Source of the DNA: Ktedonobacterales bacterium
Lineage (GTDB): Bacteria > Chloroflexota > Ktedonobacteria > Ktedonobacterales > JADMIN01
Length of the DNA: 32,000 nt
NCBI GenBank assembly: GCA_030167145.1
Contig: CP126532.1
Span: 1,260,001 to 1,292,000 of the forward strand
Direction: 5' to 3'
Shown: positions 1 to 32,000 of the stretch, piece after piece
Position numbering within the stretch: the first letter of the stretch is position 1
Layout: the number at the start of each line of letters is the position of its first letter
Made by a program: the position numbers and the translations under genes
Notes under the pieces: model-generated
Seen by the model: the letters and a program-made list of their open reading frames with translations, nothing else
What the model was told of the DNA's origin: nothing
Databases searched by the model: none

Positions 1-402
1 CGGCTGGGCGCGCGGCAGGCGTGGACGCCGGAGGATGTGCCGAGCGCTGAGAGCTACACTGTTGGCTTCGAGTGCAGCAGCCGCGACGCCGCGTTTCACT
101 TGCTGCAACGGCGGGTAGCGGCGGGCGGGCGCATCTGCGTGTTGGCAGATGGCAATATCGAGCCGCTGACGCTGGCGCCAGACTTCCATCGCAAAGAACT
201 GACGGTGGTGGGGTCGAGCGATGGGTGGGACTACCAGGAGCATGCGCGCTGGTATTTCGCGCGGGTGCAAGCGGGCGCGCCGGAGCTAGAGGCGATCTTC
301 GACGATCGCGTGGCGGCGTCCGCGCTGCCAGAGGCGTTCGCGCGGATGGCGAGCGGCGAGCGCATGCCGGTGAAGGTGCTGATAGACTACAATACAGGCT
401 GA
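1..402 (+). CDS. MDR/zinc-type alcohol dehydrogenase-like protein, C-terminal fragment (5' end outside window)
   Basis: Frame 1 is open from base 1 (RLGARQAWTPEDV...) to TGA at 400-402. The track 'M' at 37 is a GTG inside this frame. The C-terminal ...ELTVVGSS...MPVKVLIDY resembles the end of medium-chain dehydrogenases (by-eye family call). Confidence 0.5.
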   Translation, partial: RLGARQAWTPEDVPSAESYTVGFECSSRDAAFHLLQRRVAAGGRICVLADGNIEPLTLAPDFHRKELTVVGSSDGWDYQEHARWYFARVQAGAPELEAIFDDRVAASALPEAFARMASGERMPVKVLIDYNTG

Positions 403-413
403 TGACACATAGC

Positions 414-436
414 GTAGGGGCGTCCGGTGGACGCCC
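414..436 (+). repeat. GC-rich palindromic element, family 1 (GTAG-GGGCGTCC-GGT-GGACGCCC)
   Basis: The 8-bp stem GGGCGTCC/GGACGCCC with a 3-nt loop starts 12 nt after the upstream stop codon. The same element is found at 24244-24266 and 29116-29138 on the opposite strand. Confidence 0.65.
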
Positions 437-459
437 GCCGCGAGAGGAATACCCGCACC

Positions 460-957
<498 letters not shown>

Positions 958-987
958 AGGCTGAGCCCAAACAAGGGAAGTAACGCC

Positions 988-1767
988 ATGCGCTTCCATA
1001 GCGCCACTATCCCATCAATGGGGTTTCCGCGTAGCATCGCGTTACGAAACCTGCTGCTACTGGCTATAGTGGGCGCAAGTATCGTGCTGGCGGGGTGTAG
1101 CGGCAGCAGTGGAACTCCCAAACGAGGAGTGGGAGCATTCCTGCATGTGCTCGTTTTTGCGCCACAAGTGACCTATGCCGATGCGTTGCGCCGTGTGACT
1201 GACTTCGGCCTTCAGCCTGCATGGAATTGTGGTGTGCCTGCTACTGTCGTCCCGAGCTCTGGCCAGGCGCCGCTGCGGCGCTGGGAGCCAGTGGGTCAGC
1301 GCGCGACCTATGACCAGCAGCACGAGATTGTCGTACAGGAGACGCCGCTCGCACCAAGTGACTGGCAAGATCGTCTGACGTCACTTCCTGGCGTACGGCA
1401 AGTCAACATATTCGATGTGCCAGCGTGCCAGAACTACGTGAACGGCACCCCGACCGCCAATGATGCGCTGCCGCTGACTGGCAATGACATGATTCCGTAT
1501 GGACTCGTCACGTTCGATTCGACAACCTCGTATGATGACGCGCTCTATACTGTCAGCGACCTGGGCCTCAATTTGGCGGACCCGTGCGGCAGCCGGTCGG
1601 GTGACTTCAATATCGCGGGGCAAGAAGATGGCCTCGCGCAGACACACACGCTGCTGATCGCGCCTGATCCTGGGAACAGCTCTACTTTGTGGCAACAGCA
1701 GTTGCAGAGTGCGGCGGGCGTCACCAAAACGCAGATTCCTGCCGGTCCGCCGTCATGCTCCGGGTGA
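988..1767 (+). CDS. Hypothetical lipoprotein with an internal duplicated Cys-containing module
   Basis: Signal peptide plus lipobox (LLLLAIVGASIVLAGC). An AAGGGAAG RBS-like sequence lies at 972-979. An internal repeat, TYADALRRVTDFGLQPAWNCG / SYDDALYTVSDLGLNLADPCG, is present. No family recognised. Confidence 0.65.
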   Translation: MRFHSATIPSMGFPRSIALRNLLLLAIVGASIVLAGCSGSSGTPKRGVGAFLHVLVFAPQVTYADALRRVTDFGLQPAWNCGVPATVVPSSGQAPLRRWEPVGQRATYDQQHEIVVQETPLAPSDWQDRLTSLPGVRQVNIFDVPACQNYVNGTPTANDALPLTGNDMIPYGLVTFDSTTSYDDALYTVSDLGLNLADPCGSRSGDFNIAGQEDGLAQTHTLLIAPDPGNSSTLWQQQLQSAAGVTKTQIPAGPPSCSG

Positions 1768-1847
1768 CTCGCGGCTCAATGAGGTCAGGCGATACAATCA
1801 ACGAAAGCGCGCGACAGTGGAATTGGCCACCAGTCGGTTGGCGCGCG

Positions 1848-3317
1848 ATGAGTCGCAGCAAATTTTGTCGAAGTGCGGTTAGGCAAGCGGTGAAACAGCC
1901 AGACGTGTCTTGGAACCCAGATGAGGCGGCGCTGCCGCCCGTGCCAACGCCGCCACGTGTTGTGCGGGTGCGCGGCCCAGCGCGGGGAGCGCAGGTCGTG
2001 ACATTGGGCGCGTTGGAGCCGCCCGGCTCGAAGTATTACACGCTGCGCTATGTGCTGAATGCGCTGCTGGCGGATGGCGAATCTGTGGTGCGTTTTCCGG
2101 CGCTGAGCGACGATACCGCCGGGCTAGTGCGGGCGGTGCGGGCGATGGGCGCGGGGGTGACATGGGAGCGGGCGGGCGCGGCGGAGGATTCCGGCTGGGC
2201 GCTGCGAGTTCGCGGTGTGGCGGGGCGGCCACAGACCCCGCCAGATGGCGTCATTCAGGCGGGGAATGCAGGCGCGGTGCTGCGGCTGCTGCTGGGCGTC
2301 GGCGCACTGCTGCCAGAGATACGCTTCGAGACCGACTATCCCACCTCGCTCGGCAAGCGTCCCAATGGGGATCTGCTGGATGCGCTGCGGGCGCTGGGCA
2401 TGGATGTGGAGGCGCGCGAGCCGGGGGGATTGCTGCCGATTACGCTGCGCGGCGGGCCGCCACGCGGGGGCGAAGTCACGGTTTCGGGTGCGCGCAGTTC
2501 GCAATATCTCAGCGCGCTGCTGTATCTCGCGCCGCTGCTGCCAGATGGGCTGGAGATTACGGTGCGCGATGAACTGCGCTCGGCGGCGCTCATCAGCGCG
2601 ACATTGCGGGCGCTGGCTATGGCGGGCATTATCGTGGAGTCCTCGCCCGATCTGCGCCGGTTTGTCGTGCCAGGAGGGCAGCGATTCATGGCGCAGGAGT
2701 ATGGTGTGCCAGGGGATGGGCCAACGGCGGCGGCGCTGCTGGCGGCGGCGATGACGCTGGGCGCGCCGCTGCGGCTGACGCGGCTGGATGAGAGCGAGGC
2801 GGATATGCGCGGGCTTATGGCGGCGCTGGATGCGCTGGGCGCGCCGCTGAGTGAGCGACCGGACACAGCCAAAGGGGCGAGCGCGCTGGCGGTGGCGGCG
2901 AAGGCGCGGCTGCGTGGTGGCACGGTGGATGGCGACGCCTGCATTGATAGCGTGCCCGCGCTGGTCGCGGCGGCATGCTTTGCCGACGGCGAGAGCCGGT
3001 TCGAGCGCGTGGGTACGTTGCGGCTGAAGGAGAGCGACCGCATCGGCGACCTCTGCGCGGAACTGGCGCGGGCGGGCTGCGATGTTGTGCCGGAGGATGA
3101 TTCGATTACTGTACGCGGGCAGCCGGAGGGCATACGTGGCGGGGTGACAGTGGACGCGCACGACGATCACCGGCTGGTGCAGGCGCTGGCTATCGTGGCG
3201 CTGCGCTGCGCGGAGGGGTTGACGATCACTGGCGCGGATGCAGTCGCCAAGAGCTATCCCGGCTTTTTCGCCGATCTGGCGCGGTTGGGGGCCGAGGTGA
3301 TGGTGATGAAGGAATGA
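1848..3317 (+). CDS. aroA: 3-phosphoshikimate 1-carboxyvinyltransferase (EPSP synthase)
   Basis: EPSPS hallmarks: PPGSKYYTLR (E. coli LPGSKSVSNR region), AGNAGAVLRL, RSSQYLSALLYLAPL, LRLKESDRI, DHRLVQALAIVAL, KSYPGFFADL. The start is uncertain. In-frame ATGs occur at 1779 and 1848 and a GTG at 1941. The track start 1689 overlaps the upstream gene and is unlikely. Confidence 0.85.
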   Translation: MSRSKFCRSAVRQAVKQPDVSWNPDEAALPPVPTPPRVVRVRGPARGAQVVTLGALEPPGSKYYTLRYVLNALLADGESVVRFPALSDDTAGLVRAVRAMGAGVTWERAGAAEDSGWALRVRGVAGRPQTPPDGVIQAGNAGAVLRLLLGVGALLPEIRFETDYPTSLGKRPNGDLLDALRALGMDVEAREPGGLLPITLRGGPPRGGEVTVSGARSSQYLSALLYLAPLLPDGLEITVRDELRSAALISATLRALAMAGIIVESSPDLRRFVVPGGQRFMAQEYGVPGDGPTAAALLAAAMTLGAPLRLTRLDESEADMRGLMAALDALGAPLSERPDTAKGASALAVAAKARLRGGTVDGDACIDSVPALVAAACFADGESRFERVGTLRLKESDRIGDLCAELARAGCDVVPEDDSITVRGQPEGIRGGVTVDAHDDHRLVQALAIVALRCAEGLTITGADAVAKSYPGFFADLARLGAEVMVMKE

Positions 3318-3358
3318 GATGGTGGTATGCTGTGCCAGAATGGAGGAGGGGTATAGCT

Positions 3359-3652
3359 ATGAGCACAGCCGTTATCAACGACGCTCTGCGCGAACAAATC
3401 GTCATCATCCTGCGGCGACATGGCGTGCTCCATGCTGGAATCTTCGGCTCTTTCGCGCGTGGAGCAGCGAATGACAGCAGCGACATTGATCTATTGATAG
3501 AGTTCCCACCGGGTAAAACGCTCTTTGATCTAGAGGCTCTGGCACTGGATCTCGAAGGTGTGGTAGGGCGGAAGGTTGATCTAATTACCTATCATGCGCT
3601 CAATCCGCACTTGCGCGAGCGCGTACTGCGCGAGCAGGTGGCGCTTATATGA
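3359..3652 (+). CDS. mntA: MntA-type nucleotidyltransferase antitoxin (type VII TA)
   Basis: Minimal nucleotidyltransferase motifs GIFGSFARG (GSxxRG) and SDIDLLIEF (DxD). GGAGGAGGGG lies upstream of the ATG at 3359. The stop overlaps the next gene's start (ATGA at 3649-3652). Confidence 0.85.
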   Translation: MSTAVINDALREQIVIILRRHGVLHAGIFGSFARGAANDSSDIDLLIEFPPGKTLFDLEALALDLEGVVGRKVDLITYHALNPHLRERVLREQVALI

Positions 3653-4005
3653 GCCAGCGAGCGCCGCGAATCATAGTAGAAGAACTACTGGAGAACATTC
3701 AGGTCATCCGTGAATACACTGAACACCTATCAGCCGATGCGTTTTTCGCCCAGCGTATGGTACAAGACGCAGTGGTGCGGAGGCTAGAGATACTCGGCGA
3801 AGCGGCAAACCAACTGCCAGTTGAGTGGAAGGATCAACACGCGGAGGTTCCCTGGCGGATTATCACTGGGATGCGTAACCGCCTGATCCACGGATATTTC
3901 TCCATTGACCTGAGTCTCGTATGGGGTACGATTACGCGCGATTTGCCGCCGCTGGAACAACAACTCAGGCAATTCGCGCAACAGGAGCCGCCCGAAGAAG
4001 CATAG
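3649..4005 (+). CDS. hepT: HepT-type HEPN (DUF86) toxin (type VII TA)
   Basis: The HEPN R-x4-H motif is present as RNRLIHGYF. Size is ~118 aa. It is translationally coupled to the upstream MNT gene, which is the canonical MntA-HepT order. Confidence 0.85.
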   Translation: MSQRAPRIIVEELLENIQVIREYTEHLSADAFFAQRMVQDAVVRRLEILGEAANQLPVEWKDQHAEVPWRIITGMRNRLIHGYFSIDLSLVWGTITRDLPPLEQQLRQFAQQEPPEEA

Positions 4006-4060
4006 CACAAAGCCCCTTACGGATGATGCTTCTTTGAGCATCCGCAAGAGGCTTTTGTGC
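4005..4060 (+). terminator. Long imperfect stem-loop immediately after hepT (terminator-like)
   Basis: GCACAAAGCC...GGCTTTTGTGC forms the outer stem. It encloses the inner stem CGGATG..CATCCG and begins at the hepT stop codon. There is no clean U-tract. Confidence 0.4.
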
Positions 4061-4274
4061 GGGCGATTGCGCTCCCGAACGCCGCGCGACACCACCACTC
4101 CACCACACCGCACATGTCGCCGACGCAACACCACCACACCGCATCCACCACGGTCTCGCAATCACTGGTTGAAGTATAGGCGATGAGGCTGTCAGACAGG
4201 TGACAACCGGACCCTTCTTTCTGACAAATTGTTCAGTTAACGGCGGGACATCGGCGCATAGTGCGTGCATATGC

Positions 4275-4288
4275 TGACAATATTGTCA
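4275..4288. promoter_or_regulatory. Perfect 14-bp palindrome TGACAATATTGTCA (candidate operator)
   Basis: Read directly from the sequence. A related imperfect site, CTGACAAATTGTTCAG, lies at 4220-4235. Both sit in a 617-bp stretch (4006-4622) with no convincing ORF. Confidence 0.3.
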
Positions 4289-4622
4289 TGCAAACGCGCA
4301 CAGCCAGATCAGAGAGGCGGAATGACGGGCAGCGGGGAGAGCACTTGCTGGCTGAGGAGGCGGACGGGTTGTGGAGGATGGGGCGCAATAGAGCGCACGG
4401 TGATAGGCAAAGTGGGGCACGAATATTGCCGCGAGTGTCAGCGACCCTCGAACACGCATCTCAGCGCACGGGGGTGTAACAGGGATAGGCGATGCGACGG
4501 TGAAGATCGTCGCGGAGTGCAAGGGCGCACCGCGTCGCGTAGGACGTTGTGGCGCGCCTGGGCGCAGTCGTTCGTTTCGCCGCTTATGGAGGCGGCGTCA
4601 GCATCGCAAAGGAGCGAAGTAC

Positions 4623-5090
4623 ATGCCGGCTGAAGAAAACAAAGTGCTTGCCCGCCGTTTCATCGAGGAGTGCTTTAATAAGGGCAACCTCAACTCGGTG
4701 GATGAGCTTGTCGCCACCAATTACGTAGACCACGACCCGTCCATGCCAGGCGGGATATACGGGCCGTCGGGGGTGAAGCAATTCATCTCGATGTATCGCA
4801 CGGCTTTTCCTGATCTCGCCATCTCCATTGATGAGTTGTATGCTATTGGCGAGAATCGTGTGATGATGCGCTGGACGGCACGCGGCACGCATCGGGGCAC
4901 GCTGCAAGGCATACCTGCCACCGGCAAACAGGCGACGGTTTCGGGTATGACGCTCTCACGTTACGAGAATGGCAAGGGCGTTGAAGACTACAACAACTGG
5001 GATACGCTAGGACTGATGCAGCAGCTCGGCGTGATTCCGATGGCGTCGCAGCCGACGATGGGGACAGGGACGCAGCCATCGCCACATTAG
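4623..5090 (+). CDS. SnoaL-like ester cyclase family protein
   Basis: ARRFIEECFNKGNL...YVDHDP...GVKQFISMYRTAFPDL...RWTARGTHRG...GIPATGK matches the ester-cyclase/SnoaL pattern. An AAGGAG RBS lies at ~4609-4614 before the ATG at 4623. The track's upstream extension is Arg-rich junk. Confidence 0.8.
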   Translation: MPAEENKVLARRFIEECFNKGNLNSVDELVATNYVDHDPSMPGGIYGPSGVKQFISMYRTAFPDLAISIDELYAIGENRVMMRWTARGTHRGTLQGIPATGKQATVSGMTLSRYENGKGVEDYNNWDTLGLMQQLGVIPMASQPTMGTGTQPSPH

Positions 5091-5123
5091 GGCGGGGGTG
5101 AGATCCGCACACGAAGGATGTGC

Positions 5124-5163
5124 GAACGCCGGAGCGTACAAATATCTGTATGCCCCGGCGTTC
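5124..5163. terminator. Stem-loop between convergent genes (bidirectional terminator candidate)
   Basis: GAACGCCGGAGCGTACA - AATATC - TGTATGCCCCGGCGTTC pairs at 15 of 17 stem positions. It lies between the 3' ends of the SnoaL-like gene and the binding-protein gene. Confidence 0.45.
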
Positions 5164-5259
5164 AGCTATTCAGGTCGCAAGAATCGAGTGGTGACCGACC
5201 ATCGCTGAGCACCGTTCATCACTGATGCACGGTTAGGTATCGTGAATGGTCGGATGTGC

Positions 5260-6480
5260 TTACGGCCAGACTGACGATGCCTTGATGAACGGACTGGCAG
5301 AGGTCAATACGCCGTTTTTGACTTGCAGGAACTCGAAGTCGCTAATGCCGCCGTGCTGCGTAGCGGACCAGGTGAGCGTTGGACCAAAGCCGGTGTCGTA
5401 GCTGGTGAAGTCCTGGTTCAGCGCGGTGCGGAGGCTGTCGCGCGTGAGGTTTTGGCCCGCGTGGTTCAGCGCGTCCACTAGCAGCTTGGCGTTGATGTAG
5501 CCATAGAACTTGTAGGCGCTGAAGACGGTATCGCCTGTCGTCGCGGCGAGATACTGCTGGCCGACGGGGGTGTTGATGTCGGAGTAGCCGCTGACGTAGA
5601 TGCCCTCACCGGCAGCGCCGAGGAGCTTCGGCCAGGAATTGTCGGCCATGGGATAGTTCGCCAAGTAGCCTAGCGAGGGCTTGTAGCCAAGCTGGGCAGC
5701 GGTGGCGACGAACTTCGCGGTGGGGCCGGGCAGGCCGTTCAGGACGATGAGGTCGGGATTGGCGCTCTTCAGCGTTTGCACCGCCGCCGAGAAGTCGGTC
5801 TGGGTGGCCTTGTAGCCTACCGAGGCGACCAGATTCGCGCCGTATTTCTGGAGCGACTCGGCAAGGGTCTGCTTCTGCTGAAGGCCGAGCACGTCGTCTT
5901 CATAGAGCAGGGCTACGGATTTCGCGTGTAGCGTCTGCGTGGCGTAGTAACCAATGACGTGGCCTTCGTCGCCGTAGTTGGGCTGTGTCATCCACACCCA
6001 GGGCAGCGCGTTACCCTGGTCGTCGGTGAACTTCGCACCGCCGCCAATGGGATCAATGAAGGGAATGCCCTTCGGGTTAGTGTAGGTCTCGGCGACATTC
6101 GCGGCGCCAGAGCCACAGACCTGGAAGAGCGCGAAGGCGTTGTCTTGCTCGAAAAGCTGGCGTACTGCGTCTTTGGTCTTGGTGGAGTCGCCGTTGTCGC
6201 TGACCTGCACCAGTTTGATCTTGCGCCCATGGATGCCGCCAGCGGCGTTGATGGAGTCAATATAGAGTTGATCGCCAGCGAGAATTGGCGCGCAGATGAC
6301 CTTGAGCGGACCGGTGGTGTCAAGCACCGCGCCAATGGTGATCTCATTGTTGGTGACGCCGGGAACCGTCGCGCCTGCCGTGGCGCCGTTGCCACAGGCC
6401 GCCAGCACCAGAAGGGAAACCACAGTCCCCGCAAGCGCCAGCAGCCGCCGTGAAGTTCGGAGATTCGCTAGAAGTCCCAT
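5260..6480 (-). CDS. ABC transporter substrate-binding lipoprotein, Leu/Ile/Val-binding (type 1 PBP) family
   Basis: Signal peptide plus lipobox (LLALAGTVVSLLVLAACGNG). ITIGAVLDTTGPL...INAAGGIHGRKIKLV is typical of LivJ/K-like binding proteins. The start at ATG 6480 (MGLLANLR...) is preferred over the track's 6603. Confidence 0.9.
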   Translation of the reverse strand: MGLLANLRTSRRLLALAGTVVSLLVLAACGNGATAGATVPGVTNNEITIGAVLDTTGPLKVICAPILAGDQLYIDSINAAGGIHGRKIKLVQVSDNGDSTKTKDAVRQLFEQDNAFALFQVCGSGAANVAETYTNPKGIPFIDPIGGGAKFTDDQGNALPWVWMTQPNYGDEGHVIGYYATQTLHAKSVALLYEDDVLGLQQKQTLAESLQKYGANLVASVGYKATQTDFSAAVQTLKSANPDLIVLNGLPGPTAKFVATAAQLGYKPSLGYLANYPMADNSWPKLLGAAGEGIYVSGYSDINTPVGQQYLAATTGDTVFSAYKFYGYINAKLLVDALNHAGQNLTRDSLRTALNQDFTSYDTGFGPTLTWSATQHGGISDFEFLQVKNGVLTSASPFIKASSVWP

Positions 6481-6585
6481 CCAGTATTGCCCCTCTCTCT
6501 GCGAGACGCCACTGTGTTCACAGTAGCTAAATCCGCGCGCGACAGTCGCCACACAAGCCATCGGCCAGGCGTTGCGGCGCGAGAT

Positions 6586-6605
6586 ACATGACAAGTGAGT
6601 CATGT
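6586..6605. promoter_or_regulatory. Operator site 1: ACATGAC-AAGTGA-GTCATGT (putative TetR box)
   Basis: This 7-6-7 inverted repeat lies ~106 bp upstream of the binding-protein start. A minus-strand TTGACA (6636-6641) lies exactly 32 nt upstream of the core. Confidence 0.6.
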
Positions 6606-6869
6606 ATCATATACCCTACGTGAAGTCGTGCAGGTTGTCAAGTGGGGTGCTAGCAATTCGTTACCTGCCCAGATGAGCGGGCGGTTGAAACCGCGCCTGG
6701 ATGGCCTCTGGCCACGAAATCCGCCGTCGCGGGTTCGGGAGCGGACGATGGGTGAGGCAGGCCGCGCCCCACTGGCAGGCAGATCGGAAGGTCCGCCCCA
6801 CTTGGGCAGCGGCAGACGCGGCACGCGCACGGCTTGACATGTATCCCTGGCTATGGCATCATTGCTGAA

Positions 6870-6889
6870 ATATGACGAGTGAGTCATGT
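6870..6889. promoter_or_regulatory. Operator site 2: ATATGAC-GAGTGA-GTCATGT (putative TetR box)
   Basis: It matches site 1 at 18 of 20 positions and lies 47 bp upstream of the permease start. A plus-strand TTGACA (6834-6839) lies exactly 32 nt upstream of the core ATGAC (6872). Confidence 0.6.
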
Positions 6890-6935
6890 TACATGGTCGT
6901 AATGACGTGCTGGCAGAGATCGCGGGAGTAGGCGT

Positions 6936-7853
6936 ATGACGGCGGTGCTTCAGGTGGCGCTCGCGGGCGGAGTGACCGGGAGTCTGTACGGATTGCTCGC
7001 CGTGGGCATCGTGCTGATCTATCGGACGACAGGCGTTCTCAACTTCGCGTATGGGGCGATTGCCGCCGTCTGCGCATGCTTCATGTATGTGCTGCTGACG
7101 GGGCCACGGCTCAACTTCTGGCTGGCGCTGCCGCTGGCGCTGATCTTCGCGGTGGCGCTGGGGATTGCGCTAGAGCGGCTCTTCGCGCGGCCCGTGCTCA
7201 ACGCGCCGGTCTTCACGAAGGCTATCGCCACACTGGCGCTGGCGCTGGTGCTGCAAACGGTGGCGCAGCAGATCTGGCCGCAACTGGCGCAGCCAGAGCA
7301 TTTCCCTTCGCCTTTCGAGGGGCATGCGACGCGCATTGGTGGCCTATATATCTCTGCGATTGGCGTGACCGTGTTAGGTGTGACTGCGGTAGTGATGGTG
7401 GCGCTTGCGCTGTTTCTCAATCGCACGCGCTTGGGCATCGCGATGCGTGCGACCGCTGATAATCAGCCAGTGGCGCGGCTGATGGGGGTGCCGGTGGGGC
7501 TGGTCTTTCCACTGGTGTGGGCGCTCAGCGCGGTGGTGGCAGCGTTGACAGGTATTCTCTTCGCCAGCCAACAGGCAGTGATAGATGTGCAATTCATGGA
7601 TCCGCTGCTGATACTGGCGTTTGTCGCCGCCGTGCTGGGTGGGCTGGAGAGTCTGCCCGGCGCGCTGCTGGGTGGCTTGATCGTCGGGTTGACCGATAGC
7701 CTGCTGGCGCTGGTGCTGGCGGGGCGCCATGTAGGTGCGCTGGATGTAAGCGATCCGGGCATCCGCGCGGCGCTGATCTTCGGCGGATTCGTGCTGGTGT
7801 TGCTGCTACGGCCCCAGGGCCTATTCGGTCAGGCGGTCTTGCGCAAGGTGTGA
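6936..7853 (+). CDS. Branched-chain-amino-acid-type ABC transporter permease (LivH-type)
   Basis: Polytopic membrane protein. VGIVLIYRTTGVLNFAYG and GIAMRATADNQPVARLMG are typical LivH signatures. Confidence 0.9.
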   Translation: MTAVLQVALAGGVTGSLYGLLAVGIVLIYRTTGVLNFAYGAIAAVCACFMYVLLTGPRLNFWLALPLALIFAVALGIALERLFARPVLNAPVFTKAIATLALALVLQTVAQQIWPQLAQPEHFPSPFEGHATRIGGLYISAIGVTVLGVTAVVMVALALFLNRTRLGIAMRATADNQPVARLMGVPVGLVFPLVWALSAVVAALTGILFASQQAVIDVQFMDPLLILAFVAAVLGGLESLPGALLGGLIVGLTDSLLALVLAGRHVGALDVSDPGIRAALIFGGFVLVLLLRPQGLFGQAVLRKV

Positions 7854-7898
7854 TGCTGATTTACTGATATGACCTGTAGACGATGGGAGCGGGCATTT

Positions 7899-9002
7899 AT
7901 GGCAGCTCAACAAACTCCAGGATCCTCTGCCTCCGCACCAGCGCCCACGATGGCGCGGCTCTCGCGACTGGCGTGGGTCCGAGGGGCGCGTGTGCTTACC
8001 CAGGGCGGCGGCGCAACGTTCGCGGTGGTGGCGCTTGTGCTGGCGCTGCTGCCAACGCTCTTCGATGGATTCTTTGGATTCAGCGCGGGATTCCAACTGC
8101 ATCGCATCACGTTGATCGGTATCTTCGTGATCGCTGCCTTCGCGCAGAACATCCTGACCGGCTACGCAGCGCAGGCTTCGCTGGGCAATGCGGCGTTTTT
8201 CGGCGTCGGTGGCTATATGCTGGCGTGGCTCACCAATGACCTCGGCAAGCCGTATTGGGCGGGGATTCTGGTCGCGGTGGGGGTCGCGGCGGTGGTGGGG
8301 ATTCTGGTCGGAGGTCCGGCGCTGCGAATCTCTGGGGCGTATCTGGCCATCGCGACACTGGGCTTGGTCTTCGTGACGGTTTCGCTGCTGGATCTGTGGG
8401 ATACGACCGCCGGACGGCAGAACTACGACCTTTCGAACCTGCCTGCGTTGCTGACTGACGACCACACGCTCTACTACACGATTCTGGTTATCACAGTCGT
8501 GCTGCTCTGGCTCGGACGTAACCTCTTGCGTTCGCGGGTGGGGCGCGCGTGGATCGCCATCCGCGACAGCGAAGCGGCAGCGGAGGCGGTGGGCGTGAAT
8601 CTGGCGCGCTTTAAGTTGCTGGCGTTCGTGGTGAGCGCGATGCTAACGGGGCTGGCGGGCGCGCTCTACGCGACGTGGGCCACGACGGCCAGCTCTTCTA
8701 TGGCGAGCGCCGACCAGACCATCGCGTTTCTGACGATGATTATTGTTGGCGGGCTAGGGTCTATCACCGGCTCGATTCTCGGCGCGATCTTCGTGGGCTT
8801 TCTGCCGCTGCTGCTCGGCCAGTTACCCAGCCCCCTCACCATCGGTTCGGCGCAGATCCAGGTCTCGACGCTGACGACCGGCATCTACGGTATGTTGCTA
8901 CTGCTGGCGCTGGTGTTCTTTCCTAGTGGCCTGAGCAGCCTGGGCGGGCGTGGGCGGGCACTGTGGACGCGGCTGCGTTCCCGCGCGGGAGGCCAACCAT
9001 GA
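7899..9002 (+). CDS. Branched-chain-amino-acid-type ABC transporter permease (LivM-type)
   Basis: GYAAQASLGNAAFFGVGGY, ISGAYLAIATLG and RVGRAWIAIRDSEAAAEAVGVN are typical LivM signatures. The ATG at 7899 is preferred. The stop overlaps the next start (ATGA at 8999-9002). Confidence 0.85.
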   Translation: MAAQQTPGSSASAPAPTMARLSRLAWVRGARVLTQGGGATFAVVALVLALLPTLFDGFFGFSAGFQLHRITLIGIFVIAAFAQNILTGYAAQASLGNAAFFGVGGYMLAWLTNDLGKPYWAGILVAVGVAAVVGILVGGPALRISGAYLAIATLGLVFVTVSLLDLWDTTAGRQNYDLSNLPALLTDDHTLYYTILVITVVLLWLGRNLLRSRVGRAWIAIRDSEAAAEAVGVNLARFKLLAFVVSAMLTGLAGALYATWATTASSSMASADQTIAFLTMIIVGGLGSITGSILGAIFVGFLPLLLGQLPSPLTIGSAQIQVSTLTTGIYGMLLLLALVFFPSGLSSLGGRGRALWTRLRSRAGGQP

Positions 9003-9838
9003 CGGCAGCGACGCCCATGTCATTGCTGGAGATTCGCGGGCTGACGGTGCGCTTCGGCGGCCTGGTGGCGATCAATGATCTGGACCTGACGATCCGAATG
9101 GGGCAGATCTTCGCGCTGGTTGGCCCGAATGGGGCGGGCAAGACGACGGTGCTTAACTGTGTAAGCGGGTTTGTGCGGCCAGAGCACGGCACGATTCGCC
9201 TGGCGGGGACTGACCTGCTGCCGCTGGGGCGAGATATGCGGGCGCGGCTGGGCATTGGGCGCACGTTTCAGAATGTGCAGCTTTTCTCTTCGATGAGTGT
9301 GCTCGATAATCTGGTGACGGCGCAGCACTCGCGCCTGCGCGCGGGTATGCTGAGCGGAATGCTGCCCTTTGGACGTGGTCCGGCTGAGGATGCGCGGGCG
9401 CGCGAGCGGGCGCGTGAGATGCTGGCGCTGCTGGACCTCGAAGCCTACGCGGATGTGATTGCCGGAACGCTGCCGCTGGGCGCGCGGAAGCTGGTGGGCG
9501 TAGCGCGGGCGCTAGTCTTGAAACCGCGCCTGGTGCTGCTGGACGAGCCGGCGGCGGGTGTGCCGCACGCGGAGGTGACGGCGCTGGCGGAAAAGCTGCG
9601 TTCCTGGCGCGACACACTGGGCGCTACGCTGCTGTTGATTGAGCATAACATGGCGCTGGTGCAGGCGGTGGCCGATAGCGTCTGCGCGCTGAATTACGGC
9701 AGCAAGCTGGCCGAGGGCAACCCACGTGAGGTGCTCTCGCATCCAAGCGTGCTGGAGGCATATCTGGGCCGCGAAGCTGGGAGCGAGGCAGGTAGCGAAA
9801 CGGGGAGTGAAGTGGAGAGCCGCGATGCTGAAGGTTGA
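8999..9838 (+). CDS. ABC transporter ATP-binding protein (LivG-type)
   Basis: Walker A GPNGAGKTT, signature-like LPLGARKLVGVARAL, Walker B LVLLDEPAAG, and the H-loop in LLIEHNM. It has a low-complexity C-terminal tail, GREAGSEAGSETGSEVES. Confidence 0.9.
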   Translation: MTAATPMSLLEIRGLTVRFGGLVAINDLDLTIRMGQIFALVGPNGAGKTTVLNCVSGFVRPEHGTIRLAGTDLLPLGRDMRARLGIGRTFQNVQLFSSMSVLDNLVTAQHSRLRAGMLSGMLPFGRGPAEDARARERAREMLALLDLEAYADVIAGTLPLGARKLVGVARALVLKPRLVLLDEPAAGVPHAEVTALAEKLRSWRDTLGATLLLIEHNMALVQAVADSVCALNYGSKLAEGNPREVLSHPSVLEAYLGREAGSEAGSETGSEVESRDAEG

Positions 9839-10532
9839 GCGGGTGAGCACAGGCTACGGGCCGCTTGAAGTGCTGCGCGAGGTCTCGCTAGAGGCGCGGG
9901 CAGGCGAAATCGTGGCCGTGCTGGGCGCGAATGGCGCGGGCAAGACAACGTTGATGCGTGCGCTCACCGGGCTACTGGCGACGCGCGCCGGGGCAATTTG
10001 GCTGGATGGCCAGCATGTGGAGCGCTTGGCGCCGGAGCGGCGTGTGCGCCTGGGGCTGGCGCTGGTGCCGGAAGGGCGTGATCTCTTCGGCTCGCTCACG
10101 GTGCGCGAGAATCTGGTGATGGGCGCATTCACGCGGCGGGCGAGCGCGGAGATCGAAGCGGCGATGGCGCGCGTGCTGGCCTATTTCCCTCGGCTCAAGG
10201 ATCGGCTGCATGCGCAGGCGGCGAGCCTGAGCGGCGGCGAAGGGCAGATGCTGGCGATTGGGCGCGCGCTCATGTCGCAGCCACGGGCGCTGCTACTGGA
10301 CGAACCGTCGCAGGGACTTGCGCCGATTGTGGTGGAGGCGGTCTTCGATGTGCTGGCACGGCTGAACCGCGACGAAGGGCTAACGATTCTGCTGGTGGAG
10401 CAGAACGCGCGCAAGGCGCTGGGCATCGCGGGGCGAGCATACGTCTTGCAGTCGGGCACGGTGGCGCTCCACGGGACGCCGCGCGAACTGGCCGATACGG
10501 CGACGCTGCGCGAACTCTATCTGGGCGGCTAG
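9825..10532 (+). CDS. ABC transporter ATP-binding protein (LivF-type)
   Basis: Walker A GANGAGKTT, signature LSGGEGQMLAIGRAL, Walker B LLLDEPSQGL, and LLVEQN. The ATG at 9825 (MLKVERVSTGYG) overlaps the LivG-type gene by 14 nt. Confidence 0.9.
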   Translation: MLKVERVSTGYGPLEVLREVSLEARAGEIVAVLGANGAGKTTLMRALTGLLATRAGAIWLDGQHVERLAPERRVRLGLALVPEGRDLFGSLTVRENLVMGAFTRRASAEIEAAMARVLAYFPRLKDRLHAQAASLSGGEGQMLAIGRALMSQPRALLLDEPSQGLAPIVVEAVFDVLARLNRDEGLTILLVEQNARKALGIAGRAYVLQSGTVALHGTPRELADTATLRELYLGG

Positions 10533-10948
10533 CACTTCACCGTTGCCTCGCCGCTGAGCACCGGCTCGCCGTGCTGGTTGACGCAGTCGGTGCTCAGCGT
10601 GACCAGGCGCTTTTCTGCACGGATGGCGGTGACTTCGACCGACGCGGTGATGGTGTCGCCGATGTAGACTGGCCGGAGAAAGCGGAATGATTGCGCCAGA
10701 TAGATCGCGCCGGGGCCGGGGAGATCGTTGCCGAGCACAGCGGAGACCAACGCGCCAGTGAGCATGCCGTGCGCGATCCGTCTGCCGAATGGCGAGCAAG
10801 CTGCGTAGGCGTCGTCCAGGTGGATCGGGTTGTGGTCGTCGCTCAGTTCGGCGAAGCGCGCGATGTCGTTGGCAGTGATAGTGCGTGTGCGCGCCGCGCG
10901 AGCGCCCACCACAGGCAGAGGTCTGGCGGTGTCTTCGTTGGGCGTCAT
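10529..10948 (-). CDS. MaoC-like (R)-specific enoyl-CoA hydratase / hot-dog dehydratase
   Basis: The hydratase 2 motif FAELSDDHNPIHLDDAYAA is followed by FGRRIAHGML. The start overlaps the upstream ligase stop (ATGA). Its stop shares CTAG (10529-10532) with the convergent ATPase gene. Confidence 0.85.
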   Translation of the reverse strand: MTPNEDTARPLPVVGARAARTRTITANDIARFAELSDDHNPIHLDDAYAACSPFGRRIAHGMLTGALVSAVLGNDLPGPGAIYLAQSFRFLRPVYIGDTITASVEVTAIRAEKRLVTLSTDCVNQHGEPVLSGEATVKC

Positions 10949-12522
10949 GATTGTCTCCCTTCGGGCTGGCTACTCTGGCTCGGCGTGGGAGGCGGCGTGA
11001 CGCCTGCGATGTAGCGAGCACGCAGGTCTGCTTTGATGACTTTGCCCATCGCGTTGCGCGGCAGAGCGTCGCTGAAGACGACCCGGCGCGGCAACTTGTA
11101 GCGCGCAAGCTTGCCGTCGCAGAACGCGAGCACATCTTCCGCCCCGAGGCTGCCCGGCACGCGCGGCACGACCACCGCCACGCCGACCTCGCCCCATTTG
11201 GCGTCTGGCTGCGCGATGATCGCGGCTTCAGCGATGCCGGGGTGCGTGGCCAGCAGGCCTTCGACTTCAGCGGGATAGACATTTTCGCCGCCGGAGATGT
11301 ACATGTCCTTCTTGCGTCCGACAATGGCGTAATAGCCCTCGTCATCGCGGGTCACGAGGTCGCCGGTGTGCCACCAGCCGTCGCGGAATACCTCCGCCGT
11401 GGCCTCAGGCCGCCGCCAGTAGCCAGAGCAGACATGCGGACCAGCCAGCGCCAGCTCGCCAACCGCGCCGGGGGCCACGTCGCGGCCCGCGTCATCTACG
11501 ATGCGCGCCCAGGAGTGGAAGACGGGCCGGCCAACTGAGCCAGCTTTGCGAACGGCGTCTTCGGGGGCGAGACTGAAGCAGTTGACGCCTACCTCCGTCA
11601 GCCCGTAGCCCTGGCGAAAGACGAGACCGCGCGCGGCGTAGCGTTCGATGAGTGGCAATGGGCACGACGAGCCGCCTGTCACACAGAAGCGCACCGAGGA
11701 GAAATCGGTGGTGGCGAAGGTGGGATGCTCCATGAGCGACTGGAAGACGGTGGGCACGGCGAAGACGATGGTGCAGTGCTCAACGGCGATGGCGCGCAAC
11801 ACCACATCTGGCACAGCCGAGGGCAGCAGGACCACCGTGCCACCGCAGTGGTAGAGCGGGGTGGTCAGCACGTTGAGGCCGCCCGCGTGAAAGAATGGCG
11901 CGAAGGTCGGCGTGATATCGGTTTCCGCCAGCCCCCAACTGACCTGCGTGTTGATTGCGTTCCAGGTGAGCATGCGGTGCGAGAGCATCGCGCCTTTGGG
12001 GATGCCAGTGGTGCCGGAGGTGTACAGGATCAGCGCGATTTCTTCGCCATCGGCGCAGGCAAAGGGACGTGCTCGCGCGGCCAGTTCCGCATGCGCGCCG
12101 GGAAAAGCGCCAGCCGCGTAGAGCAGCGGCGGCTGAGCGGAGACCGGCAATGCGCCACGTGCCGCTTCGGCAAGCTGATGATAGGCGGCGTCGTGCAGCA
12201 GCAGGCGCGGCTCGCAATCGGTGAGAATCGTGGCTAGTTCCGGGGGTGTCAGCCGCCAGTTGAGCGGCACGAAGATCGCGCCGAGCAGCGCGCAGGCGAA
12301 GAAGGCGTCCAGATATTCCGGCGAGTTCGCGGCGAGCATCGCTACACGGTCGCCCTGGCGTATGCCATAGCGTTCGGCGAGCAGCGCGGCCAGCGCCCGC
12401 GCACGCAGATTCAGCGTGCGATAGGTCAGTCGCGCGCCGGTCGCCACATCCACTATGCCGATTTTGTCAGGCGTTAGTTGCTCGCGGCGGACGAGCCATT
12501 CGCCGACTCCGAGGAAAGACAT
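10945..12522 (-). CDS. AMP-dependent acyl-CoA synthetase/ligase (ANL superfamily)
   Basis: ANL core motifs: LYTSGTTGIPKGAML, GYGLTE, WWHTGDLV, GRKKDMYISGGENVYPAEVE, and the C-terminal PRNAMGKVIK. The N-terminus MSFLGVGEWLVRR is typical. The start overlaps the upstream gene by 49 nt. Confidence 0.9.
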   Translation of the reverse strand: MSFLGVGEWLVRREQLTPDKIGIVDVATGARLTYRTLNLRARALAALLAERYGIRQGDRVAMLAANSPEYLDAFFACALLGAIFVPLNWRLTPPELATILTDCEPRLLLHDAAYHQLAEAARGALPVSAQPPLLYAAGAFPGAHAELAARARPFACADGEEIALILYTSGTTGIPKGAMLSHRMLTWNAINTQVSWGLAETDITPTFAPFFHAGGLNVLTTPLYHCGGTVVLLPSAVPDVVLRAIAVEHCTIVFAVPTVFQSLMEHPTFATTDFSSVRFCVTGGSSCPLPLIERYAARGLVFRQGYGLTEVGVNCFSLAPEDAVRKAGSVGRPVFHSWARIVDDAGRDVAPGAVGELALAGPHVCSGYWRRPEATAEVFRDGWWHTGDLVTRDDEGYYAIVGRKKDMYISGGENVYPAEVEGLLATHPGIAEAAIIAQPDAKWGEVGVAVVVPRVPGSLGAEDVLAFCDGKLARYKLPRRVVFSDALPRNAMGKVIKADLRARYIAGVTPPPTPSQSSQPEGRQS

Positions 12523-13586
12523 GCCGCACCCTCCCCCCAGCGGAGCGCCGTCGCTCCCCAGGTGAAACCCAATCCGGCGCTGGCCAGCACGACCAGATCG
12601 CCGTCGCGCAAGCGCCCCGCAGCGGTGGCTAGCTCTAGCGCCAGCACCTGATCAGGCGCGCCGATATGCCCATAGTCGGAGAGATAGAGCGATTGATCGT
12701 CACGCAGTTCCAGCATGGATAGGATACGCCTGTGCATTGACGGTTTCATATGGTTGATGGCGAGAAATGCGATGTCGGCAAGTGAGCAGCCGCTAGCCGT
12801 GACCGCTTCGCGCACGACATGCACGAAGCGCTGCTCCGAGATGCCATCCAACCCCGCTTTGAGCGCCTGTACATCGGAGACGTGGAAGGAATGCTGGCCC
12901 GCGTTCAGCGTCTGATGCGAGGTTGGCAGCCGGACGCCGCCCGCTGGAATCATGACTAACTCCGACAGTGAACCATCGGTGATGAACGCCGACTCCAGCA
13001 GCACATTGGCGGGATGGTCACGCCGCAGCACCATCGCACTGCCGCCATCGGAGAGATTGTAGAGGAAGCGCGCCGAGGGGTCACGCAAGTTGATCAGATC
13101 GGCGGTGCGGTGGCCGCCGCAGATCAGCACGGTGCGCAGCCGTGGGTCAGCGGTCATCAGGTCGCGAGCAACCTTGAGCGCGAGCACGTTGGTGGTGCAG
13201 AGAGCGACCAGTTCGAAGGCGTAGGCGTTCTTCGCGCCGAGCAGGTGCTGAATGCGGTTGGCGGCAGACCAGACGTAGAAATCTTTATGCATGCTGCCGG
13301 AATAGAGGATCAGGTCAAGCTCCAGCGGACCAACACCGGCCCGCGCCAGCGCACGCTCAGCGGCCCACACGGCCATCGCCGAGGTTTGGTCGGCTGGCCC
13401 AGCGCGGTGTTTGGCGTGGATGCCTAGCTTCTCGCGGACGACCTCCAGTGGCAGGCCGCTCTCCCCCGCCAGATAGGCCGCGTCCTGCACGTGCTCAGGC
13501 AGATAGGTCGCCAGGGCCATCAAACCAATGCGCGGACGGCTTGAAGCCACTGCGGCGCTCGCCTGTGGCACGTGACCTGAATCCAT
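12474..13586 (-). CDS. KAS III (FabH)-like thiolase-fold condensing enzyme / acyltransferase
   Basis: FabH-like layout: candidate nucleophile Cys in FELVALCTTNV, His in FLAINHMKPS, and C-terminal GLGFTWGATALRW. The third triad position appears to be His (DYGHIGAPD) rather than Asn (by-eye alignment). Confidence 0.75.
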   Translation of the reverse strand: MDSGHVPQASAAVASSRPRIGLMALATYLPEHVQDAAYLAGESGLPLEVVREKLGIHAKHRAGPADQTSAMAVWAAERALARAGVGPLELDLILYSGSMHKDFYVWSAANRIQHLLGAKNAYAFELVALCTTNVLALKVARDLMTADPRLRTVLICGGHRTADLINLRDPSARFLYNLSDGGSAMVLRRDHPANVLLESAFITDGSLSELVMIPAGGVRLPTSHQTLNAGQHSFHVSDVQALKAGLDGISEQRFVHVVREAVTASGCSLADIAFLAINHMKPSMHRRILSMLELRDDQSLYLSDYGHIGAPDQVLALELATAAGRLRDGDLVVLASAGLGFTWGATALRWGEGAACLSSESANGSSAASN

Positions 13587-13603
13587 ACGACACCCCTCTC
13601 ATG

Positions 13604-13625
13604 AACATGACAAGTGAGTCATGTT
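13604..13625. promoter_or_regulatory. Operator site 3: AACATGAC-AAGTGA-GTCATGTT (putative TetR box)
   Basis: This 8-6-8 inverted repeat has a central 20 nt identical to site 1. It lies 18-39 bp upstream of the KAS-III-like start (13586). Confidence 0.6.
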
Positions 13626-13630
13626 TCATA

Positions 13631-13659
13631 ATTTTAGCGGGGACAGCGCAAAAAGTCAA
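13631..13659 (-). promoter_or_regulatory. Sigma-70-like promoter TTGACT-17 nt-TAAAAT for the KAS-III-like/ligase/MaoC operon
   Basis: Read on the minus strand, the -35 is TTGACT (13654-13659), the spacer is 17 nt and the -10 is TAAAAT (13631-13636). The operator core begins 8 nt downstream. The -10 overlaps the TAA stop of the hydrolase gene. Confidence 0.5.
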
Positions 13660-14881
13660 GAAGGCCGCGCTTGCGGTGCGGCGTCTCATCGCTGGAGGGT
13701 GTGGCAACGGCGGGAGTGGATGGCTCTGCGGGCGGTTGCGTGGGCGCTGCGGTGTCCGCTGGGGCAGCGCGCAGGAACGCGGTGAGCAGCGCGCGGAACT
13801 CGTCGGGGTGTTCGATGACGGGGGAATGGCCGCAGGCAGCGATGACCTCTTCGCGGTAGAGACCGCCCTGCGCCGCGTAGCGGTCGAGCACGGCGCGCAA
13901 CTGCGCCAGCATCGGCTGCGACGGATACACCTCGTCGCCGGGCCAGCCGGGAATGACGCCGAGTTTGCCCAGGTTGCCGGGGTCGGCGAGTGAGGCGTCG
14001 CTTACCACCTGGTCGTCCGCGCCGCGAATCCACAAAATTGGCGGCTTGCGCTCCAGGTCGGCCAGCCCGCTCTGATTGAGATATTTGGGCGAGAGTGCGT
14101 TGTTCGCGCCGTAGACACCAGGACTGCGGAATGGCCAGTTTGGCGAGGGCACGCTGTCGCCGGGGTAATAGTTGTCGCCGATGGTCATCAGCAGCATCTG
14201 CTCGACCAGGATGTCTTCGCGTTCCGGCGCATACTGGAAGCCTGGCTTCACGTAGAGTGTTCGCAGCGCAGAGCGCGGAGAGAACGGCGAATCCGCCGTC
14301 GTGTCTTTGGCCTCGTAGTGGGTGCGTAGGTCGGGGCTGATGAGTCCCGCGCCACTGCCCGCAAAATCGTCGTAATTTGGCTGGCCGTCAGGCCCATGCG
14401 TACAGCCAAAACCGTAGGGCGAGCCGGGCGCTTGCAATGTGAGGGTGCGGACGCGCTCCGGGTGATCGAGCAGGTAGTGCATGGCGATGTTGCCGCCGAG
14501 CGACCACCCCAGCAGGTGAAAGCGCGCCAGTCGCAGAGCTTCGATCAACGCATGCAGATCATCGCTGAAGTCGCGCAGGCCACGGGTCGCGTCCACGGTG
14601 CGGGATTCGGTGGCGCCGTAGCCACGTAGGTCGGGTGCGACGATGTAGTACTGTGGCAGCGACGCCATCAACTCTTCATAGAAGCGTGCGGATGAGGCAT
14701 TGCCGTGGATGAGCACCAGTGGCTCCGCGTCTGGCTGGCCACTCTCGTAGATGTGCTGTGCCAGGCGCGATGTGGCGATCATCCGCGAGCGGACGCCGGG
14801 CAGCAGCGGAAAGCGCGAGCCGGGTGGCGTTGTCGTGGCGGCGGATTCCGTGGTGGGCGAAAAGCGCGTGTCATCAGCCAT
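13634..14881 (-). CDS. Alpha/beta-fold hydrolase with Pro/Ala-rich C-terminal tail
   Basis: LVLIHGNASS (oxyanion region) and the nucleophile elbow GWSLGG, with a late ACGHSPVIEHP (catalytic His region). AGGAGG lies 7 nt upstream of the ATG at 14881, so the track start at 14974 is rejected. Confidence 0.8.
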   Translation of the reverse strand: MADDTRFSPTTESAATTTPPGSRFPLLPGVRSRMIATSRLAQHIYESGQPDAEPLVLIHGNASSARFYEELMASLPQYYIVAPDLRGYGATESRTVDATRGLRDFSDDLHALIEALRLARFHLLGWSLGGNIAMHYLLDHPERVRTLTLQAPGSPYGFGCTHGPDGQPNYDDFAGSGAGLISPDLRTHYEAKDTTADSPFSPRSALRTLYVKPGFQYAPEREDILVEQMLLMTIGDNYYPGDSVPSPNWPFRSPGVYGANNALSPKYLNQSGLADLERKPPILWIRGADDQVVSDASLADPGNLGKLGVIPGWPGDEVYPSQPMLAQLRAVLDRYAAQGGLYREEVIAACGHSPVIEHPDEFRALLTAFLRAAPADTAAPTQPPAEPSTPAVATPSSDETPHRKRGLLDFLRCPR

Positions 14882-14913
14882 CGAGAGCCTCCTGTGGGAT
14901 ACTCTGCTCAGTA

Positions 14914-14933
14914 ACATGACTGGTACGTCATAT
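14914..14933. promoter_or_regulatory. Operator site 4: ACATGAC-TGGTAC-GTCATAT (putative TetR box)
   Basis: It has the same ATGAC/GTCAT arms and 6-nt spacing. It sits in the divergent region between the hydrolase start (14881) and the TetR start (15056). Confidence 0.55.
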
Positions 14934-15055
14934 TTTATGCGGTCAGTATGGCATGCCAGGGTTGGCGGGGTCAAGCCTGCGCCCAGGACTGTGGACAGCG
15001 CAACGGTGGTGTGCGAGAATTGCGGCGAAAGGCCCGCGTAACTCAGGAGATTCTC

Positions 15056-15757
15056 ATGACAGTAAAGAAATCAGCTTCTCAGACAGCGGAGCAGCCAGCA
15101 ACTGCGGAGACGCTTGCCCAGGGGCGCGACGCGCACCGTGATGAGACCGCGCCGCTCGTGCCAGTGACGGCGCGCGGCGAGGCGACGCGGCGGCGCATCC
15201 TCGACGCGGCGGAGGATGTATTTGGTGAGATGGGGTACTACGAGGCGAGTATCTCTGAGATTACGCGGCGAGCGGGCGTGGCCCAAGGCACATTTTACAT
15301 CTACTTCCATACCAAGCGCGAGATTTTCGCAGAGATGGTTGGCGATCTGGGGCATCAGTTGCGCGCGGCGACACGGGCGGCCATCACGGGCGCGCCGAAC
15401 CGGATCGAGGTCGAACGGCGCGGCTTTGCGGCGTTTTTCGCGTTCGTTGCGGCGCACCGCCAGTTGTATCGTATCGTGCAGGAATCGGAGCGCGTTGCGC
15501 CAGAGGCGGCCCAAGGATATTACGACGCGATCAGCCGGGGGTATGAGCAGGGGCTACGCGAGGCGATGGCGGCGGGCGAGATCGCGCCTGCCAATGCTGA
15601 GGCGATTGCCTACGCGCTGATGGGTATCGGTCACTTTCTGGCGCTGCGCTGGCTGGTGTGGCCGCAGGGAGCGCAGGCGGATGCGCTGCCGGACGAGGTG
15701 CTTACGTCGGCGCTGGAGTTCATCACGCGCGGGCTGGGGGGGCCAACAGGCGAGTGA
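15056..15757 (+). CDS. TetR/AcrR family transcriptional regulator
   Basis: The N-terminal HTH is RRRILDAAEDVFGEMGYYEASISEITRRAGVAQGTFYIYFHTKREIF. An AGGAG RBS lies at 15044-15048 before the ATG at 15056. Confidence 0.9.
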   Translation: MTVKKSASQTAEQPATAETLAQGRDAHRDETAPLVPVTARGEATRRRILDAAEDVFGEMGYYEASISEITRRAGVAQGTFYIYFHTKREIFAEMVGDLGHQLRAATRAAITGAPNRIEVERRGFAAFFAFVAAHRQLYRIVQESERVAPEAAQGYYDAISRGYEQGLREAMAAGEIAPANAEAIAYALMGIGHFLALRWLVWPQGAQADALPDEVLTSALEFITRGLGGPTGE

Positions 15758-15870
15758 GGGTCTAGCCCTGGCCCGTATGCCGCATCGCGGTGGGGCGCTG
15801 AGAATGGTTTTGCACTGCAATAATATGTCTGGATTGTGTCTCTGGCGCGACCTGAGGAGGGACGGGAAGG

Positions 15871-17133
15871 ATGCATGTTGAGCGGTTGCGCCTGACCGAT
15901 TTCCGCAATTACCATGAACTGGATTTGCCACTGCCCAGCGGGCTGGTGGTCTTTACGGGGCGGAATGCACAGGGGAAGTCGAACCTGCTCGAAGCGGTGA
16001 TGCTGGCCGCTACCAGCCGTTCGTTCCGCACACTCAACGACCGCGAGGCGGTGCGCTGGGGCGCGCCGGGGCACTTCGCGCGCATAGATACCACGGTTGC
16101 ACGGCGCGGGGATCCGCTACATGTGGAGGTGGTGCTTTCGGATACCGGGCTGCCCCAGGAGGGAACGCCCGCACGCCCCAGCGCCAGCGATGCGGCGCTG
16201 CCACCAGCGCCAGCCGCGCCCTTTCGCAAGCGCATCCGCATCAATGGCGTGCCAAGGCGGGCGATGGATTTGCTGGGGCAAATTACCGTCGTCGTCTTTG
16301 CGCCCACGGACCTGGATCTGGTGATCGGCTCGCCCGCAGAGCGGCGGCGCTTCCTGGATATGACGCTCTGCCAGGTGCATCCGGCATATTGCCGTGCGCT
16401 GAGCCAGTATCAGAAGATCGTGACGCAGCGCGCGGCGCTGCTGCGGCGTATCCGCGACGGCGAGGAGAGTCCGCATGCGCTGAGCTATTGGGATGACCAG
16501 CTTGCGCGGCTGGCCGTGCCGCTGATTCGCGACAGGGCGGCTTTTCTGCGCGCGGCGGGCGATGCCGCTGCCGAGGTATACGCCGCGCTGGCGGCCAACG
16601 AAGATGTGGACGAGGAGACGGCGACGGGCGAGGAGGAGGGGGAAAGCGGGGAAAGCGGGGAAAGCGACAATGGCCTGCGTCTGGTCTATCGGCCTTCATA
16701 TGATGGCGATGTGGCGGGTGACGAGGTGAAGGCGGTGGCGGCGTTTCGGGCGCGGCTGAGCGAAGTGCGGCGGCGCGAGGTGGCGCAGGGGGCGAATGTG
16801 CTGGGGCCGCACCGTGACGACATCGCGTTTCTGGCCGGGGAGATGGATCTCTCGACGTATGGCTCGCGCGGGCAGCAGCGCAGCGTGGCGTTGGCGCTGA
16901 AGCTGGCGGAGTTAGGCTACATCGAGCGTGAGACGGGCGACCAGCCGATCCTGCTGCTGGATGACGTGTTGAGCGAGCTGGATGCCCAGCGCCGCATTGA
17001 TCTGCTCGCCGCTGTACGCACGCTGGATCAGGTGTTGCTGACGACCACGGATGCTGCAACGCTGCCGCCGGAGACGCTGAACTATGCCCATGTCTACCGG
17101 GTGCGGGGTGGGCGAGTCATGCCGGTGACGTGA
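15871..17133 (+). CDS. recF: DNA replication and repair protein RecF
   Basis: MHVERLRLTDFRNY..., Walker A GRNAQGKSNLLEAV, signature SRGQQRSVALALKLAE, Walker B ILLLDDVLSELD. It contains an acidic low-complexity insertion (EEEGESGESGESD). Confidence 0.92.
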   Translation: MHVERLRLTDFRNYHELDLPLPSGLVVFTGRNAQGKSNLLEAVMLAATSRSFRTLNDREAVRWGAPGHFARIDTTVARRGDPLHVEVVLSDTGLPQEGTPARPSASDAALPPAPAAPFRKRIRINGVPRRAMDLLGQITVVVFAPTDLDLVIGSPAERRRFLDMTLCQVHPAYCRALSQYQKIVTQRAALLRRIRDGEESPHALSYWDDQLARLAVPLIRDRAAFLRAAGDAAAEVYAALAANEDVDEETATGEEEGESGESGESDNGLRLVYRPSYDGDVAGDEVKAVAAFRARLSEVRRREVAQGANVLGPHRDDIAFLAGEMDLSTYGSRGQQRSVALALKLAELGYIERETGDQPILLLDDVLSELDAQRRIDLLAAVRTLDQVLLTTTDAATLPPETLNYAHVYRVRGGRVMPVT

Positions 17134-17153
17134 AGTGCTGTGCTCTATCGGCA

Positions 17154-17831
17154 TCAAGCGGCTTTGTCGCGAGTGGCGAAGCCTACATATTGATGCAAAT
17201 CGCCGGGGAGCATGCGCTCGGCTTCGTCGGCGAGGTGGTGTTCGTTGCGCCGCAGGAACAGCCAGAAGGCGAGGACGGTTATTGCGCTCAATCCCAGGGC
17301 GATGTAGCCGATGGGTCCGGTGAGCCGGTACATCACGGTGCCCAGCAGATAGCCACCCAGGCCGTCGAGTGCCGCCCAGACCAGCCCACCCAGAGCATTG
17401 AAGGCGAGAAAGCGCCGCCAGGGCATATGATTGGTTCCGGCCAGGAAGGCAGCCCAGATACGTAGCACAGGAACAAAGCGCCCGAAGAAGACGACTTTGC
17501 CGCCGTGCCTGCGGAAGAGATAGATGCCGAGCTTCAGCTTGCGATCATTCAGATGGATCAGACGACCGTAGCGCCGCAGGAGACGGAAGCCGCATTCGCG
17601 CCCAAGCAGATAGCCCAGGTTATCGCCGAGGATTGCGCCCGCTGTCGCCGCCGCAATCACCAGTGGCAGAGTGAGCTGCTGAGTCGCGCCACTATAGATG
17701 GCCGCCGCCAGGAGAATCGTCTCGCCCGGTAGAGGAATCCCCATGCTCTCGATGGCGACCACGACCAGCACAGCCCAATAGCCATAGGTGGTCAGCAGGT
17801 GCGTCAGATCCAGGTTGGCAAAGTGGTCCAT
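17154..17831 (-). CDS. DedA family (SNARE-associated/VTT domain) membrane protein
   Basis: YGYWAVLVVVAIESMGIPLPGETILLAAAIY and FGRFVPVLRIWAAFLAGTNHMPWRRFLAFNALGG are DedA signatures. The ATG at 17831 (MDHFANLD...) is preferred to the track start. Confidence 0.85.
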   Translation of the reverse strand: MDHFANLDLTHLLTTYGYWAVLVVVAIESMGIPLPGETILLAAAIYSGATQQLTLPLVIAAATAGAILGDNLGYLLGRECGFRLLRRYGRLIHLNDRKLKLGIYLFRRHGGKVVFFGRFVPVLRIWAAFLAGTNHMPWRRFLAFNALGGLVWAALDGLGGYLLGTVMYRLTGPIGYIALGLSAITVLAFWLFLRRNEHHLADEAERMLPGDLHQYVGFATRDKAA

Positions 17832-18163
17832 TGGAACAGTACCCCAGGTGTATCCGGTAAAGGGAACGCGGGTGTGAAGCGCAGCACGCCCAACTCGCAC
17901 AGCGGTCGGGTACGACGGCTGCATGGGAAGCATACCGGGGAAACGTCTTCATTCCGTTACGGGAACGTCGCAATATTGTCGCGGCGGATGGATATGAGGG
18001 AAAGGGCTCATTCTACGAGAGGAGCGGCGGGTGCAAGCAGCAGCAGATCTCAGGCGAGTACGTGAAGATTCGCCGTTTGGCCCTTGTCAGATCGCTGAAC
18101 ATCCGCTATCCTACGTCATGGTAACACGGCTGGATTCGTTCCGCGACAGAGGAAGGGGCGGTT

Positions 18164-19792
18164 ATGGCTGGCAATGGCAGGGTCTTCATCAGTCATTCAC
18201 ACGACGACAACGCGCGCTGTGCGCCGCTGCTGGCGGCGATGGAAGCCTGGGGCGTAGACTATTTCTTCGATACGCAGGGGTTGGGCGCCGGGCAGCAACT
18301 CAACGAGACGATACAGCGCGAGATTGCCACTCGCGATGTCTTCTTGCGCGTCTGCACCGCCGCCACACAGCGATCGTTCTGGATGAGCCTGGAAGTCAGC
18401 GCCTTTCGTGGCTTGCAGGCGGAGGACCAGCGCCGGGGACGGGGTAGCCAGCGGCTGCTGATCAATCTGATTCTCGACGGCGACTATACCCGCGAGCCGT
18501 TTGACAACGCAACGCTCTTCATTGACGCCGCCAGCAGGCCGCGCCCGGTGTGGATGGCAGAATTGGGGCGGGCATTGAATGTTTCGGCTCCCAGGGCGCA
18601 ACGTCCGAAGGTTAGCCGTCGCGAGGTGGTGGCATACGGGGCGGCTGCCGCCGTCACCCTCAGTTCCACCGCAGCGGCAGGGGCGCTCTTTCTCGACTAT
18701 CGCAGTCATACGCAAGGTCCGGTGGCGCAATTGCCGAAGTACTTGCCCGGCAAGCCGGTCTGGACGATCCCCAACGCCAGCCCGAAGAAGGATATACCAA
18801 CGTTGCCCGTGGTCGGTGGTAATACGCTCTACCTGTTGAGCGTGGCGGATGTGACCGCCTACGATATTGGGCATGTCACCAATGGCACGCCCAAGAAGCT
18901 CTGGAGCCAGACCATCACGCCGAAGCAAACCATCGTCTCGCCGGCGGTGTATGGAAGTGTGCTGTATCTGGGTATAGATTCGACGCTGTACGCGCTCAAT
19001 GCCCACAATGGCACGAAGATTTGGACCGTTGACCTGCCTGCAGATGATAACGGGATAGATTCGGGAGCGCTGTTAGTGAACGGCGTGATCTACATCTTCT
19101 CTCAGACGGGCCGCCTCTATACCTTCAGGGCTAAAGATGGCTCGCAGGTGTGGAATGATGTTGTGGATGCGACGGCATACTTACTCGACCACGCTTCTGG
19201 CCCGGCGGTGGATGGGGACAGTGTGTTCATCGGCTCACTGGATCATAACATCTATGCGCTGAATGCCAAAGACGGCTCGCAACGCTGGAAGGTGTTGACG
19301 CGCGGCCCCGTCATCTCGACACCAGCGGTGGTCAACGGCACTGTCTATATTGGCTCTGGTGACAATTACGTCTATGCCCTGAACACCAAAGACGGCTCGG
19401 TCAGGTGGAAGTATTTGACGGGTGAAGCGGTGAATTCAAGCCCAGCCGTGGTGGACGGTGTCGTCTACGTTGCCTCTGACGACCACTATCTCTACACGCT
19501 CGATGCCGAGACTGGCAAGCCGTACTGGCGCGCGCCTATCGGTGACCTCGATGCCTCAACGGGCATCATCGAAAAGGGCGGCCCTGTCACCTGCCAACCG
19601 GCTATCGCGGGCGATGCCGTTTGCGTGATGGACGATCTAAATTTCGTCGTTCGCAGCTACAGCCGCTCCGACGGCGAGTCGCGATGGACTTATGCATCCA
19701 AGAGCGGCTATGAGAACGCGGATCCGTTAGCCGCCAACGGACTTATTCTCTTCGGCTCCGGCGACCAAACCCTCTACGCTTTTGGCGCATAA
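18164..19792 (+). CDS. TIR domain - single TM - PQQ-like beta-propeller protein, paralogue 1
   Basis: The N-terminus GRVFISHSHDD...WGVDYFFDT...GAGQQL...DVFLRVCT...SFWMSLE matches the bacterial TIR (TIR_2-like) pattern. SRR plus the hydrophobic VVAYGAAAAVTLSSTAAAGALFL occupies residues ~151-177. Repeated blades follow, such as NIYALNAKDGSQRWK, YVYALNTKDGSVRWKY and YLYTLDAETGKPYWR. AGAGGAAGGGG lies upstream of the ATG. Confidence 0.8.
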   Translation: MAGNGRVFISHSHDDNARCAPLLAAMEAWGVDYFFDTQGLGAGQQLNETIQREIATRDVFLRVCTAATQRSFWMSLEVSAFRGLQAEDQRRGRGSQRLLINLILDGDYTREPFDNATLFIDAASRPRPVWMAELGRALNVSAPRAQRPKVSRREVVAYGAAAAVTLSSTAAAGALFLDYRSHTQGPVAQLPKYLPGKPVWTIPNASPKKDIPTLPVVGGNTLYLLSVADVTAYDIGHVTNGTPKKLWSQTITPKQTIVSPAVYGSVLYLGIDSTLYALNAHNGTKIWTVDLPADDNGIDSGALLVNGVIYIFSQTGRLYTFRAKDGSQVWNDVVDATAYLLDHASGPAVDGDSVFIGSLDHNIYALNAKDGSQRWKVLTRGPVISTPAVVNGTVYIGSGDNYVYALNTKDGSVRWKYLTGEAVNSSPAVVDGVVYVASDDHYLYTLDAETGKPYWRAPIGDLDASTGIIEKGGPVTCQPAIAGDAVCVMDDLNFVVRSYSRSDGESRWTYASKSGYENADPLAANGLILFGSGDQTLYAFGA

Positions 19793-19892
19793 GCGCGCCG
19801 AGTCTGGCATGGAAACGACACGCAACTACAGGCTGGCAGGCCGTTCGCGTGGTTGCGAGTGGGCAAGAATACTCTGAAGGGGAGGAATGTGC

Positions 19893-21509
19893 ATGCCTGG
19901 GAACGGCAAGGTGTTCATCAGCCACACACACGAAGATAATGAGCGCTGCGCGCCGCTGCTGGCGGCGCTAGATGCCTGGGGTGTGGAGTACTGGTTTGAT
20001 ACGCAGCAACTCGATGCTGGGCAGCATCTCTCGGACCGCCTGCAACAGGCATTGGCGGAGCATGATGTGCTGCTGCGCATCTGCACGCCCGCCGCGCAAT
20101 CGTCGTACTGGATGATGATGGAGATGAACGCTTTTCGCGGCCTCCAGCTCGAAGATCAGCAGCGCAAGCGCCACAATGCGCGTCTCAGCATCAACCTGAT
20201 TCTGGCCCCAGGTTACGTCGCCAGTGCGGCTGACCGCGCCGACATCGTCATAGACGCGATGAATCAGCCTCGCCAACACACCTTCGCGGAGTTGCGCACG
20301 GCGCTGGGTCTCTCTGCCGCGGCGCGTCCGAAGCGTGGAGTCAGCCGACGTGCGGTGCTGGGCTTGGGTGCGGCTGGTATCATCACGGCGGGCGCGCTGG
20401 CAAGCGGCGGTGTGCTGCTCAAAGATCGCAACGAACAACCGGTTCACAAGCCATATCCCAAGCCGAAGACCATCCCGTTCGACAACCCGCAAACGATGGA
20501 CCCGCGCATCAAGTGGTATTTCAAGGCTGGCGATGATCTGGGCATGGGCCTGGCGCTGGCAAATGGTGCACTTGTTCTCAACACACAAGATGGCTTGTAT
20601 GCGCTCAAGTCTGAGGATGGCTCGATTCTCTGGACGAAACTGCAGATACGGGGCGATGCCAGCAGCATGCCGTGGGTCGCGGGCAATGTGCTCTATGTTG
20701 CCGCCAGTGAGGGGTTCACCGGCGGCACATTGTACGCACTGAAGGCGAGCGACGGATCACAGATTTGGACAGCCCAGATAGCCTCATCCTTCGAGGATTT
20801 GCAAATAGCAGTCGCCACTGACCGCATCTTTATGGTCACCGACGATGGGTCCATCATTGCCTATAGCACCGCCGATGGCTCCAAGCAGTGGCGCAGCGCG
20901 ACCGCGATGGCCAAGGGCGCGCGTGGAGCGCCCGCATCGGACGGCAACGCGGTGTATATCGGCTCGCCAGATGGCAACCTCTATGCACTGAGCGCCGCCG
21001 ATGGCTCACTGCTCTGGCAGCATCAGACCGGTGGTGAGATTGCTGACACGCCAGCCATAGCCGGTGGTGCGGTCTACTTCGGCTCGAAAGATCAGCATAT
21101 GTACGCGCTGAACGCCACCGATGGTTCGCTCAAATGGCGCTATGCGGCGGGAAACGAGGTCAACATAGCCCCAACCGTCGCCAAAGGCGTCGCCTATATT
21201 GGTCTGCTCAATAACCTGAATGCATTCGACGCGAATACTGGCAAGCTCCTCTGGCAGGCGCCCGCAGGTGACCCGAATGGTTTCGAGTTTATTGATAGCG
21301 TGGCGGCGACAGTGCTGGGCGATGCGATCTACGCCGTGTCGGATAACTATCTATATGCCTTCAGCGCAGAGCAGAAGAAGAGCGTCTGGCGCTTCAAGTT
21401 GAATAGCATTCTTTCGCTCGACGCGACGATGGTTGCCACCAGCGATACCCTGTACTTCGGCGGCGCCGATCACGCGCTCTACGCGCTGAATACCACGCTG
21501 CCGCAATAG
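19893..21509 (+). CDS. TIR domain - single TM - PQQ-like beta-propeller protein, paralogue 2
   Basis: GKVFISHTHED...WGVEYWFDT...DVLLRICT...SYWMMME, then SRRAVLGLGAAGIITAGALASGGVLL, then blades (LYALKASDGSQIW, LYALSAADGSLLW, MYALNATDGSLKW). GGAGG (19881-19885) lies 7 nt before the ATG at 19893, which is preferred to 19887. Confidence 0.8.
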   Translation: MPGNGKVFISHTHEDNERCAPLLAALDAWGVEYWFDTQQLDAGQHLSDRLQQALAEHDVLLRICTPAAQSSYWMMMEMNAFRGLQLEDQQRKRHNARLSINLILAPGYVASAADRADIVIDAMNQPRQHTFAELRTALGLSAAARPKRGVSRRAVLGLGAAGIITAGALASGGVLLKDRNEQPVHKPYPKPKTIPFDNPQTMDPRIKWYFKAGDDLGMGLALANGALVLNTQDGLYALKSEDGSILWTKLQIRGDASSMPWVAGNVLYVAASEGFTGGTLYALKASDGSQIWTAQIASSFEDLQIAVATDRIFMVTDDGSIIAYSTADGSKQWRSATAMAKGARGAPASDGNAVYIGSPDGNLYALSAADGSLLWQHQTGGEIADTPAIAGGAVYFGSKDQHMYALNATDGSLKWRYAAGNEVNIAPTVAKGVAYIGLLNNLNAFDANTGKLLWQAPAGDPNGFEFIDSVAATVLGDAIYAVSDNYLYAFSAEQKKSVWRFKLNSILSLDATMVATSDTLYFGGADHALYALNTTLPQ

Positions 21510-21598
21510 AGATGTGGGCAGGCCAGCAGGGTGGATGTTGGTTGAGCGACGGCGCGAGCTTTACTTGTGGCTCATAAGCGATGAATGGGGAGAGTGCC

Positions 21599-23257
21599 AT
21601 GTCTGGCAAGGTCTTTATCAGCCATGCCCGCGAGGATTTCGCGCGCTGTGCGCGTCTGCTGAAGGCGCTGGATACCTGGGGCGTGGATTACTGGTATGAG
21701 ACGATGGAGCATGCGGCGGGCCAGCGGCTCACTGAGCAGGCGCAGATGGCGCTCTCGGAATGTGATGTGTTCCTGCGGATCTGCACGCGCGACACGAAGC
21801 GTTCCTATTGGATGGGTATCGAGGCGGGCAGCTTCCTGAGCTTGCAGGCCGAAGACCATCGCAAAGGGCAGGTAGACCGGCGCAAACTCGTCAATCTCGT
21901 GCTCGACCCCGCCTATGTGCGTGAGCCATTCGACGCCAGCGCCACGGTGATTGACGCGACCAATACGGGATGGGCGGGCTGGGTCAACGAACTGCGCCGC
22001 GCGCTGAGCCTGCCGCCGCTGGTGGATATCGTCGCCGTGGCCCAGGAGATTAATCCGCCGCAGCCGGAGGGCATCAGCCGGCGCAAGGCGATTGGGCTGG
22101 CTGCGGCGGGTGCCGTCGTGCTGGCTGCGGCGGGCGCGGGTGGGCTCGCGCTGCTGAAGCATGGCGGCACTACCACAGCGATTCATACGCCCACAGCCAC
22201 GCCGACACCGCCAAGTAGCGACCCGCATCTGCGCTGGTGGTATCAGACGCCTTCACACGCCAGTGTCACGAAGTTCGCCAATGCCATTGATTCCTCCCTG
22301 GCGGTGGCCAATGGCGTGATCTATACCGCAACGGAGGATGGTGGGGTCTACGCTCTGAGCGCCATTGGACTGCAACTGCTCTGGAGCAAGCCACTCGGCA
22401 TTTCGGTCTCGGCTACGCCGCTGGCGGTCTATAACAATCTTGTTTACGTCCGGGTCAATGGCGGAGATTATACACTCTATGCGCTGGATGCCCAGCACGA
22501 AGGCAATGAGGTCTGGCATCTTAATTACACTGCGACGGGGCCAGCGATTGTAGACGGCGTGCTCTATGCCGGAGGTAATGGCCTAGCTGGTGCGGTCATC
22601 AATGGCTTCGATCCTATGACGGGAAAGTCGCTCTGGGGTGGCGCTACCAATGGCTATCCATCGGGTACACCCGCCGTGGCTAATGGCATTGTCTATATCG
22701 GCACGGACAAAGGGTATGTCCACGCGTTCAGCATAACCACGCCACATAGCGAGATATGGAGCGCGAAAGCGGGTGCGGACGCGATTGCGCAGGGGAAAGA
22801 TGGCGCTATCGTCAACTTGCCAGCAATCGCGAACGGTATTGTGTACATTGGCTCAGAAGATCACAACCTCTATGCGTTGGATGCGCTCACTGGCGCGCAA
22901 CGCTGGAAATATCCTACGGGCGACGAGATATTCTATTCCTCACCGGCTGTGGCCAACGGCATGGTGTATGTCGGCTCCGAAGATCACATGATCTATGCGC
23001 TGGACGCGAAGACGGGGACGAAGGTTTGGAGCTATGAGACGAAGGGAAAGGTTGCCTCGTCACCCGCAGTCGTCGGCGCTATGCTCTATATTGGCTCTAG
23101 CGATAGGTCTGTCTATGTGCTGGATGCCAAAACTGGGTCGCTGCTCCACAAATATGCCGTGAGTGGGTCGGTGGTGGTGCAACCGATGGTGGTCAATGGC
23201 ATTCTGTATGCGGGCGACGCCAACGGCATTGTGTATGCCTTCGATGCGGCGCAATAG
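21599..23257 (+). CDS. TIR domain - single TM - PQQ-like beta-propeller protein, paralogue 3
   Basis: GKVFISHAREDF...WGVDYWYET...DVFLRICT...SYWMGIE, then SRRKAIGLAAAGAVVLAAAGAGGLALL, then blades (LYALDALTGAQRWKY, IYALDAKTGTKVWSY, VYVLDAKTGSLL). The ATG at 21599 follows GGGGAGAG. Confidence 0.8.
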   Translation: MSGKVFISHAREDFARCARLLKALDTWGVDYWYETMEHAAGQRLTEQAQMALSECDVFLRICTRDTKRSYWMGIEAGSFLSLQAEDHRKGQVDRRKLVNLVLDPAYVREPFDASATVIDATNTGWAGWVNELRRALSLPPLVDIVAVAQEINPPQPEGISRRKAIGLAAAGAVVLAAAGAGGLALLKHGGTTTAIHTPTATPTPPSSDPHLRWWYQTPSHASVTKFANAIDSSLAVANGVIYTATEDGGVYALSAIGLQLLWSKPLGISVSATPLAVYNNLVYVRVNGGDYTLYALDAQHEGNEVWHLNYTATGPAIVDGVLYAGGNGLAGAVINGFDPMTGKSLWGGATNGYPSGTPAVANGIVYIGTDKGYVHAFSITTPHSEIWSAKAGADAIAQGKDGAIVNLPAIANGIVYIGSEDHNLYALDALTGAQRWKYPTGDEIFYSSPAVANGMVYVGSEDHMIYALDAKTGTKVWSYETKGKVASSPAVVGAMLYIGSSDRSVYVLDAKTGSLLHKYAVSGSVVVQPMVVNGILYAGDANGIVYAFDAAQ

Positions 23258-23297
23258 GATAAGGGGCTGGGCTGAACGGCTGTGCTATAGTCTGAAT

Positions 23298-24128
23298 ATG
23301 AGCAGGAATATTGAACGGACTGAGGCAAGGCCGCTGGTCTCGGTGATCATCCCGACGATGCGGCGTCCGCTGAGGCTGGCGCGGGCGCTGGCGAGTGTGG
23401 CGGCGCAGACGTACCCACAGGTCGAGGTGGTGGTGGTCAACGATGGTGGTATGCCAGTGGAGGCGGTGATCGAGCGGGCGCGACGGGAGGGTGGACGCCC
23501 GATCACGTATCTGGCGCTGGCGGCGAATATGGGGCCATCGGTGGCGCGGAGCCGGGCGATTGCCGTGGCATCGGGCGAGTTGATCGCGTTGCTGGATGAC
23601 GATGACCGCTTTCGGCCGGGGCATCTGGCGCGGCTGGTGGGGGCGCTGACGGCTGACCCTGGGGCGGCGCTGGCGTATGATGATGCGCTGATCCAGGTGG
23701 AGGAGGGAACGGCGGCGGATGGGGAGCCGCGCGTGGTGGCGGAGTGCCGCTTCGGGCTACCATACGATGAGGCGAAGTTCGATATAGATGACTATATCGT
23801 GACCAGCGCGGCGCTGTTTCGACGCGAGGCGTATGAGGCGGCAGGCGGATTCGATGCGACGCTGCCGTTTCTGGAAGACTGGGATCTGTGGCTGCGGCTG
23901 CGCCAGCGGGGGCGGTTGGTGTATGCGCCGGGGGAGATCGGCGTGGATTATAGCTTACGGGCGGAGGCGGGCGATAACCTGGGCAGCACGTTCGATGCGC
24001 GGAGGCGGGCGGCGCTGGATCTGCTCTCGGCGCGCTATGGGCTGCCGCGGCTGGAACCAAAGACGTTTCTGGATGTGGCGCGCGGGCTGGGGTTCGCGGT
24101 GAGGCCGGTTGCGGTGTCGCGCCGGTAA
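23298..24128 (+). CDS. Family 2 glycosyltransferase
   Basis: VSVIIPTMRRP...AAQTYPQVEVVVVNDGG and the DxD region LLDDDDRF. The ATG at 23298 is preferred, since the track start overlaps the previous gene. Confidence 0.85.
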   Translation: MSRNIERTEARPLVSVIIPTMRRPLRLARALASVAAQTYPQVEVVVVNDGGMPVEAVIERARREGGRPITYLALAANMGPSVARSRAIAVASGELIALLDDDDRFRPGHLARLVGALTADPGAALAYDDALIQVEEGTAADGEPRVVAECRFGLPYDEAKFDIDDYIVTSAALFRREAYEAAGGFDATLPFLEDWDLWLRLRQRGRLVYAPGEIGVDYSLRAEAGDNLGSTFDARRRAALDLLSARYGLPRLEPKTFLDVARGLGFAVRPVAVSRR

Positions 24129-24189
24129 AGTAAACCGGCGGAGACCCCAAAGGACCTTAGTGTGTCGGCGGGATGCCGCCGCAACAGCA

Positions 24190-24214
24190 GACAGACAGGA
24201 ATGTCTGTCCTACC
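24190..24214 (+). repeat. Hairpin element family 2 (GACAGACA-GGAA-TGTCTGTC-CTACC)
   Basis: Perfect 8-bp stem with a 4-nt loop. Related copies occur at 27191-27215 and, degenerate, at 27825-27844. Confidence 0.6.
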
Positions 24215-24243
24215 GTGGCGGCGACGGGCGTCCGGCGGGGCAC

Positions 24244-24266
24244 GGGCGTCCACCGGACGCCCCTAC
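24244..24266 (-). repeat. GC-rich palindromic element family 1 (reverse complement of the 414-436 copy)
   Basis: GGGCGTCCACCGGACGCCCCTAC is the exact reverse complement of 414-436. Read on the gyrA strand, it starts 22 nt after the gyrA stop. A half copy, GGGCGTCCGGCGGGG, lies at 24226-24240. Confidence 0.65.
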
Positions 24267-24288
24267 GCGAGATGAGCGGGATGCTCTG

Positions 24289-26790
<2,502 letters not shown>

Positions 26791-27190
26791 GCGATTGCGA
26801 TCCTCCCGTAGGGCAAAACGATAAGGTTAGATGAGCGTTTTGCTGGAAATGTATTTTGCTGCGGTGTGCGACGAGCGCCTATGTCCGCCAATTGAAAACG
26901 GCGCGGCACCACGTTGACCACGGCTCAGGTGATTCAAGATAGGCATTCCGCGCAAACGTGCCGAAAGCGGCAATTGATGCGGCAATCCATGCCGTGTGGC
27001 GCGAAAAGCCATACATTAGTATACCACCGAAAAAGCCGCAGCCCGCTGTTTTGGTGGGGAACCGGCCATGACGGGCTATGGGGCACGGTCGCCGCTTCGG
27101 CCATGAATGGCCAGGGCGCAAGCGACGAGGCATGAATGCCCAGATGCATACTCCTGGGCCAGTGGCCGATGTGGCCTATGTGCGTGCGCT

Positions 27191-27215
27191 GGCAGACAAG
27201 AATGTCTGCCCTACC
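27191..27215 (+). repeat. Hairpin element family 2 (GGCAGACA-AGAA-TGTCTGCC-CTACC)
   Basis: Perfect 8-bp stem. The flanking CTACC(A)GTGGCCG is shared with the 24190 copy. Confidence 0.55.
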
Positions 27216-27322
27216 AGTGGCCGGGATGGCCGTAGATGAGAGTTGCCGATTCTGCCGATTTGCACAGTTGCCGAAATGACCGTGATGGTGAGGGAGATGA
27301 CCGGAATTGGCGCGAATTGTCT

Positions 27323-27348
27323 GGAGATTTTTCGCCGTTTTCGCCGCA
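27323..27348 (+). repeat. 26-nt perfect repeat GGAGATTTTTCGCCGTTTTCGCCGCA, copy 1
   Basis: Identical to 27556-27581, 233 nt away. Both are followed by ...TGCATATG[GC]G and then a 20-nt motif copy, which indicates a degenerate ~235-250 bp tandem duplication. Confidence 0.8.
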
Positions 27349-27555
27349 ATTGCATATGGCGCGCATGGATGGCAGTTGCCGATTCTGCCGATTTTTCGAT
27401 GTGCGCGGAGGGCGAGGTGGGGAATAGAGGAAGCTCTCGGCCTGAAGGCAGTGGGTAATTTCGTGCGAGCGGAGCGACTGAAGTACTGAGTTGCCGATTC
27501 TGCCGTTTTGCGCGGTAGCGTGGGGGTGAACGACGAGAGATGACAGGTGATGACG

Positions 27556-27581
27556 GGAGATTTTTCGCCGTTTTCGCCGCA
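27556..27581 (+). repeat. 26-nt perfect repeat GGAGATTTTTCGCCGTTTTCGCCGCA, copy 2
   Basis: See copy 1. Confidence 0.8.
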
Positions 27582-27824
27582 GATGTGTTTGCATATGCGA
27601 TGTCCTTCCTTGTGTCAGTGGCCGAAGTAGCCGATTTTTACCTGCTGGCAGTTGCCGATTCTGCCGATTTTTTGATTTTGCACAGAGGGCAAGTTGGGTG
27701 GTGGAGCGAGGACGTAGCATGAATGCCACGGGTAATCCCGGCTGGATGGGAGCGTGGAGTTGCCGCAGTTGAGTCATAGGACAGTTGCCGATTCTGCCGA
27801 TTTTTCGACAATGGTAGAATGGTA

Positions 27825-27844
27825 GACAGGAATGCCTGTCCCAC
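27825..27844 (+). repeat. Hairpin element family 2, degenerate copy (GACAGG-AATG-CCTGTC-CCAC)
   Basis: A 6-bp stem, followed by TGATGGCCGAAATGG, which resembles the flank of the 27191 copy. Confidence 0.4.
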
Positions 27845-28188
27845 TGATGGCCGAAATGGTCGTTTTTTTGGTTGTGAAGGTACAGGTGATGCGGGCGGGG
27901 CGCGAGGCTATGGCGGGCATCGTGGGGGTAGCGTAGCATGGGGGCGCAGGGGCGGCGAGTGGACAGGGGCGGGCGAGCGGGGACATTCATGGACAAGCGT
28001 GGACACGCGTTGATGGGGTCTGGCGGGTATCATCGTCACGAAGGCCTCTACCTGAGGCTACGGTTGTGGCTGGGAGGCATATGGTGGCCGAGGAGATATG
28101 TAGCGCGGCGTTTCGAAGGCATCCGGCGCGCGACTACCTGCGTGGTACATCCGCGTGTTCGTTATCGCTGGCGATGGGAATGAAGGGG

Positions 28189-28221
28189 CGCTGGGAACAG
28201 GGGTGGTAGCTGCTCCCAGCG
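28189..28221 (-). terminator. Stem-loop downstream of the 28260-28973 gene (terminator-like)
   Basis: CGCTGGGAACAG - GGGTGGTAG - CTGCTCCCAGCG pairs at 11 of 12 positions. It lies ~40 nt past the stop. There is no U-tract. Confidence 0.35.
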
Positions 28222-28259
28222 TCCGAGCGCTGAGCGGTGATGGTTGCGAGCGTGATGGG

Positions 28260-28973
28260 TTAGGGCTGGGCAGTTAGTCCGGACATGCCGCCATCCACGA
28301 GGGGATAGTGGCCGCTGTTGACGGCTTTGGTGAGCATGTCGAGGACGGCCTTCGATTGATCCTGGGTGAGGATGCCGCCGCTGGCGGCCTGATTGAGATA
28401 GGTCTGTGCCGCGCCGAGGTAGGCTGCGCTGACGTCAGAGAGCTTGACGTGCTGAGCCTGTGCAATCTGGGCGACCGTCTGATTGTGGCCGAGGTCAGAT
28501 TCGAGTGCGGCGGGGGTGATATGCAGCGCACCGGCGACGGCGTTGACCAGGGCAGTGCGCGCGCCCATGACCTGTTGCAGCACCATCGGATTGCTTTGCA
28601 GCGAGCTGGCGATGGTCTTACTGTTCAGGTTGAGGCAGGGCTGGTTGCCAACCTGCTTCAGCATTTGTTTGAGTTGGTCGCGCTCGACGGCGGTGATCTT
28701 GCCGTCGGCGGCCATCTGATCGAGCACCTTGCCGCTGGCGTCTATGTTGGCCTGTTCGAGCGCGGAGGGGCTGATGTGCAGGTCATTGGCGAGGGTTTGC
28801 TCGTAGATCTGGCAATACTTGCCGGATTGCGAGCCGTCGCTGGCGACGGTGTAGTGGGGCGCGGCCTGGGCTTGCGCGGGGAGCCGTGTGCCCAGCAGAA
28901 AACCGCCAGCAAGCCCGACTAGCAGCAGGCCGCCTGCGGCAAGTGCGATGATGATGCGTTTTCGCGTGTCCAT
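28260..28973 (-). CDS. Hypothetical N-terminally membrane-anchored protein with two internal repeats
   Basis: N-terminal anchor MDTRKRIIIALAAGGLLLVGLAGGFLLG. A repeated module, LHISPSALEQ...ITAVERDQLKQMLKQV / LHITPAALES...LTQDQSKAVLDMLTKAV. No family recognised. Confidence 0.6.
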   Translation of the reverse strand: MDTRKRIIIALAAGGLLLVGLAGGFLLGTRLPAQAQAAPHYTVASDGSQSGKYCQIYEQTLANDLHISPSALEQANIDASGKVLDQMAADGKITAVERDQLKQMLKQVGNQPCLNLNSKTIASSLQSNPMVLQQVMGARTALVNAVAGALHITPAALESDLGHNQTVAQIAQAQHVKLSDVSAAYLGAAQTYLNQAASGGILTQDQSKAVLDMLTKAVNSGHYPLVDGGMSGLTAQP

Positions 28974-29054
28974 TGTGTCTCTTCTCCTCTCGGATTCCCT
29001 CTCGATGCACTATCACTTCTACGTTCGGGTGAATGTGGGTGTTTGGGTTGGTGT

Positions 29055-29138
29055 CAGCCGGGCGTCCGGCGTGGGTTGGCACCAGCCGGGCGTCCGGCGT
29101 GGGTTGGCACCAGCCGGGCGTCCGCCGGACGCCCCTAC
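29055..29138 (-). repeat. 28-bp tandem repeat (2 full units plus a third unit ending in a complete family 1 palindromic element)
   Basis: CAGCCGGGCGTCCGGCGTGGGTTGGCAC occurs at 29055-29082 and 29083-29110. Then CAGCC-GGGCGTCC-GCC-GGACGCCC-CTAC follows at 29111-29138. Confidence 0.8.
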
Positions 29139-29245
29139 AGATCTCCTCCTATCGCTATCAGAGTGTACGCGCGGATGAGTGGTGGGGGTATGGCAATGTG
29201 TCGCAAGATTGTCGCGGATTGGGCGGTCGCGGACCTAACCCCCGG

Positions 29246-29268
29246 CCCCTTCCCTACGAGGGAAGGGG
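29246..29268 (-). terminator. Perfect 10-bp stem-loop 30 nt downstream of the FtsX-type permease stop
   Basis: CCCCTTCCCT-ACG-AGGGAAGGGG. There is no U-tract, so this is at best a non-canonical terminator or RNA-stability element. Confidence 0.4.
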
Positions 29269-29297
29269 AGAATGGCCGGCGCATGGGCGCACAAGAG

Positions 29298-31985
29298 TTA
29301 TTCATAGCGGAGCACCTCTAGCGGGCGGACGCGGGTCGCGGACCAGGCGACACTGGCGGCGACCACGGCGCAGAGGGCCGCTGTGGCGAGGACGATGCCC
29401 AGGGCGAGCGCGGGCACGATACCTTGCGAGGACCATTGCGTGAAAATGAGCCTGCCGAGGGCTGTCGTGACGGCAAGCACGAGCAGCAGGGCAAGGGATG
29501 CGCTGGTGATGCCAATGACGGCGTTTTCGATGAGGATCATGCCGAGTACGCCACCGCTGGTGTGGCCGACCGCTTTGAGAATGCCCATCTCGCGACGGCG
29601 CTCAAGCATGGCGAGGGCGACGATGTTGGCGACCATGATGATGCCCGCGAGCATCGCCAGGGAGGCGAGCGTCTCGATCAATTCAATGATGTTGTCGAGC
29701 AGGGCATCTACCTGTTGGAGCAGCACACCAAGGCTGAGGGTGATGACGCCTGGCACGGCGCGCTTGATGCGCTGGAGGGTGGCGTCGCTGGTGGTAGGAT
29801 CGAGATGGAGCGCGTAGACGGTATAGGTATTGTCGCCGCCCAGGGTGTTCACGACGCTCGAATCCACCAGCACGGGCGCGAAGCTGGATAGCTCGCCGCC
29901 GGAATAGAAGCCGACGATGCGCAGGGTCGCGGTTGCGCTGCCGCTGAGATTGCTGACGGTGAGGGTATCGCCTAGCTTGAGGTTGAGCGGCGGCTGCGAC
30001 TGGCTCTGGGGCAGCAGCGCGTTCATGGTGGCCGCGTCCGCTGTGCCGAGATTGCGGCCGGTGTGGGCATCGTGGAAGCCGCGCGCCAGGGTGACGGGGG
30101 GCACATCGCCTGCCGCGAGGTTGACGCCGTCCAGTCCGCTGAGTGCGGTGTTGGCGCCGGTGCTATCGGGCGGCAGGAGTTGCGCGAGTGGCACGCCGTT
30201 GACGGCGACGATGGTATCGGGAACGGCGCGCGTGACCAGCAGATGCGAGATGCCGGAGGTATGCGCCAGTTGCGCGGAGACCAGTGGGGCATCCTGGCCG
30301 CTGGCGATGATGAAGGCGTTATCCTGCTCGTGGGTGGCGGCGAGTTGCGCGAGAGAATCTTTCAAGCCCTGGCCGAGCGCGAGGCCGATGCCGATGGCGA
30401 AGACGCCGCAGAAGAGGGCAACGAGTGTCGTGGCGTTGCGGAGTTTCGCGCGCCCGATGTTGCGCATGGCCAGGCGGATATCGGCCTTCGCGCCACGCGG
30501 CAGCAGGAGCGCCGCGGTGCCGCAGAGTCCGAGGATGAGCAGGAGTACGCCCAGGCCGGGGGAGAATCGCAGGAGCGCTGCGCCCACCAGCAGCGCCAGA
30601 GCAACGAGCGCGAGATAACCCCAGCGCAGGCCGTTGGGCACGGTGAACTTGCTGAGCAGCCATGCCAGCCCGGCGAAGCAGAAGGTCAGCAAGGACAGGA
30701 GCAGCCCCGCGCCCGCGACCACGCCGAACGCCAGCAGGGGGTTACGCAGGATGCTGAGCGCCAGCAGGAAGAAGAGCGCGCCAAGCAGGCTCACCAGCAA
30801 CGTCGAGGAGATCGCGCGGCGGCATCCGCCCGGCTCCGGCGCTTCGCGCAGCACCGCCAGCGGACGCACGGCGCTATTCTGGGCGATGGGCAGCAGGCCG
30901 AAAATGAGGGTGGTCGCGCAGCCGATGGCGACACCTGAGGCGACGATCAGTGGGTCAATGACGACGGGCAGGGTCATGAAAAAGGCACGCGCGACCAGCG
31001 CGGAGACGAGCAGGCTGACGCCGACGCCCGCAGCCGCGCCCAGCGCGCCACCAGCAATTCCGAGCAGCGCCGCCTCCAGACCGAACATAAGCAGCAGGTC
31101 GCGCTGGCGGTAGCCGGTCGTCTTGAGCATGGCGATTTCGAGCAAGCGGCGGCGCAGCAAGACCTGCATGGTGTTGATGATGCCAACGCCACCGATCAGC
31201 AATGCCAGCAGGCCAATTACCTGAAGGAAGTTGCGTAGCCCCTGGATCTGGTCGCGCGCATCTTGCTCAGCCTGGCGGACGGTGGTGGTGGTGACGAGCG
31301 GGAAATGCTGGCGAATGCGGGCGGAGACGGCGGTGGCGGCGACATCGCTGTGGCTGGGGACGTTGACCCAGAGCCAGGTGTAGCCAGCGGGCGCGCCAGC
31401 GAGGCTGGGCATGGCGTCGTAGGCTTGCTGGCTGAGGAGCATGTCTGGGCGGCCCAGGAGAAAGCCAGTGTTGGCGATGACGCCGCCGATGGTGACAGAG
31501 CCGGTGCGGCCTTCATCGGTGATGATGGTGAGGGTGTCGCCGGGGTGGACGTGGAGATATTGCTGGAGGCTTTCGGTGACGACGACGGTGTTGCCGGTCA
31601 TCACGGTGGCGAGCGAGGCATTGGCGGGAGTAAGAAACTGGATGCCGCCGCTTAGCGGCCAGACGGCAGGATCTACCGTCTCGAAGCCGAAACGCTGCAA
31701 GCCGCTGGCGGTGGAGGTGGTGGCGCTGCTGGAGACGGATGCGGTGTAGTCGGTGATGAGACCTTGAGACTTCAGCGCGGCGAAGTAGGTGAGTTGTCCG
31801 GTGGTGAGGTCGTGCGATTCGGTATGCACGGCGATGTCGCCACCATTGAGGGCGCGGATGTTGCCGGAGAGCGCGGCGTTGACCATGCCACCGACGAGTT
31901 GGAGCGCAACGATCACCAGGACGCCGATGGCGACACAGAAGACCGCGAAGACGCTGCGCTGCCCGCCGCGCGCGAGCGAGCGCAT
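29298..31985 (-). CDS. FtsX/MacB-type ABC transporter permease with two FtsX modules (~10 TM)
   Basis: N-terminus MRSLARGGQRSVFAVFCVAIGVLVIV and a second module LAMRNIGRAKLRNATTLVALFCGVFAIGIG. Conserved EIAMLKTTGY and EMGILKAVGH are present, with large extracytoplasmic loops. The frame stays open to the window edge (..YAKYAMRS..), so the true start could lie beyond base 32000. Confidence 0.85.
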   Translation of the reverse strand: MRSLARGGQRSVFAVFCVAIGVLVIVALQLVGGMVNAALSGNIRALNGGDIAVHTESHDLTTGQLTYFAALKSQGLITDYTASVSSSATTSTASGLQRFGFETVDPAVWPLSGGIQFLTPANASLATVMTGNTVVVTESLQQYLHVHPGDTLTIITDEGRTGSVTIGGVIANTGFLLGRPDMLLSQQAYDAMPSLAGAPAGYTWLWVNVPSHSDVAATAVSARIRQHFPLVTTTTVRQAEQDARDQIQGLRNFLQVIGLLALLIGGVGIINTMQVLLRRRLLEIAMLKTTGYRQRDLLLMFGLEAALLGIAGGALGAAAGVGVSLLVSALVARAFFMTLPVVIDPLIVASGVAIGCATTLIFGLLPIAQNSAVRPLAVLREAPEPGGCRRAISSTLLVSLLGALFFLLALSILRNPLLAFGVVAGAGLLLSLLTFCFAGLAWLLSKFTVPNGLRWGYLALVALALLVGAALLRFSPGLGVLLLILGLCGTAALLLPRGAKADIRLAMRNIGRAKLRNATTLVALFCGVFAIGIGLALGQGLKDSLAQLAATHEQDNAFIIASGQDAPLVSAQLAHTSGISHLLVTRAVPDTIVAVNGVPLAQLLPPDSTGANTALSGLDGVNLAAGDVPPVTLARGFHDAHTGRNLGTADAATMNALLPQSQSQPPLNLKLGDTLTVSNLSGSATATLRIVGFYSGGELSSFAPVLVDSSVVNTLGGDNTYTVYALHLDPTTSDATLQRIKRAVPGVITLSLGVLLQQVDALLDNIIELIETLASLAMLAGIIMVANIVALAMLERRREMGILKAVGHTSGGVLGMILIENAVIGITSASLALLLVLAVTTALGRLIFTQWSSQGIVPALALGIVLATAALCAVVAASVAWSATRVRPLEVLRYE

Positions 31986-32000
31986 GGCGTATTTCGCGTA

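Follow-up and report, generated by a model that had tools for sequence, protein, structure and literature searches.

A TetR-family regulator related to Sulfolobus FadR and its putative operators in an uptake and CoA-processing gene cluster of a Ktedonobacterales bacterium

In a Ktedonobacterales gene cluster for uptake and CoA-dependent processing, four transcription units each have a copy of the palindrome ATGAC-N6-GTCAT in front of them, and a TetR-family regulator is encoded beside them. This raises the question of whether the palindromes are the operators of that regulator. We analyzed the 32,000-nt stretch of DNA that contains the cluster (the window), and motif counts for this host refer to this part of the 5.07-Mb genome.

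The cluster and its four palindromes

Pfam and other profile searches bear out the gene assignments originally made for the four units. A periplasmic solute-binding protein (SBP) of the Liv/Peripla_BP_6 type (5260–6480, minus strand; PF13458, 2.8e-62) is followed by an ABC transporter operon of the LivHMGF permease/ATPase type (6936–10532, plus strand), comprising LivH-like (6936–7853), LivM-like (7869–9002), and ATPase genes (8963–9838 and 9726–10532). A minus-strand operon (10529–13586) codes for a KASIII-like protein with a Cys-His-His triad (12474–13586), an acyl-CoA ligase (10945–12522), and a MaoC dehydratase (10529–10948). Beyond it are genes for an alpha/beta hydrolase (13634–14881, minus strand), whose N-terminal part is like intracellular PHB depolymerases, and for the TetR-family regulator (15056–15757, plus strand), which is similar to FadR_Sa of Sulfolobus acidocaldarius and is here called TetR. 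The gene starts used, from Pfam, are 6480 (SBP), 6936 (LivH), 13586 (KASIII-like), 14881 (hydrolase), and 15056 (TetR), and they match the JGI gene calls of 415 aa for the hydrolase and 233 aa for TetR. As first supposed, TetR is the sole recognizable regulator of the cluster, the stretch covered being 4.5 to 17 kb.

The four copies originally reported, sites 1 to 4 from left to right, were all recovered with the positions and sequences given, and site 3 is identical to site 1. Exact matches to ATGAC-N6-GTCAT number four in the window; in 100 dinucleotide-preserving shuffles the mean is 0.03 and the count never gets to four. The first estimate had likewise been about 0.03. An extended 14-position pattern, AYATGAC-N6-GTCATRT, also has four matches and none in shuffles. 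The full motif is a 20-bp palindrome, A-Y-ATGAC-N6-GTCAT-R-T, so that the core first described is a real palindrome but longer than the 16 bp given to it, and sites 1 and 3 are composite with an extra half-site. Likeness among the sites stops at 20–27 bp. Given the true gene starts, all four are intergenic, as had been claimed, and they lie at most 8.5 kb from tetR, at promoters of adjacent genes. As RNA, they form hairpins of −8.5 to −14.8 kcal/mol (z-scores −2.4 to −5.4); hairpin folding is possible for any palindrome.

The motif recurs at equivalent intergenic places beside TetR orthologues in 23 Ktedonobacteria loci. The 331 kb around these orthologues hold 19 exact matches (0 in shuffles) and 32 with at most one mismatch (0.1 in shuffles), and the outer A and Y/R do not vary in any of the 23 cluster sites. 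Conserved sites adjoin TetR, KAS, ligase, or SBP homologues. One ATGAC-N6-GTCAT lacking the conserved flanks lies outside the cluster, ~8 kb from tetR, in these 23 loci; it reads GAT GAC TTC GAT GTC ATC, compatible with coding DNA, and no gene is called there. In other phyla, 900 kb around TetR homologues of 42–54% identity contain eight sites with at most one mismatch against 0.3, these copies being weaker than those in Ktedonobacteria. A motif-first scan of metagenomes yielded 14 contigs with a G+C content of 0.60 or more, 13 of which have TetR, SBP, LivH, KAS, ligase, or hydrolase homologues beside the site.

Promoters and operators

A promoter-like −10 element facing one unit precedes each 20-bp copy by 6–11 nt, and −10 elements are kept in orthologous loci at equal distance to the operator; the transcription starts are predicted from promoter elements. 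Putative operator 1 (6586–6612, minus strand) joins the palindrome ACATGACAAGTGAGTCATGT at 6586–6605 to a third half-site, ATCATAT, at 6606–6612 (ATATGAT in gene orientation). It is downstream of a putative SBP promoter (6613–6641, minus strand) with TTGACA (6641–6636) and TAGGGT (6618–6613) spaced by 17 nt, which was found by eye and scores under the promoter-scan threshold; TATA-rich −10 elements occupy the equivalent place in orthologues, and the orthologous SBP sites have the common arrangement [TGAC/TGAT]-ACATGAC-TCAnnT-GTCATGT. For the LivH operon, the scan predicts a promoter at 6834–6862 (plus strand; TTGACA-17-CATCAT) with an upstream TG (extended −10), and putative operator 2 (6870–6889, plus strand; ATATGACGAGTGAGTCATGT) begins 7 nt past its −10 element. 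The element TG(G/T)CAT(A/G/C)(A/G)T is kept 6–7 nt upstream of the LivH operator in nine of ten loci, and 17 nt upstream in L013. A possible decayed second operator at 6886–6905 (plus strand; ATGTTACATGGTCGTAATGA) has a 16-bp offset and matches at 10 of 14 positions, making it weak in the window; tandem operators with exactly this offset are found upstream of LivH in three other loci (L004, L016, L019).

Putative operator 3 (13605–13631, minus strand) consists of the palindrome ACATGACAAGTGAGTCATGT at 13605–13624 and a third half-site, TTCATAA, at 13625–13631. The KAS-operon promoter predicted by the scan (13631–13659, minus strand; TTGACT-17-TAAAAT) has its −35 element within the hydrolase gene, at the 3′ end, and its −10 element is kept as TAAAAT or TAAACT in L015 and L017. 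At both sites 1 and 3, the third half-site is 7 bp from the core and creates overlapping dyads, an arrangement kept in orthologues. Putative operator 4 (14914–14933, minus strand; ACATGACTGGTACGTCATAT) lies 11 nt downstream of the −10 element of the hydrolase promoter predicted by the scan (14945–14974, minus strand; TTGACC-18-CATACT, upstream TG), of which TGnCATACT/TGGTATACT is kept in L015 and L017.

Site 4 had been assigned to the divergent hydrolase/TetR pair; it is placed to control the hydrolase promoter but does not cover that of tetR. The candidate tetR promoter from the scan (14992–15020, plus strand; TGGACA-17-GAGAAT, upstream TG) overlaps no operator, with its −10 element (15015–15020) ~80 nt from site 4, and a TG-extended TATAAT is kept ahead of tetR in four loci (L002, L005, L008, L015). 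This geometry speaks against the proposed autoregulation of tetR. A CRP/FNR-type site (TGTGA-N6-TCACA or TTGAT-N4-ATCAA, near −41.5/−61.5) was also considered and does not fit, the half-site being ATGAC and its position downstream of the −10 element.

The regulator and the proposed mechanism

TetR has an N-terminal TetR_N helix-turn-helix domain (PF00440, E 1.5e-15, residues 48–94), and among solved structures FadR_Sa (6EL2/6EN8) is closest to it, at E 1.4e-28 and 31% identity over 171 residues aligned without gaps; in a PDB search FadR_Sa scores 103 bits and the next best match 48 bits. FadR_Sa (Saci_1107) is an acyl-CoA-responsive TetR-family repressor that is let go by acyl-CoA; its ChIP-seq motifs take the form of a 16-bp dyad, TTGAC-N6-RTCAA, and four sites lie in one cluster that encodes esterases, acyl-CoA synthetases, and beta-oxidation functions (PMC6449355). 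By alignment, its DNA contacts G48, Y51, and Y53 are G78, Y81, and Y83 in TetR, and other contacts of helix alpha-3 are changed (Y47Q, L49T, F52I). The CoA-binding R73 and R86 of FadR_Sa are backed by mutagenesis, and K77 and R132 are further CoA-phosphate contacts (PMC6449355); R73, K77, and R86 correspond to R103, R107, and R116 in TetR, R132 to G162 with R161 adjoining, and F97 to F127. Residues Q77, G78, T79, Y81, Y83, R103, and R116 are invariant in 21 TetR orthologues, and the invariance of the three replacements in Ktedonobacteria fits an altered outer-base specificity. Assignments of TetR as a Bacillus-type FadR (NCBIfam NF053878; 49.5 bits, cutoff 200) or a mycobacterial FasR (NF053731; 63.7 bits, the best NCBIfam match, cutoff 330) are below cutoff; in the PDB search, FasR structures rank third.

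We propose, with a probability of roughly 80%, that the four palindromes are operators of this FadR_Sa homologue, which would be an acyl-CoA-released repressor of the four promoters. Three lines of computational evidence, each independent of the others, speak for the original prediction of TetR operators in a local uptake and CoA-processing regulon: conservation of orthologous sites, the motif-first metagenome search, and the FadR_Sa ChIP-seq motif. The operators start just past sigma-70-like (often TG-extended) −10 elements and therefore probably cover the transcription start region, at P_sbp, P_livHMGF, P_kas-lig-maoC, and P_hyd alike, where bound TetR would block initiation or promoter escape. 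The overlapping dyads at P_sbp and P_kas may bring in a second dimer, comparable to the two FadR_Sa binding modes and to QacR. The original prediction was of one ligand, with acyl-CoAs and aromatic/fatty acids suggested for screening, and homology narrows it to an acyl-CoA, likely the product of the ligase in the cluster acting on imported acid. On binding this inducer, the TetR dimer would open and come off the DNA, and uptake, activation, and further CoA-dependent steps would all be turned on at once. Judged from its sequence, the cluster would be an ordinary local regulon.

Alternatives and known systems

The sites could instead be bound by another factor encoded elsewhere, for example of the CRP/FNR type, with the adjacent TetR irrelevant or using another operator. 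The 5-N6-5 dyad format is common to CRP-type sites, our regulator search covered the window only, and the tetR promoter is without a site, but the motif travels with the TetR family across phyla and rearranged gene orders, and the closest characterized homologue, FadR_Sa, binds the same TGAC-N6-GTCA core. Around the 23 Ktedonobacteria loci, only the single flank-less copy lies outside cluster genes, and the sites are downstream of the −10 elements rather than at the activator-typical −41.5 or −61.5; we consider a different factor very unlikely. TetR might also bind the sites as an activator or dual regulator, as FasR of mycobacteria does, rather than as a ligand-released repressor. FasR is its best NCBIfam match (far under the cutoff) and third-best in the PDB, but the operators are at or just past the predicted starts, a repressor position, and FadR_Sa, a far closer homologue, acts as a repressor, making activation very unlikely.

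It is highly unlikely, too, that the palindromes act as RNA, either as 5′-UTR stem-loops influencing mRNA stability or translation or as terminators. The hairpin energies and z-scores favor such a role, and site 3 is flagged as terminator-like on the plus strand, but the stem sequence itself, beyond its pairing, does not vary across dozens of sites in several phyla, single-mismatch variants disrupt pairing without compensation, and the sequence fits a known protein-binding motif, that of FadR_Sa. There is no T-run on the transcribed strand and no Rfam family match to the sites, and, since the transcription start probably falls within the operator, only part of it would be transcribed. Some metagenomes contain the same 20-mer in unrelated low-GC tandem repeats, as might be expected of a chance sequence, a dispersed repeat, or a mobile element; such an origin is effectively refuted by the four copies where 0.03 are expected, the shuffles, and positions that are orthologous across genera, and the likeness is confined to 20–27 bp.

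Returning to TetR as the regulator, a wider reading is tentative and rather doubtful: that TetR and its 20-bp operator are a cross-phylum bacterial counterpart of FadR_Sa, spanning Chloroflexota, Actinomycetota, Bacillota, Myxococcota, and Proteobacteria, and running what could be a new pathway that handles an unusual acid through CoA-dependent steps. If so, the controlled module of Liv-type ABC importer, acyl-CoA ligase, KASIII-like protein, MaoC hydratase, and PHB-depolymerase-like hydrolase would be conserved and uncharacterized, with a role in, for instance, salvaging 3-hydroxyalkanoates or oligoesters instead of degrading fatty acids in the ordinary way, and the 'archaeal' FadR lineage would have bacterial relatives of equal DNA specificity.

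Bacterial TetR-type FadRs repress fatty-acid and acyl-CoA genes through palindromic promoter operators and are released by acyl-CoA. Their ligand pocket differs from, and is non-homologous to, that of FadR_Sa (PMC6449355). The present system is of the same kind, a TetR-family protein with palindromic sites at promoters of acyl-CoA genes, but those of Bacillus subtilis (YsiA/FadR, 3WHB), B. halodurans (5GP9), and T. thermophilus (3ANG) are distant (~40 bits in the PDB search). McbR-type TetR operators of Corynebacterium, TAGAC-N6-GTCTA, act in sulfur metabolism; they share the 5-N6-5 format and GAC/GTC core, a possible lead, and their function is unrelated. QacR binds a 28-bp IR1 operator as a pair of dimers, and overlapping dyads are seen in the sequences of sites 1 and 3, with an offset and length unlike those of IR1.

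FadR_Sa differs in having an archaeal host rather than a bacterial (Chloroflexota) one, TBP/TFB-type rather than sigma-70-type promoters, an operator at its own gene, which tetR apparently lacks, and a full beta-oxidation set where the present cluster has a Liv-type ABC importer, a KASIII-like protein, and MaoC. Its contact residues Y47, L49, F52, and R132 are replaced in TetR, and its outermost base is T, whereas here it is A, with two further outer positions kept (A-Y-A) to give 20 bp. Nonetheless, FadR_Sa and TetR are homologous over the whole protein, share three crucial residues (Gly48, Tyr51, Tyr53) and two CoA-binding arginines (Arg73, Arg86), and have motifs (TTGAC-N6-RTCAA and ATGAC-N6-GTCAT) with identical TGAC-N6-GTCA core and spacing; both have four sites in one cluster with esterase/hydrolase and acyl-CoA synthetase genes, and both have signs of a second, overlapping binding unit at some operators.

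The putative operator motif and the gene cluster around it

The 32-kb window has exactly four copies of the palindrome ATGAC-N6-GTCAT (starts 6588, 6872, 13607, and 14916), compared with a mean of 0.03 in 100 dinucleotide-preserving shuffles, none of which reaches four. The four 20-mers listed in the original prediction (site 1, 6586-6605; site 2, 6870-6889; site 3, 13605-13624; site 4, 14914-14933) are right to the base when checked against the window sequence, and all are intergenic. If up to two of the ten specified bases are allowed to differ, the window yields only a scatter of further matches, mainly in coding DNA. Neither the window nor the flanks of orthologous loci contain additional operator sites and, on the basis of these regions, a compact regulon is plausible. 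Literature searches for the motif strings or for TetR operators of Ktedonobacteria returned nothing relevant.

Pfam and NCBIfam assignments across the window identify a Peripla_BP_6 solute-binding protein (SBP; 5260-6480, - strand), LivH-like (6936-7853, +) and LivM-like (7869-9002, +) permeases, ABC ATPases (8963-9838 and 9726-10532, +), a MaoC dehydratase (10529-10948, -), an acyl-CoA ligase (10945-12522, -), a KASIII-like protein (12474-13586, -), an alpha/beta hydrolase (13634-14881, -), and the TetR regulator (15056-15757, +). Unrelated genes flank the cluster, SnoaL-like on one side and RecF-like on the other, and no second regulator was found near it. JGI gene calls agree on the starts of the hydrolase and TetR. 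The LivF-like and MaoC genes are convergent, with stops overlapping by 4 bp (10529-10532); the annotated ligase start overlaps the end of the KASIII-like gene by 49 bp (12474-12522), and the true start may therefore lie further downstream. In an alignment with FabH, the catalytic Cys and His are both present in the KASIII-like protein, and Asn is changed to His (GHIGAP for GNTSAA); the protein scores above the NCBIfam PRK06840 cutoff, and its gene accompanies the ligase gene across phyla. The hydrolase is similar to intracellular PHB depolymerases in its N-terminal part.

Other features of the window were noted in passing. Two related palindromes, CTGACAAATTGTTCAG (4221-4236) and CTGACAATATTGTCAT (4274-4289), lie 53 bp apart in the ~600-bp gap upstream of the SnoaL-like gene (ATG at 4624), with two observed against 0.05 expected; they have the TGAC-N6-GTCA core in common with the TetR operator and are without its conserved outer bases; the pair may represent additional weak sites, or else an operator for some other regulator. 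At 3314-4005, two adjacent, overlapping genes, one for an MNT-type nucleotidyltransferase (PF18765/PF01909) and one for a HepT-like RNase (PF01934), make up, by domain content, a HEPN/MNT toxin-antitoxin module. At 18164-23257, three tandem paralogues (542, 540, and 558 aa) in which a TIR domain at the N terminus is joined to a PQQ-like beta-propeller may form a defence-related or signalling array.

Conservation of the motif beside TetR orthologues

Alignment of TetR orthologues yielded 80 loci from reference genomes, the best of them 69% identical. The 23 Ktedonobacteria loci (331 kb) contain 19 exact copies of the extended motif AYATGAC-N6-GTCATRT and 32 copies with no more than one mismatch, and shuffles of the same DNA give 0 and 0.1, respectively; counts so far above shuffle expectation, here and in the window, exclude the explanation that the sites are chance copies or a dispersed repeat. 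The sites occupy orthologous places although gene orders are rearranged: the divergent SBP/LivH region, the upstream regions of the KAS or ligase operon and of the hydrolase gene, and the intergenic region next to tetR have one each. The outer A and Y/R positions are unchanged in 23 of 23 cluster sites; the sole ATGAC-N6-GTCAT without these outer bases lies outside the cluster, ~8 kb from tetR, and is an internal chance control.

The remaining 57 loci (L024-L080), from other phyla, code for TetRs with 42-54% identity, and genes for the ligase, KASIII-like protein, hydrolase, MaoC, and Liv-type transporter are again found beside tetR in Actinomycetota, Bacillota, Myxococcota, Proteobacteria, Acidobacteriota, and other Chloroflexota. 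These loci hold eight sites with at most one mismatch (0.3 expected), each next to a homologue of TetR, KAS, ligase, or SBP. An identical variant site, ACCTGAATCGTCTGTCATGT, lies upstream of the transporter genes in five actinobacterial loci (L047, L058, L070, L072, and L075), of which the named ones are Microbacteriaceae genera. In a further relative, locus L092, a perfect operator (980-999) follows a TTGACA / TGGCATTAT promoter and precedes an MFS transporter gene rather than LivH, and this transporter may be one more member of the regulon.

Metagenome contigs were also scanned motif-first with ACATGACTCANNTGTCATGT, which gave 64 loci; only contigs of at least 0.60 G+C are informative, and 13 of the 14 such contigs have cluster homologues next to the site. 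About 45 of the 64 matches are on low-GC contigs, where the 20-mer is part of tandem repeats rich in CATG/TGTG that have no connection with the TetR cluster. The repeated 20-mer, ACATGACTCAnnTGTCATGT, is seen in L102, L105, L121, L126, L140, L144, and ~40 others, with site spacings of 25 to ~130 bp, on contigs of 0.31-0.49 G+C from a few sample series. Matches in three other contigs (L103, L124, and L127) are beside unrelated genes (Usp, SPFH, and GAF), which is compatible with chance.

Predicted promoters and the anatomy of the sites

A sigma-70-like consensus scan predicts promoters directly upstream of sites 2, 3, and 4, each facing its regulated gene: TTGACA-17-CATCAT, 7 nt before site 2; TTGACT-17-TAAAAT, 6 nt before site 3; and TTGACC-18-CATACT, 11 nt before site 4. 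For site 1, inspection by eye gives TTGACA-17-TAGGGT, 7 nt upstream. Comparison of orthologous sites in the orientation of their genes shows that the -10 elements are kept at the same distance from the operator: TG(G/T)CAT(A/G/C)(A/G)T before LivH, TGnCATACT before the hydrolase, and TAAAAT or TAAACT before KAS, with TATA-rich elements before the SBP gene. Because these elements precede the sites at a conserved distance, the operators span approximately +1 to +20 of the predicted starts, which is a repressor position. An alternative hydrolase promoter, CTGGCA-16-TAAAAT, was dropped in favor of TTGACC-18-CATACT, whose TG-extended CATACT is conserved in the orthologous loci L015 and L017.

Sites 1 and 3 are the same 20-mer with different flanks, and both have a third half-site 7 bp past the core (ATATGAT and TTATGAA, respectively, each paired with ACATGAC in gene orientation); since their spacer begins with TCA, two overlapping dyads result. 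Other Ktedonobacteria share this composite arrangement in their SBP and KAS operators. Loci L004, L016, and L019 have two full operators 16 bp apart upstream of LivH, and at this offset the window has only a 10/14 remnant.

The tetR gene has its own conserved candidate promoter with a TG-extended -10 at 15015-15020 and equivalents in L002, L005, L008, and L015. Site 4 is ~80 nt from this -10, on the far side of the divergent hydrolase promoter and downstream from it, and the proposed direct autorepression by TetR is thus not indicated in the window; in Dictyobacter alpinus (locus L001), the operator does come after a promoter facing tetR.

Two other readings of the palindromes were weighed. 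Binding by another regulator with a CRP-like format is disfavored by the site positions, by the TetR gene traveling with the motif, and by the motif of the TetR homologue FadR_Sa, an acyl-CoA-responsive repressor of Sulfolobus acidocaldarius. RNA hairpins are thermodynamically possible, but the sequence is invariant, variants arise without compensation, the transcribed strand has no T-run, and Rfam has no family match anywhere in the window; we reject this reading. Site 3 was flagged as a + strand terminator by a scan and discarded, as the transcribed (-) strand is without a T-run and the stem is AT-rich.

A predicted ligand-released repressor and its relation to FadR_Sa

The original prediction that the motif copies are operators of the adjacent TetR in a local regulon appears correct, given the conservation of the motif beside TetR orthologues and the homology to FadR_Sa and its motif; judged from sequence, the motif is a real cis-regulatory element of a TetR/FadR-type regulon. 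The best-supported reading is a ligand-released repressor, in which a TetR dimer would occupy the start region of the four promoters, with two dimers at sites 1 and 3, and would be released when the cluster ligase turns an imported acid into its acyl-CoA. We infer binding, sign of regulation, ligand, and stoichiometry from homology; as a substrate, an organic or (hydroxy-)fatty acid would agree with the transporter family and the set of enzymes.

A TetR with a palindromic operator adjoining its targets is textbook. What is added is a 20-bp consensus, composite operators, the link to FadR_Sa, and the finding that the operator, like an uncharacterised gene module, is conserved across phyla. For the little-studied Ktedonobacteria this provides a testable regulon with an operator consensus, four putative promoters, and a likely inducer class. 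Because an unnamed TetR family is tied to a conserved gene module (transporter, ligase, KASIII-like protein, MaoC, and hydrolase), the operator could be a genomic marker to trace, and eventually assign, the pathway of the module.

NCBIfam models for FasR, ScbR, FadR_Bac (Bacillus FadR), and others all score TetR far under their cutoffs, placing it in an unnamed family nearest FadR_Sa. In a PDB search, FadR_Sa is the closest solved structure (6EL2 and 6EN8; E 1.4e-28, 31% identity over 171 ungapped residues, twice the score of the next match), determined with lauroyl-CoA and with DNA, respectively (PMC6449355). Through four sites, FadR_Sa represses a single cluster with genes for esterases, acyl-CoA synthetases, and beta-oxidation, binding as one dimer at some operators and as two at others; it is released by acyl-CoA in a chain length-dependent manner (PMC6449355). 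Its ChIP-seq motifs, TTGAC-N6-RTCAA, such as TTGACATTATAATCAA and TTGATACCTGAGTCAA (PMC6449355), are 16-bp dyads with the TGAC...GTCA core and the spacing of the window operator, and have T at the outermost position where that operator has A. The CoA-binding residues R73 and R86 (validated by mutation) and K77 align with R103, R116, and R107 of the window TetR, whereas R132 is not kept. The essential Gly48, Tyr51, and Tyr53 correspond to G78, Y81, and Y83, but Y47, L49, and F52 are replaced by Q, T, and I, which are invariant among Ktedonobacteria orthologues and would fit the changed outer operator bases. The DNA specificity of this archaeal repressor appears to be common to a widespread, unnamed bacterial TetR family.

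Follow-up and report, generated by a model that had tools for sequence, protein, structure and literature searches.

The TIR domain is a module of immune signalling that cleaves NAD and occurs in plants, animals and bacteria; in its enzymatic forms the conserved catalytic Glu lies at the start of helix alpha-C. The known bacterial TIR NADases, such as AbTir, BtpA/TcpB, PdTIR, the TIR-APAZ protein of SPARTA and ThsB of Thoeris, are soluble, cytoplasmic or secreted effectors that are cued by intracellular signals or partners. The Toll-like/IL-1 receptors follow a single-pass logic with a repeat-built ectodomain outside the cell and the TIR domain inside, and in the IL-1R family paralogous chains combine into working heteromers (PMC7075850). 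The stretch of 32 kb analysed here (the window) comes from a soil bacterium of the Ktedonobacterales and contains three consecutive genes, A, B and C, which show likenesses to both groups. To our knowledge, no bacterial TIR protein has yet been described with a receptor layout that puts the TIR inside and a propeller outside.

With the bacterial NADases the trio shares the TIR fold, the F-I-S-H motif of beta-A and the W-x-x-x-E motif of catalytic type, and TIR–TIR assembly would be expected to be needed for activity in both. The trio differs from them in that a membrane anchor is predicted to join its TIR domains to a propeller outside the cytoplasm, and in that the genes form a fixed set of three paralogues with neither ThsA nor Ago nor SAVED as a neighbouring partner. 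Membership in Thoeris was rejected, since ThsB-type scores were far below the cut-off and no ThsA (SIR2/SLOG or Macro-TM) adjoins the genes. The single-pass logic of the Toll-like/IL-1 receptors appears to be shared by the trio. The order of the parts, however, is reversed, with an N-terminal TIR and a predicted type II topology; a propeller takes the place of LRR or Ig repeats in the ectodomain, the TIR belongs to the enzymatic bacterial type rather than to the Box 2/Box 3 adaptor type, and no MyD88-type adaptor is present. The alignment of the TIR domains shows no Box 2 motif (RDxxPG). Membership in this receptor family was rejected because of the reversed order, the propeller and the lack of Box 2, and the Toll-like domain logic proposed in the preliminary description (sensor outside, TIR inside) is best regarded as a fair analogy implying no orthology.

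All three genes, their parts, the promoter match and the GT2 gene described below lie on the + strand. Gene A occupies 18164..19792 (542 aa by the ORF call), and the longest ORFs of genes B and C are located at 19887..21509 (540 aa) and 21581..23257 (558 aa); each is the paralogue of the clade of the same letter and is built, from the N-terminus, of a TIR domain, a putative twin-arginine anchor and a propeller. Shorter forms of two of the genes are preferred, starting at 19893 for gene B (538 aa, equal to the NCBI product, with a 100% match to OJF49_001174) and at 21599 for gene C (552 aa), because these starts provide the family-consensus N-terminus M-x-G-N-G-K-V-F together with purine-rich ribosome-binding sites. 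They also reproduce the A–B and B–C spacers of 100 and 89 nt given in the preliminary description, whereas the longest ORFs would leave 94 and 71 nt. That description had recognised three tandem same-strand genes sharing one architecture of TIR, membrane segment and propeller, and had quoted a number of sequence motifs; the genes were found at the positions it gave, Pfam, hydropathy and the gene B models agree on the architecture, and every one of the motifs occurs in the translations. A chance origin of the pattern is implausible in view of the E-values of the domains, the conserved order of the genes and more than 100 clusters of full-length homologues.

The TIR domain of gene A comprises residues 1-145 (18164..18598; TIR_2 E 4e-11), and those of genes B and C are encoded at 19887..20321 (E 8e-14) and 21581..22030 (E 1e-9). 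The TIR_2 profile (PF13676) aligns with about residues 7-125 of A, B and C with 43.8, 52.7 and 39.1 bits, respectively, against a gathering cut-off of 28 bits, as the preliminary description had anticipated. Its assumption that the N-domain adopts a TIR fold is borne out by the TIR-only AF2 model of gene B (pLDDT 90, pTM 0.87): the 50 PDB matches listed by Foldseek are all TIR domains, among them SPARTA TIR-APAZ (TMq 0.73, the best among the matches listed), RPS4, Roq1, MyD88, AbTir and SARM1. As modelled, the gene B N-domain is a flavodoxin-like five-strand alpha/beta TIR. A profile search with the TIR region places the AbTir- and BtpA-type bacterial NADases first, though the match to proven NADase TIR domains is weak (E about 3e-4). 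The Glu of catalytic type implied earlier was located as Glu77 of gene A (18392-18394, motif SFWMSLE), Glu79 of gene B (20121-20123, SYWMMME) and Glu81 of gene C (21821-21823, SYWMGIE), and in the family it aligns with the E of W-x-x-x-E-L in AbTir-type proteins, a position known to be catalytic from AbTir, SARM1 and plant TIR domains. This Glu is present in 55/55 clade B, 14/15 clade C and 27/40 clade A proteins of the family alignment. The 13 of the 40 clade A proteins in which it is lost (E to Q) have lost the Trp too; the latter residue is retained throughout clade B (55/55) and is nearly invariant in clade C. These sequence features suggest that the TIR domains of A, B and C may cleave NAD+. 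Conservation is greater in the TIR domains, which are about 50-57% identical between A, B and C, than in the propellers (about 31%).

The propellers are encoded at 18749..19789 in gene A (about residues 196-542; PQQ_2 E 5e-45; eight blades by homology to the gene B model), 20502..21506 in gene B (residues 206-540; eight blades, AF2 pLDDT mostly above 90; E 1e-45) and 22223..23254 in gene C (about residues 215-558; E 2e-47). The expectation that the C-terminal 350 aa or so would belong to the PQQ family thus agrees with the PF13360 scores of all three proteins (E about 1e-45). The gene B propeller model matches BamB (E 3e-25) and the designed eight-bladed protein Cake8 (TMt 0.85, rmsd 2.8). Although BamB has the same eight-bladed PQQ_2 fold, identity with BamB/YfgL was rejected (TIGR03300, 139-145 bits against an equivalog cut-off of 285), and so was a PQQ-dependent dehydrogenase (TIGR03075, 72-85 bits against 480). 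No lipobox was found in the translations, where the propeller comes after a TIR of 150 aa and an internal anchor. The host phylum is regarded as monoderm, and Ktedonobacterales are reported to be filamentous and monoderm. Given the sub-cut-off score, the lack of a lipoprotein signal and the presumably monoderm envelope, the database label "BamB" is to be read as the name of a fold and not of a function. A parallel in layout is offered by the AfsK-like sensors, in which a Ser/Thr kinase is joined through an anchor to a homologous PQQ propeller that serves as the putative sensor (P0091 and P0096 in our search). The output domain is a kinase in these proteins and a TIR in the trio, in either case a cytoplasmic signalling enzyme (predicted, for the TIR). 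The segment of P0091 is strongly hydrophobic (KD 2.8) and lacks S-R-R, and P0096 has no clear segment.

Each protein of the trio contains one Ala/Gly-rich hydrophobic segment, at residues 154-177 in A, 156-178 in B and 170-192 in C, with Kyte-Doolittle 19-mer maxima of 1.5-2.0, which is marginal for a membrane helix. The motif S-R-R-x-Φ-Φ, with x-[VAL]-[LIV] after the RR, directly precedes it: S151-R152-R153 and the h-region EVVAYGAAAAVTLSSTAAAGALFL in gene A (18614..18694, motif at 18614-18622), S153-R154-R155 and AVLGLGAAGIITAGALASGGVLL in gene B (20343..20420, motif at 20343-20351, K-D-R after the h-region) and S166-R167-R168 and AIGLAAAGAVVLAAAGAGGLALL in gene C (22076..22156, motif at 22076-22084). 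Both Arg residues occur in 110/110 A/B/C members (40 of clade A, 55 of B and 15 of C) and are never replaced by Lys, whereas K and R swap freely at other basic positions; the Ser occurs in 94 of the 112 aligned sequences, which include two outliers outside the three clades. The h-region consists of 31% Ala, 17% Gly and 14% Leu, the uncharged segment has a constant length of 22-24 residues throughout the family, and K or R follows within 12 residues of its C-terminal side in 93% of members. Non-TIR propeller homologues from the same search instead have Leu/Ile/Phe-rich segments of Sec type with KD of 2.2-3.3 and no SRR.

Internal Tat-dependent membrane segments have been defined experimentally by an RR motif, low hydrophobicity and basic residues after the segment (PMC5449189), and all three features, used here as criteria, are present in the trio. 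FecR is a proven case: its N-domain is cytoplasmic, its RR anchor lies within the chain and its C-domain is exported (PMC12036975). FecR and the actinobacterial Rieske protein (Sco2149/QcrA) resemble the trio in their cytoplasmic N-terminal part, internal twin-arginine and weakly hydrophobic segment (PMC12036975, PMC5449189), as well as in the flanking positive charges and the folded exported C-domain, the cytoplasmic and exported locations being predictions in the trio. Cargo and function are unrelated, and Tat dependence, proven there, is a prediction here. We therefore consider the segment a probable internal Tat signal-anchor, which would place the N-terminus inside and the C-terminus outside. 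A tblastn search with TatA and TatC gave no match in the 32 kb of the host genome and the related loci, stretches too short for this result to be informative. The positive-inside argument originally advanced for the topology does not decide the matter, as the K+R counts in the 20 residues before and after the segment are 5 v 3 in A, 5 v 5 in B and 3 v 1 in C; at the level of sequence, the invariant twin-arginine motif is a stronger topological signal than these counts. Of the basic stretch and single hydrophobic helix described earlier, the former proves to be an invariant S-R-R motif and the latter stands as a single segment; AF2 models residues 152-203 of gene B as a low-confidence coil (pLDDT <50) and not as a helix.

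Clustering and clade HMMs resolve the family into three orthologous groups, the clade A HMM giving 852 bits against gene A, with 509 and 402 bits for the other two clades. The order A, B, C on one strand is found in the window and in 10/10 other complete loci (L001, L004, L005, L007, L008, L009, L010, L011, L013 and L014), all from Ktedonobacterales or Chloroflexota MAGs. Judged from the sequences, A, B and C are ancient paralogue groups, and their maintenance as a cassette suggests that they act as one heteromeric unit and are not redundant with each other. In a divergent relative (L021) an A-like and a B-like gene are followed by a soluble C-like TIR of 136 aa alone, which fits TIR domains working together. 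As the order is kept in every related genome sampled, the cassette behaves as part of the lineage core, and not as a mobile defence island would. Its neighbours include recF (the upstream RecF-like ORF is genuine, with 288 bits for TIGR00611 against a cut-off of 172), DedA (UptA-like), a GT2 glycosyltransferase and gyrA, and elsewhere PBP2, two YkuD L,D-transpeptidases, Ddl and PMT_2. The flanks were earlier said to lack a ThsA, SIR2 or SLOG partner, and indeed neither such a partner nor another defence gene was found in the 32-kb window, nor any ThsA in the related loci; no reader of a TIR-made signal was seen in the window. The framing of the genes as a defence system fared less well, the neighbourhoods being of housekeeping and envelope character with an order conserved in all related genomes sampled, and the clustering with defence islands for which a survey had been suggested was not observed in the related loci. 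The core-like, envelope-flavoured context is also compatible with a non-enzymatic scaffold role.

The reading that we favour, with moderate confidence, is that the trio constitutes a conserved hetero-oligomeric transmembrane TIR sensor, the TIR domains of which process NAD+ upon engagement of the propellers outside. The architecture and the predicted topology have good support, and the enzymology, the ligand and the output are inferred. A, B and C would be made together, and the propellers would probably be exported folded via Tat, to the external side of the cytoplasmic membrane, while the N-terminal TIR remains inside, as upon FecR or Rieske insertion. The three divergent propellers might then recognise a ligand or partner outside the cytoplasm, the most plausible candidates being foreign or derived from the cell envelope, and this engagement or clustering would bring the three similar TIRs together inside in a composite TIR–TIR active site cleaving NAD+, with NAD+ depletion or an ADP-ribose-derived signal as the outcome. 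A bolder version of this model appears to us rather unlikely: here the heteromer is obligate, the propellers assemble in the cytoplasm and cross together via Tat, and the TIR site is asymmetric, B being always catalytic and A sometimes a pseudo-enzyme, so that an extracellular event yields an NAD-derived second messenger or a local NAD+ collapse in one filament compartment. If this bolder version is true, no transmembrane TIR receptor would have been known from a prokaryote before, and the cassette would mirror in function the heteromeric signalling of IL-1R/TLR, having evolved separately in a reportedly multicellular bacterial group.

Conservation of the order and the lineage-core behaviour, together with neighbours such as recF, DedA/UptA-like, GT2, UbiA, PBP2, YkuD, Ddl and PMT_2, would suit an envelope factor in which the propellers are BamB-like extracytoplasmic scaffolds for cell-wall or glycan assembly and the TIRs perform no NAD+ chemistry, serving only for oligomerisation or as adaptors. 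The loss of Glu and Trp in 13/40 clade A proteins points the same way, and many TIR domains of animals act solely as adaptors (PMC7075850). However, the invariance of both residues in 55/55 clade B proteins, with near-invariance in clade C, is unlikely for a pure adaptor, the solved structures closest in sequence are bacterial TIR domains of the NADase type, and no envelope gene is consistently linked to the cassette because the neighbourhoods vary between sub-lineages; we consider such a factor a minority possibility. That the propellers sense phage adsorption or envelope breach and the TIRs deplete NAD+ so that the infected compartment dies, as a membrane version of the Thoeris, SPARTA and TIR-STING logic, seems unlikely. 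In its favour, defence systems repeatedly employ TIR NADases as effectors, the ThsB, SAVED-TIR and retron-TIR models of PADLOC and NCBIfam give weak matches, and in the same lineage the TIR subfamily of the trio is fused to SF1 helicase, NUDIX and beta-helix domains, an expansion like that of conflict systems. Multicellular bacteria are rich in such defence systems (PMC7159879), and the host group is reportedly multicellular. Against abortive infection stand the position of the locus outside defence islands with no defence neighbours, its conserved place and order in place of a patchy mobile distribution, and scores far under the family cut-offs (PADLOC ThsB best E 5e-6; NCBIfam ThcB4 17-33 bits against 220).

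Two further possibilities concern the segment itself. Its motif and h-region resemble a Tat signal peptide and many A-x-A-like sites occur at the Ala-rich end, so that the signal could be cleaved and the propeller released outside, the TIR and a stub staying in place or being freed and proteolysis controlling the TIR in the manner of a FecR cascade. FecR is processed stepwise (PMC12036975), and an amoeba TIR NADase is restrained by membrane tethering (preprint PMC13142454); nevertheless, no cleavage motif is conserved above the Ala-rich background and no protease gene is consistently linked in the related loci, which makes this scheme quite improbable. Still further from likely is a soluble protein with the Ala/Gly-rich stretch as a flexible cytoplasmic linker and the propeller as an intracellular sensor, like WD40 or TPR in STAND/TIR proteins. 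The low-confidence coil predicted by AF2 and the moderate hydrophobicity would suit a linker, but not the conserved uncharged segment of constant length, the invariant R-R pair and the basic residues after it; besides, sister proteins with the same TIR subfamily have strongly hydrophobic anchors at the equivalent position, and related propellers bear signal peptides or anchors.

Gene A and DedA diverge from a gap of 230 nt, in which there is a weak sigma-70-like promoter match (TTGTCA-17-TATCCT, 18084..18112, 52 nt before gene A) with 9/12 consensus positions; it is a consensus match only, five such sites having been found against 2.6±1.7 expected in shuffles. On the other side, a spacer of 40 nt separates gene C from the downstream GT2 gene (23298..24128), which is no obligate part of the cassette. 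Some members of the lineage (L001 and L010, where UbiA comes next) conserve this neighbour, recF upstream and GT2 downstream are a frequent setting in related loci, and the GT2 gene may be co-transcribed with the cassette.

The three consecutive plus-strand genes of the preliminary description are present in the window, gene A as an ORF of 542 aa (18164–19792), gene B with a longest ORF of 540 aa (19887–21509) and gene C with a longest ORF of 558 aa (21581–23257), and every sequence motif quoted there was found in the three translations. Starts at 19893 (B) and 21599 (C) are favoured by the family-consensus N-termini and by purine-rich ribosome-binding sites; the 538-aa NCBI product of gene B begins at 19893, and with these starts the 100- and 89-nt spacers reported earlier were recovered. 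Alignment of the A–B and B–C spacers from 8–10 loci revealed no conserved RNA or regulatory element other than the purine-rich ribosome-binding site, and a promoter and terminator scan of the spacers showed nothing above chance. The domain order first read by eye was borne out by profile searches. Pfam TIR_2 is matched by A, B and C at about residues 7–125 (E-values 4e-11, 8e-14 and 1e-9, all three proteins exceeding the gathering score of 28 bits), PQQ_2 is matched over the last ~330 residues (E ~1e-45 in all three), and the single Ala/Gly-rich hydrophobic helix corresponds to exactly one hydrophobic segment per protein, located at about residues 154–192 with Kyte–Doolittle maxima of 1.5–2.0.

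In the AlphaFold2 model of gene B (alignment of 101 homologues, mean pLDDT 86.5), the TIR domain (1–145) and the propeller (206–540) are confidently modelled, and residues 152–203 form a coil with pLDDT below 50. The full model matches BamB structures with E down to 3e-25, and by TM-score a designed 8-bladed propeller ranks first (TMt 0.85, rmsd 2.8 Å); identity as BamB or as a PQQ dehydrogenase was rejected since the fold agrees but the scores lie under the equivalog cut-offs. The TIR-only model (pLDDT 90, pTM 0.87) retrieved only TIR domains among the 50 PDB matches listed, including SPARTA TIR-APAZ (TMq 0.73), RPS4, Roq1, MyD88, AbTir, SARM1 and RUN1, and the first matches of the TIR-region sequence profile were bacterial TIR domains of the AbTir, BtpA and PdTIR type (E 3e-4 to 2e-3). 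The conserved glutamate of the family aligns with the E of their W-x-x-x-E-L motif, the catalytic residue of AbTir, SARM1 and plant TIR domains. By these matches the family is assigned to the TIR superfamily and, as judged from the motif, to its enzymatic class. Membership in Thoeris, SAVED-TIR or retron-TIR systems was rejected, as the matches to the TIR core were weak and far under the cut-offs and no partner genes were found in the flanks. Public records label such proteins only as ‘TIR domain-containing’, ‘PQQ-binding-like beta-propeller repeat’ or ‘BamB’, and the literature searched, including a TIR survey and the conflict-system papers of the Aravind group, held no description of a family combining TIR, membrane anchor and PQQ propeller.

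No feature of the N-terminal half is more invariant than an S-R-R motif immediately before the hydrophobic segment, continued as x-[VAL]-[LIV]-[GA]. The twin arginines are present in 110 of 110 A, B and C members and are replaced by lysine in none, and the serine is found in 94 of 112 sequences; at other basic positions K and R are freely swapped (e.g., at position 8, K in 58 and R in 48 sequences). The h-region is composed of 31% Ala, 17% Gly, 14% Leu, 13% Val and 13% Thr plus Ser, and a K or R follows the segment within 12 residues in 93% of the members. In the non-TIR propeller homologues retrieved by the same search, the signal or anchor segments are Leu/Ile/Phe-rich (Kyte–Doolittle 2.2–3.3) and lack SRR, and sister proteins of the same TIR subfamily with other ectodomains have strongly hydrophobic anchors, also without SRR. 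Experiments have shown internal Tat-dependent membrane segments to be defined by three properties, a twin-arginine motif, low hydrophobicity and positive charges on the C-terminal side, and the predicted dual Sec–Tat substrates include a Ktedonobacter protein (PMC5449189). As summarised in PMC12036975, citing Passmore et al. 2020, FecR is a proven case of a cytoplasmic N-domain and a Tat-exported C-domain joined by an internal R-R anchor. The anchors of FecR and of Rieske proteins resemble that of the TIR-propeller family, the membrane segment of which thus looks like an internal Tat signal-anchor. Such a motif predicts an N-in/C-out topology. The positive-inside rule, from which this topology had originally been deduced, does not prove it: the K+R counts before and after the segment are 5 and 3, 5 and 5, and 3 and 1 in the three proteins. 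No Tat gene was matched in the window and the related loci, which cover a small share of the genomes. A LivK-like substrate-binding protein (Peripla_BP_6; 5260–6603, minus strand) contains S-R-R-L-L-A and then a hydrophobic stretch ending in a lipobox-like L-A-A-C-G, a sequence resembling a twin-arginine lipoprotein signal. Some 50 additional residues precede it in the ORF as called, so the start is probably mis-set. This protein gives a weak hint that RR-type export signals may be used by the organism.

The three genes belong to a cassette of fixed composition. Distance clustering of 112 full-length sequences yielded three groups, each corresponding exactly to the first, second or third gene of every locus examined, and when the genes of 20 loci were classified by clade-specific HMMs the order was A→B→C on one strand in every complete locus (the window, L001 (=L016), L004 (=L012), L005 (=L006), L007, L008, L009, L010, L011, L013 and L014). 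Identity is ~35% between and 44–59% within the clades, and the triplication is therefore old, with its gene order retained, which argues for A, B and C being three non-redundant subunits. Conservation is higher in the TIR domains than in the propellers: TIR identity is 57–69% within a clade and, between paralogues of one genome, ~50–57% (window, L001) or 37–50% (L005, L008), the corresponding propeller values being 38–54% and ~31%. In locus L007 the clade C gene (11704–13354) is divided into two overlapping ORFs of 330 and 265 aa, a split that reflects a frameshift or an assembly error in that MAG or else marks a pseudogene. OJF49_001174, encoded on a 5.07-Mb contig of a Ktedonobacterales MAG, is identical to gene B. 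The full-length homologues form more than 100 clusters, the organism-named ones all being from Ktedonobacterales and the others metagenome sequences. When one genome per GTDB species was scanned, 12 loci were obtained, each from a Ktedonobacterales or Chloroflexota MAG save one from a MAG labelled only as an uncultured bacterium; because the scan relied on one strict TIR peptide pattern, the absence of the family outside Ktedonobacterales is suggestive.

The putative catalytic motif differs among the clades. S-x-W-M-x-x-E is fully kept in clade B (Trp 55/55, Glu 55/55), and the glutamate is present in 14 of 15 clade C members and in 27 of 40 clade A members, the remaining 13 having Gln. The tryptophan of clade A is changed to Ala or Pro in 19 of 40, and in L005, L007 and L008 both residues are changed in the same clade A protein. 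Such a pattern, one subunit always competent for catalysis beside one that is sometimes degenerate, is to be expected of a heteromeric enzyme. A variant cassette is found in the more distant MAG GCA_027459705.1 (locus L021, 5270–9232), where an A-like gene (565 aa), which has lost the Trp and retains the Glu, is followed by a B-like gene (602 aa) and then by a gene for a soluble TIR-only protein of 136 aa, with clade C as its best-scoring clade. This arrangement suggests that the TIR domains work jointly even where one has no ectodomain.

Apart from the cassette, the window carries genes of housekeeping and metabolism: EPSP synthase, a Liv-type ABC transporter, acyl-CoA ligase, KAS III, TetR, RecF, a DedA/UptA-like protein, GT2, GyrA and an FtsX/MacB permease. 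No defence protein was found around the cassette in the window. The RecF-like ATPase (15871–17133, plus strand) was rejected as a hidden component of the system, being a genuine RecF by TIGR00611 (288 bits vs the cut-off of 172); it matches PADLOC mad3 of the MADS system over its full length (E 1e-29) and sits in a recF...gyrA setting, and the match is likely a false positive for defence-finder tools. Flanking the cassette are a DedA-family protein (17154–17933), encoded on the opposite strand between RecF and gene A and resembling the undecaprenyl-phosphate transporter UptA with a score under the UptA cut-off, and, downstream, a GT2 glycosyltransferase (23298–24128, plus strand). In related genomes recF lies upstream of the cassette (L001, L011, L017) and GT2 downstream, followed by a UbiA prenyltransferase in L001 and L010; the DedA, GT2 and UbiA neighbours may reflect a lipid-linked glycan theme. 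In another sub-lineage the cassette is preceded by PBP2 and followed by an ECF sigma factor, a BNR protein, two YkuD transpeptidases and a NUDIX protein, and in L004 it is preceded by PMT_2, Ddl and a DinG-like helicase. The neighbourhoods are envelope-flavoured, though no single neighbour is constant. IS605-family TnpB (OrfB/Cas12f-like) genes adjoin or flank the cassette in several genomes (L005 6301–7509; L013 530–1252; L011 2984–4141 and 11392–12567, one copy on either side). Three predicted ORFs of the window, 237–261 aa long (988–1767, plus; 27211–27996 and 28260–28973, minus), had no Pfam or PADLOC match.

The evidence best supports a heteromeric, Tat-inserted transmembrane TIR sensor, the architecture and conservation of which are observed and for which we infer topology, export pathway, heteromer formation, chemistry, ligand and output. 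Engagement of the propellers outside would cause the cytoplasmic TIR domains to process NAD+. Among the main rivals, a non-enzymatic envelope scaffold would agree with the core-like genomic context, but the W-x-x-x-E motif is invariant in clade B; a dedicated anti-phage system has the precedent of other TIR proteins in its favour, while the genomic context and the inheritance pattern speak against it. As a further main rival, the proteins may be exported and then cleaved. A fully cytoplasmic protein is unlikely because of the RR motif and the uncharged segment of constant length.

To our knowledge, the bacterial TIR systems characterised by experiment sense their cues inside the cell. If a TIR enzyme is wired here to an extracytoplasmic sensor, bacteria also signal across the membrane by TIR chemistry, on the same logic as animal TLR and IL-1 receptors; the domain logic is alike, although the orientation is reversed and the ectodomain unrelated. 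By architecture the closest cousins of the family are sensors composed of a kinase, an anchor and a PQQ propeller. The fixed A–B–C trio is a natural system to study heteromeric TIR active sites, since competence for catalysis is constant in one subunit and sometimes lost in another, and the invariant internal twin-arginine anchor, if real, would bring a new, non-redox class into the small set of known Tat-inserted bitopic proteins.

Residues 1–185 of B, searched against 1.84 billion cluster representatives, gave 1741 matches at E ≤ 1e-3, 197 at E ≤ 1e-10 and 79 at E ≤ 1e-30. The architectures among the best matches represent a lineage-specific expansion of the TIR subfamily: TIR, RR-anchor and propeller in ~540- and ~600-aa forms; TIR, Sec-type anchor and an ectodomain of no assigned type; ectodomain, anchor and C-terminal TIR; and fusions of TIR with a NosD-like beta-helix, with NUDIX or with an SF1 helicase (~1000 aa). 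The NUDIX gene near the cassette in L005 and L008 was rejected as a functional link, being unrelated to the TIR–NUDIX fusion P0155 beyond the NUDIX box. In the helicase (AAA_11/AAA_12), NUDIX and right-handed beta-helix fusions, none of them characterised, the TIR domain is 38–57% identical to that of gene B; these fusion proteins (P0211, P0224, P0155, P0141, P0164, L018 8001–9164 and L019 8001–9152) occur in apparently related bacteria.

Follow-up and report, generated by a model that had tools for sequence, protein, structure and literature searches.

A conserved internal twin-arginine motif and a candidate Tat signal-anchor in the TIR–propeller proteins of a Ktedonobacterales bacterium

Three tandem genes for TIR–propeller proteins

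The window analysed here, 32,000 nucleotides from the genome of a soil Ktedonobacterales bacterium, carries three adjacent ORFs in tandem on the + strand, A, B and C. They code for proteins of one common layout: a TIR_2 domain (around aa 7–127), a linker, the tripeptide S-R-R, an uncharged Ala/Gly-rich segment of 23–24 aa and a PQQ_2 propeller. The features are listed below, with hydrophobicity given as the Hessa-sum over 19 residues (dG19).

18164..19792, + strand: gene A, TIR / S-R-R anchor / PQQ-type propeller; ORF of 542 aa; Pfam TIR_2 4.4e-11, PQQ_2 4.6e-45
18182..18529, + strand: TIR domain of A, aa 7–122, predicted cytoplasmic; S-x-x-W-x-x-x-E motif present (WMSLE)
18614..18622, + strand: S-R-R of A, aa 151–153; RREVV matches the TatP regular expression
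18623..18694, + strand: weakly hydrophobic h-region/anchor of A, EVVAYGAAAAVTLSSTAAAGALFL, followed by DYRSH; dG19 +2.80
18746..19783, + strand: beta-propeller of A, aa ~195–540, predicted extracytoplasmic; Pfam PQQ_2
19887..21509, + strand: gene B, TIR / S-R-R anchor / propeller; 540 aa (the database start lies 2 codons later, giving 538 aa)
19911..20261, + strand: TIR domain of B; Pfam, and AF2 pLDDT ~90 over residues 1–140
20343..20351, + strand: S-R-R of B, aa 153–155; RRAVL matches the TatP regular expression
20352..20420, + strand: h-region of B, AVLGLGAAGIITAGALASGGVLL; dG19 +1.90; AF2 pLDDT <50 over residues 157–201
20421..20444, + strand: basic C-flank of B, KDRNEQPV, Sec-avoidance-like; K/R at most 8 aa after the h-region in 96% of the family
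20505..21500, + strand: eight-bladed BamB-like propeller of B; AF2 model, Foldseek top matches BamB, E ~1e-24 to 1e-22
21581..23257, + strand: gene C, TIR / S-R-R anchor / propeller; 558 aa; ORF, Pfam
21611..21961, + strand: TIR domain of C; Pfam
22076..22084, + strand: S-R-R of C, aa 166–168; RRKAI matches the TatP regular expression
22085..22156, + strand: h-region of C, KAIGLAAAGAVVLAAAGAGGLALL, followed by KH; dG19 +1.13
22208..23248, + strand: beta-propeller of C; Pfam

In-frame translation of the three ORFs agrees exactly with an earlier note on this DNA, which had placed S-R-R at 18614–18622, 20343–20351 and 22076–22084, each time behind a complete folded N-terminal domain. That domain is the TIR, which precedes S-R-R in all three proteins according to Pfam and, for B, according to an AF2 model in which the TIR and the propeller (residues 205–538) both reach pLDDT ~90. 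The TIR_2 scores are 39–53 bits against a Pfam cut-off of 28, and in the 96-member family described below the S-x-x-W-x-x-x-E motif keeps its glutamate, E77, in 90% of members and S71 in 100%. A score above this cut-off together with that glutamate places the TIR domains of A, B and C, by sequence, in the bacterial NADase type. The propeller is BamB-like and without a cofactor (Foldseek on the B model). The proteins themselves are not members of BamB: the BamB equivalog HMMs, whose cut-offs are 285 and 423, give 105–145 bits (TIGR03300, 139–145 against 285.2), and the N-terminal lipobox is absent.

The twin arginine is invariant across the family

We aligned 96 family sequences (35–60% identity to B, median 40%; 538 columns). 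Both arginines are invariant in 96/96 members and occupy two of only 13 invariant columns among the 538, which answers the earlier note's question of conservation in orthologues. The serine at −1 is conserved in 86%, and the full motif reads S(86%)-R-R-x-[VALFIM](99%)-[LIVF](100%)-[GA](94%), or in short form S-R-R-x-[VALF]-[LIV]-[GA], with a hydrophobic residue at +3, L/I/V/F at +4 and G/A at +5. Basic residues just upstream (columns 144–148) are only 10–44% conserved, and in C the N-flank has no basic residues other than RR and K169. That S-R-R exceeds what chance or positive-inside drift would leave is, at the level of the alignment, confirmed.

The default TatP regular expression is RR.[FGAVML][LITMVF] (PMC1182353). 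It is matched by 91 of the 96 family members and by all five TIR–propeller genes of this genome, A, B and C among them, but by just 1 of 20 receptor-kinase anchors. S-R-R itself stands before the anchor in none of these 20 kinases. The likeness to the Tat consensus that the earlier note had seen is thus borne out by the invariant RR and the hydrophobic +3 and +4 positions. A start codon inside the ORF, which would turn the motif into an N-terminal signal, was considered and rejected, because the spacing of Met upstream of S-R-R is not conserved (20 aa in A, 28 in B and 88 in C).

A weak anchor among strong ones

The anchors of A, B and C have dG19 values of +2.8, +1.9 and +1.1, within a range of +1.1 to +3.0 for the hydrophobic segments, and the 96 family members have a median of +2.17 (range +0.86 to +4.02), every value being above zero. 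Low hydrophobicity is a defining trait of Tat-dependent transmembrane domains (Tooke et al. 2017, PMC5449189); in that study, the Tat-dependent TM5 of a Ktedonobacter Sco3746 homologue has a dGapp of +1.76. RR-anchors elsewhere in the present genome lie close by: +2.2 before a Rieske domain, +1.7 in a Sco3746-like Mo-co protein, +2.1 before DUF1800 and +3.0 before WD40. The 20 receptor-kinase anchors of the same genome run from −5.5 to −0.5 (Mann–Whitney against the TIR–propeller anchors, p = 1.9e-5), and Sec-like signals from −2.2 to +1. The description of the segment as mildly hydrophobic and Ala/Gly-rich therefore stands in composition (33% Ala, 18% Gly and 14% Ser+Thr across the family) and in weakness, with the correction that it is too weak to resemble this organism's ordinary anchors.

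An uncharged stretch of 21–38 residues with charges on both sides is kept in 96/96 members. The family alignment has no conserved A-x-A or c-region, and the h-region directly adjoins charged residues. The AF2 model of B, confident for both domains, likewise shows no confident helix across the anchor. The K/R found within 8 aa after the h-region in 96% of members discriminates only moderately to little, because many same-genome kinase anchors carry K/R there too.

The closest TIR relatives in the genome have different anchors. Two tandem paralogues have the TIR domains nearest to those of A, B and C (E 1e-37 to 1e-43); their ectodomain is not a propeller and sits behind strong TMs (dG19 −0.6 and −2.0) without an adjacent RR. 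A further paralogue, with TIR and beta-helix, has no TM and is soluble. In relatives, a search for paralogues of the TIR/strong-TM/other type returned only soluble TIR–beta-helix proteins and further family members. RR anchors are not a general trait of this genome's propellers, an idea that we rejected: the others, PQQ-type and WD40 alike, in most cases come with a Sec-like signal or a strong TM, with one exception, a zinc-ribbon / S-R-R / WD40 protein. In a kinase-PQQ homologue, S-R-R precedes a strong TM. Since the other PQQ propellers have signals of a strongly hydrophobic Sec type and this homologue combines S-R-R with a strong TM, a BamB-like fold has no need of Tat and S-R-R alone is no proof of it.

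Profile searches and the Tat machinery

We trained an anchor HMM on 93 sequences from other genomes and searched the complete set of 4,424 ORFs with it, using --max. Ranked next after A, B and C were the anchors of the Mo-co protein (16.5 bits) and of the Rieske protein (14.8), followed by DUF1800 (11.3) and a signal of the TIGR01409 type (10.3); in this unbiased search, the A/B/C anchor groups with those that precede cofactor domains in the same genome. Curated Tat-signal HMMs were applied both to the truncated anchors and genome-wide. The truncated anchors stayed below the cut-offs of TIGR01409 (16.7 bits) and PF10518 (22.7 bits), the best score being 9.6 bits for C, and genome-wide none of the three S-R-R sites came up at E ≤ 10. 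Internal anchors in the Rieske and Mo-co proteins escape the same models, so that this outcome, at such low power, is uninformative rather than negative. Sub-threshold matches of the isolated anchors were mostly signal regions of Tat substrates (PsbQ, EfeB/tat_substr_1, formate_TAT and TIGR01409), the exceptions being CU044_5270 and one sugar phosphatase. A phmmer search with the B anchor and propeller against 1.84 billion representatives looked for homologous propellers that carry other heads or a classical Tat signal at the N-terminus; giant multi-propeller proteins swamped its results. The 48-residue anchor alone, against 5.8 billion sequences, retrieved only itself above threshold, as so short a region cannot become significant among that many.

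The genome holds one tatC (207.6 bits) and three tatA genes, whose presence the earlier note had proposed to check. The E. coli TatC residues E15, E103, F94, L9, H12 and L13 bind the twin arginine and the hydrophobic residue of the consensus (PMC13323110), and the host TatC keeps the equivalents of all six. The genome thus has a Tat translocase whose RR-binding site is intact. TatC co-occurs with the TIR–propeller family in 15/15 genomes, which says nothing, TatC being near-universal in the class (116/121 genomes).

A candidate internal Tat signal-anchor and its rivals

Every sequence-level prediction of an internal Tat signal-anchor, the earlier note's central proposal, that could be tested here held; this supports the proposal, with actual Tat dependence, lack of cleavage and topology as inferences. 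We put the probability that S-R-R and the Ala/Gly segment form an uncleaved internal 'class V' signal-anchor of the FecR kind somewhat above even, with export of the propeller as the prediction. The entire protein would be synthesised and folded in the cytoplasm, and TatC would bind the S-R-R-x-hydrophobic-hydrophobic motif. The weakly hydrophobic h-region would insert as the single membrane span, the folded eight-bladed propeller would pass across the membrane to its outer side and the TIR, which needs cytoplasmic NAD+, would remain inside. SRP and Sec would be kept off the segment by the weak h-region, as in experiments on the Tat-dependent transmembrane domains of dual Sec–Tat proteins, and probably also by the basic residues behind it. 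The product would be an N-in/C-out receptor of Toll-like layout and a second class V Tat family after FecR.

The segment might instead be a conventional type II (N-in/C-out) signal-anchor that SRP/SecYEG or YidC inserts during translation, with RR as a positive-inside determinant and Ala/Gly for helix packing in receptor oligomerisation. Sec insertion is the norm for bitopic receptors, signalling receptors often have TMs rich in small residues and BamB, likewise a propeller without a cofactor, is a Sec substrate. The Sec-like signals on this genome's other PQQ propellers, the kinase-PQQ homologue with its S-R-R ahead of a strong TM and the unreached cut-offs of the curated Tat HMMs point the same way. 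However, positive-inside K/R usually interchange and shift, whereas here RR is invariant and its neighbours drift; the family's Hessa-sums are all positive, unlike those of 20/20 kinase anchors in the same cell; hydrophobicity drives SRP recognition (PMC1182353); and close TIR paralogues with other ectodomains have strong TMs. We regard Sec insertion as possible though rather unlikely. If the motif were only a topology determinant, the membrane anchor of these proteins would be ordinary apart from the unusual conservation of its flank.

Two further readings concern the segment itself. Its composition and the lack of a stable helix in the AF2 model, where pLDDT below 50 gives the B anchor no confident TM helix, would suit a helix-destabilised segment adapted to regulated intramembrane proteolysis or to release of the TIR when a ligand triggers it. 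The proteins would then be like site-2-protease substrates such as anti-sigma factors, and FecR is both Tat-inserted and RseP-cleaved (PMC12036975). This idea, compatible with either insertion route, is purely analogical; it leaves the invariant motif unexplained and finds no linked protease gene within the window, and we judge it improbable. Least plausible to us, with a very small probability, is a cytoplasmic or peripheral protein in which S-R-R and Ala/Gly form a flexible linker. The marginal hydrophobicity of the A anchor (KD19 1.5, dG19 +2.8), the low pLDDT of the B segment and the soluble TIR–beta-helix paralogue agree with a linker, but the charge-flanked uncharged stretch is kept throughout the family, 24 charge-free residues are abnormal for linkers and the profile likens the segment to the Rieske and Mo-co anchors.

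With the Tat signal-anchor as the preferred reading, we give about even chances to the fuller proposal that A, B and C belong to lineage-restricted receptors in the style of Toll-like receptors, with an NADase-type TIR inside and a propeller outside, inserted post-translationally by Tat via a class V anchor. They would be the second such family and the first link between Tat and an immune-type TIR effector. The folding proofreading of Tat might act as a safety catch, admitting a receptor to the membrane only once its sensor has folded correctly. Under the predicted topology, these proteins would sense across the membrane instead of acting in defence within the cytosol. Another family beside FecR, unrelated to it and strongly conserved, would show class V targeting to be a general route to bitopic receptors whose sensor folds before export. 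For Tat work, this one genome offers a natural test set, the same TIR head with an RR/weak anchor, a strong Sec-type anchor or no anchor.

Comparison with known systems

The propeller shares its eight-bladed PQQ-like fold with BamB, the outer-membrane assembly lipoprotein, but A, B and C have no lipoprotein signal and their TIR fusion has no BamB counterpart. Like Toll-like and IL-1 receptors, they would combine an extracellular repeat-domain sensor, a single span and a cytoplasmic TIR. Their polarity is the opposite (TIR N-terminal, type II), the sensor is a propeller and not LRR or Ig, the TIR has the NADase-type glutamate and homology does not extend beyond the TIR.

Among Tat substrates, the class III Rieske proteins use an uncleaved Tat signal as an anchor, as proposed here, although theirs is N-terminal, with no folded cytoplasmic domain ahead of it (PMC13673990). 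The dual Sec–Tat proteins of class IV, the Rieske protein Sco2149/QcrA and Sco3746 (PMC3471235, PMC5449189), resemble A, B and C in an internal RR, a final TMD of positive dG and low hydrophobicity, basic residues behind that TMD and a last span that is N-in/C-out; outside the family, the anchor profile scores highest on a Sco3746-like protein encoded in the same genome. Sco2149 and Sco3746 types, however, have 2–4 prior Sec-inserted TMDs and cofactor passengers. Class IV has an even number, at least two, of Sec TMDs before RR; residues 1–150 of A, B and C contain no hydrophobic segment, the anchor itself being the best window, and no cofactor domain follows. The actinobacterial Rieske protein, which the earlier note had offered as a precedent, spans the membrane several times and depends on Sec as well as Tat; the closest precedent is FecR.

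FecR, the E. coli ferric-citrate sigma regulator, is the only class V Tat substrate described (PMC13673990; PMC12036975), with a folded cytoplasmic N-domain, an internal uncleaved signal and an exported C-domain. Its RR79/80 is reported to direct Tat insertion behind the folded cytoplasmic domain (Passmore et al. 2020, via PMC12036975; PMC13673990). Tat dependence is proven for FecR, as against predicted for A, B and C; FecR self-cleaves and is RseP-processed; and its anti-sigma N-domain and FecR C-domain are unrelated to a TIR and an eight-bladed propeller, the N-domain of A, B and C being about twice as long. The likeness lies in the architecture proposed for A, B and C: a folded N-domain inside, a twin arginine (R79/R80 in FecR) directly before a single span, and a folded, cofactor-less C-domain outside, signalling across the membrane. 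The domain criterion of class V, folded domains both N- and C-terminal to the signal, describes A, B and C (B pLDDT ~90; Pfam). Also encoded in this genome is a conserved Rieske protein whose internal RR anchor follows a cytoplasmic N-terminal stretch of ~100 aa. This suggests that class V substrates may be a regular feature of Ktedonobacteria and not an oddity of FecR.

A twin-arginine motif between a TIR domain and a propeller

The tandem genes A, B and C each encode a TIR_2 domain at the N terminus and a PQQ_2/BamB-like propeller at the C terminus (Pfam and NCBIfam). At the three places where the earlier note saw an S-R-R, the translation reads exactly that:

18164-19792, + strand: gene A; S-R-R at aa 151-153; C-flank DYRS
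19887-21509, + strand: gene B; S-R-R at aa 153-155; C-flank KDRN
21581-23257, + strand: gene C; S-R-R at aa 166-168; C-flank KH

In each protein the h-region, 23-24 uncharged residues rich in Ala and Gly, comes after S-R-R and gives way to charged residues. The motif's internal position behind a folded N-terminal domain also holds: Pfam finds TIR_2 in all three proteins, and an AlphaFold2 model of B (input alignment of 45 sequences; mean pLDDT 86) is confident over both the TIR (residues 1-140) and the 8-bladed propeller (205-538). Foldseek ranked BamB top for this model and also matched tetrathionate hydrolase and designed 'Cake' propellers, with no cofactor-binding propeller prominent among the matches. 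PADLOC recognized only the TIR domain, and no known system.

The triplet is embedded within an otherwise housekeeping neighbourhood of the genome, a single 5.07-Mb contig (C1 below):

15871-17133, 17154-17933 (-): recF and a DedA-like membrane protein gene, on one flank
23163-24128, 24289-26790 (-): a glycosyltransferase-like ORF and gyrA, on the other flank

Taxon names on homologues place the organism in Ktedonobacterales, Chloroflexota. The protein family turned up in 13 of 30 genomes from the organism's own taxonomic family, 1 of 7 from a neighbouring one and none of the other 83 genomes of the class that were searched. Tandem arrays of its genes are also seen elsewhere in the genus and in further genera of that taxonomic family (G041:C20:5838-10484, G028:C15:98621-103348 and G047:C583:1041-5547).

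The arginine pair is invariant

Nearly all of the best 120 homologues carry [ILVM]-S-R-R-x-[AVL]-[LI]-G ahead of a weak hydrophobic stretch. An alignment of 96 full-length members, whose identity to B is 35-60% (median 40%), shows neither arginine ever replaced (96/96), answering the question of orthologue conservation raised in the earlier note; the two make up 2 of just 13 invariant columns in 538, along with propeller tryptophans and TIR core residues. At position -1 most members (86%) have S and the rest A, N or T; V/A/L/F/I/M fills +3 in 99%, L/I/V/F fills +4 in 100% and G/A fills +5 in 94%. The bacterial Tat consensus is S-R-R-x-F-L-K, and the family motif matches it save for the final Lys, as the likeness first described would have it. 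In a positive-inside cluster one would expect K to substitute for R and the residues to drift in position; the RR pair does neither, and basic residues 4-8 positions upstream of it are only 10-44% conserved. The S-R-R observation holds up, on evidence much stronger than the window by itself could give.

The default TatP expression, RR.[FGAVML][LITMVF], covers 97% of its training set and also passes 23% of RR-bearing TM proteins (PMC1182353). Here it is satisfied by 91 of the 96 members and by A, B and C, and by just 1 of 20 anchors of receptor Ser/Thr kinases from the same genome. No SRR anchor turned up on these kinases.

A weak hydrophobic segment

For each anchor, dG19 is the sum of Hessa 2005 biological-scale values over the best window of 19 residues, a rough proxy for dGapp with no position or length terms.

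Table. dG19 of anchor segments
A, B, C: +2.8, +1.9, +1.1
Two more TIR/SRR/PQQ genes of the same genome (C1:1890070-1891911, C1:2885030-2886346): +3.0, +2.8
96 family members: median +2.17, range +0.86 to +4.02
20 receptor Ser/Thr kinase anchors, same N-in/C-out layout: -5.5 to -0.5

The mildly hydrophobic character ascribed to the segment is borne out, with A, B and C at +1.1 to +2.8 and all kinase anchors negative. The five TIR-propeller anchors of this genome differ from the kinase anchors with a Mann-Whitney p of 1.9e-5, which, the five being paralogues, overstates independence. Across the 96 members, the h-region is 33% Ala and 18% Gly. Judged by sequence, the family's hydrophobic segment is of the Tat kind rather than the ordinary anchor kind. 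K/R within 8 residues past the h-region (96% of the family) discriminates weakly, because many kinase anchors carry K/R there too.

Related anchors in the same genome

An anchor HMM of 38 match states, made from 93 family members of other genomes with A, B and C excluded, was searched against the genome's full set of 4,424 ORFs with every filter disabled.

Table. Anchor HMM matches
Ranks 1-3: A, B, C; 51, 54, 35 bits
Rank 4: Mo-co anchor, the best non-family match; 16.5 bits
Rank 5: Rieske anchor; 14.8 bits
Rank 6: DUF1800; 11.3 bits
Rank 7: TIGR01409-detected signal of a paralogue pair near C1:916600 / C1:917600; 10.3 bits
Lower: zinc-ribbon-WD40 anchor, 7.4 bits; distant TIR-propeller paralogue, 5.6 bits

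Only one match above 7 bits lacked RR (7.7 bits, composition-driven), and no kinase anchor appeared within the top 40 matches among the 4,424 ORFs. The rank 7 pair (C1:916600-916686 and C1:917575-917661 (-); ~220-235 aa; 19.9 and 13.1 bits on TIGR01409) has T-S-R-R-R-F-L-R, an Ala/Gly h-region and ARDKPR/ARNHPR, an anchor style nearly identical to that of the TIR-propeller family.

A pattern scan of the genome's ORFs ([STN]-R-R, then a weak uncharged stretch) picked up, besides the TIR-propeller genes, the DUF1800 protein and the following:

C1:102386-103291 (= L005:1501-2406), + strand: Rieske protein, 301 aa; L-T-R-R-S-L-L-G-A-G at aa 124-133, weak Ala/Gly h-region, then Rieske 2Fe-2S
C1:4008377-4010017, - strand: polytopic Mo-co protein; V-N-R-R, last weak TMD, then Oxidored_molyb and Mo-co_dimer (sulfite-oxidase type)
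C1:3915980-3917365, - strand: zinc-ribbon-like/WD40 protein; CxxC...CxxC N terminus, I-S-R-R-A-F-V, weak h-region, 7-repeat WD40 propeller

For Fe-S and Mo-co domains outside the membrane the Tat route is obligatory, which makes the Rieske and Mo-co anchors credible local internal Tat anchors, and those of A, B and C are similar to them. The ~100 aa before the Rieske motif have no Pfam match and are conserved in 27 of 29 matching family genomes; this region is therefore genuine coding sequence that forms a cytoplasmic N-terminal portion. The Mo-co protein, a putative dual Sec-Tat substrate, shares the architecture of Sco3746, for which dual Sec-Tat insertion was proven by Tooke et al. 2017 (PMC5449189); its last TMD has a dG19 of +1.74 on our crude sum, and TM5 of a Ktedonobacter Sco3746 homologue has a dGapp of +1.76 in their table. 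The zinc-ribbon/WD40 protein is another small cytoplasmic head ahead of a Tat-like signal and propeller, its h-region ending in a lipobox-like LLSAC.

The same TIR head, here a source of negative controls, also occurs on other bodies, having been shuffled among at least three body types:

C1:3827369-3828673, C1:3828724-3829833, + strand: tandem pair of TIR/strong TM/ectodomain genes; dG19 -0.6 and -2.0, no adjacent RR
C1:2192656-2193090 and downstream, - strand: TIR and parallel beta-helix repeat protein; head 56% identical to B, no TM

The TIRs of the tandem pair are the nearest paralogues of those of A, B and C (E 4e-43 and 2e-37), and its ectodomain is a non-propeller of ~180 aa without a Pfam match. 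Soluble TIR and beta-helix genes similar to the second also occur in relatives (L009, L010 and L011). Because TIR paralogues with other bodies have a strong TM or none, the RR/weak anchor travels with the propeller module and not with the TIR.

The translocation machinery that the earlier note wished to see in the genome is there: one tatC (207.6 bits) adjoining a tatA, and two further tatA genes. In a 2026 cryo-EM study, E15 and F94 contact the first Arg, E103 the second, and L9, H12 and L13 the consensus Phe (PMC13323110); aligned to E. coli TatC (PDB 9dzz), the organism's TatC keeps all six, with Y100 replaced by Thr. tatC is present in 15 of 15 sampled genomes with the family; since 116 of 121 class genomes have it as well, the co-occurrence is uninformative.

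Weighing the route of export

At the sequence level the motif, the weak h-region and the TatC site support the internal Tat signal-anchor proposed in the earlier note. The A, B and C anchors formally fall short of the curated Tat-HMM cut-offs. The best TIGR01409 score of an isolated anchor piece is 9.6 bits against a cut-off of 16.7, and the sites are missing from genome-wide scans with curated Tat HMMs (E <= 10; 17 and 10 sites listed). The Rieske and Mo-co anchors go undetected in those scans as well, which shows their poor sensitivity to internal motifs lacking K. Sub-threshold matches of the anchor pieces are mostly signal regions of the Tat-substrate families PsbQ, EfeB/tat_substr_1 and formate_TAT, the exceptions being a recurring CU044_5270 and one sugar phosphatase; the Rieske control matched the MelC1 signal region, also below threshold.

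The weightiest rival, which we think unlikely, is an ordinary type II anchor inserted by Sec/YidC whose RR is unusually constrained. BamB is exported by Sec, the propellers of A, B and C have no cofactor, and other PQQ propellers of this genome have strongly hydrophobic Sec-type signals. SRR alone is not diagnostic, since a kinase-PQQ homologue from elsewhere has K-S-R-R-K ahead of a very hydrophobic TM. Nor is it telling that A, B and C show no obvious need for Tat, because FecR, a Tat substrate of class V (defined below), shows that such a substrate can do without a cofactor (PMC12036975). That the segment is adapted chiefly to intramembrane proteolysis or signalling would fit either insertion route and seems improbable. 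In the AlphaFold2 model, B residues 157-201 have pLDDT below 50 and no confident helix. That the segment does not span the membrane at all is very improbable.

We lean towards insertion by Tat, in which the protein would first fold in the cytoplasm, TatC would bind S-R-R-x-hydrophobic-hydrophobic, the weak h-region would become a single membrane span, and the propeller would cross the membrane folded while the TIR remained inside the cell. Tat might spare the closed 8-blade propeller from folding outside a probably monoderm cell, or its proofreading might couple only intact sensors to a potentially lethal NADase.

Comparison with known Tat substrates

No paper connecting TIR domains to Tat anchors came up in full-text literature searches. 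A 2026 review divides Tat substrates into five classes; in class IV, which includes the streptomycete Rieske protein, Sec-inserted TMDs precede an uncleaved internal signal (PMC13673990). The actinobacterial Rieske protein cited as precedent in the earlier note therefore holds for the internal uncleaved signal but not for the class, as A, B and C have no earlier TMD. Class V has its internal uncleaved signal after a folded cytoplasmic domain, with FecR (Passmore 2020) the sole example cited in the review. The local Rieske protein (C1:102386-103291) resembles a class V substrate, one whose passenger must use Tat. In every sequence feature A, B and C agree with the definition of class V, and they would be best classed there, among a known but very rare kind of Tat substrate.

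Follow-up and report, generated by a model that had tools for sequence, protein, structure and literature searches.

A REP, the unit of the BIME clusters of enterobacteria and pseudomonads, is a 20-40-nt imperfect palindrome that carries a conserved GTAG-type tag at its 5′ end, and the RAYT gene, which encodes a Y1 transposase, is single-copy and flanked by its cognate REPs. MIRUs (mycobacterial interspersed repetitive units) are tandem units of a single family, 40-100 bp in length, found inside operons, where they overlap the stop codon of one gene and the start codon of the next. REPs alternate in orientation within BIMEs and REPINs (PMC2817692, PMC3333891). RPEs (Rickettsia palindromic elements) are repeats that are inserted in frame in unrelated housekeeping genes and translated (PMC10969869), and the single-stranded DNA elements of Y1 transposases act on the lagging-strand template (PMC3333891, PMC6006769). 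Here a non-coding gap upstream of gyrA was analysed in a 32,000-nt stretch of DNA (the window) from an uncultured soil Chloroflexota, the assembly of which is a single 5.07-Mb contig of 91.9% completeness. The middle ~770 bases of this gap are one of ~54 copies of a genome-wide family of repeat arrays.

The gap lies between gyrA (24289-26790, minus strand, 833 aa), which is directed away from the array and is its 5′ neighbour, and a co-directional 237-aa gene (28260-28973, minus strand) on the 3′ side. Since gyrA and the next solid ORF occupy these positions, the 1469-nt gap at 26791-28259 that was proposed in the initial annotation is real. The GyrA of the window shares 66-85% identity with GyrA from 20 relatives, and the coding strand of its gene is C-rich, giving the + strand a GC skew of +0.2 to +0.39. 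No Pfam family was found for the 237-aa gene, homologues of which occur in relatives at 44-56% identity on contigs that are not linked to gyrA. The view that the gap holds no credible ORF was borne out, as none of its eight ORFs, among them the 261-aa minus-strand ORF at 27211-27996, matched Pfam at E≤0.1. Rfam 15 covariance models gave no match at E≤1 within 26791-28259, and ARAGORN identified neither a tRNA nor a tmRNA in the gap. The gap had also been called comparatively A/T-rich, which is true but modest, since its GC content is 0.52-0.60 against 0.626 genome-wide, and repeat-dense, which applies to ~27100-27870, where the sequence is repeated in the genome, but not to 26791-27100 and 27871-28259, which are unique and without a match among 30 relatives. 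In the best explanation, the gap is made up of three parts: a unique stretch of ~310 nt with the gyrA promoter and 5′ UTR, an array of 770 nt, and a unique trailer of ~390 nt.

The array (27100-27870) reads a-C-A-B-A-E-A-F-B-a-A-D-A-C, with every module on the + strand, and it contains all four repeat families named earlier (a 20/21-nt motif, a 26-nt pair, hairpins and CAGTGGCCGnnnTGGCC motifs). The anchor module A (AGTTGCCGATTCTGCCGATTT, 21 nt, a 9-nt doublet) was mapped on the + strand at 27241-27261, 27374-27394, 27489-27509, 27650-27670 and 27783-27803; four of these five copies are perfect and the one at 27489-27509 has a single mismatch. A sigma-54 reading of the anchor was ruled out by its spacing, which is GG-N8-GC instead of GG-N10-GC. 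Module B, a TTTTCGCCG doublet, is found at 27326-27348 and 27559-27581, the 26-nt perfect pair GGAGATTTTTCGCCGTTTTCGCCGCA at 27323 and 27556, and module F, a GATGACGGGA-type 10-nt doublet, at 27539-27559, directly before the second copy of B. Module a, a GTGGCCGAT doublet, lies at 27161-27177 and 27617-27633 and is degenerate at 27214 and 27846, the CAGTGGCCGnnnTGGCC motifs being located at 27161, 27214, 27617 and 27846. The bulk of the array consists of anchor A and modules a, B and F, which are direct doublets rather than palindromes. Module C (27191-27214 and 27821-27844) is a REP-like hairpin, GGCAGACA-AGAA-TGTCTGCC followed by CTACC, with an 8-bp stem, an AGAA or GGAA loop and a GTAG or GTGG tag on the complementary strand. 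Module D (27711-27740) forms a 7-bp hairpin, the TGAA loop of which is conserved, followed by GGGTAATCCC, and module E (27429-27449) is a variant of it. RNAalifold predicted only three pairs from 66 genomic copies of the D/E hairpin, and the extended 7-bp stem was then tested explicitly; 82.9% of cells were paired and five of the seven pairs showed double (compensatory) changes, values that were reached by none of 500 shuffles. A second hairpin, GGG-TAAT-CCC, was weaker (78.8% paired, few double changes).

When ≤3 mismatches are allowed, the anchor matches the genome at 188 sites, 107 of them perfect, against none for its reversed control, a number far above chance. These copies fall into ~54 (54-56) arrays that together cover ~25 kb; the array copies are paralogues, and statistics based on them therefore overstate the number of independent events. 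The question of dispersed or locus-specific repeats, raised in the initial annotation, was thereby settled in favour of genome-wide dispersal, and the block at gyrA, being one of ~54 copies, is no control region peculiar to that gene. The same annotation had suggested, in the closest of its three readings, a nest of decayed miniature mobile elements; dispersal in ~54 arrays agrees with this and the perfect state of the 107 anchor copies does not agree with decay. At least seven modules, comprising two hairpin types and 9/10-nt doublets at irregular spacing, build the arrays, and of 530 module hits across 56 arrays, 528 face the same way as the rest of their array. Copy coverage of the gyrA array reaches 115 per 20-nt bin, and its closest paralogue (G000 1480163-1480407) is 85% identical across 229 nt. 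Module B is almost confined to arrays (68 of 71 genomic copies), module C is found mostly outside them (154 of 222), inverted C pairs occur only in separate C-only clusters, and module a gave 182 genomic hits against 18 for its control. Anchors are 33 to 368 nt apart and the intervening ‘spacers’ are themselves repeated modules, which rules out a CRISPR array; 56 of 127 anchor spacings are divisible by 3, above expectation (p=0.014). The arrays adjoin pepN, hisS, pdxS, a glucan phosphorylase gene, ksgA, tilS, pckG and others, whose housekeeping roles are varied and share no common pathway.

In a single-contig assembly of an uncultured organism at the completeness given above, and with assemblers prone to fail at repeats, the block might be an assembly artefact or a collapsed repeat, and false inversions could even account for the patchy GC skew described below. 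However, the ~54 arrays differ from one another in module order and have unique flanks, the array in leuS preserves the frame of an essential gene, related motifs are present in independently assembled genomes, and with false inversions at repeats, arrays should turn up at skew switches of both kinds rather than of one. This explanation is so improbable as to be nearly negligible.

Upstream gaps of gyrA in relatives were short or repeat-free, with only ~230 nt and no repeats in a genome of the same genus; the comparison with relatives suggested in the initial annotation thus went against a conserved element, the array being absent from every relative examined. Neither the anchor nor modules B and D had copies in two genomes of the same genus, only 9-17 anchor-like copies were found in three other genera, and the exact anchor occurred on contigs of only two other genomes, in one copy each. 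A copy family of module C is also present in a relative of another genus (G012). The 107 perfect anchor copies and the lack of anchor, B and D in the two same-genus genomes suggest that the spread was recent.

The segment between the array and gyrA (26791-27100, minus strand) has no copy elsewhere in the genome and none in 30 relatives. Direct reading of its minus strand gave a putative ribosome-binding site for gyrA, GGGAGGA (26801-26807), and an extended −10-like element, TGGTATACT (27018-27026), so that 26791-27100 is probably the gyrA promoter with a 5′ UTR of ~215 nt. A sigma-70 consensus scan of the gap yielded no promoter and no full match, and a terminator consensus scan yielded three terminator-like sites, no more than were obtained from shuffles. 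The promoter-like element and ribosome-binding site separate the array, which ends 310 nt from the ATG, from gyrA, and an in-frame stop codon precedes the ATG; the array is therefore neither a leader nor an N-terminal extension here. On its other side, 390 nt separate the array from the stop codon of the upstream gene. This trailer (27871-28259) is unique and G-rich on the + strand (17 G-runs against one C-run, skew +0.36), its minus-strand RNA being C-rich and G-poor, and the repeat search located an inverted repeat in it at 28186-28224.

These results bear on the possibility that the block is a regulatory leader specific to gyrA or a cluster of small RNA genes. Its position directly upstream of gyrA, the conserved hairpins and the T-runs that follow hairpins on the + strand are consistent with such a role, but these modules occur at ~54 unrelated loci, the block is missing upstream of gyrA in every relative examined, it has no Rfam family, and its folding energy is that of shuffles (z −1.75 and −1.41 for the whole block on the two strands). 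A function of this kind is highly improbable, and the long structured gyrA leader or promoter region envisaged at the outset is not supported: the modules lie beside unrelated genes, relatives lack the array, the block folds like shuffles and the predicted promoter falls within the 310 nt of unique sequence. Gaps like this one ought not to be annotated as gyrA leaders, small RNA clusters, iterons or 261-aa proteins.

The two strands of the arrays differ in coding potential. On the gene-sense strand, which is C-rich and G-poor, no other of the 64 trinucleotides is as depleted as TAA, TGA and TAG; among 283 distinct linker sequences, 59 stops were counted on this strand against 174 expected, a 3-fold depletion, whereas the motif strand of the same linkers had 422 against 435 expected. 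At least two frames are free of stops in 33 of 42 arrays, and five stops remain on the sense strand of the gyrA block. Array copies are found in frame, always antisense to the motif, within leuS, uvrA and an ORF at 939349-941256, with anchor repeats spaced 42-57 nt. In leuS, the copy forms an 87-aa insert between the equivalents of residues 235 and 239 of Thermus thermophilus LeuRS, in which KSAESAT is repeated five times and which is absent from most relatives. If this description holds, an array in which one strand avoids stops in all three frames can be used either as spacer DNA or, as in leuS, as a protein linker.

Stop depletion confined to the sense strand, its C-rich and G-poor composition, the anchor spacings in multiples of 3 and the in-frame translation of the leuS array, together with the orientation relative to the downstream gene seen in 48 of 54 arrays, would all suit functional cis elements that are transcribed on their C/A-rich strand with the downstream gene, as long leaders or operon spacers, and kept stop-free in every frame for ribosome run-through. 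Such elements could protect C-rich, Rho-prone RNA or serve as translated leaders or linkers. Against this, the promoter-like element, ribosome-binding site and in-frame stop cut the array off from gyrA, five sense-strand stops persist in the gyrA block, the neighbouring genes share no pathway, and the arrays are species-specific. We consider a cis-acting function possible, though on the unlikely side.

Array orientation is also linked to GC skew and gene direction. For 48 of 54 arrays (p=3e-9), the motif strand is also the G-rich strand over the 5-20 kb to its 3′ side; on the 5′ side it matches the G-rich strand in only 25 of 54, an asymmetry ~6.8 sd above a matched null. Motif-oriented skew is ~+0.15 beside the array, from where it falls off in the 3′ direction to +0.02 by 50-100 kb, while on the 5′ side it is ~0 beyond 5 kb. 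An array lies within 10 kb of 16 of 31 origin-like skew switches (minima) and of one of 31 opposite switches (maxima), and within ~6 kb of seven of the eight most prominent −/+ switches; about half of the arrays, that of gyrA included, are not close to a switch. Hairpins standing alone follow the same tendency, with ~75-84% of C (154 copies) and D/E (32 copies) co-oriented with skew. On the 5′ side of the motif, the nearest solid gene is directed away from it in 48 of 54 arrays, as is gyrA, neighbours outside the window having been called by a crude ORF model. Coding strand was rejected as the cause of the skew, the correlation with gene strand being r=−0.09 and Pfam-verified genes of both strands in the window lying in positive skew. 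Homologous inversion between arrays was likewise rejected by reasoning as the origin of the switches, because arrays would then sit at both kinds of switch and only one kind is enriched.

Such polarity might indicate that the arrays are multi-site platforms of chromosome architecture for a factor binding DNA or single-stranded DNA, marking or creating the starts of strand-asymmetric domains; as such they could be sites at which replication is restarted or initiated, R-loops form or a one-directional machine is loaded. The strict strand lock, the skew fading on the 3′ side only and independent of gene strand, the preference for minima and for the most prominent switches, and the location of both rRNA operons on the G-rich strand of their skew domains all point in this direction. 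However, no cognate protein is known, the doublet modules have no common half-site, and skew minima, with 0.9 DnaA boxes per 10 kb against 1.17 for the whole genome, show no enrichment of these boxes. About half of the arrays, as noted, are not close to a switch, absence of the family from same-genus genomes would be odd for a core architectural role, and the skew domains may be old inversions. An architectural role is therefore regarded as unlikely. Quite improbable is a related proposal, in which the arrays are polar landmarks just inside the origin-like ends of ~30 GC-skew domains, where a one-directional, strand-asymmetric process starts. If it were true, that process (for example the initiation or restart of replication, or the exposure of a single strand at long range) would extend across tens of kilobases and would therefore give the genome its patchy skew, and gyrA would merely be the head-on gene beside one site.

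With moderate confidence, we favour a reading in which the arrays are selfish repeats of the BIME/MIRU/RPE kind, strand-specific and tolerant of translation, with most likely nothing specific to gyrA. We infer that modules would spread by a strand-specific, replication-coupled process using single-stranded DNA, as for IS200/IS605 and REP elements, and that arrays would then enlarge locally through slippage of the 9-nt units and exchange between arrays. Copies would survive only where the neighbouring gene has their C/A-rich, stop-free strand as its sense strand; the opposite orientation would carry terminator-like sites formed by hairpins and T-runs, and many stops. This double filter may leave arrays upstream of, or in frame within, genes with a C-rich (lagging-type) strand such as gyrA. 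Several observations fit this selfish-repeat reading less well: no transposase is linked to the family, the anchor and doublets lack the palindromic form of REP and IS200 ends, and stop avoidance in intergenic copies is equally compatible with translated arrays. Selfish spread alone also leaves the position of arrays near the starts of G-rich skew domains unexplained.

To our knowledge, the combination of three rules (co-facing modules, direction following both skew and the neighbouring gene, and avoidance of stops in all frames of one strand) has not been described. If this description holds, the family would be a concrete system for the spread of short repeats that proceeds with no recognisable transposase, in which one could ask how ‘junk’ repeats are moulded by selection on transcription and translation, and whether the scrambled skew of some Chloroflexota is the joint product of repeats and rearrangements.

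Among the known systems, the iteron fields of plasmid or chromosomal origins resemble the arrays in being co-oriented direct repeats of ~21 bp, irregularly spaced in a non-coding block of lower GC; they differ in that the arrays occupy 54 loci beside housekeeping genes with no adjacent rep gene (no initiator gene was found in the window) and show no enrichment of DnaA boxes. PATEs derived from IS200/IS605 share strand polarity relative to replication, subterminal hairpins and the presence of Y1 transposases in the genome, but the arrays are composites rather than discrete insertions and have no definable element ends, target tetranucleotide or transposase linkage. Of three PF01797 genes in the genome, two encode intact IS200/IS605-type Y1 proteins, each beside a large ORF, and the third has a degenerate HUH motif (DRVY) in which the HUH histidines are lost; the 3 kb around each of the three genes contain no module, and no repeat-flanked RAYT was found. 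The arrays are like REP/BIME/REPIN/RAYT systems in being high-copy, mostly intergenic, lineage-specific mosaics of short modules that include stem-loops, and module C, with its 8-bp hairpin and GTAG/GTGG tag at one side, is itself REP-like. In contrast to BIMEs and REPINs, the modules within an array are co-oriented and most are non-palindromic 9/10-nt direct doublets; we know of no link to GC skew or gene direction, and no all-frame stop avoidance, as BIME features. With MIRUs the arrays share short direct repeats in intergenic arrays of variable number, which follow the direction of the transcription unit and can be translated through, the fixed orientation (48 of 54 arrays) and open sense strand (3-fold stop depletion) both being found here. 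Unlike MIRUs, they are irregularly spaced mosaics of at least seven families, and at gyrA the array overlaps neither flanking start nor stop codon, lying 310 and 390 nt from them. The in-frame copies in leuS, uvrA and one other ORF recall RPEs, which differ in being palindromic units of ~100-150 bp that encode a conserved peptide, whereas the present arrays are built on a 21-nt anchor and are mostly intergenic. The arrays are best read as an undescribed family of BIME-, MIRU- and RPE-like repeats.

The gyrA gene (window 24289-26790, minus strand; from the ORF list, 66-85% identical to GyrA of relatives) is separated by 1469 nt from the next convincing gene, a 237-aa ORF (28260-28973, minus strand) with homologues in relatives and no Pfam family. 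The initial annotation had described this gap as gene-free and comparatively A/T-richer, and both descriptions held: the 1469 nt contained no Rfam family at E≤1 and no tRNA, none of eight gap ORFs, including a 261-aa minus-strand ORF, carried a Pfam domain, and GC was 0.52-0.60 versus 0.626 genome-wide. The four repeat families listed in that annotation were all recovered where it had placed them. A whole-genome BLAST of the gap was run against a single contig of 5.07 Mb and 62.6% GC, assembled from an uncultured organism, and showed that ∼27100-27870 is repeated elsewhere, while both flanks of this array, 310 nt on the gyrA side and 390 nt on the upstream-gene side, are unique. Neither unique flank had a match among 30 relatives. 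The window corresponds to G000:C1:1260001-1292000 of this genome (G000, contig C1), for which the closest named relatives are uncultured MAGs of Chloroflexia or Ktedonobacterales.

The repeated middle is a mosaic of modules whose copies are non-independent observations, a point that applies to each of the following counts. The 21-nt anchor A, a 9-nt doublet (AGTTGCCGATTCTGCCGATTT), occurs in 107 perfect copies and in 188 at ≤3 mismatches; a reversed anchor used as a control had no matches in the genome. Anchor copies group into 54-56 clusters genome-wide and are accompanied by six more modules: the doublets a (GTGGCCGAT, 182 copies), B (TTTTCGCCG, 71 copies) and F (GATGACGGGA-type, 27 copies), the REP-like hairpin C (GGCAGACA-GGAA-TGTCTGCC plus CCCACC/CCTACC, 222 copies), and one further hairpin element that comes in two variants, D and E (about 70 copies). 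The order in the window array is a-C-A-B-A-E-A-F-B-a-A-D-A-C. Anchors punctuate the arrays, and the stretches between them are filled by recurrent cassettes, namely F-B (∼95 nt), D/E (∼90 nt) and, as a third type, module C. Across 56 arrays, 528 of 530 module hits were co-oriented within their array. Alignment of 66 D/E copies revealed a 7-bp stem with an invariant TGAA loop and 82.9% of cells paired; both sides had changed at five of the seven pairs, although the copies are paralogous and thus represent few independent compensatory events. This pairing was matched by none of 500 column shuffles, nor did slid controls come close, and the stem is clearly maintained. The gap block as a whole folded no better than shuffled sequence.

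The suggestion in the initial annotation that the gap might be a long structured gyrA leader was not supported by the comparison with relatives that it had also proposed. The region upstream of gyrA is ∼230 nt long and without repeats in G001, a genome of the same genus, and ∼1 kb long and again without repeats in G004, while G011 and G007 have short gaps. The array is therefore a recent, lineage-specific arrival, and a conserved gyrA leader can be set aside. Within the unique 310 nt, GGGAGGA precedes the gyrA ATG by 10 nt and an extended −10-like TGGTATACT lies ∼230 nt upstream of gyrA, which we consider the putative gyrA promoter; on that reading the array, with the predicted promoter between it and gyrA, would lie upstream of the promoter and outside the mRNA. 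Anchor, B and D copies were absent from two same-genus genomes, both fragmented and 84-88% complete, while three genomes from two other genera of the same family had 9-17 anchor-like copies; C-like and D-like hairpins are somewhat wider among relatives than the anchor. In the relatives G006, G012, G013, G014, G015, G025, G028, G032 and G033 the GyrA match begins only at approximately residue 101-120 and the open frame is 1000-1400 aa long, which suggests an intein-sized insertion near the active-site region that the gyrA studied here does not have.

On the far side of the array, the unique 390 nt contain 17 G-runs and a single C-run, so that read-through RNA of the upstream gene would be C-rich and G-poor, the composition expected for a Rho-loading site. 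An inverted repeat at window 28186-28224 (15 nt, 87% complementary, 9-nt loop) follows the 237-aa gene, 35-70 nt past its stop codon; it has no U-run on the sense strand and may be a 3′-end hairpin of that gene. Elsewhere in the window (18164-23257, plus strand) are three tandem paralogues of ∼540-560 aa with an N-terminal TIR domain and a PQQ-type beta-propeller, an architecture reminiscent of defence or NAD-consuming sensors.

The arrays also have a polarity relative to genes. For 48 of 54 arrays, the first gene 5′ of the motif (plus strand in the window) faced away from the repeats, in a test limited to solid ORFs and, outside the window, to gene calls from a simple codon-usage ORF picker. 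A gene on this side that faces away has the array upstream of it, with the C/A-rich strand as sense. Besides gyrA, ten such genes have NCBIfam names (pepN, leuS, uvrA, a carboxyltransferase, hisS, pdxS, alpha-glucan phosphorylase, ksgA, tilS and pckG), and these share no common pathway.

The sense strand is also depleted in stop codons. Across 42 arrays (22.5 kb) it contained 79 stop trinucleotides against 300 ± 13 expected from dinucleotide-preserving shuffles, and the open frames are therefore not merely compositional. The 283 distinct linkers between recognised modules had 59 sense-strand stops versus 174 expected and 422 motif-strand stops versus 435 expected; ordinary upstream regions had stops at 0.91 of expectation. 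Of all 64 trinucleotides, TAA (0.15 of dinucleotide expectation), TGA (0.44) and TAG (0.54) were the most depleted on the linker sense strand. The 261-aa ORF of the window exists because the minus strand of the block is short of stops (5 versus 12.9 expected). Some copies lie in frame inside genes, with the motif antisense to the gene in each of three cases. In leuS (G000:C1:454513-457476, in coordinates of the source genome and its contig), an essential aminoacyl-tRNA synthetase gene, a five-anchor array (455494-455706; spacings 42, 57, 51 and 42 nt) encodes five copies of KSAESAT in an Ala/Ser/Thr-rich insert of 87 aa. The insert falls between positions that align to T. thermophilus LeuRS residues 235 and 239, at the junction ahead of the editing domain, and is absent from most relatives; an insert at this position is also present in G009 and, in part, in G001 and G010. 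In uvrA (G000:C1:491178-494297), with a degenerate anchor-type copy encoding ENGKNGN, and in an unnamed ORF with anchor-type repeats (G000:C1:939349-941256), coding signal flanks the array on both sides.

Array polarity also follows GC skew, which is patchy in this genome: the cumulative curve has ∼31 minima and ∼31 maxima, and the skew breaks into ∼60 domains, each tens to hundreds of kb long, with values up to ±0.24 per 50 kb. Published Ktedonobacteria chromosomes are reported to have a V-shaped cumulative skew (PMC13289182). Of 54 arrays, 48 had positive skew 5-20 kb 3′ of the motif (p = 3e-9) and 25 had it on the 5′ side. The 3′-minus-5′ difference was 0.093, as compared to 0.002 ± 0.013 for random intergenic gaps each oriented by its own local skew, and none of 2000 such samples reached the observed value. 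In motif orientation mean skew was +0.15 beside the array, +0.02 by 50-100 kb 3′ and approximately zero past 5 kb 5′. Minus-to-plus switches had an array within 10 kb in 16 of 31 cases, among them seven of the eight strongest switches, and plus-to-minus switches in only one of 31; the window array, with skew of +0.12 and +0.18 on its two sides, sits within a positive domain and not at a switch. Stand-alone C and D/E hairpins track skew at ∼75-84%, symmetrically. Gene strand, from our own gene calls, was unrelated to skew (r = −0.09), and the positive skew of the window holds Pfam-verified genes of both strands; yet the arrays follow both rules, and thus favour genes on the C-rich strand. Both rRNA operons are on the G-rich strand of their own skew domain. 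DnaA boxes were not enriched at skew minima. The genome has two strong DnaA-family genes (G000:C1:664029-664505 and 2908586-2909056; E about 1e-70 each) and three weak ones, and its densest DnaA-box clusters (seven boxes per kb) are at ∼2,585,308, 2 kb from a repeat array, and ∼3,086,597.

Y1-transposase elements are documented to spread by way of single-stranded DNA at the replication fork (PMC3333891, PMC6006769). The modules may spread similarly, and the skew link, common to stand-alone hairpins, would be consistent with this. The other orientation may be selected against: it carries hairpin-plus-T-run sites and ∼25 stops per kb, which fits both the gene-direction rule and stop avoidance. 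Arrays lie close to where G-rich skew domains begin; this proximity is statistically strong, and spread combined with selection does not explain it. The genome has two intact IS200/IS605 transposases. A 150-aa Y1-transposase-like gene (G000:C1:3971938-3972390; locus L020 1468-1920), in which DRVY replaces the HUH motif, is solitary and lies upstream of a gene encoding a product that starts MPKCERCKQND (a clpC/mcsA-like zinc-finger start); it resembles a transposase that has been domesticated or is dead.

Several known systems share features with these arrays. BIMEs are likewise intergenic mosaics with REP-like hairpins, but palindromes do not alternate in the arrays, and no repeat-linked RAYT was found in the genome. 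MIRUs share oriented units and open frames, whereas stop and start codons lie outside the array here. RPEs also have in-frame copies in housekeeping genes (PMC10969869), but are distinguished by a 150-bp palindromic unit that the arrays do not have. The array upstream of gyrA differs from BIMEs, MIRUs and RPEs each in defining features, and is best placed in an undescribed family of mosaic repeats that are strand-locked and tolerant of translation.
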